Shown: piece after piece, positions 1 to 64,000 of the stretch
Numbering within the stretch: the first letter of the stretch is position 1
Layout: each line of letters starts with the position of its first letter
Assembly (NCBI GenBank): GCA_038861545.1
Contig: JAWCCZ010000001.1
Coordinates: 480,001-544,000 of the forward strand
Length of the DNA stretch: 64,000 nt
Source of the DNA: Thermofilaceae archaeon
GTDB taxonomy: Archaea > Thermoproteota > Thermoprotei > Thermofilales > Thermofilaceae
Direction: 5' to 3'
The notes under the pieces: generated by a model
What the model saw: only the letters and a program-made list of their open reading frames with translations
The model's database searches: none
Told to the model about the DNA's origin: nothing
Translations under genes and position numbers: made by a program

Positions 1-611
1 CGCATTAACTCGAAACCTGTAACACCCCCTACGGCTTCGTAAGCAGGCGATAGAATATTGTTTTCCGATGCGACCACGTAAGCCCCAAACCTTACTCGAG
101 TTTTCTCAACGATAACCTCTCCTCCCTCACTGCTCACAAAAACTCTTCTATCCAGTGTATCCCCATAGAATATCTGTGAATCTTTTATTGTAAGGCTACG
201 TGATCTCATCAGCTTCTCAAGCTCTAAAACAAGCTTAGCTTTCTCGCCTGGATCAACATCAGCTGGGTTTTCTGTAATTTTAGCTCTTAAGTTAACCCTG
301 CAGATAGGGGTTTCTGCAAGTCTAGCTTTCCTTCTCCTAGCACCTAACGAAGTTTTCGCCATTTTAAACGCGTTGGTAACGGCTTTCCTTAATTCAGCCT
401 CCTTTACGATTTCTGTTGAAGAAAAACCCCAAGCTCCTTCGATGAGAACCCTTATCCCTACTCCTTTTCTTCTAGAAATTGATGCTCCCTCCACATTACC
501 ATTCCTTACAGAAATACTTGAAACATCCAATTCTTGTAAACGTACATCAGCATAAGATGCGCCCATACTGCATACCTCTTCAATTATTTTATGTAAAAGG
601 TCCACGTCCAT
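1..611 (-). CDS. tldD: TldD/PmbA family metalloprotease, N-terminal part (runs off window start)
   Basis: Not in ORF track. Manual translation from ATG at 611: MDVDLLHKIIEEVCSMGASYADVRLQELDVSSISVRNGNVEGASISRRKGVGIRVLIEGAWGFSST, the typical TldD N-terminus (YADVR, G.GIRV..GAWGF). Confidence 0.85.
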   Translation of the reverse strand, partial: MDVDLLHKIIEEVCSMGASYADVRLQELDVSSISVRNGNVEGASISRRKGVGIRVLIEGAWGFSSTEIVKEAELRKAVTNAFKMAKTSLGARRRKARLAETPICRVNLRAKITENPADVDPGEKAKLVLELEKLMRSRSLTIKDSQIFYGDTLDRRVFVSSEGGEVIVEKTRVRFGAYVVASENNILSPAYEAVGGVTGFELM

Positions 612-839
612 GATGTAAAGTTCATCGATATTCATTTAAACTTTTTGAATTTTTTAACATATAATAAAACTTACACTCCAAATTAACCAGTATAAGTATA
701 CTTACCAGCACAGCAATGAATGGGGTTAAATGTGTTCTTAAGACATGTCGCAGCCATAGTTACAAGCTAGTTTTTCCATTTAAAAACAGTTAAATGGTAG
801 ATCCCGTGTCAAATTAGATGAAAACCAAGGTGTCAAAGT

Positions 840-1373
840 GTGAATGAAGACTCTGGTAACCTGGTGGATTGTATTGAGAGAATAAAGGAGTTATTAGCGC
901 GGTTTGAGGAAGCTAGGTTTTCGCAAAAGTCAATGGCTGCGACAAAGCTAGCTAGGAAATTAGCTAGTCCTAAGTCGCATGGCGGTGATGCTCGTATTGG
1001 GCTGAGAGTGCACAACATTTGGGGTGATCCCTACACGGTTTGCAGTTCACAAGAGGTGTGGACTCCGCTCCCACTAGCTTATAACTTTGAGGGTACATGG
1101 ATCTATGGGGTAGCCGACCTAGTTCGGTTCAGAAGCAGTAAACCAGTAGAGGTCGTGGAGTTGAAGTACTTTGCAGAGTCCGATAAGTACTCAGAGATTC
1201 AAGTAAAAGTGTACGCTTGGCTTATATCTAAATGCTTTGGGTGTAAGCCTAAGGCTTACTTACTGCTAGGGTGGGACGGCTTAAATTACAAGAGGAAACT
1301 GAAGGTAGAGTATAAGATTCACGATATTGAAAAGAATATTCGTAAAGTTTTGATAAATAACATTCATCTTTAA
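840..1373 (+). CDS. PD-(D/E)XK RecB/Cas4-like nuclease (solo)
   Basis: Motifs G-x2-VH (IGLRVH), IYGVADLV, VVELK, QVKVYAWL (QxxxY); no canonical C-terminal Cas4 Fe-S cysteine cluster. Confidence 0.7.
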   Translation: MNEDSGNLVDCIERIKELLARFEEARFSQKSMAATKLARKLASPKSHGGDARIGLRVHNIWGDPYTVCSSQEVWTPLPLAYNFEGTWIYGVADLVRFRSSKPVEVVELKYFAESDKYSEIQVKVYAWLISKCFGCKPKAYLLLGWDGLNYKRKLKVEYKIHDIEKNIRKVLINNIHL

Positions 1374-1403
1374 AAGAATAACAAATAAATCAATAAAATA
1401 ACT

Positions 1404-3911
1404 TTAACGGTTAGCTTTCTGTATCCGAATTTCTTTCCTAACAGGCATAGCGTTGTGAGCACCTGCTACCACTACTAGAAAGTCCCCTGGCTTCTTTACT
1501 CTTAAAGTGACCTTTCTCTTCTCACCGGGTAACATATCAAAGTAGTTATCATCAGCTACTGCTATGTAATCGTTAAGGACATCTATGTACACAAGTCGAG
1601 CGAAGCCGTTAGCTTGGATCTCAACATCTATGATTACATCATCTCCTTCTCGCCTAATGTCCCTTACTTCCACCCCTAATGATACCTGTGTAAAGTTTAC
1701 ATCCCTATGCTTCGCCAACAGTAAAGTATTCCTGGAAAAGCCCCCGTCATACTCGAGTTTAAAATGTAGAACTTGTTTAACTGGTTCTTTTATAAGTGCG
1801 AAGGAAGTATACTTGGCCACGACCACTGAAGAGTTGGGAGGAGCTAACACTTCTTTTCTTTCCTCGCTTATAACCTTGCCCTCAGTTGTATCTATCATAG
1901 TAACTGTAAGCGTACCCTTAACAGCTCTCAGTTCATCGTTTACAATCCATACTTCTATTTCATTGTTTCTTTTCAGCGGTGAAACTATTACTGGGGCCAT
2001 AGCCCTTTTAACAGCGTAGTAGCCCATTTTCGGCCTTCCATAGTAATCCACTGTTTCCCAGCATGCGTTTGGCCACGGAGCGTTAAAGCTCCAGTATAGG
2101 GCACCTCCACAGATGAATTTCCTCCGCCTACAGTGCTCAATCGCTATCCGCAGCGCCTCTGCTTGAACCAATTGAGTTAGGAATATGTAGCTGAAAAGCC
2201 ATCTCGGCTCACCGAAGTCCCTGAGATAGGGTAGCAGTTTATCGGGCACGTGGTAGTGGTAAGTCCAGAGGTCGTTAATAGGCCACAGTTTATCAGGTGG
2301 TAGGAATCTTCTAAGTGTATTAACATGAGGGGCTGCTTGCATCCCGAACTCACTCATAAACCTAGATTCATCCTGCAGGTAACTCTCAATCGGCGCCATA
2401 CCGTGCCAAACGAACCAGTTGTGAGCGTCGCCTGTAACAGAGTCCATTGGACCGTTATCCCCCCATGGGCTTGAAGGTCTATAGGGCCTAGATGGATCAA
2501 GCTTTTTCACAATCCGTGGAGCGACTTCAAAGTCCTTTTTATGCCTGTAAACTCCATAACCACTCGTCATCTCAAGGGCTTCATCCTCGTTATTCCCACA
2601 CCAAAGCATAATTGAGGGGTGATTTCTCAACCTTCTAACTGTAGCTTCTAACTCTTTTTCCACCAACCCAAGAAACTCATCATCTTCAGGGTAATGGCCG
2701 CAAGCAAACTGGAAATCGTGCCAAAGCATTATGCCAAGCTCATCACACAATTCATAGAACTCATCGTACTCAACTAAACCGCCGCCCCAAACCCTTAACA
2801 TATTATGATTCCCTTCAACAGCTAACTTCAAAAGCTCTGCATATCTTTCCTTGCTTAACCTAGAGATTAGCAAGTCTGCAGGGATCCAGTTAGCTCCCTT
2901 ACAGAACACAGGGATTCCATTAACCTTAAAGTAGAACACTCTTCCATTCGGAGCTTCTTTCGACTCCGTAACAAGCTCTACAGTCCTAACACCGAACCTG
3001 AACTTCTGTTCATCCTCAACTTCACCACCTATTCGTAACTCAACACGTGCATCGTACAAGTTTTGCGGCCCGTAACCAACCGGCCACCACAATCTTGGTT
3101 TATCAACTTTTACACGGAACTTATGGTCATTTAAGCCCTTGCTTAACCTAACTGGCGCGGAATACAAAATCCTCGAACCATTGCATACAGCTTCGAATTG
3201 TAACTCTGCCTCGAAATTATCTAAGGATTCAATTTCAACCCAAACCTCTAGCTCGGCCCATTCGTTGCTCACCTGCTTAGTCCAAGTAAAAACATCCCTA
3301 AGTACGGCTTTATCATAGGTCTCTAACCGCACTCCTCTCCATATGCCGACTGTTAACAACTTTACAGCCCAATCCCATCCGTAGTGGTACTGGGCTTTCC
3401 TAGCGTAAACACGAGCATAACTACCGTTCCAGACCAGCGTTTTCTCGCTAAAATCTCCAGCTCTTCTCAGGGTCTCGTACCATGGTGCTCCAAGCCTTAC
3501 AGCTATAGTGTTCCATGTGCCATATTCCAGTTTGTCTGTAACGTCTAAGCGAAGGGGGAGGAACATATCCTCTGACTCAGCAACACGAGTTCCGTTCAAC
3601 CATACAGTGGCGAATGTATCTAATCCCTCGAAAATTAACTCTACTTTTCTCCCTTTGAAATCCTCCGGTACAAAAAAGCGTTTACGGTACCACCAGTCTA
3701 CACACTCAACCCAGTCTCTCTTATCACAGTTATCAGCATAGAAGGGATCCTGGATTAAACCTCTTTCAAGTAAAACCTCGTGTACTTCTCCTGGTACACG
3801 GGCTTCAAACCACCAGGAGTCATCATAATCCTTGGTGAACTGTCCCTCTGGACGGCCGAACTCAAACCACTGCAATCTCCAACTTCCATTTAGACTAATA
3901 GTTTTTCTCAT
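1404..3911 (-). CDS. Beta-mannosidase, glycoside hydrolase family 2
   Basis: LIFEGLDTFA, YGWDW, FCKGANWIP, NMLRVWGGG, WHDFQFAC, WCGNNE (acid/base), SEFG (nucleophile). Confidence 0.92.
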   Translation of the reverse strand: MRKTISLNGSWRLQWFEFGRPEGQFTKDYDDSWWFEARVPGEVHEVLLERGLIQDPFYADNCDKRDWVECVDWWYRKRFFVPEDFKGRKVELIFEGLDTFATVWLNGTRVAESEDMFLPLRLDVTDKLEYGTWNTIAVRLGAPWYETLRRAGDFSEKTLVWNGSYARVYARKAQYHYGWDWAVKLLTVGIWRGVRLETYDKAVLRDVFTWTKQVSNEWAELEVWVEIESLDNFEAELQFEAVCNGSRILYSAPVRLSKGLNDHKFRVKVDKPRLWWPVGYGPQNLYDARVELRIGGEVEDEQKFRFGVRTVELVTESKEAPNGRVFYFKVNGIPVFCKGANWIPADLLISRLSKERYAELLKLAVEGNHNMLRVWGGGLVEYDEFYELCDELGIMLWHDFQFACGHYPEDDEFLGLVEKELEATVRRLRNHPSIMLWCGNNEDEALEMTSGYGVYRHKKDFEVAPRIVKKLDPSRPYRPSSPWGDNGPMDSVTGDAHNWFVWHGMAPIESYLQDESRFMSEFGMQAAPHVNTLRRFLPPDKLWPINDLWTYHYHVPDKLLPYLRDFGEPRWLFSYIFLTQLVQAEALRIAIEHCRRRKFICGGALYWSFNAPWPNACWETVDYYGRPKMGYYAVKRAMAPVIVSPLKRNNEIEVWIVNDELRAVKGTLTVTMIDTTEGKVISEERKEVLAPPNSSVVVAKYTSFALIKEPVKQVLHFKLEYDGGFSRNTLLLAKHRDVNFTQVSLGVEVRDIRREGDDVIIDVEIQANGFARLVYIDVLNDYIAVADDNYFDMLPGEKRKVTLRVKKPGDFLVVVAGAHNAMPVRKEIRIQKANR

Positions 3912-4031
3912 ACTTCAACACGTAAGGGGCTTAAATACTTGTTAAAAACCATTGCTCAGCTTCATGTAAGACTGTAAGCTTTCATAGAATTTATAACCCT
4001 TAAATTAGGGGTAAAATTATTATTTTAAAAA

Positions 4032-4403
4032 TTACATCGGTGCAGATAGAGTTTTTACAAGCTCATTAACTGTTTTCTCCCCCTCTTTTGTCAACGTTAC
4101 ACAGATTCTAGAAGGGGTGGAGAAAACTCGCGCTAACCCAACTTCTTCGAGGTCTCTTAAGAGCTCTAAAGCATACCGAGTATTCAAGCTAACTTTATTT
4201 GAAATACGAGTTATTGAAGCAGCTTTCCCCAGTTCATACAAGGCTAAAAGGGCTTCCAAATGCCTTACTCCGAGTCGTTTCCCATCAGTGTCCTCCTCGT
4301 TCACTAAGGGAATTTTTATCCTGTGTAGAGCGTTAAACACAGAAACAAGACAGCGAGCCTCTCTATAACCTCTGAGTAGTTCTTCACATGATTTTTCAAG
4401 CAT
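4032..4403 (-). CDS. Winged helix-turn-helix (MarR-like) protein
   Basis: LLALYELGKAASITRIS...LRDLEEVGL...VTLTKEG wHTH signature. Confidence 0.65.
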   Translation of the reverse strand: MLEKSCEELLRGYREARCLVSVFNALHRIKIPLVNEEDTDGKRLGVRHLEALLALYELGKAASITRISNKVSLNTRYALELLRDLEEVGLARVFSTPSRICVTLTKEGEKTVNELVKTLSAPM

Positions 4404-4597
4404 TATGTAGGAACAATCACCAGCAATAAAAGCTTTATGTAGAAGAATTTTTAGTTTTTCCCGGTTATTTTATCAGTTTCAATATTATCATACCTTATAA
4501 TTAAAAAATCATTTGAATAGCAATAGTTTAAATCTAAAGGTTTCCATTATAAGTTTTAAATAGTAAAATTGAGATTACTTATTTTTTCGGTTAATAT

Positions 4598-4801
4598 TTA
4601 TGAACAATTGATTGAGGAAGAGTTGAGTATACTTAGAATCTTAACTCTCAGCTGAGTATCAGAGGAATTTAAGATAGCTTTAAAACCTCTTAACCGGGAA
4701 GCGAGGAGACATAATATGACTACCCCTTGTTCTGAACCTACATACTCTATAACTTTTCTCGCAGCCATTACTCCTCTATCTATTTCTCTGTTTTGAGCCA
4801 T
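4598..4801 (-). pseudogene. Possible truncated HxlR-like HTH gene
   Basis: VIEYVG..GVVILCLL...GFKAI resembles an HxlR N-terminus; reading past the stop gives ILTEKISNL; AT-rich surroundings. Confidence 0.25.
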
Positions 4802-4867
4802 ACTCTGGTATATAATAATCTATACCCATTTTATATAAAGTTTACCGCTCTGATTGAGGCATGGAAA

Positions 4868-5176
4868 CTAGTTCATTAACCGGTTAGTCTCCCGTATCGA
4901 GGCTTCTAGATCCTTAGCCATTTTTTCAAGTTGTTTTGCAACATTGTAACCTAGATCAGTTAAGTAGAGCAATCGCGCTTTCCCAGTAGGCACTTCACCA
5001 ATTAAATTCCATGTCTTAAGTTTTTCAACTATTTCATTAAGTTTTCCGGAATCCGGTTCTATTCTACGGAAGTGTGACAGTAATAGTGCTCCAGACTTTG
5101 TCCATAGAAGAGCCAATAGGATTGCTATTTCTCTCCATCCTAGTTCAAAGCTCCTTTCACCAGCTTTTATTCGCAC
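4868..5176 (-). CDS. Winged helix-turn-helix protein
   Basis: EIVEKLKTWNLIGEVPTGKARLLYLTDLG wing motif. Confidence 0.65.
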   Translation of the reverse strand: MRIKAGERSFELGWREIAILLALLWTKSGALLLSHFRRIEPDSGKLNEIVEKLKTWNLIGEVPTGKARLLYLTDLGYNVAKQLEKMAKDLEASIRETNRLMN

Positions 5177-5405
5177 TTTACATCACTTTCTTCCGGAAGA
5201 GTGAAACTCAAATAGTTGATAGTTTAGAATGAGGCGAACCCGGCAATTTTCCCTGTGGTTACTTTCCCCCTTTTCAGAGAGGACTACCATGGTTTGCCAT
5301 TCCCCTACTTTGAATTTATTGGACATATTACACCAAGCAATACTGATCTACATCGAAAAAAGATAAATATTTATCTAGATAAAGCGTAACTGTATACCGA
5401 ATATT

Positions 5406-6929
5406 ATGAGAGGCCCTCTAAACGTTAAAATGCTGTGTTTTAGTTTCTTAGTGAATGGTTTTCTATTCTTATCTCTCTTAACACCTTTAGCTTATACTCA
5501 GATAATACAGAAAGAGGCTTTAGTGAAGATAGATTTAGTCTGGCTTAAGGTCGGCGTAACCATACCCCAAGAACTCGTTGCAACAAGAGAATACACGTTA
5601 CCGATCACTGTAAGAATAACTGAAGTTGAGGGAGACCTTAAGGTTTTCTACTTGAAAGGTATACGCTTTCTATTGGATAATAGCCTACTTGAATACGTCC
5701 CTGATACCCCAGTGCTGTTAAGAGTTGGGGAAACACAAACCCTCTCCGTGAAGATTACTCCAAAGTTTTTTGCGCAACAAATGGCGCCTGGGGACATAAG
5801 GGATTCAAGCCTACGTATCGATATTTCCTATTACTCGGAGGTTACCCCGAAAGCTGGTCAAACAATTGCAAACTCAGGCTACTACTCTGTTTTCGCTAGT
5901 ATTCCCGTGACGGTTTTAGCTCCTATGACGTACGTTCACGTGCAACCTAGCCTTAGCGAAAGCTATGAACCATACGTTATAACCTTCAATGTAAAAGTAT
6001 GGGTGGGAGGGGAAGGCTTTATTGAAAATGCTAAAGTCGAGGTCACGGGTGCACCAGTTCAATGCTACTTACTAACTACAGGTAAGATACATGCTGGTGA
6101 ATCGAAGGTCATAAGTACGCTTATGAACGTCTCTGAGCTGGGTCTTTTCGCTAAAACGAAATACAGTGCAGAAGTGAAAGTTTCAGCGACTACGCCTTGG
6201 GGCTATATTTACAGTTACAGCTACCCGGTAACGATTGAGGTAAGGCCGATAAGGAAAGCACAGGTAACGGCTCCCTCGTTGGCGGTTGCTAACTCGCTTA
6301 CACCGGTAACTGTAACTTTAGTTCCACCTCAGGAGAGCGGAGAAAGCGTTACTGCCACAGTTTATTGGAACAAGCAGTTAGTATACTCTGGATCCTACAG
6401 CTCGACTCTATACGTGTCTTTGCCTGAAGGCGAAGGAGAGCTCATCGTTCGAGTAGACTCTAACAAGTATACCCCAGCCACTGCTAGCACCAAGCTGACG
6501 ACAGTAGCTGCGCAGCCAAAGGTCAGCGCGTGGGTAACTGGTTCCACACTTCAGTTCCAAGCGGCACCCCTGTACTCCGGTGCAGTGGTAGAGGTAAGAA
6601 TAACCGATAGCACTGGTAGCGTAGTTGCGTCCAATGTTTACCCCGCCGAAACTCTTCCAAAGAGAACAACTGATGTCAATGGGGCGACAGCTATAGGGGT
6701 TTCCGGTAATTACCCATTAGATCTTAAACCGGGCTCCTACACAATAACTGTTAGTTACACTTCTAGGATGGGGTCAGCTACATCGCCCTCCATAATTTAT
6801 GAGGTAGCCTCCCCCTCTTCTCCATTGTCTATCCTTGAGCTGTTAACTACGCAACCTCTTCTGCTTATAGGATTAATAGCTGCTGTTGTTATTGTCATTG
6901 TAGTGATAGCGATTAGAAGGCGCGGATAA
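5406..6929 (+). CDS. Membrane-anchored surface protein (signal peptide, beta-rich Ig-like domains, C-terminal TM plus RRRG), first gene of pilus locus
   Basis: N-terminal hydrophobic signal, S/T/V-rich beta strands, C-terminal LLLIGLIAAVVIVIVVIAIRRR; stop overlaps next ATG (TAATG). Confidence 0.7.
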   Translation: MRGPLNVKMLCFSFLVNGFLFLSLLTPLAYTQIIQKEALVKIDLVWLKVGVTIPQELVATREYTLPITVRITEVEGDLKVFYLKGIRFLLDNSLLEYVPDTPVLLRVGETQTLSVKITPKFFAQQMAPGDIRDSSLRIDISYYSEVTPKAGQTIANSGYYSVFASIPVTVLAPMTYVHVQPSLSESYEPYVITFNVKVWVGGEGFIENAKVEVTGAPVQCYLLTTGKIHAGESKVISTLMNVSELGLFAKTKYSAEVKVSATTPWGYIYSYSYPVTIEVRPIRKAQVTAPSLAVANSLTPVTVTLVPPQESGESVTATVYWNKQLVYSGSYSSTLYVSLPEGEGELIVRVDSNKYTPATASTKLTTVAAQPKVSAWVTGSTLQFQAAPLYSGAVVEVRITDSTGSVVASNVYPAETLPKRTTDVNGATAIGVSGNYPLDLKPGSYTITVSYTSRMGSATSPSIIYEVASPSSPLSILELLTTQPLLLIGLIAAVVIVIVVIAIRRRG

Positions 6930-7801
6930 TGAGGCTCATGTCTCTACACTGTGGAACTCTGGATAGGGTATTTTTCAAACTTTATGGGAGGCTTCCTGAA
7001 ATAAAAGCCAAGGAAGGTATATCTACAGTCATAGCAACTGTAATCATAACCGGTATAATGTTAACGGTAGTAACCGTTGCGCTGTACTATTCCACCTCAC
7101 TCATAGACATGAACAAACAGTTTATGGAGTATGAAAACGTTAAAGGGTTGCTCACCTATGCTGCTACAGCCTTAGAACAGGTGTCATTCGGAACCGGCGG
7201 TTCAAGGTACGTTAGATTCAGCCTTACAAGCACCCGTATTAACTTTGAAACACGCTCTGAAACGCTAAGGGTAAAGATAAATAATGTAGAGGTTAGCGAA
7301 GCGGTATTCAAACCGGGTAGAATAGTAGCCTGTGGAGGAGCTCTTGTTACAACTGTACCACGCCTACTCTACCCGGAGAACTCAACCTACGGGGCTCTGG
7401 AGCACGCACTGGAAAAGCTCATTGTAGGCCCGGGAGAGAGCACTGTAATCGTTTACGAGAACTTCACAAAGGGTGCCTGCGCCTTTATGGAAACCTACAG
7501 GGTAAGGGTTATCTACAACGGCAACATCACTGTAAAGGAGGAGGGAGTAAATAGAAATTACAACTTCTACACTGTCCACGTACTCAAGCTTGGCTTTAAA
7601 ACAGTCGGCGGCTCAGGGACAATTCCAGTGGTTTTCAGAAACATTAGAGAAACAGTGATCGAGAGGAGGACGTCCAGCCAGGTTAGCTTAACCGTTGAGC
7701 TAGGGCCTAAGTATTGTACTACAAGGCTACCGGGCAAAGAAGACGCTGACGGCTCAATCGTCATAGTTAAGATAACCGAGATAGAGGTAAGCACAGCGTG
7801 A
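6929..7801 (+). CDS. Minor type IV pilin-like protein
   Basis: Class III signal KAKEG/ISTVIATVIITGIMLTVV; exact start uncertain. Confidence 0.75.
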   Translation: MRLMSLHCGTLDRVFFKLYGRLPEIKAKEGISTVIATVIITGIMLTVVTVALYYSTSLIDMNKQFMEYENVKGLLTYAATALEQVSFGTGGSRYVRFSLTSTRINFETRSETLRVKINNVEVSEAVFKPGRIVACGGALVTTVPRLLYPENSTYGALEHALEKLIVGPGESTVIVYENFTKGACAFMETYRVRVIYNGNITVKEEGVNRNYNFYTVHVLKLGFKTVGGSGTIPVVFRNIRETVIERRTSSQVSLTVELGPKYCTTRLPGKEDADGSIVIVKITEIEVSTA

Positions 7802-7805
7802 AACT

Positions 7806-8318
7806 ATGCCGAGCCCAGTAATCTCCCACTTGATAGGAACCTTAACTATGCTGGGAGTAGCTTTACTAATTTTATCCGCTTTCTCCTTCACTTACTTCAC
7901 AGCCTACATGCAGTCGGTAAACCTGATGCTGGCCGAAACAGCTGAAAGCGTAGCTAGGGAGATAGTAGAGCTGGTCTCAGTGCAGACGCTGGGTGGAGGC
8001 GAATACACATACATGTATCTAACAGTCCCCGACGCCTTGGGCAGGCAACCGTACAGCGTCAGGCTCCAAGAACTATCGGAGAACAAACTTTTAGTTAATG
8101 CTAGTTTGCAGATCTACTACCAGGTTAGGGTTGTTGTAACTCCAAACTTCGGGCAAAACCCCGTGCACGCTGTTAGAGGGGTTGTCACCGTGGCGGGTAT
8201 TCAGGTATCGGACACTATTCTGTTACCTCTTCCCTTAGGCTATAAACCCGCTATAGTAGCTTTCAGAGAGGGAGAGTATATCTACGTAGGTTTCACTGCA
8301 GTGCGGAGAGAAAGCTAA
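7806..8318 (+). CDS. Pilin-like protein
   Basis: N-terminal MPSPVISHLIGTLTMLGVALLIL hydrophobic helix within the pilin cluster. Confidence 0.6.
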   Translation: MPSPVISHLIGTLTMLGVALLILSAFSFTYFTAYMQSVNLMLAETAESVAREIVELVSVQTLGGGEYTYMYLTVPDALGRQPYSVRLQELSENKLLVNASLQIYYQVRVVVTPNFGQNPVHAVRGVVTVAGIQVSDTILLPLPLGYKPAIVAFREGEYIYVGFTAVRRES

Positions 8319-8360
8319 GTTAATATAGCTGTAATATAACTGTTTTAATTGGTGTAGAGG

Positions 8361-9635
8361 GTGGAGGTTACTCTAGAATACTTAGCGGTTGGTTTGCTTA
8401 TAATAGTTTTAATCCTTGTAGCTAACCAAATGATCGGTGCCTCTGTTGGGGCTCTCGAACCCGTTCGGGAAGAGCAGCTATATACTGTTGCCGAACGGGT
8501 GATGGATAAAATACTGTTAACTCCAGGTTACCCGTCTGACTGGGGGACAAACATCATGGTGACTTCTGACACTCTTCAAGACTTCGGTATAGCATTACAG
8601 GGAACCCGTTCACCTTACGTCGTCGACCCTGATAAGGTGATGCGGTTGGCTAACCTTAGCACGCTACCGAACCCGTTGCTCATGAACCGCTCCCGATTCG
8701 CGGAGCTTTTAGGCTTATCCAGGGAATACGGTTTCCGCTTTGTAATGAAACCGATGATCGGGATTCAGATCACGTCAACCGGTGTCTGCTACCCGGTTAA
8801 GCCGGGCGTCTGCTACCCCGCGGTGTTCAACGTGAGGGTGTACAACTACTACGACATAGGCTTGCCTAACGCTAACGTGACGGGAATATATGTAATCGTG
8901 AAGGTGGTCCCAGGCAATAACCCCAACGAAGGGGATTTAGAGGTAAAGAACATTTCCTCGATATCCACGTTGACTGACGCGCTGGGAATGTGCACGCTAA
9001 ACTTCTACAACTACCTCGAAGATTACTTTACCCGAGAGGGTGATAACAGAAACGTGAAATGGTACTACTCTTTCCTCGTAGTCTACGCTGAGTGGCAGGG
9101 CTTCGCCAGCGTAGCGGGCTACGCAACCACTACTCAAGGTGACGCTCCTGTTGAAGGCTACATCATAGGTAACTACATATTTGTCCACAGGGATATTGAT
9201 ATAGTTGAAGTTCGCGGGCAGGGTAAGAAAAATGCTGGCGCTGTGCATACTAAAGAGTCTCTTATACAAGTGCTTCCCTTATACGAAAGCTTGCTTAACG
9301 TAACGAAACTTGAATGGTGCCGGGATAGCTTAGGGAATTTTAGGAATGATGTCCCACTCTGTAACACTGCGGGGAGCGTGTTGCCTTCAGCTAAGCAATG
9401 GTACCTGATAGGGTACCTCGATTACGTTGAGCAGCTTTCCTCACACGTCTTCATATTCGCTAAGTATAGAGGTGACCCAGTGGCTATAGTCATAAACAGG
9501 ATACCCAATATAGATATTGGAGCCGGGGGGAGCGCACCCGCTAACTCAGTGACCGTTAGAAGGCTAGCCCAGATATTCAACTACCCTTACATAGTCGAGC
9601 TAACCATATGGCGCAAGGTTGAAGGTTACCCGTAG
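8361..9635 (+). CDS. Large minor pilin-like protein
   Basis: N-terminal MEVTLEYLAVGLLIIVLIL (resembles the xxxLEY pilin mature N-terminus); LLTPGYPSDWG motif seen in archaeal pilus accessory proteins. Confidence 0.7.
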   Translation: MEVTLEYLAVGLLIIVLILVANQMIGASVGALEPVREEQLYTVAERVMDKILLTPGYPSDWGTNIMVTSDTLQDFGIALQGTRSPYVVDPDKVMRLANLSTLPNPLLMNRSRFAELLGLSREYGFRFVMKPMIGIQITSTGVCYPVKPGVCYPAVFNVRVYNYYDIGLPNANVTGIYVIVKVVPGNNPNEGDLEVKNISSISTLTDALGMCTLNFYNYLEDYFTREGDNRNVKWYYSFLVVYAEWQGFASVAGYATTTQGDAPVEGYIIGNYIFVHRDIDIVEVRGQGKKNAGAVHTKESLIQVLPLYESLLNVTKLEWCRDSLGNFRNDVPLCNTAGSVLPSAKQWYLIGYLDYVEQLSSHVFIFAKYRGDPVAIVINRIPNIDIGAGGSAPANSVTVRRLAQIFNYPYIVELTIWRKVEGYP

Positions 9636-10143
9636 CTCGGTGCTCATCTTGAACTATGGAAAAGGTCAGACTAGGGTAATCGAAGTAGTGTTAGCTACGT
9701 TCATAGTCGTCGCCGTGATAATTATGGTAATGTCTTTTACTAGACCTTTAAAGAGCGTGTACATTAGGGAGACAAGCGACCTCCGTAGGCTGGCTTACAA
9801 TCTCCTCAACAATATGGCGGAAGCCGGAATATATGAAAGGGTTGTTGGACCAGCCCTCCTCAGTGGGTCGGCTGGGTGGAACGATACTCTCAACTTCTTC
9901 ATAATGAGTAACCTTCCCCCAGGGCTAGTATACTACATGAGCGTTAGCAAGGTGGACTTTGATTACAGCAATGGAGCGGTGACTTTCGTGCCGTTAGGCT
10001 ACGTAGCCAATCCACCGGACTTCTATAGTAAACCGCTTTACGAAGCTGAAAGCTTGAAATTCACGTACGTATGTACAAGTGACCCGGACTCTGTCAGAGC
10101 AACGGTGCTCTATATTGAGTTTACTATAGGCTACTCGGGGTGA
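9619..10143 (+). CDS. Minor type IV pilin-like protein
   Basis: Class III signal GKG/QTRVIEVVLATFIVVAVII. Confidence 0.75.
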   Translation: MKVTRSSVLILNYGKGQTRVIEVVLATFIVVAVIIMVMSFTRPLKSVYIRETSDLRRLAYNLLNNMAEAGIYERVVGPALLSGSAGWNDTLNFFIMSNLPPGLVYYMSVSKVDFDYSNGAVTFVPLGYVANPPDFYSKPLYEAESLKFTYVCTSDPDSVRATVLYIEFTIGYSG

Positions 10144-10147
10144 GCAT

Positions 10148-12526
10148 GTGAGCCGGCTTAAATTCTCTCCTAAGAAGCGGAGGGGGCAGATACTCGTAGC
10201 CACGGTTCTCATGCTAGCGCTCTTTGTGATGTCGGTTCTCGTGTCAGTGTATGAGGCCCATGTATCATTTCTGCGGACTAGAAGCCCTGTTGTAAGAGAA
10301 GTCGTCGCTAGCATAACTGCGGATTTCAAGCGCGCGTTAGCCACGATGCTAGCCGTAGCGACCCGCGCTTACTTCAACTACTCAGAGTTCATCGATTTAA
10401 CCGGTAGATTCAGTGAAATGGGGTTAAACTATGGTAGCAGGCACAACTTTACGATCGCCCGCGCTATCGCGTTAACGTACCTGGAGTACTGGCGCCAAGC
10501 TGTAACCAAAGCTTACGGCGAATACGGGATGCAGATCTCATATGAGATACTAACACTGGATATATCGAAAGACTTGGGGAGACCTAGAAATGTGTACGAT
10601 TTAATGAAGGGTTACTGGTACATGACTAGCTCCGGCAGCTACGCTTACGCTAAGCTGAAAATGAACATCACGGCGCTCGGGTTTTACAACTGGGAAAGTG
10701 ATGTACTTGTCGGCTTAACGCTTTCCGTCGTGAAAAGCGGTGTCGACAATGTAACCATTACTGTGAAGTACGACGGCGACATCGACTACTCAACCAATCC
10801 ACCCCAGGTTAAAGGGGTTCCATATGAAAAGCTTCTCGCTCGAGGCAAAGTCTGGATATACATACCCGAGGAGGATTCAGCAGGCAGATATACAGGAGGC
10901 TGGAAGAAAGCTAAGATTAAGGACGTTTCATACATTGGAATGGGTAACTACACTATAAAGTTTGAACCTGCGGTTAGGATGATCACGGACCCATCAACCG
11001 GGCGGCAGTTCGCGCCTTTAATGGTGGTAATCTCCGATGAGCGGGGCATAATAGTGGAAGGTGCAACGTATAATTATATCGTTTTCAAGATAAAGAGAAA
11101 CACTCCAGATACCTTAATCTACTATGATAAAAATGGAGATAAGCAGACAATAGCCAGGCCATCTGACATTAGTAACGAAGTATATACGCTTGAGCTTAGC
11201 TCTAACTTATCCGTGTACTGGCTAGGTGTAAAGCTCGCTATAGATCAGATCCAGGACAAGTGGCTCCCACCGTTCCCTTTAATCCCTATAAAACAGATTA
11301 GGGTGAGCGTAAGTAGCGATGGAACACTCAACACGCTTAACGAGGGATCAATTCAATACGAGAATTGGACCGTGGTTAACTGGCGCGGCTTGAATGTGAA
11401 CTGGCCAATTGGGCTCTCTGATCCTCAAATGGATTTCGTTAAAGGGGAGAAGTACAACACTAGACTCGTTTTTCAAGTTAGATTCCCAACTACGAGTATC
11501 CGATATCAGTATGTGGCTCTCTGGTGGCATGATGATCTAGACGCGCAGCCCGCACAGTACCCTACACAGATAGAGTACAAGCGTGATGCAATTCATAAAG
11601 ATATCTGGCACCCACTATACGATGTGGAGTTCGTTGATACAGAACACCAGCAATCTAGAGGCTACACCGACTATAGAGGCGTAGCAGCGTTTGTATTGAG
11701 AGACCCTTACACTGACGATGCGTTTGGACCCTATAACCTCCACGCATTTGACGTGTACCAGAGTAAGCTAGGCCGCTACAGACCTTACGGTACTTGGACG
11801 GTATACTACAATTACATGAGGTATTCTTGGATTAAAGCACCGATTAGAATTTTCGCGACTCTTAATACAACCGGTGTTGGGAATGTTTACCAGAGTGGTG
11901 ATGTTAGGACAGACTACTACGACACGCTAGCTATAGTGCAAGTAATCAACGGTACGCGCTACATACCCGTTATCACCTACATATATTGGAAGAACTCCAG
12001 AAGCGGGGATGGCTATTGGCTTAGCACCGAAATGGGGAAAGGTATAGCCGAGATGTTCCTATACTTCACAGCAGGTTTACAAGCCGTAGGAGGGCAAACG
12101 CGGGCAAACTGGACCTACAACTCACCTTTCCAATGGGTAGAAAATCCCTCTGTTGAGTGTTACGGGGATCCGGGTTTCATAGTCTCGCACTGGAGCGGTA
12201 CTGCGAATATCGGTAGAGCAGTGATATTGAACTGGATGGGGGTAAACCTTTTAAGGAATGTTGGAGGCTCAAGTGCTCGCTTCTGTGTAACAAAGTATGC
12301 TCCAGGTGGAACGAGACAGGGCTCAGTCGAATATGCGTTCTGGCCATACGATCAAGAGAAATCCGTAAGTCAAGGACTCATATTAAGTTTCTGGAGTGTT
12401 ATTTTTGATTTCAAAAAATCAGGTACAGGTTTTCTAAACCGTGACGATAATACTATGTGGCAAAACGCCTACATCTACGCTCCAATGTTCCTCGAAAAAT
12501 ATACTCCTACAGTCGTTAAGCCTTAG
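10148..12526 (+). CDS. Very large pilin-like adhesin (792 aa)
   Basis: Class III signal KKRRG/QILVATVLMLALFV followed by a long Y/W/N-rich extracellular region. Confidence 0.72.
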   Translation: MSRLKFSPKKRRGQILVATVLMLALFVMSVLVSVYEAHVSFLRTRSPVVREVVASITADFKRALATMLAVATRAYFNYSEFIDLTGRFSEMGLNYGSRHNFTIARAIALTYLEYWRQAVTKAYGEYGMQISYEILTLDISKDLGRPRNVYDLMKGYWYMTSSGSYAYAKLKMNITALGFYNWESDVLVGLTLSVVKSGVDNVTITVKYDGDIDYSTNPPQVKGVPYEKLLARGKVWIYIPEEDSAGRYTGGWKKAKIKDVSYIGMGNYTIKFEPAVRMITDPSTGRQFAPLMVVISDERGIIVEGATYNYIVFKIKRNTPDTLIYYDKNGDKQTIARPSDISNEVYTLELSSNLSVYWLGVKLAIDQIQDKWLPPFPLIPIKQIRVSVSSDGTLNTLNEGSIQYENWTVVNWRGLNVNWPIGLSDPQMDFVKGEKYNTRLVFQVRFPTTSIRYQYVALWWHDDLDAQPAQYPTQIEYKRDAIHKDIWHPLYDVEFVDTEHQQSRGYTDYRGVAAFVLRDPYTDDAFGPYNLHAFDVYQSKLGRYRPYGTWTVYYNYMRYSWIKAPIRIFATLNTTGVGNVYQSGDVRTDYYDTLAIVQVINGTRYIPVITYIYWKNSRSGDGYWLSTEMGKGIAEMFLYFTAGLQAVGGQTRANWTYNSPFQWVENPSVECYGDPGFIVSHWSGTANIGRAVILNWMGVNLLRNVGGSSARFCVTKYAPGGTRQGSVEYAFWPYDQEKSVSQGLILSFWSVIFDFKKSGTGFLNRDDNTMWQNAYIYAPMFLEKYTPTVVKP

Positions 12527-12559
12527 TAGTTGTATATGGAATTGGGCCTTATTTAAAGA

Positions 12560-14368
12560 TTACAGCTTTGGCATTAAACCAGTGGTAACTGCTGGGGCAA
12601 TGAGCATCGCTACCAGATTAGATAATGTTAGGAAAAGCGCATGCTTGAATCCGGCTGCAACTCTCTCAGAGCTGATTTTTCCTGCGGCGAGGCCCATCAA
12701 GTAGCTGTTAAGGACTACTGGAGGCAGAAACATATTTATTAGCTGGGCTTCAGAAATAGTTGCACCGGCGAATTTCATTAGCGAGCCCATGAAGCTGACT
12801 ATGATGAGTACTACGACAGTGATTATGATGGAGCCAACATAGGGCATTAATATTAAAGGCCTTAAAGCCCTAGCTTTTTCTTTCTCCACCTGCTCTAAGG
12901 TTTCCGCGTAGCTGGCTAACGCTTCAAGTGTCTGCGGGGTGCCTCCACCCACTTCAATGCTTTCTGTTAACAAGTACATTGAAATTAAAGCAAACCAATT
13001 TTTCATACCCCGAGAGAAACGTTCGAAAATTTTGCTTAAAGGTACTCCCCATCCAACTTGCTTGGCGATATCCTTCAGGTATAATGTAAACTTTCCGTAA
13101 TCTCTATTCCTTAAATTTATAATACATTTTTCAGGGGACATTCCGGTTTTTCTCACCTCTACTAAATCTCTTAGGAAGCGGGTTAACCCATATTGGATAC
13201 CACCGAACTTAGCGGCCGAGTGAGTTTCAATGATCATCGCAGGTAGAAGGCCAACTGACAGCGGTATTATCACACCAACCCCACTCTCATAGCCTTTCTC
13301 AAACCCTAAAGCTGTTGTCAGGAATTTGTTTAGCATAACAAGAGGTGCAAATATGGATGAGAGGACTCCGGCTAAAGGTTGGGGAAGCATGAAGGGTAAC
13401 CCCATACCTATGAATAAGATCAGCGTGAGCGGGATACCTATTGAAAAGTAGACAATATAAGCTTTAGTATCGTAAACTGGATATCTTGGTTGCATGAGAT
13501 CAGCTAGGTAGATGAATAAGCCAGACATCATCGGCATAAAAATATATGAGAACAGCATGAACTGGAACTCCCCCCCAGCGAGCCCCATTCCCGCCTGTGC
13601 GAGCGCCATGTTTACCACATACATTACATAAATAGTCATCGAGGTGAGCAACACCATAGCCATATACGATTCCAGCAGCATCCCTATTCGTTCGCCAGCC
13701 ATTCGAACCTGCGTAACCCTTTCCCGAAGCATAACTTCGGTTTGTCTCTGGAGATAGTGGACAACGTCGCCGCCAGCTCTCAGCGTGGCCGCGTAACCCA
13801 GCATTAACTGCTTGTACCCACCATGAGGTGTACGTTGAGCTCCCTCTTCAATCGCAGAAAGCGGGTCGTAGCCCATAGCACGAACCCTAAGGAAGAACCG
13901 CATTGCTTCTTTCTTAACTTCCCTGAATAAAACCGCCGGCGCCTTAGCTAGCCGCTCAAAGCTTGTGTAGGGTGAGATACCGCCAGTCGCCATCACTGTA
14001 ACGTACACAGAAAGGTATGGTACCTCTAAGTCGAAGCTGCTAGTTCTATTGCTTACTTTCATTTTGGGGTATACGATCCCTATGCCAAACACTACGAAAG
14101 CGGCTAGCAGCGGGATTAGCGATGATACCGCGATGGCCTGTATGAAGGCTAGGAAGCCGACTTGCGCTAGTAGAAGTGAGAGAGGCGTAGCTACAGCAGC
14201 CCCAGCTATAGCAGCTATAATAGAAAATAAAACAACTTTTGCAGCATAAGCCGAGGGGTACACTTTCATGTCGGCTGACACAATGTCGTTTCGCAGCCAT
14301 GGGAACATCCGAGCTAGCGATTCTCCTGCCCAACTAAATAACGAGTACGCGAGGCTCTCTAAACTCAC
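12560..14368 (-). CDS. Type IV pilus platform membrane protein (TadC/ArlJ/T2SS-F family, two T2SSF domains)
   Basis: Multi-TM; VMATGGISP...GYDPLSAIEE and RDLVEVRKTGMSP...GWGVPL...EVGGG T2SSF repeats. Confidence 0.9.
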   Translation of the reverse strand: MSLESLAYSLFSWAGESLARMFPWLRNDIVSADMKVYPSAYAAKVVLFSIIAAIAGAAVATPLSLLLAQVGFLAFIQAIAVSSLIPLLAAFVVFGIGIVYPKMKVSNRTSSFDLEVPYLSVYVTVMATGGISPYTSFERLAKAPAVLFREVKKEAMRFFLRVRAMGYDPLSAIEEGAQRTPHGGYKQLMLGYAATLRAGGDVVHYLQRQTEVMLRERVTQVRMAGERIGMLLESYMAMVLLTSMTIYVMYVVNMALAQAGMGLAGGEFQFMLFSYIFMPMMSGLFIYLADLMQPRYPVYDTKAYIVYFSIGIPLTLILFIGMGLPFMLPQPLAGVLSSIFAPLVMLNKFLTTALGFEKGYESGVGVIIPLSVGLLPAMIIETHSAAKFGGIQYGLTRFLRDLVEVRKTGMSPEKCIINLRNRDYGKFTLYLKDIAKQVGWGVPLSKIFERFSRGMKNWFALISMYLLTESIEVGGGTPQTLEALASYAETLEQVEKEKARALRPLILMPYVGSIIITVVVLIIVSFMGSLMKFAGATISEAQLINMFLPPVVLNSYLMGLAAGKISSERVAAGFKHALFLTLSNLVAMLIAPAVTTGLMPKL

Positions 14369-14386
14369 ACTCCTATAATGTAGTTG

Positions 14387-14492
14387 AGTTATATATTCTT
14401 CACGCTAAACTTCGCTTGAAAAGGTGATTCTGGCTATAAATCGGAGGCCGTATTGACATTGAGGCGCAGAGGACACGCTATAGTTATATATT
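14387..14492. promoter_or_regulatory. Probable divergent TATA boxes for platform protein and ATPase
   Basis: AGTTATATATT at 14387-14397 and 14482-14492, each about 20-30 nt from the respective start codon. Confidence 0.45.
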
Positions 14493-14518
14493 ACCGACTT
14501 AACTTACATTGAGTTAGT

Positions 14519-16612
14519 GTGAGCGCCCAAGCTATTGAGAAAGAAGCTGGAGGGGGAAAAGCCAAAAAGGAGAAGGTTAAAAGTCAGAATAAAAAAGCCA
14601 AAAAGGAAAGATCTAAAAAGAAGGTTGAGGAAAAAACCGGAGAGGAGAAGGCTGGAGATGGTGTAAGTTTCCTACCGCTTAAAGAGCACTACAAAATCCT
14701 TGAAGAGTACTGGGTGGCTGAACCGTACGCTAAAGTCAAAATCGCTGAAATACCAGAGCTGGGAAATCAGCGGATGTACTTCGTCGAAGAAGTACAGCTA
14801 GCAAAGGGGGAGAAAAGCGTTCTAGGGAAGCTGATCGATATCCTGGCGGTCGAGCTTGAACCTCCAGCTTCGTTCGATGTGGATCTGAGGGAGCATATAG
14901 TCAAGGAAGCTAGGAGGCTTGCAGAGAAGTACCGGGCAGTCGCACGCGGCTTAAGCGAGGAAAGCTGGAATAGAGTGCTCTATTATGTTGAAAGAGACCT
15001 TGTCGGATATGGTCCGATAGAAGTTCTGATGCGTGACTACAAACTGGAGGATGTCTCCTGCGACGGTGTTGACAGGCCCATACACGTCTGGCACAGGGAT
15101 TACGAGTCCATCCCTACGAACATCGTTTTCAGGGACAGGGACACGTTGAGAGAGTTCATTGTGAAGATCACTCACATGTCCGGGAAGCATATCTCAGCCG
15201 CTTTCCCTATTGTGGACGCTATGCTCCCTGGTAGGCACCGGCTTGCAGCAACCTACGGTGAAGAGGTATCCCCGAAGGGTAGCACGTTCACGATTAGGAA
15301 GTTCAGGGAAAGGCCTTTCTCAGTCGTCGAGCTAGTCGAAACGGGTAACATCGACTCGTGGACCGCTGCTTACCTATGGTTGATGATCGAAAATAAAATG
15401 ACCGTCATGGTGATCGGAGCCACGGCCGCGGGTAAAACCACGTTCCTCAACGCAATCGCTAACTTCTTTAAGCCGGGCTTTAAGATTGTCACTATTGAGG
15501 AGACCCCTGAGCTGAACCTACCCCACGAGAATTGGGTCCAGCTGGTTAGCAGGGAGAGTTACGGCCTCGGCGAATCAAAGGTCGGCGAGATCTCGCTTTA
15601 CGACCTTGTAAGGCTCTCGCTTAGGTATAGGCCCGACTATATCATCGTCGGCGAAGTCAGGGGCTCCGAGGCTTTCGTCCTCTTCCAAGCGATGGCGACG
15701 GGGCATGGCGGTATGAGCACGATGCATGCCGATTCACTTGAAGCCGCTGTTAGGAGGCTTACGAGCCCGCCGATGAACGTGGCACCTGCATACATTCCGG
15801 CGTTGAACGTAGCGTGCTACGTGGAGAGGACTATTCTCCCGGACGGGCGGGTCGGTAGGAGGATGAGGCACCTTTGGGAGGTAGAAGACTACCAGAAGTA
15901 CAGGGAGATTGTCCGCTGGGACCCAGTTAGGGACACGCACGTGGTCGTTGGCGGCAGTACTCATGCGGGCTTTGTTGCCACGAGGTTGGGCAAAAGCGTA
16001 GACGAAGTATTCGAGGAGATCGAGCGGAGAAGACAAGTTCTCGAGTGGTTAAAGATGAAAGGCGTTAAAGATACAAAAGACGTATTCATCTGGATAAACC
16101 GCTACTACATGAACCCCAAGGAGGTGTACGAGCTAGCCCGCAGCGAGCTTGAGCAGCTCAAGGTGAAACCCGCGCCACCCATTGTAGCACCATCAGCGCC
16201 TTCAGCACACGTACCCGTAGTGGCTCCATCAGCCGCGGCGCAAGTCGCTCAACCGATCGCAAGGCCTGTTCTAGCTAAACAAACCTCAGAGGTAGATCCC
16301 CTTCAAGCGCTTCGATCTCTCCCAAGAGCAATACAGGTTAGAAGAGGGGCAGCAGCATCTGAGCCGATAATGATCAGCAAAGAGGCGCTTACAGTGCTTA
16401 AAGCTCTTGGAGGGCTGGGCGGGGTAGCGGATAGGGAAACTCTCCGCTCCTCGGCGGGGCTAGCCTACAACGTATATACTAAAGCTATCTCTGAGCTTGC
16501 GCAGAGAAGGCTTGTTGAAATTGCAGTAAGCTACTCGGGTGGATCCCCTAAAGTCAGCTACAGGTTAACGGAGCTTGGCGAAAGACAGCTTGAAGCGCTG
16601 CCACCCGAATAG
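14519..16612 (+). CDS. Type IV pilus assembly ATPase (ArlI/TadA/VirB11 family) with Pro/Ala linker and C-terminal wHTH
   Basis: LEDVSCDG, FTIRKF, Walker A GATAAGKT, TIEETPEL, LRYRPDYIIVGEVRG, TGHGGMSTMHA. Confidence 0.93.
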   Translation: MSAQAIEKEAGGGKAKKEKVKSQNKKAKKERSKKKVEEKTGEEKAGDGVSFLPLKEHYKILEEYWVAEPYAKVKIAEIPELGNQRMYFVEEVQLAKGEKSVLGKLIDILAVELEPPASFDVDLREHIVKEARRLAEKYRAVARGLSEESWNRVLYYVERDLVGYGPIEVLMRDYKLEDVSCDGVDRPIHVWHRDYESIPTNIVFRDRDTLREFIVKITHMSGKHISAAFPIVDAMLPGRHRLAATYGEEVSPKGSTFTIRKFRERPFSVVELVETGNIDSWTAAYLWLMIENKMTVMVIGATAAGKTTFLNAIANFFKPGFKIVTIEETPELNLPHENWVQLVSRESYGLGESKVGEISLYDLVRLSLRYRPDYIIVGEVRGSEAFVLFQAMATGHGGMSTMHADSLEAAVRRLTSPPMNVAPAYIPALNVACYVERTILPDGRVGRRMRHLWEVEDYQKYREIVRWDPVRDTHVVVGGSTHAGFVATRLGKSVDEVFEEIERRRQVLEWLKMKGVKDTKDVFIWINRYYMNPKEVYELARSELEQLKVKPAPPIVAPSAPSAHVPVVAPSAAAQVAQPIARPVLAKQTSEVDPLQALRSLPRAIQVRRGAAASEPIMISKEALTVLKALGGLGGVADRETLRSSAGLAYNVYTKAISELAQRRLVEIAVSYSGGSPKVSYRLTELGERQLEALPPE

Positions 16613-16708
16613 TACTGGTAACCGATTACAATCATAAAAAATGTTGGTTTCCCGCTATTACATGCGAAAAATATAAATTACAGTGTTCTTCTGATATTAT
16701 GAGAAGAC

Positions 16709-17164
16709 ATGATTAGGAGGAAGGCTATAAGCCCGGTTATCGCCACCGTGATTATCGTTGCAGTCACAATCGCTGTAGCGATAGCCGTAGCCTTCTGGAT
16801 GACCGGCATAGTCGGATTATTCACGGCAACTGAGAGATTAGAAATCACATCCGCTTTCGTTCAGTCTACTCAAAGTGGATGGACGATTACCATGACTGTC
16901 AAAAACACAGGTACGACGCCAACAAGCATCGACTATATAGTAGTTAACGGGGTAAATCTTGAGGATCCCGCCTGTGGCGGTGTGACTCTAAGTGCAGGAA
17001 CATTACCGCTGGCGATAAACCCCGGAACCGATGCGAACCTAGCCATAGATATTACTAGTGGGGGAACGTGTGGAGCTACCACGTTCTCCGCTGGAGTAAG
17101 TATTGAGTTAAAGCTTCACAGCACTGGAGGTAAAGAATACCCGAAGCTACTGGTGTTACCGTAA
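16709..17164 (+). CDS. Archaeal type IV major pilin
   Basis: MIRRKA/ISPVIATVIIVAVTIAVAIAV canonical prepilin N-terminus; own TATA-like box (ATATAAAT) about 30 nt upstream. Confidence 0.92.
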   Translation: MIRRKAISPVIATVIIVAVTIAVAIAVAFWMTGIVGLFTATERLEITSAFVQSTQSGWTITMTVKNTGTTPTSIDYIVVNGVNLEDPACGGVTLSAGTLPLAINPGTDANLAIDITSGGTCGATTFSAGVSIELKLHSTGGKEYPKLLVLP

Positions 17165-17182
17165 GTTCATGTAGCTAAGATT

Positions 17183-17206
17183 TAAATAAAAGTTTTTTAT
17201 TTTTTT
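17183..17206 (+). terminator. Probable T-rich terminator after pilin
   Basis: AAATAAAAGTTTTTTATTTTTT immediately after the pilin stop. Confidence 0.45.
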
Positions 17207-17407
17207 AACGATATTAACGTGGGCGGATTATTTGGTTTAACATTATTAGGGAATCGCGTTTATATAAATAGTAAATCCACCTATATGTTTGATTAAATTT
17301 ACTTCAAATGCTAGGTGTACATGGGTTGACTTTTTTAAAAGTTTATCTCGTTTTTCCATGTATTTCAAACACGTTAATGCTTTAATCATGGCTTCCTTTT
17401 CCAGACT

Positions 17408-18748
17408 GTGGGGCTTAAGCGAGAACTGGGCTTAGGGTATGCTACATTGTTCGGTGTAGGTTTAATACTGGGAGCTGGGATATACGTTTTAGTGGGTAGG
17501 GCTGCGGGTTTAGTTGGTGATGCAGTTTGGCTTAGCGTAGCTTTTTCAGGCGTTATAGCGATTTCCACAGCGCTATCGTACGCGGAGCTCGCCGGTGTTT
17601 TCCCTTACGCTTCGAGCACACACCGGTATGTTCTAGAGGCTTTTCCCGAGTGGCGGCTTCCTGCTTTCCTGGCTGCATGGATGGTATTCTTCGAAGGTGT
17701 AGCCGGCGCGGCTACAGCGGCTTTAGGTTTTGCTGGCTACTTTACACGGCTTTTAGGCTTAGGTGTACACGCGACCGTGCCAATAGCGCTAGTGCTTCTA
17801 TTTTTGCTTTCACTGTTGAATTGGTTAGGAGTTAAGGAGTCAGCAGCCTTATCCGCTGTGTTTACTTTCATAGAAGCCGGAGGCTTGCTTTTCGTAGCCT
17901 TACTCGGACTCCTGCTACCAGTTCGGGAGCCAATCTATTTTTCCTTTAACCCGACGGTCGAGTCATGGACCGCGGTGTTGGTGGGCGCCGCTATATTCTA
18001 CTTCGCTTACACCGGTTTCGAGTTCCAGCCAACGTTGAGCGAGGAGACTAGGAACCCGGAACGGGTAATGCCTAAAGCGATACTTGCAGCTGTAGCGGTC
18101 ACAACGGTTCTCTACTTGCTGGTTAGCTTCAGTATCGTGCGTCTAATGAGTTGGGAGGAGCTTGGCTTAAGTGGTGCGCCTTTAGCGGATGCTGCTGCTA
18201 GAGTATGGGCTCCCGCTTTCCATTTGTTGATGATTATCGCGTTGTTCGCGACTACTAACACTGCGCTCGGCTTCTTGGTTACTGCTTCTAGACTCGCGTA
18301 CGGGCTTGCTGAGGAGGAGGTTGTTTGGCGTGGTTTCCACTCTGTGGATAAACGTAGAGGTACTCCCAGCTTAGCGGTCATGTTCGCGGGCGTGGTTTCC
18401 GCTTTACTGTTGCTTTTAACTTGGTATCTGCCGGAGGCTACTGGGTGGCGGTTACGCGTAGCGGGGTTCGAGTACCAGTTAATCGATTTGGTGGGGAAGA
18501 CGGCCAGCTTAGCTGTATTGCTCGCCTTTCTTTTCGTGAATTCTGCGCTTATTGCGTTGAGGTTCAGGAACCCCTCTTTGGCAAGACCGTTTAAAGTCCC
18601 TCTAAGTGTTAAGCACGTACCGGTTCTTCCTTTAATGGCTAACGTTTTGATCCTAGTGTTCCTAACTGTAAGTTTTAATGATTGGATCGTATGGCTCAGC
18701 ACGGTTCTAGTAACGATACTAGGCCTGCTCTTGTACAAGCGTAAATGA
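17408..18748 (+). CDS. APC family amino acid permease
   Basis: LKRELGL, GLILGAGIY, ALSYAELA, YTGFE, EETRNPERVMP, SRLAYGLA, RPFKVP; about 12 TM. Confidence 0.92.
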   Translation: MGLKRELGLGYATLFGVGLILGAGIYVLVGRAAGLVGDAVWLSVAFSGVIAISTALSYAELAGVFPYASSTHRYVLEAFPEWRLPAFLAAWMVFFEGVAGAATAALGFAGYFTRLLGLGVHATVPIALVLLFLLSLLNWLGVKESAALSAVFTFIEAGGLLFVALLGLLLPVREPIYFSFNPTVESWTAVLVGAAIFYFAYTGFEFQPTLSEETRNPERVMPKAILAAVAVTTVLYLLVSFSIVRLMSWEELGLSGAPLADAAARVWAPAFHLLMIIALFATTNTALGFLVTASRLAYGLAEEEVVWRGFHSVDKRRGTPSLAVMFAGVVSALLLLLTWYLPEATGWRLRVAGFEYQLIDLVGKTASLAVLLAFLFVNSALIALRFRNPSLARPFKVPLSVKHVPVLPLMANVLILVFLTVSFNDWIVWLSTVLVTILGLLLYKRK

Positions 18749-19245
18749 GTTAACGTGTAAAGTTGAGTTAATTACGTCGTTTGAGTTTAAAGTTTCCTAA
18801 GCTTTATGAAATTATTTTCACATTCCAAGCTAAAACCTTTTCTAATAATCCTAGTATAGACGAGTGTAATTTATGCGAGTGTTAAAGGCTTTTTCTCAAA
18901 TAATTCTCTAAACGGTTTTATTGCTAAGCTGGTTATATTCTCAAAGCCGGTCCGGTGCATAGAAAAGTTTTGTAAGATGTGAAGCAACAAGTTTCGAAGG
19001 CTTGTTTAATCCTCTTAATCTATTCGATGATAAGAGCGAGCCTTTGATGCACTTCAAGTGGAGCAGACTGTGAAGATTCTCTGTAGTACTCGTTTGCTGT
19101 TGTTCAGCTCTCTAGCACTACGATACGCGGATATTATCTAGACTTCTCCAGCTCCTATAGAAGCTCGTTAGATAGGATGATTCAAGGGTTGAGAGTTGCT
19201 AGGTAAGTGAAAGTAAGTTTAAGTGTAACACCGTATTAGTGTCTT

Positions 19246-19983
19246 GTGCCGAAACAAACTGCGTTAGTTACAGGTAGAAGTAGATTAATTGCTTTAACTT
19301 CGCTCATGGCTTCAACAGTTTTCCTCGTTACTGCTGCTTTTTCACTTTATGTTCCGGAAACGAGAGGGTATTTTAACTTCGGAGAGTCTGCTGTTTACCT
19401 GACCTCTATTATTTTACCACCTAGTTGGGCGGCTTTGGCTAGCGGTTTCGGCTCGATGTTGGCTGACGTGTCATTGGGCTACTACCATTATGCGCCAGCG
19501 ACCTTGCTTATCAAGGGTGCTGAAGCTTTCGTTGTTTCCACTTTAATGAGGAAACATCCAAAAATTTTTGCAGGAGGAAGCGTAGCCGCTAACTTACTGT
19601 TGTCGATCAGCCTTCCCCTCCTAATAGGCTTACTCGGCCTTTCGCTTTACACGGGTACAGTTGAGCTCTCTTTCGCTTTACCTTTTACGTCCTTTGTAAG
19701 CTATGGGGCGTGGCAGCTTGCGGGTGTAGTGTGGTTAGCCGTAGCTTTAGTTTTAGGGATTTACTTGGTTTATGCTAATTTAAAGAGGATTGGTGACGCT
19801 TGGACTCTATTCTCCCTAGTGTCTGGCGGGGCTATTATGGTTTTGGGCTACTTTCTTTACGAGCAACTTATCCTCGGCGTAGCGGCTATTGCTGAAGTAC
19901 CCTTTAATCTCATGCAAGTGCTGATAGGGGTTTCCATAGTTCTTCCAGTTATGCACCAAGTTAAACAGCTATCTTCGGGCTAA
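19246..19983 (+). CDS. ECF transporter S component
   Basis: GYFNFGES, GFGSMLADV..GY.HYAPATLLIKG, EVPFNLMQ. Confidence 0.88.
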   Translation: MPKQTALVTGRSRLIALTSLMASTVFLVTAAFSLYVPETRGYFNFGESAVYLTSIILPPSWAALASGFGSMLADVSLGYYHYAPATLLIKGAEAFVVSTLMRKHPKIFAGGSVAANLLLSISLPLLIGLLGLSLYTGTVELSFALPFTSFVSYGAWQLAGVVWLAVALVLGIYLVYANLKRIGDAWTLFSLVSGGAIMVLGYFLYEQLILGVAAIAEVPFNLMQVLIGVSIVLPVMHQVKQLSSG

Positions 19984-20615
19984 AACCCTAAATCCTCGTT
20001 TACTAAAATTACATGGAAATCTGTGAGGGAAGGTTTCCGCTCAACGATCACGGTAATGTTACATGCTCTTTCTGGTGAGCTACAATCCAAGCAACGGTCC
20101 AGCTTAACGCAAGGGGTTTTAAGTTTAAGCCTTTTACAGTTCATTACCGCCGCTATATTCTTAGCTCTCCACAACCCTTCCTTAACATCGCGGACCAACT
20201 TATTCTTACCAGCTACAACGATTACGCGTTTAGGCCCGAAAATCATCGCAGCCACGCGGTTGCCAACTCCGTCAATGCTTATCAGCTTTCCATCCATCGT
20301 TACAGCGTTAACGCTGCATAGGAAAGTATCCGATGTAAGTTCTTCTCTTCTTAAATGATCGAGTACCTCTGGGGTAGCCTGCACCCAATGATGAATTACC
20401 CTGAAACTTCTCCTCTCGAGCTCCTCAATTAATTCAAGCTCTCGAATAGTAACTGAGCCCCCTATTCCAACCGTGTTCCCCTCTGGTATTAAGCTGAGTA
20501 CGATACTTTTAGCCTCTTCCCGGTTTAGCGCAAGGTAGGCAGAAAAGCCGTTCAGCCTTAATGCTTCAACAGTCTTTTCTAATTGCTGCTTAGAGAACCA
20601 GCTTTTAGCCTCCAT
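19980..20615 (-). CDS. LUD domain (LutC/YkgG-like) protein
   Basis: VGIGGSVT, SVNAVTMDGKL..IDGVGNRVAA..FGPK, GKNK, C-terminal Cys cluster. Confidence 0.85.
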   Translation of the reverse strand: MEAKSWFSKQQLEKTVEALRLNGFSAYLALNREEAKSIVLSLIPEGNTVGIGGSVTIRELELIEELERRSFRVIHHWVQATPEVLDHLRREELTSDTFLCSVNAVTMDGKLISIDGVGNRVAAMIFGPKRVIVVAGKNKLVRDVKEGLWRAKNIAAVMNCKRLKLKTPCVKLDRCLDCSSPERACNITVIVERKPSLTDFHVILVNEDLGF

Positions 20616-20675
20616 GAGTGCTGAACGCTTAACGGTCTAAAAAGTTAGCCTAAAAATCTGGTTTACTCCTGAAGC

Positions 20676-21029
20676 TTAATGTGAGGCAGCGATCAGCGCA
20701 ACTCCCCCTATTATCAGCATTACCCCTAGAATCTTCGCCAGAGTTAAAGGTTCGCCGAAGAGTAGGTGCCCTGCAACTAACGCTAACGCGTAGTTGACGC
20801 TGATCAGAGGGTACAGCTTGCTAAGCTCCCCCTTACTTAACGCAGCTAACCAAGCTAGGGTGGATAAAGCGTATAACGAGAAACCGAGGATTACGAACTT
20901 ATTGGACAGCAACTTGAGCAACGACTCGAAGCTCAGTCGAGTATCTTTCGGTATAGCATACCTCCAAGCCAGTTGACCTGCTAAACCGAGCAGCGCCGAA
21001 ATTAGCGCTAAAGCAGCGTCGCTTTTCAC
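20676..21029 (-). CDS. EamA/SMR-like small transporter (ArnE/F-like)
   Basis: 4 TM; WLAALSKGELSKLYPLISVNY, LFGEPLT...G. Confidence 0.8.
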   Translation of the reverse strand: MKSDAALALISALLGLAGQLAWRYAIPKDTRLSFESLLKLLSNKFVILGFSLYALSTLAWLAALSKGELSKLYPLISVNYALALVAGHLLFGEPLTLAKILGVMLIIGGVALIAASH

Positions 21030-21103
21030 ACGTTTAACTCTCTAACAGCCTAAAAAAGTATCTGAATACGTTACAGCTATATCCCAGCCCGGAGGTATTA
21101 ACC

Positions 21104-22393
21104 ATGCCTGAGGTCAATACAAGTAGTATTCTAAGGATTCTTAAAAACGCCGGCGTGAAAAGGTTAATGTTCATCATTACAGATATTTTCGGAAAGCCTC
21201 GTGGAGTCAGTTTCAGCATTAAAGAGTCTCTTAAGGTTTTAAAGGAGGGGTTATGCTTCGATGGATCTTCCCTACCCAAGTACGCGCCAGTCCATGAAAG
21301 CGATATACTAGCTAAACCCGACCTTTCTTCACTCTACGTAGATCCTAGCGTGCACAGCGCATGGGTTTTCTGCAGCGTGGTTGAGCCCTCTAGCGCTAAG
21401 CGAAGAGATCCCCGCTGGCTTCTATTTAACGCAACTCAAGCTCTTAGAGAATCTAGGTTTAAGGTGAAAGTGGGGATCGAGGTCGAATTCTTCTTAGTTA
21501 AGATGAATGGAGGCGAGGTGAAGCCGGTGGACACCTGCGGCTACTTTGATATTTCAGCACCAGCGCTGAGCGTCGTAGAAGAGATAGCAAGTAAAGCCGA
21601 GCGCGCCGGCTTAGGCGCCGTTAAAGCGCACCATGAAGTTGCACCTGGTCAATACGAATGCGTTCTCCCCGCCGCAAATCCCGTGAAGGCATGTGATACG
21701 TTCTTGCTCTTTAAGGAGCTTGCCTCGACAACGGCATTATCGTATGGGCTGCGAGTTACGTTTATGCCTAAACCGTTTTGGGGCGTTAACGGTAGTGGAG
21801 CGCACGTGCATCTCAGCCTGTATAAAGATGGCGTCAATGTATTTCGGTTTAAAGGCGAGTTTTCCAGAGAAGGGTTTAGCTGCATAGCGGGTCTGCTACA
21901 GATGTCTAGATCGATAGCCGCTTTAGCTGCACCTACGGTTAACTCATACAAGAGGCTTATACCGCACCACGAGGCTCCAACTAGGATAGCATGGGGCTAC
22001 GGCAACCGGACGACGCTTATCAGGGTGCCGCTCTACCAAGGCGCGGCGGAAAGGGTTGAGTTCAGACAACCAGATCCATTAATGAACCCCTACCTCACGG
22101 TTTTAACAGTCATTAAGTCCATGCTCAATGGTTTAGTTGAGAGGCTGGAGTCGCCACCTCCAGTTACAGTCTCAGCATACGAGTTAGAGGGATTAGGTGA
22201 AACCCCACGCCACTTAGGTGAGGCGGCCGACGAGTTCGCTAATACATTCAACCAGCTCGGGATCCCCACTGACCTAGCTGAACTTTACTTAAAATGTAAG
22301 AGGGAGGAGTGGAAAGAGTACTTGCAACAGTGCGGATCCTGGGAGGAGACGTGGAATAAGGTAACCAGCTGGGAGTATAGCCGCTATCTCTGA
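21104..22393 (+). CDS. glnA: Glutamine synthetase type I family
   Basis: FDGSS, GIEVEFF, HHEVAPGQYE, TFMPKP..GVNGSGAHVH, NSYKRL, EAP..WG..NRT, RVEFRQPD. Confidence 0.9.
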   Translation: MPEVNTSSILRILKNAGVKRLMFIITDIFGKPRGVSFSIKESLKVLKEGLCFDGSSLPKYAPVHESDILAKPDLSSLYVDPSVHSAWVFCSVVEPSSAKRRDPRWLLFNATQALRESRFKVKVGIEVEFFLVKMNGGEVKPVDTCGYFDISAPALSVVEEIASKAERAGLGAVKAHHEVAPGQYECVLPAANPVKACDTFLLFKELASTTALSYGLRVTFMPKPFWGVNGSGAHVHLSLYKDGVNVFRFKGEFSREGFSCIAGLLQMSRSIAALAAPTVNSYKRLIPHHEAPTRIAWGYGNRTTLIRVPLYQGAAERVEFRQPDPLMNPYLTVLTVIKSMLNGLVERLESPPPVTVSAYELEGLGETPRHLGEAADEFANTFNQLGIPTDLAELYLKCKREEWKEYLQQCGSWEETWNKVTSWEYSRYL

Positions 22394-22456
22394 AATTTCT
22401 ACGAAAGTTCCCAGAAATGCTTTACGAAGGGGGAAAGCGGTACATGGGCTAAAGGA

Positions 22457-24307
22457 TTATAGGTACTTTACCTGTTCCCAAGGGAGGCGCACGCCATCCA
22501 GGCATTCGTAGCTTGTTTCAGTTACCAGCTCTCTAACATAGTCTGGTAGTAGCGCCGCGTAGTTCCTGTACCTGTAATCGCCGAGCACTAGCACAGCTTG
22601 ATCTCTGGGACTCCTCAAAGCCCTCCCTAGGGCCTGCGCAGCTTTCCTAACAGCCGGATACACGTATGCGTAGAGTTTTCCCTTTTCTTCGCCGTATAGC
22701 TCCGTGTAGTACGATATATAGAGCGCTGTTTTCGTAGTGGGCTTCTCAAACGGTATTCCGGCTAGGAAAACACACATTAGCTCTCCGCCGGGGTAATCGG
22801 CTCCCTCGGCAAAGCGGCCACCCATGGGAGCTACGATTAACCCCCGCCCCTCGGCGGCGAGAGCCTTAAACGATTTAAGAACTTCTGAGGCTTCTAGGCT
22901 CGACATTTCTCGCCTTTCAATGAAGACTTCGTAGCCAATTTCCTCTGCTTTTCTCTTTAAGCCCGCGTTAACCAGGTCACCCTGTATACGGTAGCTTGCG
23001 GTGAAAACCGCACTGTTCTTACGCACTCTGGATAGCAGCCTAAGGATTCCGTTAACGTACTTCATGGCCATTTCCTCGCTAAGCTCCTCACCCCTCGTCG
23101 AGAGATCCCGAACGAGGTAGACAGAAGCATTGGTTTCATCGTAAGGACTTGGAGCGTTTACAGCGTAGTAGTTCTCTAATCCGACTGTCTCCGCAAAAGC
23201 TTCAATAGGGCTCAGCGTGCCGGACATGAAAATTACCCGCTTGAACTTCTTCCATACTTCGCCGAGGATCTCGGCTGAGCGCATGTCCCAAATACTGAGG
23301 CTTAAGCGCTCCTCCAGGCGTTCAACGATAAACGCTACCCCCTTGGTACCCCTCAAGCTGAGAGCATTTTCCAGAAAACGAGCGAAATGATAGAGGCTTG
23401 ACCTTGGTCTAAGCCCTTGCCTGTACCTTAACTCCCTGATACTCTCTCCGGCTTTAACAGCTGCTTGGATAAGCCAGTTTTTCTCCTCTGGCACTAGGCT
23501 AGCCGGATCAAATAGCTCGGGTTCTTCTTCGCGCACACTGCTGAATTTCTCCTCAATAATGTTCTGCGCATGTCTTACAAGCTCTAAAGCTTCTTCGCTA
23601 TTAACTTCCCTCGCCTCGCCTATAGCTCTGGATAGCGTGCCCTCGGTTATGCTATCGCCCCCGAGGTTTAGGTTCTGCAGATTATGAGCCTCATCAACCA
23701 CTAGTATCGAGTTGCTGAAGGGAATGACCGATTTAAGGCTCCAAGCCAGTTCTTCGTCTACGATGTAATTGTAGCTGAGAGCTACTATATCCGCGTAAGA
23801 TAAAAGCTTCCTCTGCAGGAAGTATGGGCAAAGGCCCAGCTCTTCGGCGGCTCGGTAGACTTCATAGTGAGTTAATGCTCCTTTAGACATCAGATGGTTA
23901 ACGTCTACCCCCTCCTCTAGCCTCTGGTAAAACTCGCATTTCTTACGTTCTCTGCTGCATATGTAAGCTACTTCTGCGTAATCGAGCTCTCCACCTAGTT
24001 TCTTCGCGAGTAGACACATATCTTTCTTTCCTCTGTATCCCAGGCCTACTAGCTTTAAGCCGATTTCTTTCCTGAATGTCGAGAGCTCCTCCACTGGTCG
24101 GTCAGTCTCGTTTCCAGTCCTCACCGCCCAGATAACACGGTTACCCCTCTCAATGTACGGCAGTAGTGCGTATATCACCACCGGCGTTTTACCGAAGCCT
24201 GTCGGGGCCTCCAATACAACATTTACTCTTTTCAGGGCTTTTCTGATTTCGTGAGCCACTTCAACCTGGTGTGGGCGGGGTCTGTACGGGAACCTGTAAT
24301 CGCTCAT
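22457..24307 (-). CDS. xpd: XPD/Rad3/DinG family ATP-dependent DNA helicase (Fe-S)
   Basis: Q motif RPHQ, EAPTGFGKT, four-Cys Fe-S region with CPYF, DEAHN, SGTL, EGADY, QALGRALR. Confidence 0.9.
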   Translation of the reverse strand: MSDYRFPYRPRPHQVEVAHEIRKALKRVNVVLEAPTGFGKTPVVIYALLPYIERGNRVIWAVRTGNETDRPVEELSTFRKEIGLKLVGLGYRGKKDMCLLAKKLGGELDYAEVAYICSRERKKCEFYQRLEEGVDVNHLMSKGALTHYEVYRAAEELGLCPYFLQRKLLSYADIVALSYNYIVDEELAWSLKSVIPFSNSILVVDEAHNLQNLNLGGDSITEGTLSRAIGEAREVNSEEALELVRHAQNIIEEKFSSVREEEPELFDPASLVPEEKNWLIQAAVKAGESIRELRYRQGLRPRSSLYHFARFLENALSLRGTKGVAFIVERLEERLSLSIWDMRSAEILGEVWKKFKRVIFMSGTLSPIEAFAETVGLENYYAVNAPSPYDETNASVYLVRDLSTRGEELSEEMAMKYVNGILRLLSRVRKNSAVFTASYRIQGDLVNAGLKRKAEEIGYEVFIERREMSSLEASEVLKSFKALAAEGRGLIVAPMGGRFAEGADYPGGELMCVFLAGIPFEKPTTKTALYISYYTELYGEEKGKLYAYVYPAVRKAAQALGRALRSPRDQAVLVLGDYRYRNYAALLPDYVRELVTETSYECLDGVRLPWEQVKYL

Positions 24308-24406
24308 CCCTACGTACTCCTATACATGAGGTTTACATGCTTAGCGGATATTTTCAAGCCCCGCGAAAGCCAGCTTAAAGCATTTTATCGTGTGTTTTAA
24401 CCCTTA

Positions 24407-25996
24407 ATGGCGAAGGTTATGAAATCGCCGAAATATGTGATGGCGGTAGATCAAGGCACAACTGGGACCAGAGTGATGCTTTTCACGAGGGATGGTTTAC
24501 CAGTTCAAGGTGGATGGGCTTACCGCGAACATAGACAAATCTACCCCCGCCCCGGCTGGGTTGAACATGATCCAATGGAAATATGGGAGAACACGAAGCT
24601 CTGCATGAAAGAGGCTTTAGAGAAGGCTCGAGTAGACCCAAGGAACCTAGCAGCTATAGGTGTTACGAACCAGAGGGAGACGATAGTGGTATGGGATCAG
24701 CGCACAGGTAAACCTGTTTACAACGCTATCGTGTGGCAAGATAGGCGGACAGCCCCCTATGTGGATTACTTAAAAGGATACTATGCTGAAGTAGTAAAGT
24801 CGAAGACTGGATTAGTTCCCGACCCTTACTTCTCCGCAACTAAGGTTTGGTGGCTCTTGGATAATGTGCCGAACCTGAGGGAAAAAGCCTCTAAAGATGA
24901 CGTGCTAATCGGTACTATTGACACGTGGCTTGTATGGAACCTAACGCGTGGAGCTAGGGATGTACAGACACCAGAGAAAGGAGGAGCACACGTCACTGAC
25001 TACTCAAACGCGTCTAGAACTATGTTGTTCAACATATGGTACCTTGAGTGGGATGATGAGTTGTTAGAAATTAACGGTAAAATCCCGAAGGAACCCCTTC
25101 CAGCTCCGAGACCTTCAAGCGATAAGGCAGTTTACGGTTACACGGGACCTGAAGTTGCAGGCTTGCTTAGTGGAGCAAGTGTGCCAGTCACTGGTGATGC
25201 CGGTGATCAGCAGGCAGCGCTATTCGGTCAAGCCGGTTTCTCAGAGGGGGATATGAAGTGCACGTACGGGACTGGTAATTTCCTACTGATGAATACGGGC
25301 AGCAGGATCGTGGAATCGAGGCATGGTTTACTCACCACGGTATTCTATAGCCTTGAGCCTGGGAAGGCCACGTACGCTTTAGAGGGTAGTATCTTTGTCA
25401 CAGGTGCTGCTATACAATGGTTGAGGGATGGTTTAAAGATCATCGAAGTCTCTGCTGAGGTGAACCCGCTAGCTGAAAGCGTATCGGACACAGGCGGAGT
25501 TTACTTTGTCCCGGCGTTCGTGGGTTTAGGGGCGCCATACTGGGATCATTACGCTAGAGGGGTAATAGTGGGGATAACTAGGGGAACAGAGCGCAAGCAC
25601 TTAGCGCGAGCAGCACTGGAGTCTATAGCTTACATGACTCGAGACGTTGTGGAAGCAATGACTGCAGACACAGGCTTAAAACTCGATGTCTTAAAGGCGG
25701 ATGGAGGCGCAGCGAAAAGCGATTTCCTGCTTCAGTTCCAGGCGGATATCCTAGGTGTTAGGGTCGTAAGGCCGGTGGTTTGGGAGACAACGTCCTTGGG
25801 TGCCGCTTACTTAGCGGGGTTAGCGGTTGATATGTGGGACGGTATAAGCGAATTACGGGGTAACTGGAAGGCGGAGAGAGAGTTCAACCCATGGATGGAC
25901 GCAGCTACGAGGGATAGGCTTTATGAGGGGTGGAAGGCCGCGGTGAAGAGGGCTCTCGGCTGGGCGAAAGAGGTACCTTGGGCATATGGGTACTGA
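24407..25996 (+). CDS. glpK: Glycerol kinase
   Basis: [55 protein letters not shown]. Confidence 0.96.
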
Positions 25997-27497
25997 GGCT
26001 GGTGACGTGAAGCTGAAAGTAGCTATTATTGGAGCTGGTGTAGTGGGGGCTTCGATAGCCAGAGTACTCAGCATGTACGAAAATTTCGATGTAATCCTAC
26101 TGGAGCGAGAACCGGATGTGGGCTGGGGTGCGAGCAAGGCTAACACGTCTGTTATTCACCCGGGTCATGAGGAGGATCCAAGAAAGCACCCGATTAGAGC
26201 GAAGCTCTGCGTGGAGGGTAACCAATTATGGAGGAAGTGGACTGAGGAGCTCGATATCCCGGCTAGATGGCCAGGGGAGCTGATGCTTTTCTACAGTAAT
26301 GAGGAAGTTAAACGAGCTGCAGAGTACGTGGAGTTTGCCAGGCTTAACGGTGTACCCGGCGTTAAAATAGTGTGGGAGGAGGTTAAGCAGATTGAGCCGT
26401 GGGTTAACCCGAGCACAACTGGAGCGATTTACGCGCCAACCGCTGGCTTGGTATCTCCCTTCGAAGCTGTCGCTGCTATAGTGGAGAACGCTGTAGGAAA
26501 TGGAGTCAGGCTTCTAGCGGATACTGAGGTAAACGGAATCAAGGTTTCCGGCGGGGAAATAAATGGCGTGGAAACTGGTAGGGGGTTCGTGGAAGCTGAT
26601 TTAGTAATTAACGCTGCGGGTTTATGCGCGGATCGTGTTTCACACATGGCTGGTGTAGAGCTGGGGTTCAGGATAAAACCTAGAAGGGGGGAGTACCTTC
26701 TTTTTGATGAGAATGTGCATGTTAAACCGCGCATGATCCTGCATCCAGTCCCTACACCTATTACTAAAGGCGTCTACGCCATAACCACGGTTCATGGTAA
26801 CCTAATGCTCGGCCCTACAGCTGATGATCTACCCGAGGAAGAGAAAAATAATCTTTCGACTACAGGGGAGGGCCTTTCTCGCGTGATAGAGGAGGCTTCA
26901 AAGTTGTTAAAAGAGATTCCACCCCATGATAAGGTGATCAGGTTCTTTACAGGTTTAAGGCCGGAGCCTCCCCATGGCGAATGGTTGATTAAAGCCTACA
27001 ACGACCCTTGGGGTTTCGTCAACGTAGCCGGTATTCGATCTCCCGGTTTAACAGCTGCACCGGCTATTGCCAACTATGTTTTAGAGCTCATAGTCAGGGA
27101 ATATGATGTAAAGCTAAATCGTAAACTTTTGTGGAACCCTTACAGGGTGAACGTAACCAGTGTTAGGGGAAAAAACATAGAAGAAATGGATCAGCTAGTG
27201 AAAGTAAACCCGGACTATGGAGAAATCGTTTGTCGTTGCAGGTTAGTGTCCAAAGCTGAAATTATTGAAGCCATTGAAAGGATGAGGAAGATAGGGCTTG
27301 AGCGGATAACTGTTGATGGAGTTAAATTTAGGACTACGGCTGGAATGGGCTGGTGTCAAGGGCAGTTCTGCAGGTGGAGGATATCGCTTATTATCTCACA
27401 GGCCACCGGCATTCCGCTTTACGAGGTAGCTGTTAAGCGAGCAAGCTACGGTATAGGGGATGTAAAGGTTCTGCTTAAAGGTGGAAACATTTGCTAG
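25986..27497 (+). CDS. FAD-dependent glycerol-3-phosphate dehydrogenase (GlpA-like, C-terminal BFD-like Cys cluster)
   Basis: [31 protein letters not shown]...[10 protein letters not shown]; follows glpK. Confidence 0.85.
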
Positions 27498-28741
27498 AGC
27501 TAAAGTTCGACTTGGTTGTGGTTGGAGGCGGTCCAGCCGGAATCGCTGCAGCCTCGAAAGCCTGTGAGCTGGGCATGAAAGTAGGGTTAATTGAGAACAG
27601 GGAAGTCCTCGGAGGAATCCCATTACAGTGTGTTCATTCAGGTTTTGGTGTGCATATTTTTAGGGAGGATTTAACAGGGCCAGAGTTCATCTATAGGCTC
27701 ATTGATCGGCTTCAACGCACAGATGTTAAACTTCTCCTGAGATCTTATGTGCATTCGATTGAGTTGAAGGCTTTCGACGAGAAGATTGTCACGGTATTTT
27801 CGCCGAATGGGGTTCAAAGGCTATACGCTAAGGCGATTGTGCATTCAACAGGTGCGCGGGAGAGGACGATATTCGAAATAGGCGTAACTGGCGAAAGGCC
27901 AGATGGAGTGTACACCGCTGGGGAGGCTCAGACGATGATGGATTTGTACGGCTTGATGCCGGGTCGAAAGGTAGTTATCATTGGATCCGGTGATGTGGGC
28001 TTAATTATGGCTAGAAGGTTCGCGCTTGAAGGTGCCGAAGTGAGAGCTGTAATCGAGGTGCTTCCCTACCCGGGTGGATCTATGCGGAATGTAGTCAGCT
28101 GCCTCCAGGATTTCGGGATACCGCTTTACCTAAACCATGCTGTGGTCTCCCTCTATGGTAGAAAGAGAGTTGAGAAGGTAGTTGTAGCGAAAGTTGACAG
28201 CGAAATGAAGCCTATACCGGGTACGGAGTTCGAAGTAGAGTGTGATGTAGTCGTAGTGGCCGCCGGCTTAAGACCTAACATGGAGCTGTTGGAGAGGATG
28301 GGTGCAGTTCTCGATCCAGCTACAGGGGGGCCAGTCGTTAATGAAATGCTCGAAACAACGGTTCCTGGAGTCTTCGCGGCCGGCAATGCGTTAGTTGTAA
28401 ACGACTTAGTAGATTATGCTGTTGAGCAGGGTGAAAGGGCTGCTGAAGGCGTTTACGAGTTCATCAGCAACTGTTCTAAAAGCGCTGCGTGGAAGAAGGT
28501 AATAAAAGGTAGAAATGTGAGGTTGATTATACCTCACTACGTCAGCGGTGAACGAGACGTTATATTTTACGCGAGGGTTAAGAACCCTGAAAGAAAGGTT
28601 TTCTTTGAGCTACTCGGATCTGATTTGAAGTTGTACCAGCAGGGCGTCAGACCTTCAGAGATGGTTAGGTTTAAAGTTTCTTCATCAATTATATCCAGCT
28701 TAGGTGATAAACTACTCTTCCAGGTGAGGCCGCTTGAGTGA
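27491..28741 (+). CDS. NAD(P)/FAD-dependent oxidoreductase (partner of GlpA-like)
   Basis: VVGGGPAG, QCVHSGFG, TGARER, GSGDVGLIMARR, GVFAAGN. Confidence 0.88.
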   Translation: MLELKFDLVVVGGGPAGIAAASKACELGMKVGLIENREVLGGIPLQCVHSGFGVHIFREDLTGPEFIYRLIDRLQRTDVKLLLRSYVHSIELKAFDEKIVTVFSPNGVQRLYAKAIVHSTGARERTIFEIGVTGERPDGVYTAGEAQTMMDLYGLMPGRKVVIIGSGDVGLIMARRFALEGAEVRAVIEVLPYPGGSMRNVVSCLQDFGIPLYLNHAVVSLYGRKRVEKVVVAKVDSEMKPIPGTEFEVECDVVVVAAGLRPNMELLERMGAVLDPATGGPVVNEMLETTVPGVFAAGNALVVNDLVDYAVEQGERAAEGVYEFISNCSKSAAWKKVIKGRNVRLIIPHYVSGERDVIFYARVKNPERKVFFELLGSDLKLYQQGVRPSEMVRFKVSSSIISSLGDKLLFQVRPLE

Positions 28742-29135
28742 GGTAACGCTTATATGTATAATCTGCCCAGCTGCCTGCGAGCTTAAGGCTGTTTTGCTAC
28801 CGAATGATGAAACGCGGGTAGAGGGTGCAGGGTGCGCTAGAGGAGTAGAGTACGCCAAGCAAGAAGTGCTTAACCCGAGGCGGATGATAGTAACGGTAGT
28901 TAAGGTTAAAGGGGGCGATCTCCCAGTGGTTTCAGTTAAAACGAGTCAACACGTACCGAAGAGTCGCATCGCAGAGATCATGAGAACTACAGCGGAAGTC
29001 GTAGTCGACGCGCCAGTTGAGATTGGGCAAGTTGTAGCAATGTGCCCGGGGGGTGTAGAGCTTATAGCTACGAGGCGAGTAAAAGCCTTAGCCGATCAAA
29101 GGGCCTTGGGAAAGCTGTACGAGAACACAAGTTAA
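28734..29135 (+). CDS. DUF1667 family small Fe-S/Zn protein
   Basis: CIICPAAC...GAGCARGVEYA..E..NPRR, VSVKT; usual third gene of this glycerol operon. Confidence 0.85.
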   Translation: MSEVTLICIICPAACELKAVLLPNDETRVEGAGCARGVEYAKQEVLNPRRMIVTVVKVKGGDLPVVSVKTSQHVPKSRIAEIMRTTAEVVVDAPVEIGQVVAMCPGGVELIATRRVKALADQRALGKLYENTS

Positions 29136-29148
29136 TATATTCCTAAAG

Positions 29149-29514
29149 TTAACTGGCACTTTTCACTGAATCCTCAATCTGCTTAGTGTATTTGTCGAGT
29201 AAGTAGTATATTAGACCTAGATTCGGGTTACTCTTAGATACGAGGCATATTACGCCGTTTTTCAGTTCTCTCAGCATAACGATTCTGCCATCTTCTAACT
29301 CAACAACCACGTCCCTAACACCAGTGCTGAAATACTGTCTAAAAGCCTCTCCCACGCCTGCTACTACAGCTGCTCCAAGCGCTGCTACTATGTCATCGAT
29401 ATCTGACGGATTTGAAGCAGCTATGGTAACCCCATCAAGAGTTGCTAGCACCGCGCGCTCCAGCTCACCCATACTTCTTTTTACCAGTTCCCCGAGAACT
29501 GTTTCAACACTCAT
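29149..29514 (-). CDS. Roadblock/LC7 (MglB-like) protein
   Basis: AVLATLDGVTIAAS, VAALGAA, VVVELEDGRIV, NLGLI. Confidence 0.88.
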   Translation of the reverse strand: MSVETVLGELVKRSMGELERAVLATLDGVTIAASNPSDIDDIVAALGAAVVAGVGEAFRQYFSTGVRDVVVELEDGRIVMLRELKNGVICLVSKSNPNLGLIYYLLDKYTKQIEDSVKSAS

Positions 29515-29837
29515 CTGAGCACCACCCTGTACACCCCGTCTTCCTGAGGCGTTACTTGTAACTCGTTTTCCCCTATACGTACTCTAAGCTCGCTAAGTCC
29601 TCCAGCTTCCTCGAAAACCTTTACTGCTTGAACAGCGTACACGGCTAACATTTTATCCACTTGCCCCTGCGCTTCCACCACTAGCCCCCTCTTATCGACC
29701 AGTGCCGCCCACTTATACCGCCCTTTATCCTTTTTCTTCCGCGACTTTAAGATAACTATAGCCAGCACCACTGCTACAACCACGATAGCGGCTGCAGTAG
29801 CTGTAAGCATGAGCATGGAGCCTGTTAACGGCATCAT
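29511..29837 (-). CDS. Single-TM membrane-anchored Roadblock-like protein
   Basis: N-terminal TM, basic stop-transfer KSRKKKDK, then AALVDKRGLVVEA (Roadblock beta-hairpin motif). Confidence 0.55.
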   Translation of the reverse strand: MMPLTGSMLMLTATAAAIVVVAVVLAIVILKSRKKKDKGRYKWAALVDKRGLVVEAQGQVDKMLAVYAVQAVKVFEEAGGLSELRVRIGENELQVTPQEDGVYRVVLR

Positions 29838-29891
29838 CGAAAATGATTACAAACTCAGTAATTTAAAGATGTTCCTTAAAGTATTACCCCA

Positions 29892-30488
29892 GTGTTACGA
29901 ACCAGTGCATTAAATATAAAACCCACCAGTAAAGAGATTATCGCGGGGAAAAGGTTGCAGGACACGGAGACCGTGCTCATCGCCGGCCCTTTTGGAGCTG
30001 GGAAGACTACATTCATACGCACTGTCAGCGGTAAGTCGATTACTACGGACAGGGAGCTAAGTGGCATAGGCGTTAGCGCTGGAGAAGTCAAGCTAAAGGG
30101 CTCTACAACCGTTTTCGCTGACATGGGTGTCGCTGAGCTGGATGGGAGGAAGCTCCTCCTCTACGGGGCTCCCGGTCAAGTTCGTTTTAGCTTCACGGTT
30201 AAAGGGCTGGCGTCACGCTGTAAGTATCTAGTTTTCCTCGTGGACACAACAGATGAAGCAGCTGTTATGAGGAGTAGGCTGTATTATGAGCGACTCATAA
30301 AACCCTATTTTGATCGTTTTACAAGTAAGGTCTTCGCACTAAATAAGAGAGATACATCGAAGCTTCCAATCATGAGGGTGTTGGAGTTATTCGGATCCAT
30401 GAATTGCCCTTTTGTCGAGCTTGTTGCGCTGGATAAGGGCTCTTGTCTTACTGCGTTAAGGATTCTTCTAGGAGGTGAAGGGGTATAA
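29892..30488 (+). CDS. MglA/CvnD-like small GTPase (start possibly TTG at 29955)
   Basis: G1 GPFGAGKT, TTVFADMG (MglA-type TTVxxDxG), YGAPGQVRF, G4 NKRD. Confidence 0.88.
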   Translation: MLRTSALNIKPTSKEIIAGKRLQDTETVLIAGPFGAGKTTFIRTVSGKSITTDRELSGIGVSAGEVKLKGSTTVFADMGVAELDGRKLLLYGAPGQVRFSFTVKGLASRCKYLVFLVDTTDEAAVMRSRLYYERLIKPYFDRFTSKVFALNKRDTSKLPIMRVLELFGSMNCPFVELVALDKGSCLTALRILLGGEGV

Positions 30489-30496
30489 TAGAGAGG

Positions 30497-30832
30497 TTGA
30501 AGAATATTTTCAGAGAGAGACGGGGAAAGCGGTATTCTTTTCCCACCACTGTGGTGGCAGGAGATTATGAAGTTATGGGTTCCGCTTTAACTATTGAGGA
30601 GGTAAGCGAGGACATGGAGCTGGCAGATGCATTAAAGCCCTTTGCAGCGATGAGTTCAGATTCGCCTGTACTGGTGATAGCGATAGGCAAGGGTTGGAAG
30701 GTTAAGCTAGCGGTGAATAAAGGTCTAGTGGAGATCGTGGAAGTAGAGGGAATAAACGCTGATAAGGCGATTTTCATGCGGGGGCCAGCTATTGTTCTTC
30801 CGTTCCCGGCTAAGGCTTTACGGCGGAAATAA
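30497..30832 (+). CDS. Small hypothetical protein, possibly PATAN/DUF4388-like
   Basis: Helix plus beta pattern VLVIAIGKGWKVKLAVNKGLVEIVE; directly downstream of the GTPase. Confidence 0.4.
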   Translation: MKNIFRERRGKRYSFPTTVVAGDYEVMGSALTIEEVSEDMELADALKPFAAMSSDSPVLVIAIGKGWKVKLAVNKGLVEIVEVEGINADKAIFMRGPAIVLPFPAKALRRK

Positions 30833-31586
30833 GCGTAAGGAGGGGTCCTCTTCTGAACCTAACGGATCCAAACCTCTCCCCTTCAATATAACTTCTTACT
30901 AACTCAGCCGACCAGGTGCCGGCCGTGCTCCCTAAAGCCACAAGAAACGGGGTTATCGGGTTAGCCCCTTCCCACTCGAGCGGTGCTATCATTATAAACT
31001 GGCCTCCCGGTGAAAGTGCAGCGGAAGCCCTGGAGATCAACGGCATCGGCTCATACAGCCAGTTTGAGGGTGAGGCGATGATGATGGAACCTATTGGCTC
31101 GCTCAAATGCCTTAGGAAGCTTGCATAATCCCCTTTAACTAAGAGGTAGTTAGAATTCCCTATACCCCTTAACCTTTCCTCTGCTATTGCGAGGTTGATG
31201 TCTGAGGGGTCTACCGCTATAAGCCTGCTCCACAGCTTGGCTGCATACTCCAAGCTCACAGCCGGTCCGCAGTGCATGTCTACTAAAGCCCCCTCCCTCC
31301 TCCTCGAGGCTGATAACCCGCCCCACAAAAGGTCGGTGAACTCCTTGGATTGCATCAAGGCTTCCGAGAACAATGCAAAGTCCGGCGTATCCCAGGGTTT
31401 CTCACCCCGTATTAGAGGAACTCTTTCAGCGAGGAATTTGAAAACTTTAAGTAGGTAAGGATCTGGGAGCCCCTCCCCCGCTTTAACTGAAGCCGTAATC
31501 TGTCGGACACTCTCAGATTCGCGGATCCCAGCTGTTGATTTAACAAGATCCCTTAATGCCTCGTAAACGGATCTCCAAGCGCTCAT
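30810..31586 (-). CDS. Class I SAM methyltransferase-like protein (degenerate motif I)
   Basis: LVDMHCGPA, LIAVDPS..NL, LLVKGD, ALSPGGQFIM. Confidence 0.75.
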   Translation of the reverse strand: MSAWRSVYEALRDLVKSTAGIRESESVRQITASVKAGEGLPDPYLLKVFKFLAERVPLIRGEKPWDTPDFALFSEALMQSKEFTDLLWGGLSASRRREGALVDMHCGPAVSLEYAAKLWSRLIAVDPSDINLAIAEERLRGIGNSNYLLVKGDYASFLRHLSEPIGSIIIASPSNWLYEPMPLISRASAALSPGGQFIMIAPLEWEGANPITPFLVALGSTAGTWSAELVRSYIEGERFGSVRFRRGPLLTLISAVKP

Positions 31587-32368
31587 CCAGCCACCTCTTC
31601 GAACCTTATAATCCCTCTTCTCTCTAAAGCTAAGATTCCGCTAAACCTTTCTCGCATAGTAACTGGGTCTTGCGCCAGAACCGCGTCAACAAGCCTCCAA
31701 CCGTCTAAGCCAGCGGCCCAATCTATGATCCTGGGCGATATCCAGGGTAAACGGTTTACATACTCCTTGAAAAGTGCTACGGCACCAGTGTCGACTTTCA
31801 CTACAAGTTTCCTTGATTTGAATGCTAACTCGAAAAGTCTTACCATAAAGGGGGAAGGTTGAGTGCTGATGCTAGCGTCGAGGAGCAGCGTGGAAAGCAG
31901 TATCGTGCCAAGGTCTGCTGTAGGCACTTTAGCCAAGCCTTTAAGGTACCCTCTAGCCCACTCAACGGCTGTTTTCGCCAAATCGAGATTCGAAAGCTCA
32001 AGCTCAAGCTCCGAATTTTCCTCGGAAATCTTAAGCGCGGTACCCATACTCCTCCTGTAGCACTCAATCATACCTCCACCGGTTGAGAGCCTGAAACCGT
32101 TGATGTGACTCATATAATTCAAGTAAGCCGGATTAACCCTAAGTGTCTCGCCTTTCTGTAGAGTTCTGAAAACTCTAATCCCTCTATCATGTCCCTCAGC
32201 GTCAACATATACGACAAAGACATGGTCACCATGATAGTCTGCAACACCTACTAAGCCGGTAGGGCTAGATAGAGCTGCCGTCAACGTAGTTGCGTCTAGT
32301 ACGAACTCTACACCCTTCCCGCAATCTGGACACGTGAGCTTTAAGACACGGACAGCTCTTGTGGCCAA
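31583..32368 (-). CDS. Zn-finger (CxxC...HxxH) protein with C-terminal wHTH-like end
   Basis: CPDCGK...YHGDHVFVVYVDAEGHDRG; C-terminus ILALERRGIIRF. Confidence 0.6.
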   Translation of the reverse strand: MATRAVRVLKLTCPDCGKGVEFVLDATTLTAALSSPTGLVGVADYHGDHVFVVYVDAEGHDRGIRVFRTLQKGETLRVNPAYLNYMSHINGFRLSTGGGMIECYRRSMGTALKISEENSELELELSNLDLAKTAVEWARGYLKGLAKVPTADLGTILLSTLLLDASISTQPSPFMVRLFELAFKSRKLVVKVDTGAVALFKEYVNRLPWISPRIIDWAAGLDGWRLVDAVLAQDPVTMRERFSGILALERRGIIRFEEVAG

Positions 32369-32874
32369 TTTCCCACCCCCGATAGAAACTCAGCTAGGGC
32401 AAGGAAGGGGACATCCGTATTAGCTCCATCTTTAGCTGAAGTTTCAAAATAAGCTAGAAAACCTCTTCGCGTTGCATAATCTTCTGCCCGCTCGCGTGGA
32501 ATAACCCTATAAGTTGTCATATCCACCTTGTTTCCAACAAGGACGCGCGGTAAATCACCTACCACGTCAAGAACCACAGTAAGCCAGTCCTCTAAGTGCT
32601 CGAAAGTTTCCTCCCTCGTTACATCAAATACAAAAACAGCTCCTCTAGCGCCTTTCAGGAACACTGGGGCGAGAAAGCGGAAACGCTCTTCTCCCCCTAA
32701 ATCCCATACTATAAGTTTAATCGGCCCGTCGTTAGTTGGCAACTCTCTCACGTGGTGGGAAACCCCAACTGTAAGTTTTTGCATTGGGTTGAAAGGGGAA
32801 CCAATGAACCTGCTGACTAAGCTCGTTTTTCCCACCCCGCCGTCCCCACACATAACAATTTTAAATGCCTTCAT
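32341..32874 (-). CDS. Rab-like (Ras superfamily) small GTPase
   Basis: G1 GDGGVGKTS, G2 LTVGV, G3 WDLGGEERF, FLKGA, FVFDVT, G4 NKVD, G5 ETSAK. Confidence 0.95.
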   Translation of the reverse strand: MKAFKIVMCGDGGVGKTSLVSRFIGSPFNPMQKLTVGVSHHVRELPTNDGPIKLIVWDLGGEERFRFLAPVFLKGARGAVFVFDVTREETFEHLEDWLTVVLDVVGDLPRVLVGNKVDMTTYRVIPRERAEDYATRRGFLAYFETSAKDGANTDVPFLALAEFLSGVGNWPQELSVS

Positions 32875-32879
32875 AGACC

Positions 32880-33251
32880 CTAGGGTGAAAGCACCTTACT
32901 TAAACGTTCTCCGGCGGACTCCGCCTGCCAAAGTGCATATCCGAGCTTGGATTCAGCACCGATCAGCATTACGAGCACGAAATCCCTACTCAGGCTCTTA
33001 ATTAACAATATCCCCTTATCGCTTTTAACCGCGAGGTATGCCATGCTACCCCCCCTGAGCTCCTTAATTACTTGCTCAGCCACGCCTTGGAGGGTTGCTG
33101 CCATCGCGGAGACTTTCAGTTCATCGGCTTCTTTCATAAGGGAAACCACCGGCATGCCGTCACTGGTGACAACCGCAACAGCATCTAGCCCTGGATTATC
33201 TTTCCGCATACCCTCCAGAATATCGTTTAGGGCCTCGTATCTACCCTTCAA
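32880..33251 (-). CDS. Roadblock/LC7 (MglB-like) protein
   Basis: AVAVVTSDGMPVVS, VSAMAATL, KLGYAL. Confidence 0.92.
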   Translation of the reverse strand: MKGRYEALNDILEGMRKDNPGLDAVAVVTSDGMPVVSLMKEADELKVSAMAATLQGVAEQVIKELRGGSMAYLAVKSDKGILLIKSLSRDFVLVMLIGAESKLGYALWQAESAGERLSKVLSP

Positions 33252-33364
33252 ACGGACCCCTAGATAAGGGTTAAATTACGGATTAAATATGTTTCGGTTG
33301 ATTAACCCATGTTAAATCAGCAACTGTCGATGTAATCAAGCGGGATTTACTTAAGGCCTGTTTT

Positions 33365-34339
33365 CTATGCTTTCAAGATAAAGGCGGGCGCCGGATGCCT
33401 CATTCGCTTTTCAATGCGCCATCCAGCGGTTTTAATCCAATCGTTTAACTGCTCCATCGTCGGCAGTATACTGGATCCCAGAAGGTAAGTTAAAGGAGCA
33501 AGCACCAGGCTAAGCTTCGTATCTAAGACTCCCTGAGTTAGCAAAGCGTTAGGTGTGACTTCTCTAACAGAGTTCAGAATTGTAAGTGGGTCGCTGCACC
33601 AGTGTAGAATGTTAATCATGACCGCGAAGTCAGCACTCTTAACAACCCTATGAATTTCCTCCCCCCTTCCCACTCTAACTTCTAACCTATCGCTTAGACC
33701 GAGAACCTCGGCGTAGCTCTTCGCAACTTCTAGGTTCGGCTGATAGGGGTCCACAGCGATTACGCGGCTACCCGGGACAAGCCTGAGAATCGTTATAGAT
33801 GAAAGCCCGATCCCTGCACCTACGTCCACGACCAACGAACCTGGCGGAATGTTCGCCCATTTTACTACTAGTTCCCTTAACCGATCGTAACCCAGGTTAT
33901 CTAAGAAACGCCCGAACACGGCTCTGCTTTCCGCTCCGGCTGAGCTGCGGGCCATAAACCTTTCTCCGCTCATCAGCGAGTCCGGGAGGGTAGCGTAAAC
34001 CCTGTCGATAACCGGCTTAAATGACACGAGATACCTGTTAGTTACTGGGGGAGGGTTACCAGATGTGCTTAGCCACTTCAACCTATCTGCCTCCCACCGG
34101 GCTAAGCCCTCGGCCTCCATTATGTCTCCGATAAGTTTAGCAAAACTCGGATCGGGGAACTCATGGAAAGGTTTTCTCTCCATCTCTTTATCGACCCCGG
34201 ATTCTTCCAGCACTTGACGCGCTTTCCAAACAGCGTACCGCTCAGTCTCTCTTACAGCTTGCAGCATCTCACGCCCCTCTTTGCTGCCGATCATCTTTAG
34301 CGTGAACGAGATAAAAGATAACTCCGGCATCCTAACCAC
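33365..34339 (-). CDS. Class I SAM-dependent methyltransferase with N-terminal helical domain
   Basis: VVDVGAGIG, VIAVDPY, ILHW. Confidence 0.85.
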   Translation of the reverse strand: MVRMPELSFISFTLKMIGSKEGREMLQAVRETERYAVWKARQVLEESGVDKEMERKPFHEFPDPSFAKLIGDIMEAEGLARWEADRLKWLSTSGNPPPVTNRYLVSFKPVIDRVYATLPDSLMSGERFMARSSAGAESRAVFGRFLDNLGYDRLRELVVKWANIPPGSLVVDVGAGIGLSSITILRLVPGSRVIAVDPYQPNLEVAKSYAEVLGLSDRLEVRVGRGEEIHRVVKSADFAVMINILHWCSDPLTILNSVREVTPNALLTQGVLDTKLSLVLAPLTYLLGSSILPTMEQLNDWIKTAGWRIEKRMRHPAPAFILKA

Positions 34340-34703
34340 CCTCAGGTTCTAGAACACCAAGCTTAAGCAGGGCTTCCACGGCTTTTCTCACCTCCGGCGT
34401 TAGTTCGCCTTCACCTCTTAACGCCGCGATAACCTGTTCTCTCATACGCTCTAGCATGGAAGGCCAGAGCTCCGGTCTCGCTAACCTAAGCCTTCCAGGT
34501 TTGTTCAAAGGTTCAGTAACCTCGATTGGCCGAATATCTCGTATATCTGCATTCATATCCGCGAGAATCAAAGTGTAGCCTCCGCATCCAGTGCACCGTA
34601 CAACTGTAGTTCCCTGCTTAACCTCAACCACGAGCGAGTTGTCACAGTGCGAGCACGGGATCTTAGCTATCCTGCCTTTTCCTCCAACTTCAACCACTTC
34701 CAT
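34332..34703 (-). CDS. Zn-ribbon (2x CxxC) protein with C-terminal wHTH-like end
   Basis: CSHC...CTGCGG, then ILADMNADIR; C-terminus VEALLKLGVLE. Confidence 0.65.
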   Translation of the reverse strand: MEVVEVGGKGRIAKIPCSHCDNSLVVEVKQGTTVVRCTGCGGYTLILADMNADIRDIRPIEVTEPLNKPGRLRLARPELWPSMLERMREQVIAALRGEGELTPEVRKAVEALLKLGVLEPEGG

Positions 34704-35028
34704 TATTCTCCCCCTCTTTTTTGAAAATTATTTTTAATTCCTCAAGCCAAAAATTAATGAAATTTTTATCATCGCGCTCAAAAGCGTTTAACAGCTCATC
34801 CGGCGGAACCCTGAACCCTCTCTCAGTCAGGATGCAAGCAACAAGTATGATAAACAACCTAGCATAGTCAAGGTCATTATCATATAAGCCAGCTAGCCGT
34901 TCCATAAACCTCCTAGGCGACTCTACAACCAGTGTATCAGGGTCACCCCACCCCTCTCTCTCAAACCCTCTTCTTACAAGCATTCCAGCCGGGTAAGCCA
35001 GGAAATCGAGAAGCTCAGTCAACCTCAT
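34690..35028 (-). CDS. Small helical protein, NitrOD5/DUF3227-like output domain
   Basis: ESPRRFMERLAGLY...ARLF pattern resembles the P..F...L..LFG family; assignment by eye only. Confidence 0.45.
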   Translation of the reverse strand: MRLTELLDFLAYPAGMLVRRGFEREGWGDPDTLVVESPRRFMERLAGLYDNDLDYARLFIILVACILTERGFRVPPDELLNAFERDDKNFINFWLEELKIIFKKEGENNGSG

Positions 35029-35029
35029 A

Positions 35030-36043
35030 TCACTTCACCTCTACCTCTTTCTGAAGTTTAACTACTTCACGTAGCAGGTACAGAAGCGGAGTAACTTTCA
35101 CGATGCCCGGTATCATTGTGAACTCTATCGCATCAATGTCCAGGTCACCTAGCGCTCTATACAATTCGGGCATTGCCGCACATGGTGGTTGGCCAGATAC
35201 CAAAGCCTTACTTAGGTCAATGTAAGCTGTGTGGAACCAAGGTAACTGAACCAATGTATTTGCAACAGCGTAAGCGTCTCTTCCTTCAACGTAAATCACC
35301 TTATACGGTGTGGAATCCAGCTTATCGTATACGCGTACCCTATTTCCCTCCCATAAATTAAGCAAATGATCTTTGAAATGTTTGCTAAGTACCCGGCGTG
35401 GAACTTTTTTCTCAAAGTATTTTTCGCTTTCTCTTTCAGCTTCTCTCATGGAAGAGAAAGGCCATTTAAACTTCATTGATAGAATTAAAAGGTCAACGTC
35501 ATCGAGTAGTATATTTTTCTCGGATAGGGAAAGCTGCGGCCCTCTCTCTTTTTCACCCTTTTGTAGATATATTTCAGGGATTTTCCCATACAGTTTTCCA
35601 TTCGTGTACATTGTTAGCTTAGATTTTGGACTCCACCATGCTCTTTTTACGGCTCTAACTACTAAGGCGTTATCCTCAAAGTTTGATAGCCAGTTTTCAA
35701 TAACTTCGTTTGCTACTGGCAATAGTCCAACGTAAAGGTAGTAACGACCTCCCATGATGCGCAGTTCCCTTGTAGACTCATAGTAAGGTAATTTTTCTAT
35801 ATACTTTTTACTGATAACTGCTATGTTTAAAAGTCCAGCTTTCTCCAGTTTTATTTCAAATCTTAAAGAAACATTTTTGGAAACATTAAATTGGGAGAGT
35901 AAACGGGAAACCGTGTATGGTGGTAAGCCGGATTTTTTCACCACTTCGGATATCGTAAGCGAATCTTCCACTGCTTGTATAACTTTCCATTCATCTTCTC
36001 TTATGTTAAGAAATGGGAAAAATTTTTCTGATATAGTCCTCAC
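35030..36043 (-). CDS. Tandem Lrp/AsnC-like HTH transcriptional regulator
   Basis: First HTH TISEVVKKSGLPPYTVSRLL...IKLEKAGL; second HTH LDDVDLLIL...VPRRVLSKHF..HL. Confidence 0.7.
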   Translation of the reverse strand: MRTISEKFFPFLNIREDEWKVIQAVEDSLTISEVVKKSGLPPYTVSRLLSQFNVSKNVSLRFEIKLEKAGLLNIAVISKKYIEKLPYYESTRELRIMGGRYYLYVGLLPVANEVIENWLSNFEDNALVVRAVKRAWWSPKSKLTMYTNGKLYGKIPEIYLQKGEKERGPQLSLSEKNILLDDVDLLILSMKFKWPFSSMREAERESEKYFEKKVPRRVLSKHFKDHLLNLWEGNRVRVYDKLDSTPYKVIYVEGRDAYAVANTLVQLPWFHTAYIDLSKALVSGQPPCAAMPELYRALGDLDIDAIEFTMIPGIVKVTPLLYLLREVVKLQKEVEVK

Positions 36044-36077
36044 CTGAATTTCTTTGTTTTGACCACTTATTTTTATC

Positions 36078-36233
36078 TTAAAGTGGGTCTATGTCAGGCG
36101 CAGGCACTCCTCCTGGCGGGGGTGGAGGCTCGGGAGCAACAATGCTCTTAGAAATTACGAACGCAGCTAGCGCAAGCACTAGCGCAAGCAGCTTCCACTT
36201 GTAAATTTTCAGTACGTATTTTATGGTTCTCAT
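36078..36233 (-). CDS. 51-aa hydrophobic, proline-rich micropeptide (not in ORF track)
   Basis: Manual translation MRTIKYVLKIYKWKLLALVLALAAFVISKSIVAPEPPPPPGGVPAPDIDPL*; basic N-region plus hydrophobic core; TTTAAGTA box 24 nt upstream; stop 34 nt before the next gene. Confidence 0.7.
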   Translation of the reverse strand: MRTIKYVLKIYKWKLLALVLALAAFVISKSIVAPEPPPPPGGVPAPDIDPL

Positions 36234-36264
36234 CAATAATTAGGTGAAAACTGTGATACTTAAA

Positions 36265-36318
36265 CTTTACGCCATTTTTGCAGTCACACATTGATATAGT
36301 TGCAAAAATGGCGTAAAG
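36265..36318. promoter_or_regulatory. Perfect 18-bp inverted repeat (18-nt spacer), candidate operator
   Basis: CTTTACGCCATTTTTGCA (36265-36282) and TGCAAAAATGGCGTAAAG (36301-36318) are exact reverse complements; the left arm abuts the minus-strand TATA box at 36257-36264. Confidence 0.8.
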
Positions 36319-36507
36319 AACTTGCAGGCAGCAGCGGACTCGTACATTTGCCTCAACTGTATGTTTACTATTTAAACTAAATAGTTGAAATTTTCAAATG
36401 AAAACTTGGGATTTATATTTCAGTTTCTAAGTGTTACATAGGCACTCTTCGAAGATATTCGATGATTGTAAAGTTGGACTTTTAAGGTAATTGGTAGCTA
36501 GTATCGA

Positions 36508-37251
36508 GTGCGTAATTTTACCTTATCGGATTTCAGGGAGAGGGAGATTTTAAGAAAACTGGCCCACATTATCTTATCGCTCCTAATGATTATACCTCTC
36601 TCTCCGAAGTATAGTTTACCAATTACCGGCTTTGGGACCTTTGACAATGCTTTAACGACTTACACAGCAGCATTAGTTACAGTACTATTTGTTACGAGCT
36701 TACAGGTTAAAAAGCCAGAGCTGCGCGAGGCTATGCTTAGATTGTCAAGAGAAGCCAGAAAGTCGGTTTTACAACATCTCCGCGAGGTTATCCCGAATCA
36801 GGAACTAGTTGAAGGCGTGGAGCAGGCTTTAGATAGAGCTGAATCCGGTTTTCTCTCTATTATTGAATCTATTGAACGAGATTATGAGCGCAGGTACGGG
36901 TATATAGCGGCTGTTTGTGGTCTCACAGGTGTGACAGCGAGCTACATTTTTTTCGGTAGAGAAGCAACACTTCGGGGAATTCTCGCACTAGCGGTAGTGG
37001 ACCCGGTTGCATCAATAACTACGCTTTACTCTCCAGTTCAAGGTAGAATTTTAAAACATAATGTATTTTCGCCCTTCGCCTCTTTTCTAGTTTACTTCCT
37101 AATTTTGATAATTATGGGAGAGAGTATAATAACTGCCTTAATACTGGGGTTAGCTTCTTCAACTGTAGAGCTCCTATCTCTTGAGGATAACCTTACGTTA
37201 CCATTAGGTGCGGCATCACTATATATTCTCTGCGTGAAAATAGGGTTATAG
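36508..37251 (+). CDS. Dolichol/phytol kinase-like (CTP-dependent) membrane protein
   Basis: EILRKLAH, LAVVDPVASI, VELL..EDNLTLPL motifs. Confidence 0.7.
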   Translation: MRNFTLSDFREREILRKLAHIILSLLMIIPLSPKYSLPITGFGTFDNALTTYTAALVTVLFVTSLQVKKPELREAMLRLSREARKSVLQHLREVIPNQELVEGVEQALDRAESGFLSIIESIERDYERRYGYIAAVCGLTGVTASYIFFGREATLRGILALAVVDPVASITTLYSPVQGRILKHNVFSPFASFLVYFLILIIMGESIITALILGLASSTVELLSLEDNLTLPLGAASLYILCVKIGL

Positions 37252-37345
37252 GCGTTTTTACCGTAAATCAGCTCTCATGTTTCCTCGCTTTTCAGGCTTA
37301 GTAAACGTCATCATTAGGGATGCATTAAGGCTATTTCCCTTAGAG

Positions 37346-37639
37346 TTAGGCATCATCTATTGCGTTAGTTTTGGAGTGTTCCCTCAACTCTTTAATCCAA
37401 ATTCTCCATAAGAGGAATGTTATAATTATTAGTATTAGAGTGAGGAGAGTCGCTATAACGAAAAAAGAAGGGGCGAGCTCACCGGCGCCAATACATATCG
37501 GTATTGGGATGAAGATGCAGCCCACGATCCCTCTAACCGAGCCGGTACTTGCTAAGTAAATTACAGTCAAGACAACTAGCGCGAAGCCTGTTAATATTAA
37601 CGCGAAAGCGATTTTTTCTACTTGCATTATATCTCTCAC
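37346..37639 (-). CDS. DUF131-like small membrane protein
   Basis: GIVGCIFIPIPICIG; paralogue of the adjacent gene. Confidence 0.55.
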   Translation of the reverse strand: MRDIMQVEKIAFALILTGFALVVLTVIYLASTGSVRGIVGCIFIPIPICIGAGELAPSFFVIATLLTLILIIITFLLWRIWIKELREHSKTNAIDDA

Positions 37640-37899
37640 CTCAGTAACCAGCCGATCAGTAAGAATACCGCAACGCTGAACGCTGTGAAAAGGATAGCTA
37701 TGGCGATCAGCGACCTGGCAACTTTCTCACTGGTTCCGATGACTAAGGGTACCGGTCCTATTATCAGAACAGCCCCTCCTTCAATGCGTCTAGCATTCTG
37801 CACAGCTTTAAGCGTGGAAAGAAGTAGGAGGAGTACACCCGCTAATATTAGTATAAAAGCCGCTGTAAATAGCAATAAAGTTATGGGTACAGTCTCCAT
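37636..37899 (-). CDS. DUF131 family membrane protein
   Basis: EGGAVLIIGPVPLVIGT signature. Confidence 0.85.
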   Translation of the reverse strand: METVPITLLLFTAAFILILAGVLLLLLSTLKAVQNARRIEGGAVLIIGPVPLVIGTSEKVARSLIAIAILFTAFSVAVFLLIGWLLR

Positions 37900-37994
37900 A
37901 CAATAGCGAAATATTCTACAGCTTTATAATCTTTAACGCGCGTAGAAAGTTCAATGGAAATAGCTGTTAAACGCGGAAAAATTAAGGAAGGTTA

Positions 37995-39368
37995 CTATCT
38001 AAAGTGTTGAGCCATTTCCTTGTTCTCGGGAATTGAGAGGATGTTAGCGATAATCGAGTCGACTTGTTCGTTAGATTTAGTTCTCGGGTCGACGATAAGC
38101 CAATCGAATAGCAAATCTCTCCCTCCTTCGAGGAAAGCTTCTAGCGCCCATTCCATTCTTATCATCCTAGGCCAAATGACATGCTTCATAATACGTCTAG
38201 GCAACCGTAGACCATAAACCCTGCGAACTCCTCTTCCGTCAACGTAAGCCGGCACCTCTACGGCAACATCGTCAGGTATACTGACGATAGAGCCCTGGTT
38301 GGGTATGTTTACCTGGTACAACCCTCTTCTATCGTTTACCAGCGAATCCATTAATGGTGCTATCGATTCAAGGCTCCTTTTAGGTGGTAGCAAGTCAGTT
38401 AGAGGCGTTTTAACGTCAGCTGCAGCTTCCTTAAACATATCGACGGTTTTCGATTGCCAATCTAGGTATACTTTCCAGCCGATCTCGCTGTCAGGCCCTC
38501 CTGTAGGGCCAAACCATTTCTGCTTTGTTTTTAAATCCCAGTGGTACTTCCACGTACCGCCTCTAACGGCGTCGCCTACCGGGAACAACCCGTAAATTTT
38601 ATACATATCAACAGCTGCGGGCGACATCTGGATATCGAAGGGGTTCGCTTGATGTTCTCTCCATTTCCTCCAGTACTCCTCAGCTTTCTTTGTTATCCAT
38701 TCGTCGATTAACGGGTACGCATCCTCTCCCTTATACTCAAATCTTGTAAGCCAAATTACATGGTTAAACCCGATAGCTTCAAACTCCACCTTATCCGGAT
38801 CTAAGCCAAGTGCACCAGCAATTTCCCTGTAGCCGAGGTGTCCATGACAAAGCCCAATAACTTTTACTTTAGTTTTTCTGCTAATTAAGGTTGTTAACTC
38901 GAATACAGGGTTAGCCACTTGCAAAAGCCATGCCTCAGGGCTTAGGTCTTCGATGTCTCTCGCGATGTCCATTGCTAGTTTAAATTGATAGTAACCCCAT
39001 ATCGTGTGATAATCGGAAACCATGTTCCACTCTACGCTGTTGATCCCCCTATAGTAGCCATGCTTCTCCGATATTTCACGCATTTTCTCGTAGTATGAAT
39101 GGCCCATGGCCATCGCCGTATTTATGACGAAGTCTGCGCCCTCAATTGCTTTTTTCCTATCAGTTGCCACTTCAAACTTTAGGTCGGCTTTTACTTCCTT
39201 AGCATACCTTACCGCGAGCGAATGCACAAGCTTCAAGCGGTCCTCATTAATGTCCATCAGGTTGATTACGCTGCCATAAAGGCCAGGGGTGCAGCAAATA
39301 TCTCTAACAAGTGTAGCAGACCAAGCGACGCTGCCGGCGCCTATAACCGCTATTTTAGCTCCGGCCAT
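37995..39368 (-). CDS. NAD+-dependent alpha-glycosidase, GH4
   Basis: KIAVIGAGS, GADFVINT, ANP, GLCHGH, GFNH, NIPNQG. Confidence 0.92.
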   Translation of the reverse strand: MAGAKIAVIGAGSVAWSATLVRDICCTPGLYGSVINLMDINEDRLKLVHSLAVRYAKEVKADLKFEVATDRKKAIEGADFVINTAMAMGHSYYEKMREISEKHGYYRGINSVEWNMVSDYHTIWGYYQFKLAMDIARDIEDLSPEAWLLQVANPVFELTTLISRKTKVKVIGLCHGHLGYREIAGALGLDPDKVEFEAIGFNHVIWLTRFEYKGEDAYPLIDEWITKKAEEYWRKWREHQANPFDIQMSPAAVDMYKIYGLFPVGDAVRGGTWKYHWDLKTKQKWFGPTGGPDSEIGWKVYLDWQSKTVDMFKEAAADVKTPLTDLLPPKRSLESIAPLMDSLVNDRRGLYQVNIPNQGSIVSIPDDVAVEVPAYVDGRGVRRVYGLRLPRRIMKHVIWPRMIRMEWALEAFLEGGRDLLFDWLIVDPRTKSNEQVDSIIANILSIPENKEMAQHFR

Positions 39369-39717
39369 ACTATTTCATAGAACCATGGTATTTTAGAGTT
39401 GCTGCATCACCATAAATTAACACTGATCACAAGTTAAATATTAAACTTATTCTATTATTTAATTTAGAAATAAGTTTCAGAAACTTAATAAAGAGAACGC
39501 TAAAAACCAATGAATTGTGAGGAGAACAGGAGTAGAGAGTTCTAAGCTTATCTACAAATCTCTACTTATGCATAGTATAGTACCTTGGGCGCATGCATAA
39601 CTTTTACCTGAAAATTATCCTGAGGGAGCAACTAGTGTAACCGGTGACACTAAAGTCGGAAACGTAATGAAAGCTAAGCAGTTTAGCATTTTCAACCTAG
39701 CGTGACGAAGGGCATCG

Positions 39718-39898
39718 AAATTCTACAAGAGGTTGCACTTGGTTCTTAAAAAAGTTATAGGGTCTTCTACTACACAGGTTGGCCGGGGAAGCACCGAGGT
39801 TTAAACGTGTAAGCTGGCATGGCTAAAAAACTGATAGTGACTGGATTCAAGGTTCTGGAAGTTATGAAAGGATACAGCATACTGACCCGAACATTGTA
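39718..39898 (+). pseudogene. Decayed C-terminal fragment of an archaeal COG2521-like methyltransferase
   Basis: KFYKRLHLVLKK, frameshift, RVFYYTGWPGKHRGLNV*AGMAKKLIVTGFKV resembles FY.ELYR.LK.GG.LFHY.G.PG..RG....GVA.RL...GF. Confidence 0.4.
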
Positions 39899-40161
39899 AC
39901 TAATGTTGGGTGTTAGGATCTGTAAGGTGTGAACGTGAACGATGGATAGCATAAAACTCAGCCCGTTGGTTGGAGGGCTAGGTGCGGATGTTTATTCTCT
40001 TGAATTTGAGTAGTGCTTTTTACATAATGCTTACGCCGCGCAAGTCTATCTGATCAATATCAGAAGTTTTCTATCTTTATTGTTTAATAGTTAAGTATAA
40101 ACAACTATGATTTAAGCAAATTATTATGTCTATTTTTAATATTTGCAAATTATACTTACCT

Positions 40162-41193
40162 TTAACTTATTAAATTAATTGTTTTACCTGATGCAGCAGA
40201 TTCGTAAGCCGCCTCTATTACTTCTACTACATGCTTCCCCTCCTCTGGTGAGCCTATGGGTATCGAATTATTGAGTAAACATCTTACGAAGTGCCTGTGA
40301 GTATGTTGGGGCTCTTTTTCTCTAGCTACGGTCGGTATAACCCAGCTTGCGTTCTTTTGATCATAGAAAGCCACTGGAATGTTAAAGTAGTTTAGAAGAA
40401 CTGTTCCTTTAGTCCCGTACAAGATTGTTCCTTCGACCGTCGCAACCTGCGTCCAACTCGATTCTGCGACAGCTATTGCTCCATTCTCCATCTCCATGAG
40501 TAAAGCACAGTTGTCCTCTACTTTTGCTGACTTATCCAGAGTAGCTACACGAGCTAATACGCTTTTAACCTTACCCAGCAAGTACACTATCTGAGTCACT
40601 GCATATACTCCCAGATCTAACAGAACGCCGCCATGGGCTTTTTCAGGGTCGAAAAACCAGCAATTCTTCTCTTCACCAAACATGCGGGCTACTCCCTCCT
40701 GGTACCCTTCTGGCCCTGCGTGAGCCACACGGGATCTCACCATACATACTCTTCCTACACCACTACTGCTAAGGAGTTTTTTAGCGTAATCGAAAGATGG
40801 TGTATCAAAATAAACGAACGGTAGGACCATGACCTTTACGTCGCTATGTTTACGAGCCGCTTTCACGATCATTTCGGCATCCCTCGAATTTGTGCACATA
40901 GGTTTCTGAATAATTACGTGCTTTCCAGCATTTATGCTATCTACGGCAATTTTAGCATGAGTAGGGTGCGGAGTAGCTACCACTACAGCGTCAATGTCAT
41001 CTCTTTCCAGCAGTTTTGTATAATCAGTGTACCAGTACTTGATACCGAATCGCTCAGCTGTAACCCTAGCCCTATTCTCTATCACGTCTGCAACGGCAAT
41101 CACATCCGCCTCCTCAATCGCTTTAAGTTCCGGAATGTGGAAGTAATTTGATATGCCACCACAACCAATTATGCCAAAGCCGATCTTTCGCAT
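40162..41193 (-). CDS. Gfo/Idh/MocA family oxidoreductase
   Basis: GIIGCGGI, VVATPHPTH, GKHVIIQKP, GGVLLDLGVY. Confidence 0.92.
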   Translation of the reverse strand: MRKIGFGIIGCGGISNYFHIPELKAIEEADVIAVADVIENRARVTAERFGIKYWYTDYTKLLERDDIDAVVVATPHPTHAKIAVDSINAGKHVIIQKPMCTNSRDAEMIVKAARKHSDVKVMVLPFVYFDTPSFDYAKKLLSSSGVGRVCMVRSRVAHAGPEGYQEGVARMFGEEKNCWFFDPEKAHGGVLLDLGVYAVTQIVYLLGKVKSVLARVATLDKSAKVEDNCALLMEMENGAIAVAESSWTQVATVEGTILYGTKGTVLLNYFNIPVAFYDQKNASWVIPTVAREKEPQHTHRHFVRCLLNNSIPIGSPEEGKHVVEVIEAAYESAASGKTINLIS

Positions 41194-41682
41194 TCATGAC
41201 CCCCTCTCCCATATTTTAGGGATTCAGGCTTATGTCATAATCTAAAAAATTTTTACATAATTAAGGAATGTGTCGCGGCTAAACTGGTTTGACTTTTCGT
41301 TCTCTACAGCATTGTACAATATGGTTCAACCACGCCTCCCTTGATAGAGAGGAGGGAGAAACAATCACGTAGAAGGATACGATTTATCGCGTAAGGGGTG
41401 GAAGGAGCTATCACGAGGGGTTGGGAGCGGTGATCAGCTGGGCCTGAGCCTTTCTAATCGAACTTGGTTGAAGTTGCGAACAGAATTGTTGCTATCGTGC
41501 TTAACGTGAATGAAAGGTAGAAGATGGCTCTTGGGTTGGCTTTGCAGTACACGTAACCACCGACGTAACCGGCGGTATTCGATGAGTTCGGCGACGGAGC
41601 TTACTATGCCGAAGAACGATGCGATAGTGCTTTTATCCACCACGTTCCTCGTGATGAAGCTCATAAACAGCAGGAACATGTA

Positions 41683-41903
41683 ATGACCGTTATCAACGAT
41701 ATCGAGCTGTACTATGGAGCCTATAAGTCCGGGAAAAGGCAGTAGAACCTGGAGCTGTTGAGAAGACAGGTCAAATCTACGCAGAACTGGAGGCGTTGGG
41801 GTACTCTGTCGACTTGAAAGGCGTCATAATCAAGGTGATAGCTCTCACCAGTGGCTACACGCTAGCGACTAGGAACGTGATACATCTACGCAGGATGAAT
41901 TGA
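41683..41903 (+). pseudogene. VapC/PIN toxin pseudogene
   Basis: MTVINDIELYYGAYKSGKRQ*NLE, then after a deletion or frameshift AVEKTGQIYAELEALG...IALTSGYTLATRNVIHLRR*, the C-terminal half of archaeal VapC. Confidence 0.65.
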
Positions 41904-42029
41904 ACCCTATAGTTACCCCCTAGCAGACCCGAGTTCACTGACAATGCCTTTTTCTTAGCGCGAAGAAAGCTTTCAAGCATAACTACACAACATTGCACTG
42001 CAGCAGTAGTGGGTATCCGCTGAGGTTTT

Positions 42030-43439
42030 GTGCATCATACCTTAGCTCGGATTGTGCTTTCTTGGCGAAAGCAAGATATACGAGGGATTTCCCCCTATAA
42101 GAGTAAACTTTATATTAATGTTTCCCCCTTTAGGAAACCTATGGATTTGGCTTCTTACATGTTAACGAAGAAGGAGAGCATCCAGGGGCTAACGGTGCAC
42201 GATAGGGAGTTGGACGTGAGTGAGAGTGAACACTTCATTGTAGCTGTGGTAGGTCCCAGGAGGGGTGGCAAGACCTATTTCCTTTACAATCTGCTGAGAA
42301 GGAGGGGGTTAAGCGACCACGAGTTCGTGTTTCTGAACTTTGAGGAGCCGGTAGAGGTAAGCTCTCTCGACGAGGTTCTCGCAGTTCACCAGGAGATTTA
42401 CGGTGTGGAGCCCCGGTACATCTTCCTTGATGAGATACAGGCGCTTGAGGGATGGGAGAGACGGGTTTACGCACTCTTTGAAAGGAAGCGGTACCGGATC
42501 TTCGTTACTGGCTCTTCATCTAGGCTTCTAAGCCGGGAAGTTGCAACGCAGCTGAGAGGTAGGGCTTTGCCGTTCTACGTTTACCCTTTCTCACTGAGGG
42601 AGGTTTTAAGAATTTACGGGATTGAGCTCAAAAGCTACTACAGCGACTACGAGGGGGCTAGGATTCGCAGCATAGCTTCATCATGCCTGAAGAGGGGCTT
42701 CTTCCCCGACGTCGTTCTCGACCACGTTGAGCCTTTCCGTTTCTACCGCGAGTTCGTCGATCTCATCGCTTACAGGGACATTATCGAGCGGTACAGGGTG
42801 AGGAACCTCTACGCGTTGGAACTGTTCCTGCGATCCTGCATCTCCTCGAACGCGTCGCTCTTCTCTGTCCACAGATTGTATAATACATTAAAGTCCCAGG
42901 GTGCAAAGGTCAGTAAGAAGCTCCTCTATTCTTTCCAGAGAATGGTTGAGGACTCAATGTTCGGCTTCTTTCTCCACAAATACGCTCGCAGCACCAGGAT
43001 TGCTGCTCTGAGTATGCCAAAGTTCTACCTTGTAGACAATGGAGTTTACGCGTTCCATGAAGGCAAGAATCTTGGAAAGCTGCTTGAAAACGTAGTGCTC
43101 CTCGAACTAGCGAAGAGAGGCTATACTCTCAATACAGACGTCTTCTACTGGAGGGACGAGAGAGGATATGAGGTCGACTTCATCATAGCGGAGAAAGGAG
43201 CAGTGAGGGAGCTCATCCAGGTGAGCTACGCGACCGGGGAGGATGAAGTTGAGAGAAGGGAGCTGGATGCGCTTGCACGATGCGCGAGCGCCTTTAAGTG
43301 TGATCGGCTTACAATAGTGACATGGAGCTTTGAAGGGAAGTTAGAAGCTGAAGGTAGACCTGTAATAGCTATCCCATTCTGGAAATGGTCGCTAAGCCTC
43401 CGAAGCATAACCAACGCGGTGCGCACAAGCCGAACTTAA
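42030..43439 (+). CDS. AAA+ ATPase with DUF4143 (COG1373); start probably ATG at 42141
   Basis: GPRRGGKT, FLDEIQ, VTGSSS, LRGR, KFYLVDNG, LENVV, EVDF. Confidence 0.9.
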   Translation: MHHTLARIVLSWRKQDIRGISPYKSKLYINVSPFRKPMDLASYMLTKKESIQGLTVHDRELDVSESEHFIVAVVGPRRGGKTYFLYNLLRRRGLSDHEFVFLNFEEPVEVSSLDEVLAVHQEIYGVEPRYIFLDEIQALEGWERRVYALFERKRYRIFVTGSSSRLLSREVATQLRGRALPFYVYPFSLREVLRIYGIELKSYYSDYEGARIRSIASSCLKRGFFPDVVLDHVEPFRFYREFVDLIAYRDIIERYRVRNLYALELFLRSCISSNASLFSVHRLYNTLKSQGAKVSKKLLYSFQRMVEDSMFGFFLHKYARSTRIAALSMPKFYLVDNGVYAFHEGKNLGKLLENVVLLELAKRGYTLNTDVFYWRDERGYEVDFIIAEKGAVRELIQVSYATGEDEVERRELDALARCASAFKCDRLTIVTWSFEGKLEAEGRPVIAIPFWKWSLSLRSITNAVRTSRT

Positions 43440-43568
43440 ACGCATTCAAGGGGAGCCGTATGATCAGCTCTATACGAGAGAAACGCATTTTGTAGGTAGC
43501 AGCTTCAGCTTAATTGGAGAAAAGATTTTAAAGCTGTAACCGTCATGCAGTGAGCCCGCGATGTGAGG

Positions 43569-43928
43569 TTAAGCTGCACGTCTACTGACAACGTTGTCCG
43601 CCGGCCTCCTTGCATCACTCACTTCCTGCAGAATCTTGCCGAGCCGTTCAGCCAGTTTCTCATACTCTCTGATGCCGAGTTCGGTGAGCTCCGCCTTCAG
43701 CTCCAGGATTCGGGGGCCACTCCCGAGCCCCCTCCAGAGACGTATGTATCCTCTTTCATGAAGCCGGCGTATATTGTTGTCCAAATCCCCCCAAGAGATC
43801 TCGAGGGCCCGCCTCAATTCCCTCAAACTCAATGGGCCGAGCGCGTAGAGGAGACTCACTATTGCGAATCTCTTCGGGTTTAACAAATCCACGTCAACCT
43901 CCTTCAATAGCTCAGCGAGCTCCTCCAT
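43569..43928 (-). CDS. ArsR/MarR-like wHTH regulator
   Basis: NPKRFAIVSLL, LRRALEISWGDLDNNIRRL, ELTELG. Confidence 0.8.
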   Translation of the reverse strand: MEELAELLKEVDVDLLNPKRFAIVSLLYALGPLSLRELRRALEISWGDLDNNIRRLHERGYIRLWRGLGSGPRILELKAELTELGIREYEKLAERLGKILQEVSDARRPADNVVSRRAA

Positions 43929-43929
43929 C

Positions 43930-44571
43930 CTAACTCCCGAGTAGCTTCCTAGCTCCGCGGAGAGCTACTAACGCGGCAATAGAGTAGCTGAGGAGGACAA
44001 GCGATAGGGCGAGCATCCAACCCGCCGTGAGCGAAGCCACTGTTACAGCCAATACGAGGGGGGTTGTTACCAGCATGATTGATGATGAGAGGAGGAAAGG
44101 TCTCACCAAGATATTGCCCTGCCGGTACTCCTCCTTCTCTATGAACAGGTGCTCAAGAAGCAATGAGATCGCGAGAGCGGGGTACCACACGACGATATAG
44201 AAAGGTGAAGTCCATGGCAGGGCGTATAGAACGATGAATGGCGTGGCGAAAATCAATCCAAAGAACTTCCCCCTTGTTCTCCATACAGGGGAGGTGGCTC
44301 TAGGGGAGGCGGCAGCCACGATGTAACCAACTAGAATTATGAGCAGAATCAGTGCAAGCATGGTGGCTATCCAGAACATACTCGTGTTCCAAGCGTTAAG
44401 CAGCACGGCTAGGGACACTACAACCAGCCAGTATGCGGTTATAAATGAGCCGTAGAAGAGGAATGCATAAGCTGCTTGAACTGTGAGGAAGTACTTCCTC
44501 ATTCTCTGAGCTAAATCCGCAAGAGCGATCGCCCTGCCCAAGTCAAGTTGTTCCTCACTCATGCTACTCAC
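43930..44571 (-). CDS. Multi-pass membrane protein of ABC cassette
   Basis: About 6 hydrophobic segments; coupled to the wHTH gene. Confidence 0.65.
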   Translation of the reverse strand: MSSMSEEQLDLGRAIALADLAQRMRKYFLTVQAAYAFLFYGSFITAYWLVVVSLAVLLNAWNTSMFWIATMLALILLIILVGYIVAAASPRATSPVWRTRGKFFGLIFATPFIVLYALPWTSPFYIVVWYPALAISLLLEHLFIEKEEYRQGNILVRPFLLSSSIMLVTTPLVLAVTVASLTAGWMLALSLVLLSYSIAALVALRGARKLLGS

Positions 44572-44592
44572 CTTTTGCGAGCCAGCCCGTGC

Positions 44593-45435
44593 TCACGCTT
44601 CTTCCCTCGGCATCCCGGTAACCTTCCTCATGAGCAGGAAGGATGCCACAGCAAGTAGGAGTATCCAGGCTAAAGTTGACGCAATAGCCAGTGTAGGCTC
44701 GATCTCTGTCCCCGAGCTTGGATTGCGCCAGGGCTGGTGGAAGATCCATCCGCCGGCAAGTGGCTTGGTGCCAGTTGCGGAGCTGACTATGAGGGGGGCT
44801 AGCGGGGCTACGGGCAGCAGATAAGCTATGTTGCCCGGATCCAGCCAGAGGGTTGCGTAAACGCCGAAGCCTAGCATCAGGGGAAGCATCCCCATGAGCT
44901 GGGATCGGGGCTTTCTCAGCACTAAAAGCATCTCGCTGAGTAGGTAGCTCAGCCAGTACCAGAGCGCACCAGCGAGAAGCATGTACCCGATCATCTCAAC
45001 CAGCTTATCCGGTAGAACTAGAATGCCGAACCTCGCGTACGTAAGGCCCACCACAGCTACAATTGTGGCCGAAGTGTACGCAAGGATTGCCGCGAGTCCG
45101 GCGAGGAAATCTTCTATCAGGTACCTTGCAGGCGTTAGGCGCGTGAAGCGGGCTGCGAACGCTACGGCGTAAGAGGAGAAGAGCTTGTATTGAGTCAAGC
45201 CTATTGCAACTGAGGCCATCGAGAGCACGCCGAGGTAGGTGTAGGCGAGCGCAGCGTTAACCTTTAGGGCCTGCTCGAGGATCTCTCGGGGCGGAGGCAG
45301 CGGCTCCACACGCGTGAAAACGTAGATCCATAGGACAGCCCAGAACAACATGAACCCGATCCCCCAGAACAGCCCGCTTCGATCAGTGGCAAGACTCTTC
45401 AACAGGTATTTCAAGTAGCGCGTCATCTTAACCAC
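44593..45435 (-). CDS. ABC-2 type exporter permease
   Basis: About 6 TM; overlaps the ABC ATPase stop. Confidence 0.7.
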   Translation of the reverse strand: MVKMTRYLKYLLKSLATDRSGLFWGIGFMLFWAVLWIYVFTRVEPLPPPREILEQALKVNAALAYTYLGVLSMASVAIGLTQYKLFSSYAVAFAARFTRLTPARYLIEDFLAGLAAILAYTSATIVAVVGLTYARFGILVLPDKLVEMIGYMLLAGALWYWLSYLLSEMLLVLRKPRSQLMGMLPLMLGFGVYATLWLDPGNIAYLLPVAPLAPLIVSSATGTKPLAGGWIFHQPWRNPSSGTEIEPTLAIASTLAWILLLAVASFLLMRKVTGMPREEA

Positions 45436-46219
45436 TCCTCACAACGATATCGTAAAGCCTGTCTAGAGTAAGTAGGCTCGACACTGGCTCCCCAGCTCCT
45501 TCCTCCACAAAACTCAATTCCGTCTCTTCTAGTGACACGCGGAGCAGGGGGCTTTCAACCTTTCCCTTCACGATCCTAGCTGAGGCCAGCTTGCCGGCCG
45601 GTGCGGGACCGAAGATTCTACCGTCAACCATGATATGGGCTTGCCAATCGCGGAGCGTGTTAAGGATCCACGTCTCATGCGTATTCAGAACCAGTGTACC
45701 TCTGTAGCTATCTAGGATCTTCGCCAAGCGCGCCTTCTTAGCCGGGTCGAGCTGCTCGAACGGCTCGTCCAACAGAACGTTCTTGGCGCCGCTTGCCAGC
45801 GCGAGTACTGTGCAGAAGGCTTTCAACGTGCCGGCCGACAGCTCCCACAACTTCCTACTCTCAATATCTACCATTGGGACGCCGAGCTCCAACAGCAACC
45901 GTTTAGCTAGTTTGAGATCCACGTCCATGATGTCCGAGAATAGTAAAGCAACTTCCCAAGCTCTTACGGGAACTAAGCTATACACCTCAGCTAGATTAGT
46001 GGCCAGCAATCCTAATCCGTTCTGAAGCCTTGCAAGCAGAACTCCATCAATTATAATCTCACCCCTGAATGGCACTAGACCAGCAATGGCTTTGAACAGT
46101 GTAGTCTTCCCGCTACCATTAGGGCCGAGCACGATGTGCTTGTTCGAGAAGACAGTTGAAGCATTATTTACAACCGATTTATTGCCCAGAGTCACATGCA
46201 AATCCTTTAACTCTATCAT
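45428..46219 (-). CDS. ABC transporter ATP-binding protein
   Basis: GPNGSGKT, LSAG, LLDEP, H-loop NTHE. Confidence 0.9.
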   Translation of the reverse strand: MIELKDLHVTLGNKSVVNNASTVFSNKHIVLGPNGSGKTTLFKAIAGLVPFRGEIIIDGVLLARLQNGLGLLATNLAEVYSLVPVRAWEVALLFSDIMDVDLKLAKRLLLELGVPMVDIESRKLWELSAGTLKAFCTVLALASGAKNVLLDEPFEQLDPAKKARLAKILDSYRGTLVLNTHETWILNTLRDWQAHIMVDGRIFGPAPAGKLASARIVKGKVESPLLRVSLEETELSFVEEGAGEPVSSLLTLDRLYDIVVRSG

Positions 46220-46489
46220 AGTAATTCCAGTGCACAGTAAGGTTATAAATTCCGCTTATTTTCTTAAAACGAGAGTAAATTACTGTACAACCATTGCACA
46301 GCTTAGGTGTTTTAATCCATTTAATTTTCACCCTTAATAGCATCACACGCTGTAATGAGCGTAACCCAAGAAGGATTATTCGGTTACTCCTCCTTTATCC
46401 TTTCCTTCGCGTGCCAGGTCTCATCCCCTGTAGCGCTCGCGTCCCCCCAATAGCGTGTGCGGCGAATGGGGAAGTATTATTGATCTTCA

Positions 46490-46940
46490 GGGCAGGAGCA
46501 TCAACGATATCTTTGTGCAAGCTACAGCCGTGTTCGCCGCTACCGATGAGGTTTCAAGTCGGGGGACAACAAGCAATCGTGGAACCACCTCGGCCCAGTG
46601 AACAAGACTGTGCGAGCCGTAGAGTCTAGGGGTGCTTAAATCTACGCGGGGCACATTCTCAGGCCTCCTCATGTTCCATCATAAACCTCACTCCACTGGG
46701 ATGAGCCTTACAGTGAAGCCCACCTGGATACCCAGCGTCGCAGCACCTGGAGCGAGTTTTCTCGTCAAGTTGACGAGCTTGGAAGAAGGAGTGCCGGGCA
46801 AGAGCCTTAAGGTACTTTTCAACGGTGTGGAAATCTACCTCTGCTACACAGGGGCGCACGACAGATACGAGTGTACAGTAGAGTGGCCTGCTACAAGTGC
46901 GAGAACTGTCAACCTGACGGTGCTGTATCCGGCGACCGCT
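46490..46940 (+). pseudogene. Remnant of a BNR/Asp-box beta-propeller plus Ig-like surface protein
   Basis: Across frames: SINDIFVQATAVFAATDE / FKSGDNKQSWNHLGPVNKTVRAVESRGA*IYAG / TFSGLL, followed by an Ig-like segment in frame with the GH38. Confidence 0.45.
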
Positions 46941-46973
46941 ATCCATTTTTGTAACATTATTCTACGTCCCCGC

Positions 46974-49900
46974 GTGAGCGCGCGTATCACTCAACAGGAG
47001 TTGGAAAGAAGGTTTTTCGAACTGCTGGCAGCTACCATACAGGACTTTAAGCCGGTTAGTGAATGGATTAAGGGGGGCGAGCAGCTTAAGCTGCCTTACT
47101 TAGCTGAAGCTTACCCAGACGAGACGTTGTGTTTCGAGAACCAGTTTAGGCTACCGGCTATGGAAGGAACCAAGTGGTTGCTCAGGCTCGATATTACCGG
47201 GAACGGGCTTCTCTTAGTTGATGGTGAGCCGTACCAAGGAGTAGATGAGCAGCACAGGATTGCGGTGCTAGAACCCGGAGAGAGGAGCGTGGCTTTAGAA
47301 GCCACCCCGCGCCGACTTTTCGGTGAAAGTCCCTGGTTCTTCGCGTTTACTGGCTCTAACCTTGCTGCTGTTCACTGGGAGGGCTTTAACACCGCTTTAG
47401 CGTTGTGGGACACTGCTATCCTAGCGAGGCGCCGACAAGAGCTAAGGCAAACTTTGGCTAAAGCCGCAGTAGAGGTTGAGCTAACCCCCAGCGTTGTGCA
47501 GGTCTATGCCCTTCAGCGTACTCTTTACGGGTATTTAATGCAAGAGGGGTCACCGGAGTACGGGTCGATGAGGGGGGATTTAGCGTATATAGCTAATGTT
47601 TACGGGGAAAGGGTGGTTCGAGGCGCGCTGGAGGATACACCTAAACCCAGTATCAGCGAACTACTTGAAACTCTCAATAGGGTTAAAGCAGCCCTACCTG
47701 AAGGATTCCCCGTTGGTAAAGTTTACCTTTTCGGGCACGCTCACATAGATACCGCTTGGCTTTGGCCGTTCAGCGAAACTAAGAGGAAGGTCGTCAGAAC
47801 GTTCACCACGGTGGCTAGGCTGGCGAAGATGGGGTATAGCTTCACCTATGTTCAGAGCGGAGCACAGAACTACAAGTGGCTGGAGGAGCAAAACCCGAAA
47901 CTCTTCGACGAAATCCGAGGGCTTGTTAAGAGCGGGCATTGGTTACCGATAGGCGGCATGTGGGTGGAGTCGGATACGCAACTCGTAACCGGCGAATCGC
48001 TGGCCCGCCAGTTCCTTTATGGGCAGCAATACTTTAAGGAGAAATTCGGTTTAAAAAGCCGTATCGGATGGTTACCGGACAGCTTCGGGTTCTCCGCTCA
48101 ACTACCCCAGCTGATGAAGAAGTCCGGTATCGAGGTTTTCGTTACACATAAGGTTATGTGGTATGATACTAACGAGTTCCCGTACCACGCTTTCGTTTGG
48201 GAGGGCTTAGACGGCAGCGAAGTTATAGCTCATATAATCGTCTCCACCTATAATGGTGCTTTAACAGCAACCGAGCTTGCAGGGCTATGGGATAGGTATA
48301 AGCAGAAAGATGTGGCACCAGCCGTGCACGCGTATGGTTTCGGCGACGGTGGCGGAGGGCCTACATTCCTTATGCTGGAAAGGTTAAAACACTTGAAAAA
48401 GCTGCCGGGGTTGCCTGAGCCGGTTGAAGCCCCTAAAGAGAATGAGTACGTTGCAGACTTACTTAACCTGAAACCGAAGCTGCCACGCTGGAAAAGCGAA
48501 ATCTACAACGAGTTTCACAGGGGTGTCTACACAACTAACATAAAAGTAAAATCCCTTATGGCTGAAGCTGAGCGGGAAGCTGTATGGGCGGAAGCGGCCA
48601 GTGCAATAGCCGACTTCCTAGGGCTTATACACTACCCGCGGGAAGCGCTGAAAACTGCTTGGGAGCGCGTACTTAGATGCCAGTTCCATGATGTTCTCCC
48701 CGGCTCATCCAACTATGAAGCTTACGAGGAAGCCTATAGGGATTTAGAGGAGGCGATACGCGAGTTCTTAAAAGCCTCGTCAACAGCGCTAAAATCCATT
48801 GCAGATCACGTTAACGCGCCGAAAAGCAGCTTAATCGTCTTTAACAGTTTGCCATGGCTCAGGACAGTTGTTATAGAGGTTCCGAATGAAGGGTACTCCT
48901 ACCCCGACGGCAGACCGGTTAAAATTCAGAAGACAGGAGGTAAAATTCTAGCAGAGGTCGAGGTTCCATCAATGGGTTACATAGCTCTCGCACCGAGTAA
49001 GGGTATTGCAGCCGAGGAAGGTGTAAAAGCTTACATGGAGGGGGATTGCCTAGTACTTGAGAATGACGCGCTCCGCCTGAAGGTGACTAATAATGGATCC
49101 TTGGTCTCCATATATGATAAACAGCTTCAAGTGGAATTGCTAAGAGGGCCGAGTAACCTACTGAAAGCGCATGTCGATAAACCCGGTAACTTCGATGCAT
49201 GGGATGTTGACCGCTCAACAGTAGAGTTGCCCGGTCGCAGCTTAGAAATAGTGGAGAAACCTAGAATCACCGCAGAAGGCCCGCTAATAGCATCGGTTGA
49301 GTATGCATTAAAGTTCAAGAATTCAATCATCAAGCAGAGGATCACCCTTTACAGGAGTTCAAGGCTAATTGAATTCCATACAGAGGTTGATTGGAGAGAT
49401 AAATGCTACCTGCTGAAAGCGTGGTTCAACTTTAATATTAAATCCGGAACCGCTCACTTCGAAGTTCCCTTCGGCGTAGTGGAGAGGGCTACTACGCCGA
49501 AGGATAAGTGGGATGAGGCAAAGTACGAGGTACCAGCGTTAAGGTGGATGGATATTTCAGACGGAGTGAAAGGTGTAAGCGTAATTGCCCCAACGAGGCA
49601 CGGCTACAGTATTAGAGGAGCCGAAGTGGGTTTAAGCCTGCTTAAATCGCCGATACACCCTAATCCCTGGTCCGACCTCGGCCGGTACACGATCACATAC
49701 TACCTATATCCACACCCTGGCGATTATCGCACTGGAAGGGTTTACGAAAAAGCATACGAGATTTGGAGCGACGTGAAAACCGTGGTTAAAGAAAGGGATA
49801 GCGGCAATCTCCCATCTAAGGCCAGCTTCATGGAGGGGCAACCTGGGATACTCGTGGAATCTCTGAAGATGAGTGAAAATGGTGAAGGCTTAATCATTAG

Positions 49901-50093
49901 AATGTACGAGATTGAGGGAAGGGAAAGGAGTACTCTGCTAAGATTCCCCGAACCCCTCGAAGTATACGAGACAAATATACTCGAGGAGGACCCGAAACCC
50001 GTACCGAAGCCGTCTAGAGCTAGAATGCCCCTTACATTTATTACATTTAAGCCTTTTGAAATAAAAACCCTTCTACTTAAACGTCAGCAGTAA
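46974..50093 (+). CDS. Alpha-mannosidase, GH38 (Ams1/MAN2C1-like); ORF track start 46632 probably too early
   Basis: GHAHIDTAWLWP, GGMWVE, WLPDSFG, GDGGGGP, HRGVYT, QFHDVLPGS; in-frame GTG at 46974 with a T-rich TATA-like box about 25 nt upstream. Confidence 0.9.
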   Translation: MSARITQQELERRFFELLAATIQDFKPVSEWIKGGEQLKLPYLAEAYPDETLCFENQFRLPAMEGTKWLLRLDITGNGLLLVDGEPYQGVDEQHRIAVLEPGERSVALEATPRRLFGESPWFFAFTGSNLAAVHWEGFNTALALWDTAILARRRQELRQTLAKAAVEVELTPSVVQVYALQRTLYGYLMQEGSPEYGSMRGDLAYIANVYGERVVRGALEDTPKPSISELLETLNRVKAALPEGFPVGKVYLFGHAHIDTAWLWPFSETKRKVVRTFTTVARLAKMGYSFTYVQSGAQNYKWLEEQNPKLFDEIRGLVKSGHWLPIGGMWVESDTQLVTGESLARQFLYGQQYFKEKFGLKSRIGWLPDSFGFSAQLPQLMKKSGIEVFVTHKVMWYDTNEFPYHAFVWEGLDGSEVIAHIIVSTYNGALTATELAGLWDRYKQKDVAPAVHAYGFGDGGGGPTFLMLERLKHLKKLPGLPEPVEAPKENEYVADLLNLKPKLPRWKSEIYNEFHRGVYTTNIKVKSLMAEAEREAVWAEAASAIADFLGLIHYPREALKTAWERVLRCQFHDVLPGSSNYEAYEEAYRDLEEAIREFLKASSTALKSIADHVNAPKSSLIVFNSLPWLRTVVIEVPNEGYSYPDGRPVKIQKTGGKILAEVEVPSMGYIALAPSKGIAAEEGVKAYMEGDCLVLENDALRLKVTNNGSLVSIYDKQLQVELLRGPSNLLKAHVDKPGNFDAWDVDRSTVELPGRSLEIVEKPRITAEGPLIASVEYALKFKNSIIKQRITLYRSSRLIEFHTEVDWRDKCYLLKAWFNFNIKSGTAHFEVPFGVVERATTPKDKWDEAKYEVPALRWMDISDGVKGVSVIAPTRHGYSIRGAEVGLSLLKSPIHPNPWSDLGRYTITYYLYPHPGDYRTGRVYEKAYEIWSDVKTVVKERDSGNLPSKASFMEGQPGILVESLKMSENGEGLIIRMYEIEGRERSTLLRFPEPLEVYETNILEEDPKPVPKPSRARMPLTFITFKPFEIKTLLLKRQQ

Positions 50094-50116
50094 CTTAATC
50101 TTCCAGCTTTTTTCTA

Positions 50117-50671
50117 TCAACTTCTCCCATACCTGCCCATGGTCTCTGCAACTGCTAGGACATGCCCTTTCGCTGCTCTAAGCACATCGCTAAGCCTAGC
50201 CCCCTCGCTTAAATTCAATTTAGTGTCTAGAGCAAACAGTACAAAAAAGTACCTATGAGTTGAACCAGGGGGTGGGCAAGGGCCACCATAACCCTTACGG
50301 CCGAAATGGTTTAATCCATTTACACCTACTCCAGGTTGGTACTCAGTAACTGAGCCTGGTATGTCATAAACAACCCAGTGGATAAACGTGCCTCCAGGGG
50401 CATCAGGATCGTACATTAACAACACATAGGTTACTGTCCCCTCCGGTTGCCCCCTCCATCTCAAAGTAGGCGGTTCGTTCGAGCTGTCGCATGTAAAAGT
50501 AGCAGGAATAGGTTCACCGTATCGGAAATCCGGGCTCTCAAGTTCAAAATTAGTTTTCGCCTCGGCTTTCAGATCGTCGATAAAAACTTCTTTCTCGGCC
50601 GTGAAAAAGGCGAGGAACACAGCTAAAACTATAATTGCTATAAAGGTTATGAGTAGCAGATATTTCCGCAT
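50117..50671 (-). CDS. YbhB/YbcL (PEBP) family protein with N-terminal membrane anchor or signal
   Basis: DPDAP..F.HWVVYDI, GYGGPCPP, HRYFF.LFALD. Confidence 0.92.
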   Translation of the reverse strand: MRKYLLLITFIAIIVLAVFLAFFTAEKEVFIDDLKAEAKTNFELESPDFRYGEPIPATFTCDSSNEPPTLRWRGQPEGTVTYVLLMYDPDAPGGTFIHWVVYDIPGSVTEYQPGVGVNGLNHFGRKGYGGPCPPPGSTHRYFFVLFALDTKLNLSEGARLSDVLRAAKGHVLAVAETMGRYGRS

Positions 50672-50856
50672 AGTATGAATGCTGCACTATCGCTTATGAA
50701 TCTTACCCAGCGAGAGCCGACAGTTTTCATCACCTAAGCTCGAAAACCATGCGTCTTCAAACGTTAATCTAGAAGCCTAGCGATCCAAAACTATACTCAT
50801 TAGATGTTAATTGATAAGAGAAAAAGTTAAAAAAGGCCAAACTGCCAAAAGGCTGG

Positions 50857-50956
50857 GGGCCCGTAGCTCAGCTCGGTTAGAGCACCCGGCTCATAACTAC
50901 AGACATTTTAGTTAGAAACCGGGGGGTCCCGGGTTCAAATCCCGGCGGGCCCACCA
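50857..50956 (+). tRNA. tRNA with CAT anticodon, most likely tRNA-Ile2(CAU); 22-nt intron at 37/38 (50896-50917); CCA encoded
   Basis: GGGCCCG acceptor pairs with CGGGCCC-A-CCA; D arm GCTC/GAGC; anticodon stem CCCGG/CCGGG; T loop TTCAAAT. GGGCCC acceptor is the archaeal Ile type rather than Met. Confidence 0.9.
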
Positions 50957-51073
50957 CTTAGGTTTTAAGTATTCCCCGAGTTTTCTAGGTCTCTCCAATT
51001 TATCGTGATAAGATTACCTCATACTTGGGTTTACACTAATTGAGTCGCCGGGGATTTAAATGCACAGTATAGT

Positions 51074-51910
51074 TTACTCGCAGAGTAGCTTTGGCAGTTT
51101 TTCTCCTAGCAGAACCTCCAGATTCAGAGTTCTCCTTGGATTCCTAGCTATCACGAGGCCCGAATAAGGTCTCCTAGTCGCTATGAAGTCTACATTATTG
51201 AAGAAGACCCACGTGAATGCCGCCGAAGCGGCTAAATCCCAGAAGTATACCTTCATTTCCTCCCTTTCTCTGGTTACGAGATCAAAGGCTAGGCGTGTTA
51301 CGTAGCCCGATTTAAAGTCCTTACCCTTATGTATAGTTAGGACTACTCTCTCTTTCTCGACTAACTCAGGGAGTACCTCCTTATACCCAACTAGGTGTGT
51401 AGTATAAACCCTGTCCGTTTCCTCGTACACAAACAATCCATCGCTTACTAGGAGTCGCGATACGCTTGATAACACCTTTATCCAATCCCAGGGGCTGAAG
51501 TGAGGCGTGGTAAAGCCCCATAGGAGCGCTACATTAAACTCTGCGCCGAGATCAGCTCCTATTATATCGCATTCTACAATGTTAGGCATGAAACCTAGCT
51601 CTCTGGAGCAGAAGTCGACAGCCTTATCGAGGGCTTCACGGCGGAGGTCGAGTAGGGTTAAAGTAACCTCAACACCTATATTTCTTAAAACCTTAGCCAG
51701 AGCGATGCCTCCGATACCAGTACCGCTGCACACGTCAATTACCTTAAGCATTCTCCTTTTATTGAGAAACTCTTTAAACCACTCATGTTTAACTACTGTT
51801 TCAAGCTCGGAAACGGAGGTTTGATATCTTCGAAGCCCCTCGGCTGTTGAGGGATCCTCAGGCCAAGGGAATACCCTGTACAGTCTATTCAGGTACTCAT
51901 GCTTAGACAT
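51074..51910 (-). CDS. Class I SAM-dependent methyltransferase
   Basis: VIDVCSGTGIGG, LLDLR, LLVSDGLFV. Confidence 0.85.
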   Translation of the reverse strand: MSKHEYLNRLYRVFPWPEDPSTAEGLRRYQTSVSELETVVKHEWFKEFLNKRRMLKVIDVCSGTGIGGIALAKVLRNIGVEVTLTLLDLRREALDKAVDFCSRELGFMPNIVECDIIGADLGAEFNVALLWGFTTPHFSPWDWIKVLSSVSRLLVSDGLFVYEETDRVYTTHLVGYKEVLPELVEKERVVLTIHKGKDFKSGYVTRLAFDLVTREREEMKVYFWDLAASAAFTWVFFNNVDFIATRRPYSGLVIARNPRRTLNLEVLLGEKLPKLLCE

Positions 51911-52068
51911 AAAGCCACCGGCTCCTTACTCAATAACTTTGAAGTGCTGTTCTATTATATTTTTAGCTGAGAGCGTACGGCGCTGTTCAAAGGTTAAAAC
52001 CGCGAGATTATGATAAGCGAGCCGCCCAAGACTCCAGTATGCCAGTTTAATGCTTCACAGCTAATTCG

Positions 52069-53088
52069 TTACTGAATCGGTGGCGGAATATGGAGAATCG
52101 GCTTGGGCTTATACGGCTCCTCCATATACTTTATTTCGTCGCTTGTGAGCTTCACGTTTAACGCCTCTACCGCTTCCTCTAGGTGTTCTACCTTACTAGT
52201 ACCTATGATGGGCGCGGTTACACCTTTGTGGAACAGCCAAGCCAGGGCAATCTGCGCCGGTGTTACACTTTTACTATTCGCGACTTCGACGACTCTCTTA
52301 ACGATCTCGGCGTTCTCAGGGGGCTCCACATAAGCTTTATAGGCGTAGAAGTTCGGGTCTCTCAGCCTAGCGGGGTCGTTTGGACCAATAACGATTCTCC
52401 CATCTTTCAGGAACCTGCCGGTGAGCACCCCTACAGCGTTAGGGCTGTAAGCTAAGTAAGCTATGTTATGCGCTTTACAGAACGGTATCATTTCCCTTTC
52501 CTCCTCCCTATAAAGGAGGTTGTAAGGCGTCTGAGTGCTGGTGAATTTCTCGTAACCCTTAAACTCGGCAGTGAAGATAGCCTTAGCGAACTGCCAGGTA
52601 TACATGCTAGAGGCGCCGATATACCTAACTTTACCTTGATGCACTAAATCGGTTAAAGTTGAAAGGGTCTCTTCGATAGGTGTTTCATAGTCCCACCTGT
52701 GAATTTGGTAAAGGTCCACGTAGTCAGTCCTAAGCCTACGAAGGGAATCGTTTATTTGTTTCATAATATGTTTCCTCGATAACCCCCTGTCATTCGGTTT
52801 ATTACTCATGGGGAAGTATACCTTCGTAGCAACTACAGCATCATCCCTTCTCCCCTCCAGGAATTCGCCTAAGATTTCTTCGGACTTGCCCATCGAGTAC
52901 ACGTTAGCAGTATCGAAGAAGTTGACGCCTAGATCCCAAGCTTTGCTCAGCACTTTGAAAGCATCCTCCTTACCAACAACCCATCCACCGCCGCCTAAAA
53001 TCTGCAAGCTGGAATCCCCGAAAGACATGCACCCCAAGCATATTCTCGAAACTTTAAGACCCGACCATCCTAGGCGGACATACTCCAT
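52069..53088 (-). CDS. Aldo/keto reductase
   Basis: GLKVSRICLGCM, FFDTANVY, VATK, DLYQIHRWD, GKVRYIG, AQIALAW. Confidence 0.95.
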   Translation of the reverse strand: MEYVRLGWSGLKVSRICLGCMSFGDSSLQILGGGGWVVGKEDAFKVLSKAWDLGVNFFDTANVYSMGKSEEILGEFLEGRRDDAVVATKVYFPMSNKPNDRGLSRKHIMKQINDSLRRLRTDYVDLYQIHRWDYETPIEETLSTLTDLVHQGKVRYIGASSMYTWQFAKAIFTAEFKGYEKFTSTQTPYNLLYREEEREMIPFCKAHNIAYLAYSPNAVGVLTGRFLKDGRIVIGPNDPARLRDPNFYAYKAYVEPPENAEIVKRVVEVANSKSVTPAQIALAWLFHKGVTAPIIGTSKVEHLEEAVEALNVKLTSDEIKYMEEPYKPKPILHIPPPIQ

Positions 53089-53240
53089 ACGGATAGCATG
53101 AATGCTTTTTCTTATATAGATGTTCCAAACGTTTCGCTAAATAGGTAGTTTATAGGCATCACCGGCATATTTGTTCAGTCACTTGAGCAAGCTGGTTGCC
53201 TGCAGCAATCGATTTGTATCTCTTCTTGGGTTTTACTCGC

Positions 53241-55955
53241 ATGGATAAGTTTAACCTGATTTTAATCGCTCATACTCATTGGGATCGAGAGTGGTACTAC
53301 ACATTTGATAAATTCAGGTATAGGTTAGTTAAGTGTCTCGACAGTGTACTAGACCTGTTAAAAGATCCTCGCTATGGTTCTTTCATGCTCGACGGACAGG
53401 TCGCCCCCCTAGATGACTATCTCGAGCTTCGACCGGAGAAAGCCTTAGAGGTTAAGGAACTTATTTCAAAGAACCGGTTAATTATTGGCCCTTGGTATGT
53501 TCAGCCTGACGAGTTCCTGGTTCACGAGGAATCACTTATCAGGAATTTAATGTATGGACGCATGCGAGCGAAGGAGTACGGCGGGTTTTCCAACATTGGG
53601 TATTTACCTGACACATTTGGCCACACCGCTCAACTGCCGCAGATTCTAAAGGGTTTCGGCATTGACACATTTGTTTTCCACCGCGGGATGGGAGAAGAGT
53701 TCGAAAAAGTTGGTACGCCATTTTCTTGGGTAGCCCCAGATGGGAGCGAAGTCTCCGCGCTCTTCCTCTATGGGGGTTACTGCAACCTAGCCTGGCTTCC
53801 TCCTGATCCTGACGCGGCCGCTGAGATGGTCCGCGAGCTATACGAGCTTTGGAGAAAGTACTTGCGTATCAGGTCTATCCCCGGGATGGTGGGTTGCGAT
53901 CACCACCTGCCTAAAGATTATTTGCCGAAGATTTCAGAGGAGCTTTCTCGTAGAAACCTGCCTGTACGTGTTTTTCAAGGGACACTGGATGAGGTTCTCA
54001 CCGAAGCCCGTAAGGCGAGGCTAGGCAGGGTTAGTGGTGAGCTGTTAAGTAGTCGGTACCACTGGGTTTTATACGGTGTTTGGTCGACGCGGACATACTT
54101 GAAACAGGTGAACTTTGAGTGTGAAAGTTTAATGATCTACTCCGTCGAGCCGCTTTGGTCCATAGCTTACGTGCTCACCGGCATTTATCCGGAGAAGGAG
54201 ATTTGGCAAGCTTGGCGTTACCTACTGCTCTGTCACCCGCATGACTCGATCTGCGGCTGTAGCGTTGACGAAGTTCACCGAGAAGTGGAGGCTAGACTGA
54301 TGAAGGTTAGAGAGCTAGGAGAGGAGTTGCTGCATTGCACGGGCAGGAAGTATGGGTCTCTGGAGGGTTTCTTAGCCGGCAGGGCGGGTTACAGCTATGA
54401 GTGGCATGCAATGCCCTTGATCGCGTCTAAGGTAGACCTTTCCTTCGCTGGTGACTCCGCTTACGTTATCGCCTTTAACACTCTACCGTGGAGGAGGAGA
54501 GCTGTCGTGAAGCTGAGGATTAAACCTTACAAGTTTACAGCACTAATGCTTGATGAACTAGCCCGAGTATCTAGCAGAAACTTATCGAAAGACATTTCTA
54601 AATTGATTGAAAAAGGGGTGGTTATCAGCTTTGATTTAAGGGGAGCATCCCTAAAGAGCGCGGAAGGGGAGCTTATTCCCTGTCAAGCAAGGGAACTAGA
54701 GGATGGAACGATAGAGTTTACATGGGTTGACGAACTCCCCGCTACAGGTTACAAAGCTTACGCCGTTGAGCCCGGGATCCAGCCTGTTACAGCGATGAGG
54801 TGGGGGCAAGCTTATATCGAAAACGAGTACTTTAGGGTAGAGTTCGATTTAGAGAATGGCGGAGCCCTAAAGTTAACCGATAAGAGAAGTGGGGAGGTGT
54901 ACGAGGGGCTGGTTTTGCTCGAAGACGGGGGAGACGTCGGAGACGAGTATGACTATTCACCTCCCCTACTGGATCATGTTTTAACAAGCCGTGGCTTTCG
55001 CGCCAACTTTAACGTAGTTGAGAGCGGGCCGGTCTACATTCGAGCTAAAGTGTCCTACACATTAAAATTACCAGTTGCAGCCTCTCTGAACGGGAAATCT
55101 AGGAGTAAAGAAGAGGTAAACATTCCAGTAGAAATTTACGCAACATTGTTTTCGGGAATACCGCGGCTCGATTTAGATATAATTATCGATAACAGGGCTA
55201 AGGATCACAGGCTTAGGGTGGTTTTCCCAACAGGGGTTAAAAGCGCAAAGCATTTAGCGAAGACACACTATATGGTTATTGAGAGGCCCAACAAGTCACC
55301 GTTCCATTATCGTAGAGGTGAGGAGAAAGCTTCAATACACACGTGGCCAACAAGACTCTGGGTATCTGTCGAAGATGGGAGAAGAGGGTTATGCGTGGTT
55401 GCTAAAGGATTGTATGAGTATGAAGTACGGGAAAGAGATGGGGCGGAGATAGTTTACACACTGTTAAGATCTGTAGGTTGGCTTTCGCGAAGTGACTTAC
55501 TCACTAGACCCGGACACGCAGGCCCGGAGATTCAAACCCCTGATGCCCAGTGCCCTGGGTTACGTAAATTCGAACTTTGCATTATCCCATATTCAGGAAG
55601 TTGGGCTGAAGCGGGAGTGCACAGGACCGCTTTAGAGTACGTTGCACCGGGTCTAGCGCATGAAGATATTCCTCATAAAGGCGATTTACCGTCACAGTAT
55701 TCGCTCCTTGAAGTCAACAGCGATCTGCTACTCTTCTCAGCATTAAAAAAGAGCTTGGATGGAAGGGGCTTTATACTAAGGATTTACAACCCCACGCCGA
55801 GAGAGGTACCAGCTTCAGTGAAGCTAAACATTAAATCCCGAAGAGTCTTTAGAACCAGGCTTGACGAAACCCCTGTAGAGGAGCTGATGCCAAGCAGCGA
55901 GCTAAAGCTTAAGATCATGCCTTACAAGGTCGAAACTATAAAGGTAGAGCTCTAA
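53241..55955 (+). CDS. Alpha-mannosidase GH38 (MngB-like)
   Basis: HTHWDREWY, MLDGQ, IGPWY, YLPDTFGH, HPHDSICGCS, GDEYDYS; ATG at 53241 preferred over TTG at 53196. Confidence 0.9.
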   Translation: MDKFNLILIAHTHWDREWYYTFDKFRYRLVKCLDSVLDLLKDPRYGSFMLDGQVAPLDDYLELRPEKALEVKELISKNRLIIGPWYVQPDEFLVHEESLIRNLMYGRMRAKEYGGFSNIGYLPDTFGHTAQLPQILKGFGIDTFVFHRGMGEEFEKVGTPFSWVAPDGSEVSALFLYGGYCNLAWLPPDPDAAAEMVRELYELWRKYLRIRSIPGMVGCDHHLPKDYLPKISEELSRRNLPVRVFQGTLDEVLTEARKARLGRVSGELLSSRYHWVLYGVWSTRTYLKQVNFECESLMIYSVEPLWSIAYVLTGIYPEKEIWQAWRYLLLCHPHDSICGCSVDEVHREVEARLMKVRELGEELLHCTGRKYGSLEGFLAGRAGYSYEWHAMPLIASKVDLSFAGDSAYVIAFNTLPWRRRAVVKLRIKPYKFTALMLDELARVSSRNLSKDISKLIEKGVVISFDLRGASLKSAEGELIPCQARELEDGTIEFTWVDELPATGYKAYAVEPGIQPVTAMRWGQAYIENEYFRVEFDLENGGALKLTDKRSGEVYEGLVLLEDGGDVGDEYDYSPPLLDHVLTSRGFRANFNVVESGPVYIRAKVSYTLKLPVAASLNGKSRSKEEVNIPVEIYATLFSGIPRLDLDIIIDNRAKDHRLRVVFPTGVKSAKHLAKTHYMVIERPNKSPFHYRRGEEKASIHTWPTRLWVSVEDGRRGLCVVAKGLYEYEVRERDGAEIVYTLLRSVGWLSRSDLLTRPGHAGPEIQTPDAQCPGLRKFELCIIPYSGSWAEAGVHRTALEYVAPGLAHEDIPHKGDLPSQYSLLEVNSDLLLFSALKKSLDGRGFILRIYNPTPREVPASVKLNIKSRRVFRTRLDETPVEELMPSSELKLKIMPYKVETIKVEL

Positions 55956-56169
55956 CCTTTATTATATATGGTAAACTAGTATAGCGTATTTCGCTCATAG
56001 CTCAGCATTAACTGCATAGTTGGATAAGAGGTGGACATGCTTTTAGAAATAAAACTTAGAGTAACAATGAGTTAGGCTCAGTTTTTATTTAATTGACCAG
56101 AATTCTGCGAAAGATTCAATTAGTAGCAAAGAATAGACGGGTAAAAGGTACACTTTCAGTGTCTAGAGG

Positions 56170-57123
56170 GTGCCCGGCATGGTTTACAGAGAGTTCATCG
56201 CTTACCAATATTCCGGGTTTCAAAGTTTCCGTAAGTTTGCCTACCTGATCATATTACTATATCATAATGTCAGGGTTAGGGATTGGAGAGCTTATATGGC
56301 GATGGGAATGCTTGGTTACCTACATTACTCCCAAAATTTACCGGCCAGCAGGTTTATCCTGAATGCTATTATGCTGGCTATCACTTTAGTATTGTACTTG
56401 GCTTTTGCTTTTTCCATTAATAACTGCTTTGACGTAGACTGCGATAGGCTTCAACAGCGAAAACTTACTAAAAATCCGATAGCATCGGGCTTGATCAATT
56501 TCAAAACCGGTCTAGTGTTTTCTTTATGCTTAGCATTTACAGGCTTCTTGCTCACTCTGATATGGTTTCAACCAGCCGGCACCCCCTCAACAATATATCT
56601 GGCTTTACTGACTCTAGCCGGTTTTTACTCTTCACCCCCTTTAAGGTTTAAATCGAAGCCATTTTTCGACCTCTTATCGCATAGCTTATTCTTCGGAGGT
56701 TTATTATACCTGTATGGAGCATCGGCAGGAGGAGGGTTACCTCTTTACTTATTGCCCATAGCCTTATCCATATCTTTATATTCTATAATATTGGAGCTAA
56801 GAAACCATATCGAAGATTTTCAGGCGGATGCCAGCGCGGGGGTTAGAACTGTAGTTATTCGACTGGGGTGCAAAAGATCGGAAACTATTTTACGGGTACT
56901 TCTAACTTGGCATTGGATATGCCTAGCCGCCATTTCAATTATTTCTTATCCCTATGCTACAGTAATACCAGTGGCAGCTCTTATCTACCTGTTAGCCCGG
57001 TGGGAGAGCGTCAGTATTTCATCAAGTTACCTTAGAGTGGCTGATTTGGCGACCTGTATCTTTTACTCTGTGATTACGTTCCCGCATGTCTTGACAATTG
57101 TGCTGAGGGTGTTGACTCTTTGA
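56170..57123 (+). CDS. UbiA family prenyltransferase
   Basis: INNCFDVDCD, NPIASG, YSSPPLRFK, NHIEDFQADASAGVRT; start uncertain. Confidence 0.88.
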   Translation: MPGMVYREFIAYQYSGFQSFRKFAYLIILLYHNVRVRDWRAYMAMGMLGYLHYSQNLPASRFILNAIMLAITLVLYLAFAFSINNCFDVDCDRLQQRKLTKNPIASGLINFKTGLVFSLCLAFTGFLLTLIWFQPAGTPSTIYLALLTLAGFYSSPPLRFKSKPFFDLLSHSLFFGGLLYLYGASAGGGLPLYLLPIALSISLYSIILELRNHIEDFQADASAGVRTVVIRLGCKRSETILRVLLTWHWICLAAISIISYPYATVIPVAALIYLLARWESVSISSSYLRVADLATCIFYSVITFPHVLTIVLRVLTL

Positions 57124-58235
57124 GGGTGATTCTTTCCAGTGATTATTTTTACCCTAAAATTGGGGGAATAACAACTCATATTGAATACTTAGCTAAATCG
57201 CTTGAGCAGAAAGGTCATGAGATAGTTATCCTAACCAAAAAAGGTAACTTTAACGATGCCTCTCATCGTTTGAACGTTGTTAGAGTTAATTCTCTTTTCA
57301 ATTATTCGGGTGTTTTAGACTTACCCAGCACTGACGAAATCGATCGTATTATCGAGCAGATGAAGCCCGACATCTTGCATGCTCACCATGCTTTTTCACC
57401 GTTATCGCTATTCTCTCTATCAATAGCGAAGAAACGCGGTGTAGCTACAGTGCTTACAAATCATTCAATTCAGTTCATGTACAATTTCGATCTCCTGTGG
57501 AGGCCGTCATCATATATTCTATTCCCAATACGTCAAATGATAAACAGTGCCGATAGAATAATAGCCGTAAGCCAAGCTGCTAAAGAGTTTATCCGCTACT
57601 TTACAGATAAGGATATAGTGACGATACCGAACGGAGTAAACGTCAGAGAATTTGCTCCTGAGAAGAAAGAATTCGATGGGAGAAGCATACTCTTCGTCGG
57701 CAGGCTCGTTTATAGGAAAGGCGTACATCTCTTGCTGGAAGTAATGCTCCACGTTCTCACGAAGCTGCCTGATGTATGTTTAACGATAGCTGGTACAGGT
57801 TACTTAGCCACGTTTGTAAGGTATCTCATCAAAGATTGGGGGTTGCAAAGAAACGTAACGGTTATCCTAAAGCCTAGCAGGCTAAAGTTGATCGAACTTT
57901 ACCGTAAAGCTAACGTGTTTGTACTTCCATCGATTTACGGCGAGTCCTTCGGGATTGTTGCGCTTGAGGCGATGGCCTCTAAAACCCCCATAGTTGCAGC
58001 AAACCAAGGTGGAATAAGTGAAATTATTAAACACGGGGAAACAGGGTTTCTGGTAGATAAAGGCAACGTTAAATTGATGGCTGATTACATCATCCAAGTT
58101 CTAGAGGATAAGAGCTACGCTAGAGCTGTTTCCGAGAGAGCTTTCAAAAACGTGTGGAACTACGATTGGAGTGTAATAACTCCGAGGATAGAGAAAGTCT
58201 ACGAGGAGGTTATTGCCGACTCGAAAACACCTTAA
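57120..58235 (+). CDS. GT4 glycosyltransferase, PIG-A-like
   Basis: SDYFYPKIGGITTH, HAHHAFS, TNHS, IPNGV, FVGRL.YRKG, ESFGIVALEAMA. Confidence 0.88.
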   Translation: MRVILSSDYFYPKIGGITTHIEYLAKSLEQKGHEIVILTKKGNFNDASHRLNVVRVNSLFNYSGVLDLPSTDEIDRIIEQMKPDILHAHHAFSPLSLFSLSIAKKRGVATVLTNHSIQFMYNFDLLWRPSSYILFPIRQMINSADRIIAVSQAAKEFIRYFTDKDIVTIPNGVNVREFAPEKKEFDGRSILFVGRLVYRKGVHLLLEVMLHVLTKLPDVCLTIAGTGYLATFVRYLIKDWGLQRNVTVILKPSRLKLIELYRKANVFVLPSIYGESFGIVALEAMASKTPIVAANQGGISEIIKHGETGFLVDKGNVKLMADYIIQVLEDKSYARAVSERAFKNVWNYDWSVITPRIEKVYEEVIADSKTP

Positions 58236-58261
58236 ATCTTAGGTTGTAAACCGGATTTATC

Positions 58262-58666
58262 CTAAACGTAACCTTTCGGCTCTCCTTTCTCAGGCTGGGG
58301 GGCTGAGACCGGCATTGGTACCGGCGGAGGCAGACCAATCTCCCTCGATAAGAGGGCAATTATGGGAAAGAGATAACTATAGATCGAAGCAGCTATAGCA
58401 GGTGGAGCTTGTCCGCTTTTCACCCCGTTTTCCAGTGAGTTACATTCTTCTTCATTGCTCGGGGTAATATTCGCTAAACCTTTCACATCTATTGAAGCTA
58501 TCGGAGGCGAGTACTCGAGCTTGACTACAAAGCTAAGCCTGTACCCTGGTTGGCTTTTTTCAAGCTTACCTAACATTATGTTAACATTGATCCCGAGCTG
58601 GCTAATAGCCTCGAAATTATACCTTTCAGCCCGTATACTCTCCACTTGGAACGAGAGGTTAGGCAT
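58262..58666 (-). CDS. Archaeal SecB-like fold protein (start ATG 58666)
   Basis: MPNLSFQVESIRAERY...FVVKLEYSPPIASIDVKG...LLSREIGLPPPVP; the longer ORF call overlaps the opposite-strand gene. Confidence 0.55.
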   Translation of the reverse strand: MPNLSFQVESIRAERYNFEAISQLGINVNIMLGKLEKSQPGYRLSFVVKLEYSPPIASIDVKGLANITPSNEEECNSLENGVKSGQAPPAIAASIYSYLFPIIALLSREIGLPPPVPMPVSAPQPEKGEPKGYV

Positions 58667-58748
58667 ACTCCACCTTCCATAAACTTCTAAAGTTATAATT
58701 TTTTGCATTCCAGATATTATGGGCTGGGCTAAAAGGCTATAAAGAGCA

Positions 58749-60167
58749 GTGTCTAAATTAGCGCCTATGGATAATGTGTTGCATTTCATGACTACCCCCT
58801 TACCGGGAGACCTGTGTTCACTTTTAGAGCGAGGTGAGTTTTCGAAAGCAGAGCAGTTAATAGCGGAAATGCTTCGCATCGCTACAGGAGTTGAACGGTT
58901 AAGGCTTGAATTCGAACTCGATAGAATTGCCAGGTGGAGGTATGAATTCCCTTACACACTGGATCAAGGATTTAGAGAGCTTGGAAAAGAGGTACCGGAT
59001 CTAAAGCGTGAAGAAATGGAGGCGTTATTAACTGAAGGTTGTCTAGATTACTCTATTATCGATGGAGAGGTAAGGCTGTTAAGAAGGTTTGTTCCCAATG
59101 CATTCTGGATGTGCCCTAAGCTGAAAGCGAGGCGGGCTAAAGGCTGGGATGAGCTTAATTGGGCTGTTAACGCTGTCTTAAAGAGCCGTGCTAACCGCGT
59201 AACCCAAACCGCCCGCGAACTCGGCGGTGGACATGTGTTGCCTTTGAAGTACAGAGTTAGGGCTGAAATAGTAGTTAAACCAGGTGTGGCTCCTAAAGGA
59301 GAAACTCTTAGAGTATGGTTACCATTGCCGCGGGTCTGTGATCTACATCCCGAAGTGCGAATACTTTCAGCCGAACCTAGACCCGTTCACGTTGCATGTG
59401 ACTACCATCCTCAGAGGACTGCCTATTTCGAAGTTGAAATGGGAACTAAGGGTAGTGCGTGCAGCCTAGAGTTTGAGTTTGTCTCTCGGGGATTCTACAT
59501 AGAAGTTGATCCTCAACAGGTTTACGTTGACGAGAAGTCAGATATCTATGAGCTTTACACCTCAGAGCGCCCACCGCATGTCGTGAAGACACCTTGCATG
59601 GTGGATCTAGCTCAACGCATTGTAGGGGATGAGAAAAACCCCTACTTAGTGGCTAAGAGAATCTGGGATTGGGTAACGAGCAACGTACGCTACACCTATG
59701 CCAGAGATTATACTTTGTATAACTGTATAAGCAAATACGTGGCTAAAGAAAAGCGGGGAGACTGTGGCATGCAAGCATTACTTTTCATCACTTTATGCCG
59801 CATAGCGGGTGTGCCGGCACGATGGCAGTCAGGCTGGTACATGAATCCAGTGAAATGGGGGATGCATGATTGGGCTCAATTTTATGTTGAGCCGTATGGG
59901 TGGCTCTACGCAGACCCTAGCTTCGGTGGAAAATGGCGTGGTGAGGGGTGGAGAAACAGCTTCTATTTCGGTAATAGTGAGGGTTATAGAATGGCTCCCA
60001 ACATCGAGGTATCATCATGTTTTGATCCCCCCAAAAAATTCTTTAGATCCGATCCCGTCGACAGTCAACGTGGCGAGGTAGAATGGGAGCGCGGCAATCT
60101 CTATTACGATAAGTGGGACTTCCAGCTACGTGTTCTCGAAGTTAAAAGCTTAGAGGAGCTTGAGTGA
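58749..60167 (+). CDS. Transglutaminase-like domain protein
   Basis: Cys-His-Asp triad: GDCG, HDWAQFY, GWLYADPS; LCRIAGVPAR. Confidence 0.88.
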   Translation: MSKLAPMDNVLHFMTTPLPGDLCSLLERGEFSKAEQLIAEMLRIATGVERLRLEFELDRIARWRYEFPYTLDQGFRELGKEVPDLKREEMEALLTEGCLDYSIIDGEVRLLRRFVPNAFWMCPKLKARRAKGWDELNWAVNAVLKSRANRVTQTARELGGGHVLPLKYRVRAEIVVKPGVAPKGETLRVWLPLPRVCDLHPEVRILSAEPRPVHVACDYHPQRTAYFEVEMGTKGSACSLEFEFVSRGFYIEVDPQQVYVDEKSDIYELYTSERPPHVVKTPCMVDLAQRIVGDEKNPYLVAKRIWDWVTSNVRYTYARDYTLYNCISKYVAKEKRGDCGMQALLFITLCRIAGVPARWQSGWYMNPVKWGMHDWAQFYVEPYGWLYADPSFGGKWRGEGWRNSFYFGNSEGYRMAPNIEVSSCFDPPKKFFRSDPVDSQRGEVEWERGNLYYDKWDFQLRVLEVKSLEELE

Positions 60168-60358
60168 GTAGAAAAGTAATTTCTTGGAGTAAACTAAATT
60201 CAAACTACCAGATTCCATCCTTAGAGATGAAGAATCCCTAGCAGGCTAAGCTGTGACAGCCATTTCCTCGAGATAGTTATACAACAGTTTTGAACTTTCT
60301 CAAGAGTTTGCTGTGACTCCTTTAGACAAGATTATTTAGATATATACGTGATAAACAA

Positions 60359-61360
60359 TTATTTTTCCATCTTCTCGTCACGGTAAGATGGCCTCTCTGA
60401 AAGTAAGATCAGAGCCGGAGTAGCTAGAGTTTCTCCAAATTCTTTGAGGAGCTGCCTCATTATATCGCTTCTAAATATCTGAGGGAAGATTGGCCTATCT
60501 GGCTTAACTCTAAGCTCGTAAGTTACGGAGTAAGGAGATAATTCTTTAATTAAAAGACGGTAATCACTAATCCCAATGCTTTCATGGTGCTCGCTGTAGG
60601 TTTGTAGTGCTCTGATGATGCCAGCTTTAACATCCTCGTAAGGGAAGCTGTAAGGTAGGGTGAAACACAGGTCCACGTAGCTGCGGGTTCTACGACTGAA
60701 GGTTTTTCTGTAGATTTCTAATAGAAATCTGAGGTTAGGCACATATATTTCCTCATTAAGATTGTTCAGCAGCACTGTGTGCGAGTAGCCTATTCTAACG
60801 ACTTTCAATACCTCGCTGCCGAAGCTTATGTAATCACCTGCCTCGATTAAATCGCCAAACTTTAACACCATCCATGCTAAGTAATTACCGAAGATTTCCT
60901 TAACCTGTAAGGCTACTATCATGGCAATTAAAACCGATGTAAACCCTGAAAGCGTAGATGCGACCCACTCCGCCACTCCGGCTACCGCGGATACTCTGAT
61001 CGAAACTAGCCTCAAGCTGGTTACAAGGAATACTAGGATCGCAATGGCACCGAAAGATACTCGAGCAAAAAATATCAGTTGTTTATACTTCGGTTTTTCG
61101 CTCAGGAGTGTAGAGATTACACCACCTATATCATATGCCAGCCTAGCCAGAAAGTAGGATAAAATAAGCGAGGTGAGCCCGAATAGAGTTATGTAGATGC
61201 TTAAAGCTTGTTCGGGGGGCAGAACAAATTCGATGTAATACGTTATGAAATGCTCTGAGACATGTATCGCGAACAACAACACTGTTGTCAAAATTACTCG
61301 TAGCAAAGACCGCCTAAGCATCTGTAATACGTTTAAACTATTCCGGTAAATGTCTGGCAA
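60359..61360 (-). CDS. MscS family mechanosensitive channel
   Basis: N-terminal TMs, ALQVKEIFGNY, GDYI, IYVPN. Confidence 0.8.
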   Translation of the reverse strand: MPDIYRNSLNVLQMLRRSLLRVILTTVLLFAIHVSEHFITYYIEFVLPPEQALSIYITLFGLTSLILSYFLARLAYDIGGVISTLLSEKPKYKQLIFFARVSFGAIAILVFLVTSLRLVSIRVSAVAGVAEWVASTLSGFTSVLIAMIVALQVKEIFGNYLAWMVLKFGDLIEAGDYISFGSEVLKVVRIGYSHTVLLNNLNEEIYVPNLRFLLEIYRKTFSRRTRSYVDLCFTLPYSFPYEDVKAGIIRALQTYSEHHESIGISDYRLLIKELSPYSVTYELRVKPDRPIFPQIFRSDIMRQLLKEFGETLATPALILLSERPSYRDEKMEK

Positions 61361-61574
61361 GGCACCCCAGTAAGACTTTTTGCAGACTGATAAGAGGATT
61401 GCGTTTATATCTTACTTTTAGGTAGCCAAGTACATACTTGTTGACTAGAAAGGTAAAACAGTTAAGTATCTCTTAACTCCCATTTTTATTCCGGGAAAGT
61501 CTTCAGACAATATATACATTAGAGCTGGAGTTAGGGTTATAAGGGAGAAAACGAAAGTTATAGGGGTATACGTT

Positions 61575-62063
61575 ATGAGTGTTATCGATGTTAGATCGGA
61601 TTTTAACAGGCAACTGAACCAAGAGCTCCGAAATGCGTACTTTTACTTTTCGATGTCGGCTTTCTTCGATAACTTATCGTTAACCGGTTTTGCCCACTTT
61701 TTTAGAGTTCAAGCGAAAGAGGAGCTTGGACATGCTATGAAGTTTTACGAGTTCATTGTAGATAGGGGGTGGAGGGTCGAGCTTCAAGAAATCCATAAGC
61801 CTAAGGCTGAATGGGGTAGCATTTTAGAAGCTGTTCAAGATTTTCTAAAAGCTGAGGAGGAGAATACAAAGCGTATATGGCAGATGGTTGACTTAACACG
61901 TCAAGCCGGCGATAAGGCAGCCGAGAGCTTTCTACAATGGTTTGTAAACGAGCAAGTGGAGGAGGAAAAAACTGCGAGCGAGCTTTTAGCACACTTAAAG
62001 CTGGTGAAAGATCAACCCGCTGGGCTGCTTGCGTTAGACAGGGAGTTATCCGAGAGAAAGTAA
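61575..62063 (+). CDS. ftn: Ferritin
   Basis: QLNQEL, EELGHAMK, FLQWFVNEQVEEE ferroxidase motifs. Confidence 0.93.
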   Translation: MSVIDVRSDFNRQLNQELRNAYFYFSMSAFFDNLSLTGFAHFFRVQAKEELGHAMKFYEFIVDRGWRVELQEIHKPKAEWGSILEAVQDFLKAEEENTKRIWQMVDLTRQAGDKAAESFLQWFVNEQVEEEKTASELLAHLKLVKDQPAGLLALDRELSERK

Positions 62064-62166
62064 CGCTACGACTTTAGTGTAAACTTTCAAAATTTAAAAG
62101 TTTGTTAATAGGGATTAGAAGTTTTAAATTATAGCGGAGAAGTTATTTACACTTATTTTTCTGATT

Positions 62167-62481
62167 TTATTCGAATATTGAAATAACCTTATCCATAAAG
62201 CGCTTTCCCTCACCTGCTGTTTTCAAAATATATTCTACAATAACGTCATCGCTCTGTTCAGTAATGTTCAAAATCATTGCTTTAACTCCTCTGCTCTCCA
62301 GTAGTTGTGAAAAGTCATCGAAGTAATCATAGAAGCCGCAACTTAAGCAGAAGCTATCACGAAACTCCGCTATGAGCTTGTTTTCACGTCAACCAACAAT
62401 TTTGACCGTAGCTTCGACCCCGTGGAACCGGTTAAATTCTTCAATCGCATACTCTATAAGCTGTTTGACTTGGTTATTCAT
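62167..62481 (-). pseudogene. Small CxxC (NifU-like fold) protein gene with in-frame TGA at codon 31
   Basis: MNNQVKQLIEYAIEEFNRFHGVEATVKIVG*RENKLIAEFRDSFCLSCGFYDYFDDF...IFE*; a single TGA at 62389-62391 in an otherwise open 105-codon frame. Confidence 0.7.
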
Positions 62482-62571
62482 CTAAGGAGTGTTAGTTAAT
62501 CGGCTTATAAACTTCAGCTTTCTTAGCGTACCTAATGTTACTTTTAAAAGGAGTGGCTTGCCGAACTAGCG

Positions 62572-63000
62572 ATGAAATTTATTTCAGAGTCCAGAGCCAA
62601 GTCTCCATGGATCTTTCACGTGAACGCAGCTTCATGCAACGGCTGTCTTATTGAGCTCTTAGCAACATTGTCCCCACGTTACGACGCAGAGAGGCTCGGC
62701 TGTGTTCTAGTAGGTTCACCGCGCCACGCTGATATACTGGTAGCGATGGGGCCAGTTACAAGCAAGACGCTACCAGTTCTGATGAGAGCTTATAGGCAGA
62801 TACCGGAACCCAAGGTAACGGTAGCTTTGGGGTCGTGCGCCGTCTCGGGCGGTGTTTTCATGGGTAGTCATGTTTTCGAAGGACCTGTGGAAAAGGTTAT
62901 TCCTGTAGACATCTATATTGGAGGTTGCCCACCTAAACCTGAAGCAATCATGAAAGGGTTAATGAAAGCGGCTAAAAAACTTGAAGGGGTGTACAGGTAG
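62572..63000 (+). CDS. Group 4 [NiFe] hydrogenase small subunit (MbhJ/EchC/NuoB-like)
   Basis: SPW, SCNGC.IE, SPRHAD, GSCAVSGG, GCPPKPE. Confidence 0.92.
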   Translation: MKFISESRAKSPWIFHVNAASCNGCLIELLATLSPRYDAERLGCVLVGSPRHADILVAMGPVTSKTLPVLMRAYRQIPEPKVTVALGSCAVSGGVFMGSHVFEGPVEKVIPVDIYIGGCPPKPEAIMKGLMKAAKKLEGVYR

Positions 63001-64000
63001 TGGAAGTTGAACGAAGGTTAACGCGCTTACCTTTTGGTCCTGTTCACCCTGCTACAAAGGAGCCAGCGTTGCTTATGCTTACGGTTGACGGTGAACGAGT
63101 AGTCGACGTAGAGCTCAGGCTGGGGTACGTGTACAGAGGTATAGAGGCTCTAGCACAGGCTAGGAACATTATTCAAGTGCTCCACCTGGTTGAAAGGGTT
63201 TGCGGCATCTGCTCCCACGCTCACCCGCTCTGTTATGTGCAAGCAGTGGAAAGCATAGCTGGTATTGAGCCTTGCGAAAGATCGTTATACATACGCACCG
63301 TGGTTGCAGAACTGGAGAGGATTCAGAGTCATCTCCTATGGATAGGTGTTTTAGGGTACCAGCTGGGGTTTATTGCCCTCTTCATGTACGCTTGGCGCAT
63401 TAGGGAAAGCGTTCTAGATGTTTTAGAGGAGATGACTGGTAATAGAATCATGAAGGAGGTTAACGCTATAGGCGGGGTTCGCAGTGATCTCAGCGATCAG
63501 GTGAAAGCTAAAATAGAGATGTTGATTAACGATGTAAGAAAATCAGCCACGTTTTTATTCGATGTAATTCATGATAAAACTGTTGAGTCACGATTAGCGG
63601 GCGTCGGGGGTCTTAGCCGCAATGACTCGATAAGTACGGGGGCTGTGGGACCAACTGCACGGGCTTCGGGCGTGGATTTCGATGTTAGAAGAGATTACCC
63701 GTATGCTGCGTATGAGGAACTTAAAGGCTCGTTTTCTGTTGCAGTGCTCTCCGGTGGAGATGCACTTTCTAGAACAGAGGTACGGGTTGCCGAGCTGATA
63801 GAATCGGCGAATCTCCTAGAGGCAGCCTTAGACACCTTTCCGTCAGGTCGAATAAGTCCCCCGCCTCCGCCGCATAAGGTCTTAAGAGAGGTTCCGGAGG
63901 GCGAAGCCGTGGCGAAAGTTGAGGCGCCTAGGGGAGAGTTATTCTACTATGTTAGAACTGATGGAAAGGGGTTCCTAAAGCGGCTGAGGATTAGAACCCC
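63000..64000 (+). CDS. Group 4 [NiFe] hydrogenase large subunit (MbhL/EchE-like), runs off window end
   Basis: Not in ORF track. GTG at 63000: MEVERRLTRLPFGPVHPATKEP...GYVYRGIE...ERVCGICSHAH (L1 Ni motif), ELERIQSH, EAPRGE. Confidence 0.92.
   Translation, partial: MEVERRLTRLPFGPVHPATKEPALLMLTVDGERVVDVELRLGYVYRGIEALAQARNIIQVLHLVERVCGICSHAHPLCYVQAVESIAGIEPCERSLYIRTVVAELERIQSHLLWIGVLGYQLGFIALFMYAWRIRESVLDVLEEMTGNRIMKEVNAIGGVRSDLSDQVKAKIEMLINDVRKSATFLFDVIHDKTVESRLAGVGGLSRNDSISTGAVGPTARASGVDFDVRRDYPYAAYEELKGSFSVAVLSGGDALSRTEVRVAELIESANLLEAALDTFPSGRISPPPPPHKVLREVPEGEAVAKVEAPRGELFYYVRTDGKGFLKRLRIRT

Follow-up and report, generated by a model that had tools for sequence, protein, structure and literature searches.

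A Rab-like GTPase of Thermofilum has already been reported (Surkont and Pereira-Leal 2016, PMC4915359; Tran et al. 2024, PMC10933270). Canonical regulators were not found for archaeal Rab-like GTPases (PMC4915359), and Asgard GTPases generally lie outside operons with regulators (PMC10933270). In MglA/MglB and the actinobacterial conservons (Wuichet and Sogaard-Andersen 2015, PMC4316618), one or two roadblocks are coupled to a GTPase that carries an NKxD motif and Thr for the intrinsic Arg. Bacterial RRNPP systems (Bernard et al. 2023, PMC10075063) comprise a small signal-peptide-bearing gene, with a propeptide of 10-100 aa and a variable mature tail, adjoining a gene for an intracellular DNA-binding protein of 250-500 aa. 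Among archaea, the quorum signals described are a carboxy-AHL and a small molecule that resists proteases and acts through a two-component system (PMC12240190, PMC13464002); the literature searched yielded no peptide-based signalling between archaeal cells.

The Thermofilaceae gene block analysed here lies in a 64,000-nucleotide stretch of DNA (the window) from an archaeon of hot springs. Its Rab-like GTPase shares RabF-like motifs and the lack of prenylation cysteines with the published archaeal proteins, but here two partners are fixed through operon structure. Its MglA-type GTPase and roadblocks resemble MglA/MglB and the conservons in the features named above, except that a histidine kinase (conservon CvnA) is missing, the G3 motif is GAPGQ, and a membrane-anchored roadblock-like gene and Zn-finger-methyltransferase partners are present. 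Its peptide and regulator genes are laid out as in RRNPP systems, with peptide orthologues (45-69 aa) inside the propeptide range and a likewise variable tail, but they are archaeal, the candidate receptor is tandem Lrp-like without TPR, and the order is peptide, then receptor. Finally, its small helical protein resembles the stand-alone NitrOD5/archaeal death-domain-like domain found in signalling contexts (Galperin et al. 2018, PMC5847659), except that it stands in a peptide-regulator operon and not with a receiver domain.

Gene content and transcription of the block

All thirteen ORFs are genuine (13/13), with the coordinates, strands, and order of Table 1, and their starts and stops overlap or nearly abut, in agreement with the tightly packed, often overlapping genes of the preliminary description. 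Its two small GTPases match the Pfam Ras and ATP_bind_1 families, and both of its methyltransferases have class I methyltransferase Pfam matches, although motif I of MT1 is degenerate. The absence of a histidine kinase or KaiC was also borne out, with no match to either domain in any of the thirteen proteins. Of its three roadblocks, two exceed the PF03259 cut-off, while the third, membrane-anchored one is only probable.

Table 1. Genes and regulatory elements of the block, with positions in the window
Feature	Coordinates	Strand	Module and basis
RB_A, Roadblock/LC7, 121 aa	29149..29514	-	Module B; PF03259 31.9 bits, over cut-off; tree 98/96
TM_RB, N-terminal membrane anchor and probable truncated roadblock-like domain	29511..29837	-	Module B; PF03259 E 0.031, below cut-off
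Derived MglA-type small GTPase (groups 2-5-like)	29892..30488	+	Module B; PF03029; motifs, long branch
111-aa protein, family unknown, genus-specific	30497..30832	+	Of 120 genomes, present in G000 and G002 alone
MT1, class I methyltransferase fold, degenerate motif I	30810..31586	-	Module A; model, motif decay, synteny
ZnF1, Zn finger, alpha/beta middle domain (weakly longin-like), C-terminal winged helix	31583..32368	-	Module A
Rab-like small GTPase	32341..32874	-	Module A; PF00071 E 6e-41; best PDB matches Rab11; alignment
RB_B, Roadblock/LC7, first gene of the Rab transcript in genera g1, g2, g8	32880..33251	-	PF03259 47.9 bits; synteny; RNA cover
BRE/TATA-like promoter of the RB_B-Rab-ZnF1-MT1 unit	33282..33297	-	In 113-nt gap; conserved in G002
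MT2, class I methyltransferase, intact motif I, MT1 paralogue	33365..34339	-	Module C; Pfam
ZnR, short Zn-finger protein	34332..34703	-	Module C; hhalign to ZnF1 N-terminal domain
Small helical protein, probably NitrOD5/archaeal death-domain-like	34690..35028	-	Module D output; structural lead, synteny
Tandem HTH/Lrp-like regulator, Thermofilales-wide family	35030..36043	-	Module D
52-aa peptide	36078..36236	-	Module D; basic N region, hydrophobic core, Pro/Asp tail ending DIDPL
TATA box of peptide operon	36257..36264	-	Leaderless start inferred; position same in six orthologous loci
Inverted repeat, 18-bp arms, 18-nt spacer, abutting BRE/TATA; candidate operator	36265..36318	.	Conserved halves

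Comparative genomics resolves the block into four modules that are joined in the window genus only. Module A consists of the Rab-like GTPase, ZnF1 (Zn-finger/winged-helix), and MT1 (methyltransferase fold); module B of the MglA-type GTPase and roadblocks, including the membrane-anchored roadblock-like protein; module C of the Zn-finger protein ZnR and the methyltransferase MT2, paralogous to ZnF1-MT1; and module D of the peptide, the tandem Lrp-like regulator, and the NitrOD5-like protein. The order of eleven of the genes recurs in the same-genus genome G002, whose contig stops within the helical gene. At the level of genes, synteny, motifs, folds, and operator conservation, the block is a mosaic; that it is, with the module roles proposed below, a lineage-specific concatenation of four signalling modules in at least four transcription units is the reading we favour with moderate confidence. 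Literature searches (Thermofilum or Thermofilales roadblock or GTPase; SAMTOR/GATOR1 in archaea; subscription journals outside the coverage) returned no published description of module A or D, so that both are apparently undescribed, and the earlier view that the architecture is not a characterised system stands.

A sigma-70 promoter scan was set aside as unsuited to archaea. The RNA evidence consists of 88 reads from one run, runs X2 and X3 having zero reads. At this low depth, RNA increases downstream of the RB_B promoter; cover is unbroken from RB_B to MT1, is followed by a gap and by weaker cover from the peptide gene to MT2, and is absent over module B. These reads suggest separate transcripts for the units of the block.

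The GTPase modules and their Zn-finger and methyltransferase partners

The Rab-like GTPase shares intact G1-G5 motifs and the Ras fold with eukaryotic Rab proteins, as judged from Pfam, alignment, and PDB matches, but differs from them at two functional sites. Specifically, the catalytic Gln of G3 is replaced by Glu62, invariant in 17 aligned sequences, and C-terminal prenylation cysteines are absent from the window protein, with no terminal Cys conserved among the aligned sequences. By sequence, it is classed as an archaeal Rab-like GTPase without prenylation cysteines.

The Rab-like gene adjoins ZnF1 in every relative of the family (18/18), across several genomic settings, and overlaps or abuts it in all of these and in family f8. 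ZnF1 and MT1 are adjacent at every other locus (17/17 in the family and 8/8 outside it, 25/25 in five families), MT1 always coming after ZnF1. ZnF1 carries Zn-finger residues C13, C16, H46, and H49, invariant D56 and G59, and near-invariant R62 and R65. Structure comparison of the model identifies its C-terminal domain as a winged helix, with a RiPP recognition element as top match (Z 7.1) and NPRL2 second (Z 6.5, winged helix only). Five longin chains align weakly with residues 88-186 (Z 4.0-4.5), helix 1 being missing from the model; profile comparison of this middle domain with Asgard longin-like proteins and roadblocks was negative, and an NPR2 search gave no match anywhere. Foldseek returned no PDB match for the ZnF1 model, which does not establish a new fold, and a best Atlas TM of only about 0.3. 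The JGI name 'truncated hemoglobin YjbI' was dropped, as the model is not a globin.

The MT1 model (pLDDT 93) matches class I methyltransferases with the class I Rossmann fold. Its Gly-rich motif I is partial in the window, whereas that of MT2 is intact, and in Thermofilum and Infirmifilum it has no glycine at all although the gene is retained. Since the SAM motif is lost in Thermofilum, MT1 is probably a pseudo-enzyme, a sensor or scaffold rather than an enzyme. The methylation-based modulation that had been proposed is likewise doubtful, because the conserved methyltransferase has lost its motif in whole genera.

The Zn-finger family of ZnF1 occurs independently beside three GTPase types. 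In particular, Thermocladium has an operon of a Roc/Ras-like GTPase, a short Zn finger, and a methyltransferase-fold protein; in G055, a Rab paralogue lies beside a family member; and in family f3, an MglA-type GTPase converges on ZnF1-MT1, as in g1 and g8. Two genera conserve a GTPase-roadblock-Zn-finger-methyltransferase core as a unit, and partial links occur elsewhere. This recurrence, and the overlap or abutment of the Rab-like gene with ZnF1, argue against ZnF1-MT1 being a GTPase-independent unit, a metal/SAM-linked regulator or a nucleic-acid binder acting through its winged helix, beside merely co-expressed GTPases. The winged helix itself is consistent with such a unit, as are families f2 and f12, where the pair has no GTPase beside it; an adjacent GTPase is absent at the ZnF1-MT1 loci of G039, G040, and G041, and also for ZnR-MT2 and Pyrobaculum Zn fingers. 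We consider a GTPase-independent unit unlikely. A complex prediction of ZnF1, MT1, and GTP with the Rab-like protein as partner gave no answer (score 0.00) and is counted neither way.

We propose that module A may be an ancient core, in which ZnF1 and MT1 would act as an obligate pair, either regulating a small GTPase or serving as its effector; the GTPase would normally be the Rab-like protein. ZnF1 could act as the adaptor, touching the GTPase and assisting catalysis as is required with Glu in place of Gln, and MT1 would be most likely a non-catalytic sensor of SAM or a metabolite, or a scaffold. The SAMTOR-GATOR1-Rag-Ragulator system contains a methyltransferase-fold sensor, an alpha/beta and winged-helix regulator, small GTPases, and membrane-anchored roadblocks. 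The parts list is alike by analogy, and homology is not claimed; the block GTPases are Rab-like and MglA-like, not Rag, and both are single-domain proteins of <200 aa with no fused C-terminal roadblock domain. On this analogy, a SAM- or metabolite-sensing regulator of a Rab-like GTPase in Thermofilales, working like SAMTOR-GATOR1, is conceivable but rather unlikely.

In module C, MT2 is homologous to MT1 (profile comparison, 97.8%) and ZnR to the ZnF1 N-terminal domain (hhalign 90%, E 1.6e-6). A ZnR-type gene precedes an MT2-type gene in G011 (twice), G012, and G014, and the window genome has two solo MT2 paralogues. One short Zn-finger-winged-helix relative has a weak match to DUF742, which we take to be the family of CvnC.

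In module B, RB_A is the orthologue of the first roadblock in the Thermofilum roadblock-GTPase-roadblock operon. TM_RB is kept in genera g1 and g8; profile-profile comparison with roadblocks gives 0.2%, and comparison with the TM-coiled-coil gene that precedes the roadblock operon of Thermofilum is not significant. The MglA-type GTPase, which has no match among PDB sequences, has Thr where G2 would otherwise hold the Arg finger, together with NKxD and a coupled roadblock, as in MglA groups 2-5; its G3 is GAPGQ in g1 and g8 but GTPGQ in the other 14 relatives, and its sequence and long branch mark it as a derived member of that type. As relatives have 174-184 aa, its true start is probably about 20 codons downstream of the annotated one. 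A PATAN identity for the 111-aa protein is unsupported (no PATAN/DUF4388 match). Module B is linked to module A in some lineages, while in Thermofilum the MglA-type operon lies far from Rab. Module B would be an MglA/MglB-type switch, probably in the pathway of module A, which it may tether to the membrane.

The peptide-regulator operon

The peptide has basic, hydrophobic, and cleavage-like regions, with a signal-peptide shape judged by eye and hydropathy, and is probably exported. Orthologues occur in six families, in which the gene lies before the regulator gene, and their tail codons show synonymous changes; tails differ by lineage, some extending past the conserved motif. Searching with the peptide profile alone, 6/7 new small-ORF matches lie directly upstream of the regulator family; searching with the regulator alone, 5/9 new loci carry such a peptide, versus 2/867 large ORFs in the genome. 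One peptide gene (L208) is not followed by a regulator. A peptide is lacking for many paralogues of the regulator, among them all those tested in Thermofilum; therefore, the regulator family can work without one.

The regulator (337 aa, 34 nt from the peptide gene) was described as tandem Lrp-like, which holds for its N half, where the HTH and first strand match canonical Lrp (84.7%), and weakly for its C half (24.7%). In Lrp/AsnC regulators, a RAM effector domain comes after the HTH. The two halves of the window protein show no significant similarity to each other, and the gene is absent from the PF01037 listing. Pfam matches of 19 regulator-family members include HTH and Lrp-like families and no TPR family. 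The helical protein has no PF11537 (NitrOD5) profile match over cut-off; a G042 gene in the same position passes PF11537, with a weak link between the two (E 0.002), and Atlas provides a structural lead (TM 0.48-0.53). In the inverted repeat, the core 11-mer halves are retained at every orthologous locus (6/6) and the spacer is divergent; such a pair occurs only once in the genome, and the half-site is present in family f3 too.

Module D may be a self-contained autoregulatory operon. The peptide would be exported and then clipped, the adjacent regulator would sense its acidic Pro-rich tail, and the regulator would bind the inverted repeat and control the peptide, itself, and the NitrOD5-like output. 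The window genome also encodes peptide ABC binding proteins. From its sequence, module D looks like peptide cell-to-cell signalling, and by analogy it may work as an RRNPP peptide-receptor pair with a non-TPR receptor; that Thermofilales use a peptide pheromone with a tandem Lrp-like protein as its receptor is our tentative reading, plausible though short of probable.

A cis-acting ribosome-arrest or secretion-monitor peptide of the SecM/MifM type, or a micro-protein that stays in the membrane and tethers the regulator, would also explain the signal-like N terminus, the Pro-rich tail that runs to the stop codon, and a gene that invariably precedes the regulator in the same orientation, at 9-113 nt in most loci. 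Between the hydrophobic core and the C terminus, however, there are only about 20-25 residues, which is short for force sensing, and small-residue cleavage-like sites recur. The variable and sometimes extended tails, the L208 gene, and the operon's own operator also count against this explanation, which we regard as somewhat doubtful. That MT2 methylates the peptide as a RiPP precursor, with recognition by winged-helix proteins, is highly improbable. In its favour, the MT2 motif is intact, the MT2 gene belongs to the peptide operon here, and a RiPP recognition element is the best match of the ZnF1 C-terminal domain; against it, the winged helix so matched is of a generic kind, the leader resembles a Sec signal, and in other genomes no tailoring enzyme follows the peptide operon.

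Relations among the modules

The preliminary description joined the whole block into one circuit linking a peptide cue and a transcription factor to a two-GTPase switch. On that reading, the cue would act through the regulator and ZnR-MT2 on the switch, under common regulation. The order kept in a second genome of the genus, the overlapping stops and starts that connect the peptide operon to ZnR-MT2, the paralogy of ZnR-MT2 with ZnF1-MT1, with which it could therefore compete or pair, and an independent regulator-ZnF1-MT1-roadblock operon in G055 are consistent with that circuit. For the whole block, however, the outcome that the description itself named as refuting, sub-blocks unlinked in related genomes and not co-regulated, is largely what is observed. 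The modules are unlinked in five related genomes; the peptide-regulator-helical trio and the ZnR-MT2 pair occupy loci unlinked to Rab in G001 and G010-G014, and modules D and C were not found in Thermofilum, which retains A. Moreover, the inverted-repeat operator is absent from both GTPase promoters, and a separate promoter and an RNA gap lie ahead of RB_B. The single-circuit reading is therefore weak, and we judge it improbable. The idea of an exported peptide with a transcription factor has gained support, through the gene pairing and the unique conserved operator, but as a system of its own and not as part of a whole-block circuit.

In G055, the regulator-family gene stands directly upstream of the ZnF1-MT1-roadblock operon, an arrangement that hints at a real link from D to A. 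In the window genus, module D may have captured module C by translational coupling; that a pheromone system thereby feeds a SAMTOR-GATOR1-like Rab regulator through the captured ZnR-MT2 is quite improbable.

Under the mosaic reading, the orphan Rab-like GTPase of Thermofilum gains candidate partners in module A. What archaeal Rab-like GTPases do, and with which partners, bears on eukaryogenesis, and Asgard genomes contain dozens of GTPases with regulators that are not assignable from gene order (PMC10933270). In Thermofilaceae, including cultured Thermofilum and Infirmifilum, one Rab-like gene is locked to two partners, and the question therefore reduces to a three-protein biochemical test. 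Module D, for its part, provides a candidate ligand, receptor, and operator, open to test with synthetic peptide and gel shift.

Gene content and neighbourhoods of the block

All thirteen ORFs listed in the preliminary description were found as described, in a Thermofilaceae MAG of 1.63 Mb and 92% completeness. Pfam assigns one GTPase to the Ras family and the other to ATP_bind_1 (MglA type), gives both methyltransferases a class I fold and confirms two of the three roadblocks proposed, leaving the third as probable only; no Pfam family scores over the cut-off for the Zn-finger proteins, the helical protein, the 111-aa partner or the peptide. G002, a genome of the same genus, retains eleven of the genes in unchanged order as far as its contig end, indicating that the block genes are real. 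The 111-aa partner is found in this genus alone. Both flanks are housekeeping genes unrelated to the block.

The block is a mosaic, and the neighbourhoods in relatives split into four modules: A (Rab-like GTPase, the Zn-finger/winged-helix protein ZnF1 and the methyltransferase fold MT1, headed in some genera by the roadblock RB_B), B (MglA-type GTPase, the roadblock RB_A and the membrane-anchored roadblock-like TM_RB), C (the short Zn finger ZnR and MT2) and D (52-aa peptide, tandem Lrp-like regulator and helical protein). Specifically, ZnF1 lies directly behind Rab in 18/18 relatives possessing Rab, with MT1 next wherever the contig extends and in several unrelated genomic contexts, and MT1 follows ZnF1 in 25/25 other readable loci; full-length ZnF1 is restricted to five families of the class. 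Genera g1 and g8 have module B joined to module A; in family f3, too, an MglA-type GTPase converges on ZnF1-MT1. In Thermofilum and Infirmifilum, module B is a separate roadblock-GTPase-roadblock operon, the first roadblock of which is the RB_A orthologue. In 11 genomes this operon is preceded by a coiled-coil gene holding the position of TM_RB before RB_A, although homology is unsupported. Module C recurs in G011, G012 and G014, distant from Rab, and module D in G001, G010, G011, G013 and G014, with no ZnR-MT2 behind it and no Rab alongside.

Further roadblock loci and other individual features are collected in the table. A protoglobin next to one extra roadblock copy in G015 hints at a haem or gas input to roadblock signalling. 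The short contig labelled Candidatus Jordarchaeia is probably mis-binned Thermofilaceae and therefore provides no evidence for module A in Asgard archaea.

Coordinates of the block and of individual features in the window and in relatives
Location	Genome	Feature
window 29149-36318	G000 (source)	whole block
window 25986-29135	G000	left flank: two FAD-oxidoreductase-like ORFs (by eye), DUF1667
window 36508-39368	G000	right flank: membrane protein, DUF131 gene, family 4 glycoside hydrolase
window 33296-33323	G000	short imperfect inverted repeat immediately upstream of RB_B promoter; not kept in G002
C1:443700-444818; C2:225664-226668	G000	two solo MT2 paralogues without Zn-finger partner
L178:6611-9804	G055	single run of tandem regulator, ZnF1, MT1 and roadblock; no peptide or GTPase
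L188:4319-6233	Thermocladium	Roc/Ras-like GTPase, short Zn-finger/winged-helix protein, 319-aa degenerate methyltransferase
L077:4817-6331	G004	KaiC-small GTPase fusion adjoining a roadblock; no Rab or ZnF1 match in genome
L067:5953-6891; L069:6030-6940	G015	two extra near-identical roadblock copies, one examined and adjoining protoglobin
L071:4861-5610		membrane-anchored coiled-coil protein, C terminus roadblock-like in appearance
L208:1492-1686	G041	second peptide gene, no regulator directly behind (orphan propeptide)
L021:1-2130	labelled Candidatus Jordarchaeia	2.1-kb contig: Rab (89% identical), ZnF1, MT1, genus-specific partner

The Rab-like GTPase and its Zn-finger and methyltransferase-fold neighbours

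In the Rab-like protein, whose Thermofilum orthologue was reported in PMC4915359, motifs G1-G5 are all intact; its nearest solved relatives are Rab11. The catalytic Gln is replaced by an invariant Glu and the prenylation site is absent. Rup group 1 has been argued to need residues in trans (PMC4316618), and a GTPase without the catalytic Gln would be expected to need them as well.

The ZnF1 model is confident (pLDDT 90). Its N-terminal segment carries a CxxC/HxxH Zn finger and a conserved Asp-Gly-Arg hairpin, five longin chains align weakly with its alpha/beta domain (Z 4.0-4.5), a likeness that profiles do not recover, and its winged helix matches GATOR1 NPRL2 (Z 6.5) and a RiPP recognition element (Z 7.1). 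The JGI name 'truncated hemoglobin YjbI' for Thermofilum ZnF1 (P0024, P0125-P0137) is a misannotation. MT1 has a class I fold with a partial motif I in the window; in Thermofilum and Infirmifilum all glycines of the motif are gone while the gene stays in place, so that, judging from sequence, methyl transfer is unlikely to be its conserved function. Motif I is also decayed in many MT2-family members. ZnR and the ZnF1 finger are homologous, as are MT2 and MT1, making module C a paralogue of the ZnF1-MT1 pair.

The ZnF1 finger family independently neighbours other small GTPases. In three Thermocladium genomes, an operon comprises a Roc/Ras-like GTPase, a short finger of this family and a methyltransferase fold, an independent instance of the GTPase-finger-methyltransferase triad logic, and in G055 a finger adjoins a Rab paralogue. 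By contrast, no GTPase is adjacent to ZnF1-MT1 in G039-G041, and none lies beside the Pyrobaculum fingers. Our inference is that the ZnF1-MT1 pair regulates the GTPase or serves as its effector, MT1 acting as a sensor or scaffold. The parts list of modules A and B recalls that of SAMTOR-GATOR1-Rag-Ragulator, as an analogy rather than a demonstrated homology.

The peptide-regulator operon

The peptide begins with basic residues, followed by a hydrophobic core and a tail rich in Pro and Asp, the codons of which vary synonymously. Two independent searches link it to the predicted regulator: a peptide profile alone recovered seven new small ORFs, six of them directly upstream of the regulator family, and a regulator search alone yielded nine new loci that could be scored, of which five carry such a peptide. 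The pairing covers six families of the order; no peptide was found beside the Thermofilum regulator paralogues checked. Applied to the source genome, the same peptide filter passes two of 867 large ORFs, the module D peptide gene and a low-complexity ORF regarded as noise. The N half of the regulator scores 84.7% against canonical Lrp, whereas the C half matches weakly. The third gene is NitrOD5-like by a structural lead, and the gene at its position in G042 passes PF11537.

An inverted repeat lies upstream of the peptide, adjoining BRE/TATA. Although its 19-20-nt spacer diverges, the 11-bp cores are kept in 6/6 orthologous loci, and this repeat is the sole such pair in the genome; the GTPase promoters contain no match with fewer than four mismatches. 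In a family f3 genome the peptide is likewise preceded by the same half-site, and families f2, f3 and f4 have other repeats with similar spacing. Module D thus fits an autoregulated peptide-receptor operon with a candidate operator. A serious rival is that the peptide acts in cis as an arrest peptide, or is retained in the membrane as an inhibitor. As a peptide-receptor operon, module D shows three of the five RRNPP features of PMC10075063; its export is putative, as judged from sequence, and the TPR is missing, so it would work like an RRNPP system without being one. Archaeal quorum signals described so far are not peptides (PMC12240190, PMC13464002).

Transcription and the single-circuit proposal

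The 113-nt gap between MT2 and RB_B contains a BRE/TATA-like element that is also kept in G002. Stranded RNA reads from hot springs give unbroken cover from RB_B to MT1 (depth 2-8) and thinner cover from MT2 to the peptide (0.2-2); one 300-nt bin at the MT2/RB_B junction is empty, and module B has no cover. Comprising 88 reads from one run, these data are only suggestive of separate RB_B-MT1 and MT2-peptide transcripts, in agreement with the promoter and synteny evidence.

The preliminary description had joined the whole block into one signalling circuit, which we consider improbable. In its favour, the two genomes of the genus have the join in common, module C, as captured, is a paralogue of the ZnF1-MT1 pair, and G055 has a module D-family regulator directly upstream of ZnF1-MT1-roadblock. 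However, each genome has one to eight regulator paralogues, so some adjacency is expected; moreover, the modules are separate in all other genera, the inverted-repeat operator is restricted to module D, and module A is under its own promoter.

The component folds are all known and the Rab-like protein had been noticed earlier, but no description of the Rab-Zn-finger-pseudo-methyltransferase unit or of the peptide-regulator-operator unit was found in the searchable literature, a scope that excludes most subscription journals. The block is real but is probably not the single system proposed; it contains two apparently undescribed modules, both of which are directly testable.

Follow-up and report, generated by a model that had tools for sequence, protein, structure and literature searches.

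A conserved Roadblock-GTPase operon beside a zinc-ribbon-methyltransferase cassette of variable context in a Thermofilaceae archaeon

Results

Gene order at the locus

The window, a 64,000-nucleotide stretch of DNA from a hot-spring archaeon of the Thermofilaceae, carries on its minus strand a Roadblock-Rab gene pair flanked by two further pairs, each encoding a zinc-binding protein and a class I methyltransferase-fold protein. Are these flanking pairs copies of one module that serves the GTPase, as initially annotated, or do they belong to separate units?

The ORF list gives the minus-strand order p337, p112, ZnB, MTB, a 113-bp gap, Roadblock, Rab-like GTPase, ZnA, and MTA. The zinc protein gene overlaps the methyltransferase-fold gene in both pairs, as annotated, by 8 nt (ZnB/MTB) and 4 nt (ZnA/MTA). 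Overlaps of 28 and 14 nt join Rab to ZnA and p112 to ZnB, respectively, and at every remaining junction within either group, the genes overlap or lie no more than 5 nt apart. The AT-rich gap of 113 bp between MTB and Roadblock (33252-33364), the sequence of which was read, is likely to represent the border of two transcription units. DNA-run contigs of a second study span the Rab-Roadblock-MTB and Roadblock-MTB-ZnB-p112 junctions, which rules out an assembly artefact as the source of this gene order. RNA-library contigs extend over MTA, ZnA, and a portion of Rab, and one of these contigs (880 nt) crosses the ZnA/MTA junction. They provide a hint of expression, with possible carry-over of DNA.

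The Roadblock-Rab-ZnA-MTA unit

The Roadblock/LC7 protein (32880-33251, minus strand, 123 aa; Pfam Robl_LC7, E 1.1e-12) is encoded by the first gene of the operon, and its position upstream of Rab is kept in genera g1 and g9. The Rab-like (Ras-family) small GTPase (32341-32874, minus strand, 177 aa; Pfam Ras, E 6.3e-41) has a P-loop, NKVD, and SAK, and its catalytic Gln is replaced by Gly in the motif WDLGGE, which is identical in 17/17 Rab orthologs. A second GTPase module (29149-30832) neighbors MTA. It comprises a Roadblock protein (29149-29514, minus strand), a membrane-anchored Roadblock-like protein (29511-29837, minus strand), and a P-loop GTPase (29892-30488, plus strand, 198 aa), each assigned by Pfam, together with p111 (30497-30832, plus strand). 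The position of this module beside MTA is kept in genera g1 and g9, and a related GTPase stands in its place in two genomes (G035 and G038).

ZnA (31583-32368, minus strand) is a three-domain protein of 261 aa. In its AF2 model (pLDDT 87.9, pTM 0.82), a C2H2 zinc ribbon that carries an inserted helix forms the N-terminal domain, the middle domain is rich in beta structure, and the C-terminal domain is a winged helix. The ribbon follows the pattern CPxC...HxDH...YVDxxGxxRG, and C13, P14, C16, H46, H49, D56, G59, D164, and R251 are invariant in 27 sequences. No Pfam family matched ZnA. In the VIA comparison, residues 183-261 of the model resembled winged-helix domains, with 8t19_A as the best match (Z 6.8, rmsd 2.9, 72 aligned residues). 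The winged helices of GATOR1/SEA aligned at Z 6.2 and 5.7, and winged helices that bind peptides or proteins (RRE, GATOR1, and ScpA) matched at a Z similar to that of winged helices that bind DNA. The middle domain gave weak longin/SRX matches (Z 4.2-4.6). Every fold match of ZnA was below Z 8 and may reflect a common arrangement alone.

Short ZnA paralogs (family A3) have the same zinc domain joined to an HTH_47/DUF742-like winged helix-turn-helix (wHTH); HTH_47 matched five and DUF742 three of the nine, and further wHTH-type matches were to HTH_24, TrmB, MarR_2, and Zn_ribbon_Brz. One of these paralogs sits two genes from a Ras-family GTPase. The DUF742 and HTH_47 models matched none of the 27 ZnA members, and the hhalign alignment between ZnA and the wHTH paralogs was confined to the zinc domain.

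MTA (30810-31586, minus strand, 258 aa) is encoded by the last gene of the operon and has a class I methyltransferase fold. Its sole Pfam pass was a marginal one, to Methyltransf_11 (22.6 bits against a cut-off of 21.2). The protein carries IAVDPSDINLAIA, and motif I is degenerate (VDMHCGPA). This SAM loop is eroded throughout the MTA family and is not among the near-invariant residues (E75, W176, A187, G195, and P202); in Thermofilum-like genera, the glycine loop is wholly lost. Since the MTA of this genome retains the acidic residue that ends beta-2 (IAVDP) and one loop glycine, it may still be able to bind SAM.

We fetched 25 ZnA loci, excluding the contig-end fragments G007 and G021. An MTA-family ORF lies directly downstream of ZnA in all 25, two of these ORFs being partial. 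The Rab gene is directly upstream in 19/25; two loci are cut by contig ends, and the remaining four have no adjacent Rab, which indicates that the pair can exist without Rab in cis. Among 401 genomes of the phylum, full-length ZnA was found in only 16, all from the order of this archaeon or from one further family, and any ZnA match was obtained in 22. ZnA-MTA is the conserved unit, and Roadblock-Rab-ZnA-MTA is a conserved four-gene unit that has not been described previously.

The ZnB-MTB cassette

In the AF2 model of ZnB (34332-34703, minus strand, 123 aa; pLDDT 82.1), two helices and a final strand come after a C4 zinc ribbon. C17, C20, and C37 are invariant, and C40 is nearly so. MTB (33365-34339, minus strand, 324 aa) is a class I SAM methyltransferase that carries IAVDPYQPNLEVA and a canonical motif I (VDVGAGIG). 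It scored above the Pfam cut-offs for Methyltransf_25, Methyltransf_11, and Methyltransf_12 and gave weak O-methyltransferase (Methyltransf_2) matches; its N-terminal domain, about 150 aa long, is conserved. Upstream of this pair lie p112 (34690-35028, minus strand, 112 aa), which belongs to no known family, and p337 (35030-36043, minus strand, 337 aa), which has an N-terminal HTH (weak HTH_23 match) and represents a large family found in 36/41 related genomes in up to seven copies.

ZnB adjoins an MTB-family gene in 10 places, in heterogeneous contexts, and the MTB family tree has three clades. Among the nine pairs with readable context, GTPase genes are present beside three, in two lineages, and absent beside six. 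In G019, the Rab operon has pilus genes on its flank, as do the ZnB-MTB pairs of G009:C2 and G034. The partner of p112 elsewhere is p337, not ZnB; in the sister genus g9, the glp operon is next to p337-p112, and pilus genes are next to the Rab operon. ZnB-MTB is a cassette that occurs in multiple copies and varies in context, and its adjacency to the Rab operon is a derived, genus-specific rearrangement. In G034, a ZnB-MTB pair lies within a GTPase-Roadblock-Ras operon; from this gene order, ZnB-MTB may be functionally linked to GTPases, and its adjacency to them here may not be a mere accident.

Relationship between the two pairs

All of the motifs quoted in the initial annotation were found in the translations, including CPDC/HGDH and VYVDAEGHDRG in ZnA and CSHC/CTGC and ILADMNADIRD in ZnB, and its distinction between an intact motif I in MTB and a degenerate one in MTA was confirmed. 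The shared layout of the zinc proteins was recovered by profiles over the zinc domain, but not by BLASTP (pairwise E 0.78) or HMMER, which revealed no link between ZnA and ZnB. The hhalign probability over this domain was 95.2% for A1 against A2 and 96.4% for A3 against A2 (95-97% across comparisons). The observed score of 53.9 compared with 10.1±2.0 for 150 column shuffles and, with CxxC kept in place, with 20.0±2.2 (maximum 26.2) for another 150. By these profiles, the zinc domains of ZnA and ZnB are probably remote homologs. The AF2 models of both proteins terminate in a helix and then a strand; the C-terminal LxxxG(I/V) helix that they were proposed to share received no statistical support (second hhalign alignment, probability 2%).

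The methyltransferase-fold proteins are not close relatives. MTB is closest to two paralogs elsewhere in the genome (42 and 37% identity; 270 and 229 bits), and a search for its relatives in the genome at E<=0.01 did not return MTA. MTA scored 19.8 bits against the MTB-family profile, the level of unrelated methyltransferases, and MTB was the best non-self match of the MTA-family profile in the genome, at 30.3 bits, with the methyltransferases that ranked next at about 21. By these scores, MTA appears to resemble MTB at about the generic methyltransferase level. The pairs thus form a duplicated module in a deep sense only, that of a common architecture and remotely homologous zinc domains. Homologs of ZnA-MTA reside at the Rab gene almost always, in contrast to those of ZnB-MTB, most of which (six of the nine pairs with readable context) lie away from GTPase loci. 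Kinship and location speak in part against the initial interpretation, which is partly supported overall.

Discussion

We tentatively favor, at slightly below even confidence, an explanation in which the locus comprises two distinct units that share an ancient design, namely, a zinc-ribbon adaptor whose translation is coupled to that of a class I methyltransferase-fold protein. The first unit (Roadblock, Rab-like GTPase, ZnA, and MTA) would be a small-GTPase switch operon, conserved by lineage in the Thermofilaceae and neighboring families, in which Roadblock is presumed to be a GAP-type regulator of a GTPase without its own catalytic Gln. ZnA and MTA would form an accessory subcomplex of this switch, as regulator or effector, with ZnA contacting both MTA and the GTPase and with MTA as a largely non-catalytic or SAM-binding scaffold. 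In the second unit, a dispersed cassette, the small zinc ribbon ZnB may partner MTB, an apparently active SAM methyltransferase acting on a presumed methylation target. The copy in this genome would have been joined as p337-p112-ZnB-MTB and placed beside the first unit by the genus-specific rearrangement.

A duplicated module that feeds Roadblock-Rab, with MTB as the active enzyme and MTA as a SAM/SAH-sensing pseudo-enzyme comparable to SAMTOR for mTORC1, appears very unlikely. It would accommodate the similar two-gene architecture, the remotely homologous zinc domains, the rank of MTB in the MTA-family search, the different states of motif I, the pair in the GTPase operon of G034, and the likeness of the ZnA winged helix to those of GATOR1/SEA. 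However, MTB has two closer paralogs, MTA ranks as generic against the MTB profile, the units are parted by the 113-bp gap, and six of the nine readable ZnB-MTB pairs lie away from GTPase genes, the adjacency here being derived. The loss of the entire glycine loop from MTA in Thermofilum-like genera also argues against a conserved role in SAM sensing, for which the eroded motif I was the sole point found in favor. No SAMTOR-type relationship was present among the matches listed (60 of 106 PDB sequence matches), and we found no literature combining SAMTOR, archaea, and Roadblock. Trm112, a small zinc-binding protein that activates several methyltransferases of class I in both eukaryotes and archaea, suggests another reading, in which both pairs are holoenzymes acting on housekeeping RNA or protein and the linkage to GTPases is a matter of operon convenience, with no mechanism in common. 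The translational coupling of each zinc protein to a methyltransferase fold and the many unrelated contexts of ZnB-MTB are consistent with this reading, which we nevertheless consider quite doubtful: the Trm112p match of the genome lies elsewhere (C3:108887-109147, 46.3 bits), PF03966 matches neither ZnA nor ZnB, and a Trm112 structure is absent among the 50 VIA matches listed for ZnB. Furthermore, ZnA differs from Trm112 in its length and three domains, SAM-loop erosion across the MTA family is unexpected in a housekeeping enzyme, and ZnA-MTA is linked to Rab in 19/25 loci.

It is also possible, but unlikely, that ZnA and ZnB bind DNA and regulate the transcription of their own operons, with the methyltransferase as a co-regulated or partner enzyme. 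This would be akin to the euryarchaeal EarA-type regulator and its SAM methyltransferase, which are located near type IV pilus and archaellum loci. The winged-helix fold of ZnA, the classical wHTH of the short paralogs, the N-terminal domain of MTB with its weak Methyltransf_2 matches, and the pilus genes near the Rab operon and ZnB-MTB in some relatives point in this direction. According to the available text of PMC4858521, arCOG03422 (pfam07381) regulators almost always adjoin a SAM methyltransferase with an N-terminal dimerization domain, and Roadblock proteins are present in type IV pilus loci. However, PF07381 (EarA) did not detect ZnA or ZnB in this genome and 20 relatives at E<=0.1, and ZnA matches winged helices that bind proteins or peptides no less well than those that bind DNA. 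That ZnA is tightly linked to a GTPase gene, rather than to varied regulons, better fits a signaling subunit.

Among known systems, SAMTOR-GATOR1-Rag-Ragulator is alike in having a methyltransferase-fold gene near Roadblock and small-GTPase genes. This is an analogy alone; no sequence relationship was found, and the winged-helix scores of ZnA (Z < 8) are in the range of chance fold similarity. Trm112 holoenzymes similarly offer a works-like analogy, that of a small zinc-binding protein with a class I methyltransferase, and differ in their PF03966 domain and in the separate location of Trm112 in this genome. The DNL-type zinc finger (Tim15/Zim17/Hep1) is similar to ZnB in that an HL(L/I)xxD-type strand comes after the second CxxC in both, and the ZnB family profile matched Tim15 (2e2z) at E 7.8e-4 over profile positions 9-89. 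However, Pfam zf-DNL did not match ZnB at E<=1, the structural match reached only Z 2.6, and no Hsp70 link was seen for ZnB. The EarA system, in which a small winged-helix protein (PF07381, arCOG03422) stands beside an arCOG05058 methyltransferase that bears an additional N-terminal domain, is often located close to type IV pilus loci according to the same available text. It has the layout of ZnB-MTB, some copies of which are near pilus genes. It differs in that ZnB is a C4 zinc ribbon without a PF07381 match, and MTB is likened to arCOG05058 by layout.

MglA-MglB, a Ras-like GTPase and its Roadblock GAP, resembles the first unit in the Roadblock gene directly upstream of the small-GTPase gene and in the pilus genes nearby in relatives. 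Compared by genes alone, the present operon differs in the Gly at the catalytic Gln position and in the additional conserved ZnA and MTA. The available text of Wuichet and Sogaard-Andersen (2014; PMC4316618) describes "Group 2 Rup" Ras-superfamily GTPases as restricted to Crenarchaeota, with gene neighborhoods in which conserved proteins were not identified. The Rab-like gene may be a candidate member of this group, and differs from that description in its conserved Roadblock/ZnA/MTA neighborhood.

The actinobacterial conservon/mfp (CvnA-D; MfpB GTPase, MfpD, and MfpC) shares with the first unit a Roadblock/LC7 protein, a small GTPase, a winged-helix third protein, and a fourth protein with an enzyme fold, and the likeness of the third component runs through the HTH_47/DUF742-like wHTH of the short ZnA paralogs. 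The present unit differs in its archaeal host, its Ras/Rab-like rather than MglA-like GTPase, the methyltransferase fold of its fourth product in place of a histidine kinase, and ZnA, which lacks a detectable DUF742 and carries two extra domains, a C2H2 zinc ribbon and one rich in beta structure. In the available text of PMC11343762, the DUF742 protein MfpC is a GEF and the Roadblock protein MfpD is a GAP of the small GTPase. By analogy, ZnA would, in the explanation that we favor, take the role of the conservon's winged-helix third component, and may act as a GEF or effector in the Roadblock-GTPase switch of this archaeon.

Results

The genome comprises 1.63 Mb in 12 contigs, and the window lies on contig C1 (positions 480001-544000). 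Four minus-strand genes form a compact group: Roadblock (32880-33251; Pfam Robl_LC7, E 1.1e-12, 47.9 bits against a cut-off of 23), a Rab-like GTPase (32341-32874; Pfam Ras, E 6.3e-41), ZnA (31583-32368; 261 aa), a predicted zinc-ribbon/winged-helix protein without a Pfam family, and MTA (30810-31586; 258 aa), a methyltransferase-fold protein with a marginal Methyltransf_11 match (22.6 bits against a cut-off of 21.2). ZnA overlaps the GTPase gene by 28 nt and MTA by 4 nt. On the other side of an AT-rich gap of 113 bp upstream of Roadblock, a second minus-strand group reads, in the 5'-3' order, p337 (35030-36043), p112 (34690-35028), ZnB (34332-34703; 123 aa) and MTB (33365-34339; 324 aa), with overlaps of 14 nt between p112 and ZnB and 8 nt between ZnB and MTB. 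ZnB, a small C4 zinc-ribbon protein, gave only weak zinc-ribbon Pfam matches. MTB carries generic class I methyltransferase domains over the Pfam cut-offs (Methyltransf_25, 36.6 bits against 27; Methyltransf_11, 34.7 against 21.2; Methyltransf_12, 33.4 against 30). Within both groups, neighbouring genes overlap or are at most 5 nt apart. Beyond MTA is a second GTPase module (29149-30832), with a 198-aa P-loop GTPase and p111 encoded on the plus strand and a pair of Roadblock-like genes on the minus strand. This module (Roadblock, a membrane-anchored Roadblock-like protein and the 198-aa GTPase) was kept beside MTA in genus g1 and the sister genus g9, and p111 followed the 198-aa GTPase in the window's genus only.

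Contigs from the DNA runs of a second study spanned the Rab-Roadblock-MTB and Roadblock-MTB-ZnB-p112 junctions; therefore, the gene order is real. Contigs from an RNA library covered MTA, ZnA and part of the Rab-like gene, one of them crossing the ZnA/MTA junction, which is a weak hint of expression. MTB, ZnB, p112 and p337 were absent from the RNA-library contigs, which is not evidence of their silence. The contig output also contained an apparent joint (31635>34753), which we discarded because its basis was fragments of 18-21 nt from an unrelated contig. A scan with bacterial promoter and terminator models, which is uninformative for an archaeal host, returned 11 sites against 8.2 expected.

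Every motif quoted in the initial annotation was found in the translations, including the intact motif I of MTB (VDVGAGIG) and its degenerate counterpart in MTA (DMHCGPA). Members of the MTA family carry H, Y or N in place of the first motif I glycine, and the entire loop is lost in Thermofilum-like genera (e.g. EINNVTP). The near-invariant residues of MTA (E75, W176, A187, G195 and P202) are outside the SAM loop. In the MTB family, GxGxG was kept only in the clade of the window's copy and in that of genomes G034 and G038; the copies of the g9 expansion read D(V/I)xPRxGxS. The Rab-like GTPase retains its P-loop (GDGGVGKTS), NKVD and SAK. Its switch II reads WDLGGE, with glycine in place of glutamine, and since this was invariant in 17/17 orthologues, the GTPase lacks the catalytic Gln.

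ZnA was present in 26 of the 41 related genomes. Among 401 genomes of the phylum, its profile gave any match in 22 and a full-length match in 16, the latter confined to the window's order and one further family. We fetched 25 ZnA loci, leaving out fragments at contig ends in G007 and G021. An ORF of the MTA family directly followed ZnA in all 25 (two were partial); the MTA of Thermofilum-like genera was recognized only after profile iteration. The Rab gene was immediately upstream of ZnA in 19 of these loci, two were cut by contig ends and four were without it. Among these four, a gene similar to p337 preceded ZnA in one, and GTPases similar to the 198-aa protein were neighbours in two. The ZnA orthologue of G002 (L015:8413-9201, on G002:C75) has 273 stop-free codons and a start codon found only at approximately codon 90. 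These features hint that translation begins at a non-canonical codon or that the sequence contains an error.

The MTB family occurred in 1-4 copies per genome, with ZnB directly upstream in ten cases and not in eight. The contexts of these copies were mixed and included transporters, a CRISPR-associated gene, sugar enzymes and pilus genes. A ZnB-MTB pair lay beside GTPase genes in three of the nine pairs with a readable context, namely, in the window's genus (two genomes) and in G034 only. The G034 pair forms part of a tightly spaced gene string (GTPase-Roadblock-p177-ZnB-MTB-Ras), which shows that ZnB-MTB can also be wired to GTPases. In a maximum-likelihood tree, the window's MTB grouped with the copy on G009:C2 and the genome's own paralogues, the G034 copy grouped with that of G038, and nine g9 copies formed a third clade. 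The two GTPase-linked MTB copies are, thus, not sisters.

The window reads glp operon, second GTPase module, MTA, ZnA, Rab, Roadblock, MTB, ZnB, p112 and p337. In g9, p337-p112 adjoins the glp operon, and the Rab operon has a helicase gene on one side and type IV pilus genes on the other. The gene order of the window is, therefore, a derived juxtaposition. The glp operon, encoding glycerol kinase and G3P dehydrogenase (window 24407-29135), abuts p112-p337 in two g9 loci (L100 and L101). In the window, the whole GTPase region and ZnB-MTB separate them, a genus-specific rearrangement.

Several further features of these neighbourhoods were noted. A type IV pilus set (T2SSF/TadC-like protein, T2SSE ATPase and archaeal pilin) is encoded at window positions 12560-17164, approximately 16 kb from the Rab operon; in G019, the set directly adjoins the Roadblock gene (L009:10854-15270). 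The ZnB-MTB pairs on G009:C2 and in G034 are likewise flanked by pilin-like genes. The p337 family is large and multi-copy, with HTH proteins of approximately 350 aa in 36 of the 41 related genomes and up to seven copies. Relatives repeatedly carry p337 and p112 together with a small membrane peptide that has a Pro-rich tail and is encoded upstream (36078-36236). By eye, ParB-like ORFs were seen near ZnB-MTB of G034 (L065:205-1173) and G009:C2 (L061:11477-12001), as were a ParA-like ORF near the G009:C2 pair and small winged-helix ORFs near the G034 pair. These two copies may be located on integrated or mobile DNA, for which there is a hint. Approximately 1.6 kb past an MTB-family gene, and separated from it by a Cas_APE2256 gene, is a 177-aa ORF resembling Arrestin_N, Arrestin_C and Spo0M (L062:8879-9412, on G009:C5).

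The structural model of ZnA (pLDDT 87.9, pTM 0.82) has three parts. Residues 7-67 are modelled as beta-beta-alpha-beta-beta-beta, with CPxC and HxDH knuckles on two hairpins, an arrangement that makes this part a zinc ribbon into which a helix is inserted. Residues 89-146 comprise four strands and a long helix in the model, and residues 153-258 comprise helices ending in a winged helix. Foldseek searches of the PDB with the ZnA and ZnB models gave no match at E<=0.001, and the ZnA profile found nothing below E 0.3 among PDB sequences. A VIA-align search with the ZnA model returned 13 chains at Z>=5, and nearly all of the listed rows were winged-helix domains over residues 183-261. The best was the RRE domain 8t19_A (Z 6.8, rmsd 2.9, 72 aligned residues), followed by PriA (Z 6.3), GATOR1 8fw5_C (Z 6.2) and the SEA complex 8adl_U (Z 5.7). 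Because these Z values are less than 8, below the level separating a common arrangement from kinship, the predicted winged helix of residues 183-261 is assigned at the fold level only. RRE entries (8t19, 3h5a, 4wd9 and 6ec8) were intermixed with non-RRE winged helices at equal Z, and residues 70-123 of ZnB reached a few of these entries at Z of only 2.1-2.7. The middle domain (residues 88-186, within the whole-protein model) gave weak longin/SRX rows (7p3x_S, Z 4.6; 6frk_y, 4.6; 2go5_1, 4.3; 4afi_B, 4.2).

In the ZnB model (pLDDT 82.1), a C4 zinc ribbon of five strands precedes one further strand, a pair of helices and a final strand. The top structural matches of ZnB were ribbons of the LysW, S27e and Tim15 types at Z<=3.3 (Tim15 at VIA Z 2.6). 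The ZnB profile matched the Tim15 sequence (DNL-type finger) at E 7.8e-4, and Pfam zf-DNL (PF05180) did not match ZnB at E<=1.

Short proteins with the ZnA-type domain form a further family (L052-L060, e.g. L054:5077-5496 and L058:4803-5288) of 78-161 aa, in which the CPxC/HxDH domain is joined to a winged helix similar to HTH_47 or DUF742. HTH_47 (PF16221) matched five of the nine short proteins, one above the cut-off, and DUF742 (PF05331) matched three, all below it; neither matched any of the 27 ZnA family members. One of the short proteins is encoded two genes from a Ras-family GTPase. In five of the nine loci, the gene for a conserved protein of approximately 214-234 aa without a Pfam family comes directly or closely after that of the short protein. 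A third methyltransferase-like protein was ruled out as the identity of this partner (hhalign 0.1-0.2%).

The zinc domain itself has a wider range. Among 1.84 billion proteins, its profile matched 186 representative clusters at E<=1e-3 and 24 at E<=1e-10. Named members include Bathyarchaeota proteins of approximately 280-300 aa and proteins of Promethearchaeota and Njordarchaeia (loci L104-L111 and proteins P0041-P0063 across these groups). An ESM Atlas search with ZnA placed Asgard hypothetical proteins in the best clusters at 0.87, under the 0.9 level and, thus, a lead only. The initial annotation had pointed to an Asgard connection for this motif, and the Promethearchaeota and Njordarchaeia members give it some substance. 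The Bathyarchaeia proteins, of approximately 270-300 aa, combine the same zinc domain with an unrelated conserved C-terminal part. Profiles for GTPase, Roadblock and methyltransferase neighbours found none in eight loci (seven bathyarchaeal and one of Promethearchaeati), many of them on short contigs. The link to GTPases, therefore, characterizes the ZnA branch rather than the zinc domain. CPxC...HxDH...YVD is a rare zinc-ribbon variant that reaches Bathyarchaeia and Asgard archaea.

Discussion

The initial annotation proposed that the Roadblock-Rab pair is flanked by a duplicated module of a zinc protein and a methyltransferase. For the methyltransferases, a recent duplication did not stand. 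MTA and MTB align with 25% identity over 121 residues (E 6e-5), and hhalign aligned 201 Rossmann-core columns of their families at 98% (E 1.6e-13), which is what any two class I enzymes would give. MTA was absent from the MTB search of its own genome at E<=0.01, in which the closest paralogues were C2:225664-226668 (270 bits) and C1:443700-444818 (229 bits). The MTB-family profile scored MTA at 19.8 bits, the same level as unrelated methyltransferases (22.2 and 19.0). The best non-self match of the MTA-family profile in the genome was MTB, at 30.3 bits and over the methyltransferase core only, with other methyltransferases at approximately 21 bits. Since MTB has much closer paralogues and its profile scores MTA at a generic level, MTA and MTB did not arise by recent duplication, and their sequences place them, at most, slightly nearer to each other than to the remaining methyltransferases.

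The zinc domains are the part of that proposal that held, as a remote likeness. Pairwise, ZnA and ZnB showed nothing significant (E 0.78). With aligned sets, hhalign related the 27 ZnA orthologues to 10 ZnB family members at 95.2% (E 2.9e-8), the nine short proteins to the ZnB family at 96.4% (E 1e-9), and the ZnA orthologues to the short proteins at 99.6%. The profile alignment of ZnA and ZnB placed CPxC on CxxC, HxDH on CxxCG and VVYVDxxGxERG on LLLVDANLGVRD; a 10-residue helix of the ZnA domain is missing from ZnB. In shuffle controls, an alignment of the ZnA-type zinc domain scored 53.9 against the ZnB N-domain, compared with 10.1+-2.0 for 150 column shuffles and 20.0+-2.2 (maximum 26.2) for 150 shuffles with both CxxC knuckles fixed. 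With the ligand motifs masked, the score was 26.6 (E 5e-5). Because the observed score exceeded the knuckle-fixed shuffles and a match persisted under masking, the similarity goes beyond the metal ligands. In HMMER searches of the genome, however, the ZnA-domain and ZnB profiles did not retrieve each other in the top 10 rows, and generic small CPxC proteins outscored the opposite partner; there were no reciprocal best hits. The C-terminal helix, also said to be shared, lacked statistical support (2% in a second hhalign alignment at a relaxed threshold), although both AF2 models end in a helix and then a strand. Residues 70-123 of ZnB matched some of the winged-helix entries also matched by the ZnA C terminus, at Z of only 2.0-2.7. 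We interpret both pairs as descendants of a single ancient plan, in which a zinc-ribbon protein accompanies a methyltransferase fold, and not as products of local duplication.

Archaeal small GTPases that have a Roadblock partner feature widely in the discussion on forerunners of the eukaryotic switches in trafficking and nutrient signalling. To our knowledge, almost nothing has been reported on their accessory proteins. Our literature search, which covered the main text of openly available papers, returned no description of this gene set. The available text of Wuichet and Sogaard-Andersen (PMC4316618) identifies no conserved neighbours for crenarchaeal Group 2 Rup GTPases, to which the Rab-like GTPase may belong. 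We concluded that the locus is a Roadblock/small-GTPase module with a new accessory gene pair. Its conserved, compact arrangement offers candidate partners for the GTPase: a zinc protein with three domains that belongs to no described family, and a methyltransferase-fold protein in which the SAM loop is being lost.

By analogy with known systems, we propose that Roadblock and the Rab-like GTPase would form a switch, of which ZnA may be a dedicated adaptor or regulator. MTA would be the partner of ZnA, catalytically weakened or dead, and may serve as a scaffold or ligand-binding subunit. ZnB-MTB may be the relative that is capable of catalysis, pairing a small zinc-ribbon protein with a putatively active methyltransferase.

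DUF742 proteins are the third component of actinobacterial conservons. PMC11343762 reports MfpC (DUF742) as a GEF and MfpD (Roadblock) as a GAP of the small GTPase MfpB. The likeness to this system lies in the short paralogues of ZnA with their HTH_47/DUF742-like winged helix, whereas ZnA itself is without DUF742. If ZnA were a GEF, a GAP cofactor or an effector, conservon-type logic (a Roadblock GAP with a winged-helix GEF) would extend to Archaea. In the case of a GAP cofactor, the invariant R62, R65 and R251 of ZnA would be candidates for the catalytic residue that the GTPase lacks. Trm112 is a zinc protein paired with a methyltransferase. ZnB-MTB resembles Trm112-methyltransferase pairs in logic; however, the matches to PF03966 in this genome were at C3:108887, C1:187561 and C4:249369, with none in ZnA or ZnB. 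Pairs of an EarA-type regulator and a methyltransferase near pilus loci are described in the available text of PMC4858521. ZnB-MTB is similar to these in logic, but PF07381 gave nothing at the ZnA and ZnB coordinates in the window's genome and 20 relatives at E<=0.1.

In eukaryotes, Ragulator, GATOR1 and SAMTOR control Rag GTPases through Roadblock, longin and winged-helix scaffolds and a methyltransferase-fold sensor. The MTA profile matched generic SAM methyltransferases in the PDB at no more than 33 bits, and SAMTOR was not among the matches listed (the best 60 of 106). The SAMTOR-like sensor of the initial annotation may be taken as an analogy. It is a long shot, in our estimate, that the locus encodes a Thermofilaceae-type four-component switch, in which Roadblock and a Gln-less Rab-like GTPase would work with ZnA as a dedicated zinc-ribbon/longin-like/winged-helix adaptor and with MTA as a pseudo-enzyme coupling the switch to methyl-donor status or a methylated partner, ZnB-MTB being catalytically active, mobile cousins. 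Such a switch would be a prokaryotic counterpart of the Ragulator/GATOR1/SAMTOR-Rag logic.

Follow-up and report, generated by a model that had tools for sequence, protein, structure and literature searches.

A single-copy inverted repeat at a micropeptide promoter in Thermofilaceae: two head-to-head Lrp-type boxes as the putative operator of a fused double Lrp-like regulator

What does a long perfect inverted repeat do when it stands directly against the TATA box of a gene for a micropeptide? Such a repeat lies in the window (the whole 64,000-nt stretch of the Thermofilaceae archaeon contig analyzed here), in a divergent intergenic region with the genes of a micropeptide, a 337-aa protein and a 112-aa protein on the minus strand to its left (Table 1). 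The sequence-only reading of this DNA described it as a perfect 18-bp inverted repeat with an 18-nt spacer and zero mismatches, whose proximal arm covers the BRE position up to the TATA box, and a pattern search and a repeat finder confirmed this description: the two arms, of 18 nt each, are exact reverse complements. Read on the minus strand, the proximal arm and the TATA box give GGCGTAAAG-TTTAAGTA, and the BRE sequence GTAAAG falls within the arm. The first position given in that reading, 36257, is where the TATA box begins; the arm itself starts at 36265.

Table 1. Features of the repeat and its cassette in the window, and dyads of paralogous cassettes in other genomes of the order
Feature	Position in the window	Strand	Sequence and remarks
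TATA box of the micropeptide promoter	36257-36264	-	TTTAAGTA on the minus strand; TACTTAAA on the plus strand
BRE position	36265-36270	-	GTAAAG, here the outer 6 nt of the proximal arm; RNAAAR in orthologues
Promoter-proximal arm	36265-36282	.	CTTTACGCCATTTTTGCA on the plus strand; holds the 13-bp Lrp-type box CGCCATTTTTGCA, 36270-36282, centre 36276
Spacer, 18 nt	36283-36300	.	sequence unconserved; length of the whole dyad fixed, 41-42 bp
Distal arm	36301-36318	.	TGCAAAAATGGCGTAAAG on the plus strand; holds the 13-bp box TGCAAAAATGGCG, 36301-36313, centre 36307
Micropeptide gene	36078-36236	-	likely ATG at 36233; basic N-terminus, TM helix, conserved ...PxP[DN]IDPL tail
337-aa fused double Lrp-like regulator, candidate binder	35030-36043	-	AlphaFold2 model, Foldseek
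112-aa protein, third cassette gene, conserved	34690-35028	-	function unassigned
Paralogous dyad L146			AGTTTTTGTTTC-N20-GAAACAAAAACT; reached by 0/60 shuffles
Paralogous dyad L169			AGTTTTTGCTTC-N21-GAAACAAAAACT; reached by 0/60 shuffles
Paralogous dyad L148			TTTGCATATGTT-N22-AACAAATGCAAA; reached by 1/60 shuffles
Paralogous dyad L021			TTTGACCTTGAT-N22-ATCAAAGTCAAA; reached by 3/60 shuffles

For two complementary 18-nt arms, 0.09 chance matches are expected in the window, and for a perfect 18 + 18 repeat with a loop of at most 40 nt the expectation calculated from composition (44.7% GC, 1.63-Mb genome) is about 1e-3. The genome holds 11 perfect inverted repeats with arms of at least 14 nt and loops of at most 40 nt, among which only the repeat in the window combines long arms with a long spacer. 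When the 18-mer was searched with up to two mismatches in the 12 contigs of the genome, no copy was found beyond the two arms. A regulon search with the core pair GCCATTTTTG-N17..26-CAAAAATGGC, allowing up to four mismatches, found no second site in the genome, and the other exact 10-mers in the genome number three, which is the chance level (about three expected).

The repeat is conserved with the cassette that it precedes. Orthologues of the regulator (47-51% identity) are present in five genomes from two other Thermofilaceae genera, and in all five the core GCCATTTTTG-N21/22-CAAAAATGGC occurs with 0-2 mismatches 200-230 nt before the regulator, followed by the RNAAAR hexamer, the TATA box yWTAARTA, a homologous micropeptide (..YKWKLL..TM..PxP[DN]IDPL) and the regulator. 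With mismatches allowed, the site is found in 6/6 genomes with an orthologue. Of the 41 genomes of the order, 4 contain the exact core pair, a single time each and without exception at the orthologous cassette; the reversed control pattern matched nowhere in these 41 genomes. Scanning metagenomes with the regulator protein added 34 loci, and the element was present at every locus with enough upstream DNA. The resulting set of orthologous promoters comprises 27 distinct sequences from Thermofilaceae genomes and hot-spring metagenomes, with regulators 38-52% identical, and a dyad of 41-42 bp was found in every one of the 27; conservation upstream of orthologous loci, which the earlier reading had put forward as a check, is thus borne out. 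The alignment runs without indels from the distal box through the TATA box, except for a spacer that is longer or shorter by 1 nt in the window and in locus L009, while the spacer sequence and the outer flanks cannot be aligned. The yWTAARTA box is aligned in 27/27 promoters, with RNAAAR conserved between it and the proximal box. Since the start codon lies 27-42 nt past the start of the TATA box in nearly all loci, the promoter belongs to the peptide gene, and the mRNA of the micropeptide should be leaderless or carry a short leader.

The overlap of arm and BRE holds in the window but is not a general trait. A palindrome over the full BRE exists only in the window genome and in L049, and a mirror copy of the BRE on the distal side (CTTTAC/GTAAAG) is found in the window only, L049 having CTTAC/GTAAG. 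What is conserved is a half-site core just upstream of the BRE. Beyond the orthologous set, a 31%-identical cassette from another family of the order (L144) has the same box pair with an A/T-flipped centre, and a distant cassette (L011) retains the proximal box alone. In a genome of the same genus as the window, G001, both genes that flank the cassette are cut at contig ends (G001:C20:5-661 and G001:C5:2-217), so the cassette is unassembled there and its presence or absence is uninformative; the gap possibly arose from strain heterogeneity at this locus. A pattern scan across all organisms returned at least 80 matches (L085 and L117 being duplicates of L010 and L007), and because most of them are from unrelated bacteria, the core pattern is informative only within Thermofilaceae. 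Many genomes of Segatella copri also have the exact pattern at a conserved locus (within the set L064-L143), which is unrelated to the archaeal element.

The arms have the form of archaeal Lrp/FFRP sites. Together, 54 arms give the consensus T[T/C]GCCATTTTTGC[A/T]G, and in the position weight matrix G3, C4 and C5 as well as T11, G12 and C13 are invariant or nearly so, whereas positions 7-9, the A/T centre, vary most. A passage of PMC2715240 gives the form abcdeWWWe'd'c'b'a' for the dimer site of archaeal Lrp/FFRP proteins, based on SELEX. The 13-mer TGCCA-TTT-TTGCA is symmetric at four of the five positions of this form, and the mismatch at the fifth makes the box polar. Compared with the SELEX optimum of Ss-LrpB quoted in the same passage, the box has 12/15 matches by our own count. 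Archaeal Lrp sites are 13-17 bp long and spaced by two or three helical turns (PMC2995911), and the boxes described here agree with this in length and in their A/T centre, except that one lineage (L031-33/53/60) has C/G in the centre, unlike the FFRP form. The box centres are 30 bp apart in 25/27 promoters and 31 bp apart in the two others, the window and L009; at about three helical turns, the two boxes share a DNA face. For the archaeal Lrp activators Ptr2, LysM and Ss-LrpB, the location of one dimer site, immediately upstream of the BRE, is tightly constrained, additional sites lie at a distance of two or three turns, and autoregulation is found in most Lrp proteins (PMC2995911). A comparable constraint is seen here: box, 6-nt BRE and TATA box follow one another without insertion or deletion in 27 sequences. 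The loci of one lineage (L045, L048 and L050) carry an isolated third box (TTGCCATTTTTGCAG or TTGTCATTTTTGCAG) 93-96 bp upstream of the distal box, about nine helical turns away, in the orientation of the distal arm and with no partner arm; it lies within an insertion of about 190 nt between the dyad and a divergent gene of the metallo-beta-lactamase (MBL) fold.

The sequence-only reading had labelled the 337-aa protein a tandem-HTH protein, and structure prediction agrees with this label. The AlphaFold2 model (26 homologues; pLDDT 88.3, pTM 0.86) contains two consecutive HTH + beta-alpha modules. Its best Foldseek match is NirDL (E 3.6e-7, probability 1.0), followed by the single Lrp folds FL11 (PH1519), Rv3291c and AhbA/B. 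The protein models as a single-chain pseudo-dimer of Lrp-like modules, with HTH and RAM present twice. Pfam returned weak N-terminal HTH matches below the curated cut-offs, neither Pfam nor NCBIfam gave an Lrp match, and a sequence search of the PDB found no relative. The relatives in databases are hypothetical proteins of Thermofilaceae or 'Thermoprotei' MAGs, and a literature search turned up no paper about Lrp regulators that are fused or in tandem like this one. A Tyr in the recognition helix (LS-Y-HF) goes with GCCRYYTTTG arms, an anecdotal association within a single lineage only.

The other two genes of the cassette are also conserved. In the window the micropeptide is of 51/52 aa and ends in ...PAPDIDPL; it is kept at all orthologous loci, and analogous peptides precede many paralogous regulators. 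Its TM-helix coding region contains a perfect 12-nt tandem duplication (CTAGCGCAAGCA twice, 36167-36190), which encodes a 4-residue hydrophobic repeat. In G007, G015 and G009, the gene of the 112-aa protein comes immediately after the regulator orthologue. A TATA-like TTTAAGATAAAAATAAG (within 36044-36085) overlaps the stop codon of the micropeptide 25-35 nt before the GTG of the regulator; judged from its position and letters, it might be an internal promoter for basal expression of the regulator independent of the dyad.

Within the order, the regulator family occurs in multiple copies, up to seven matches being found per genome, and many of the paralogues are preceded by their own micropeptide gene. 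Several of these paralogous cassettes have different 12-nt dyads with spacers of N20-22, set right against the peptide gene's TATA box, which the arms reach (examples in Table 1). Cassettes with a dyad of their own were listed at L146, L169, L148, L021, L024, L013 and L014, and the tails of the paralogous peptides are rich in Pro and Asp (PDPDPF, PDPSPDP and PDLDPL). A significant dyad is absent at some paralogues, and those in the complete genomes of the cultured genus are mostly without a micropeptide. The sole other paralogue in the window genome is at G000:C4:136116-136871 on the minus strand; about 500 nt past its 3' end lies a perfect 34-bp palindrome with 17-nt arms and no loop (G000:C4:135581-135614).

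It had also been proposed that the repeat might control the divergent gene and that this gene is lipid-kinase-like. Neither proposal was supported. The divergent gene encodes a 247-aa membrane protein on the plus strand to the right of the repeat, for which Pfam and NCBIfam gave no match, including none to a kinase. Control by the repeat is unsupported for several reasons: the gene is far away, with some 190 nt between its start and the distal arm; a TATA-like CTTTTAAGG of its own precedes its GTG by about 20-29 nt; and its orthologues lie elsewhere in the genomes of genus g9, the repeat having other neighbours in other lineages. Between the dyad and this gene, a palindrome CTATTTA-AAC-TAAATAG (36368-36384) is TATA-like on both strands. 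In g9 and on most metagenome contigs, the upstream neighbour is instead a divergent MBL-fold gene with a THxHGDH motif, whose start is 30-40 nt from the distal box (loci named: L006-L010, L040, L049 and L056); in L009, a co-directional gene ends at the palindrome. Co-regulation of the MBL-fold gene is conceivable in g9, since the distal box is about 12 nt from its TATA-like element. In L006 and L007, the reading frame of the MBL-fold gene opens with ATGGC, the reverse complement of the GCCAT of the box.

We conclude that the repeat is real, single-copy, conserved and coupled to the promoter, and that to judge from its sequence it is a pair of Lrp-type boxes three turns apart; its binder, the stoichiometry, the sign of regulation and the ligand we infer as follows. 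It is probable, in our judgement, that the regulator autoregulates the peptide-regulator operon, with one pseudo-dimeric molecule binding per box. The regulator is the candidate binder because the site is unique in the genome and strictly co-occurs with the orthologous cassette, and because a dimer of single-chain pseudo-dimers would require polar inverted boxes. The earlier suggestion that two long, widely spaced half-sites suit a dimer of the neighbouring tandem-HTH protein fits the double-Lrp model and the paralogous dyads, and the comparative evidence lends good support to the putative autoregulation at the core of that reading. The inverted repeat would then be the operator or upstream activating site of the micropeptide-regulator(-112-aa) operon. 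One fused double-Lrp chain would occupy each box, its HTH1 and HTH2 each contacting one half-box, and the RAM-like domains would join two chains, which would bend the approximately 17 bp of DNA between the boxes. The promoter-proximal chain could contact TBP/TFB and so bring about positive autoregulation, as with Ptr2, LysM and Ss-LrpB; alternatively, it could occlude the BRE and repress. We lean slightly toward activation. In the Lrp precedents, a site just upstream of the BRE is where activators bind. Repression would suit the fact that the palindrome crosses the BRE in the window and L049 and that the paralogous arms reach the TATA box. Dual behaviour that depends on occupancy is possible by analogy with Ss-LrpB, and a switch by occupancy or by a ligand, the ligand being the tail of the peptide, is possible as well.

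A more far-reaching idea is that the cassette is a peptide-signalling circuit, in which the double-Lrp protein binds the boxes either solely in the presence or solely in the absence of the micropeptide's processed tail and thereby feeds back on the gene of the pre-peptide. We regard this idea as tentative and somewhat doubtful. If it is true, each paralogous cassette in the order would be a private peptide-regulator-operator channel, and the repeat would give archaea their first cis-element of peptide quorum sensing.

Among the alternatives to autoregulation by the 337-aa protein, the one that survives best is a genuine operator bound by something else, namely the 112-aa protein, a canonical Lrp or another global factor. 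The resemblance of the box to a canonical Lrp optimum (the 12/15 matches to the Ss-LrpB SELEX site in the quoted passage of PMC2715240) would suit a canonical Lrp, the 112-aa gene always travels with the cassette, and NirDL, the best fold match of the 337-aa protein, is an enzyme and no proven transcription factor. However, a global factor is disfavoured because many sites would be expected, and the paired site was found once in the genome and only where the orthologous cassette occurs. Paralogous cassettes, moreover, change the dyad sequence together with the regulator while keeping the geometry, and a pseudo-dimer accounts for polar inverted boxes more readily than a symmetric Lrp dimer does. 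We consider another binder unlikely.

Still less probable, in our view, is that the palindrome acts as a nucleic-acid hairpin or cruciform (an RNA stem-loop, terminator or processing site, or an element of DNA topology or replication) with no sequence-specific regulator. The repeat folds strongly on either strand (-32 to -34 kcal/mol, z -4 to -5), which is unsurprising because any perfect palindrome must do so. Symmetry is maintained as well: changes have occurred on both sides at 8/19 pairs, above all shuffles on some measures, with symmetric substitutions GCCATATTTG/CAAATATGGC in L049, GCCATTTATG/CATAAATGGC in L061 and L063, and GCCATTTTTT/AAAAAATGGC in L059. L049 is a near-perfect 41-bp palindrome, with 40/41 positions self-complementary and an unpaired centre base that is unable to match, and L050 has 17-bp arms. 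This symmetry does not decide the matter because the operator and hairpin models both predict it. The spacer, furthermore, is reverse-complemented between otherwise identical flanks when L038 is set against L048 (the reverse complements are 100% identical) or L031 against L032 and L053 (90%), which implies hairpin or template-switch intermediates in vivo. The groups with inversions of the 21-nt spacer between identical or nearly identical flanks are L038 versus L046/L048 and L031/L060 versus L032/L033/L053, and both orientations persist in nature. Spacers inverted between otherwise identical flanks indicate that intramolecular template switching or arm-to-arm recombination happens here, and the small inversions probably come from template switching at the quasi-palindrome. 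The symmetric arm substitutions could likewise stem from template switching or gene conversion rather than selection, and they are weaker evidence of selection because arm-to-arm recombination alone could homogenize the arms.

Several observations speak against such a hairpin and favour recognition by a protein. The site is upstream of the TATA box between divergent genes and is therefore without a known promoter that would transcribe it. A terminator/promoter scan of bacterial type found no T-tract terminator, and Rfam gave no true match, only sub-threshold noise from miRNA models (mir-153, 30 bits against a gathering score of 54); an intrinsic terminator or structured RNA finds no support on these grounds, and the RNA hairpin that the sequence-only reading had named as its own possible refutation is disfavoured. 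It is the sequence of the arms, not their pairing alone, that is conserved amid diverged surroundings and across regulators of 38-52% identity. In the widespread L036-type variant, seen on several contigs that come from different samples, AAA replaces TTT at the centre of the proximal box and so produces three consecutive stem mismatches, all from A/T to A/T; for an Lrp box this is a W-to-W change. The third box in L045, L048 and L050 has no partner arm with which to pair, and the register to the BRE and TATA box is the only constant, the upstream neighbours being variable.

The weakest alternative, the end of a mobile element or MITE or an invertible DNA switch, would account for the long perfect inverted repeats and for a spacer that occurs in both orientations across related populations, but we consider it most improbable, as the element has one copy in the genome and one per genome throughout the order (so that the genome-wide and order-wide searches, with only the two arms at up to two mismatches, reject a MITE or repeated-element end), no recombinase or transposase is among the neighbours, and the flipped segment measures only 15-21 bp and is promoterless because the TATA box sits outside the repeat, unlike that of an inverton.

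What is new here is a head-to-head pair of polar boxes that serves a fused double-Lrp regulator and a micropeptide gene. It provides a short and precise DNA target for an order-wide, uncharacterized family of fused double-Lrp proteins that travel with genes for exported micropeptides, and it opens the question of peptide-responsive transcription in archaea to testing. The paralogous cassettes, which have different dyads at the same geometry, form a natural set for deriving a specificity code. The head-to-head polar boxes also suggest that operator architecture follows the fusion of the Lrp dimer into one chain.

The closest known systems share some traits with the element and differ in others. 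In Bacillota, RRNPP operators such as the PlcR box upstream of papR are palindromes before the gene of an exported peptide that adjoins the gene of a cytoplasmic regulator. The layout here is similar, with a palindromic, putative operator before the gene of a small exported peptide beside a regulator gene, and it would give a feedback loop. The likeness to RRNPP systems, a palindromic box before a peptide gene, is an analogy of circuit layout only: the receptor fold here is Lrp-like and not TPR, for which reason an RRNPP-type peptide-responsive operator was rejected, the host is an archaeon with a TBP/TFB promoter, and peptide export, re-import and peptide-dependent binding are putative in this case. 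With the siroheme decarboxylase NirDL/AhbA-AhbB (PDB 4CH7, 4CZC and 4CZD), the 337-aa protein shares two Lrp/AsnC-like modules in one chain. However, NirDL is an enzyme with an identity of about 9% to the 337-aa protein, whose locus in the window has no haem-pathway context and whose gene is preceded by a conserved putative operator.

Among the closest known systems are also those of archaeal Lrp proteins. As with Ptr2 and LysM, the proximal site is immediately upstream of the BRE and the second is two to three turns upstream (PMC2995911), although the palindrome here also covers the BRE and is equally compatible with repression; activation and contact with TBP are putative here. With the boxes of Ss-LrpB from Sulfolobus solfataricus and other archaeal FFRPs, the element shares a box of 13-15 bp with GC-containing ends and an A/T centre (TTGCAA[AAT/ATT]TTGCAA for Ss-LrpB in the quoted passage of PMC2715240, TTGCCATTTTTGCAG in the window), the placing of several boxes phased by whole turns in the control region of the regulator itself, and a family that autoregulates (PMC2715240, PMC2995911). 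Ss-LrpB has three boxes, whereas here there are two, polar and set head to head in a single long palindrome; the protein presumed to bind them is a double Lrp in one chain that lacks a significant Lrp match in Pfam, and the first gene of the operon encodes a micropeptide.
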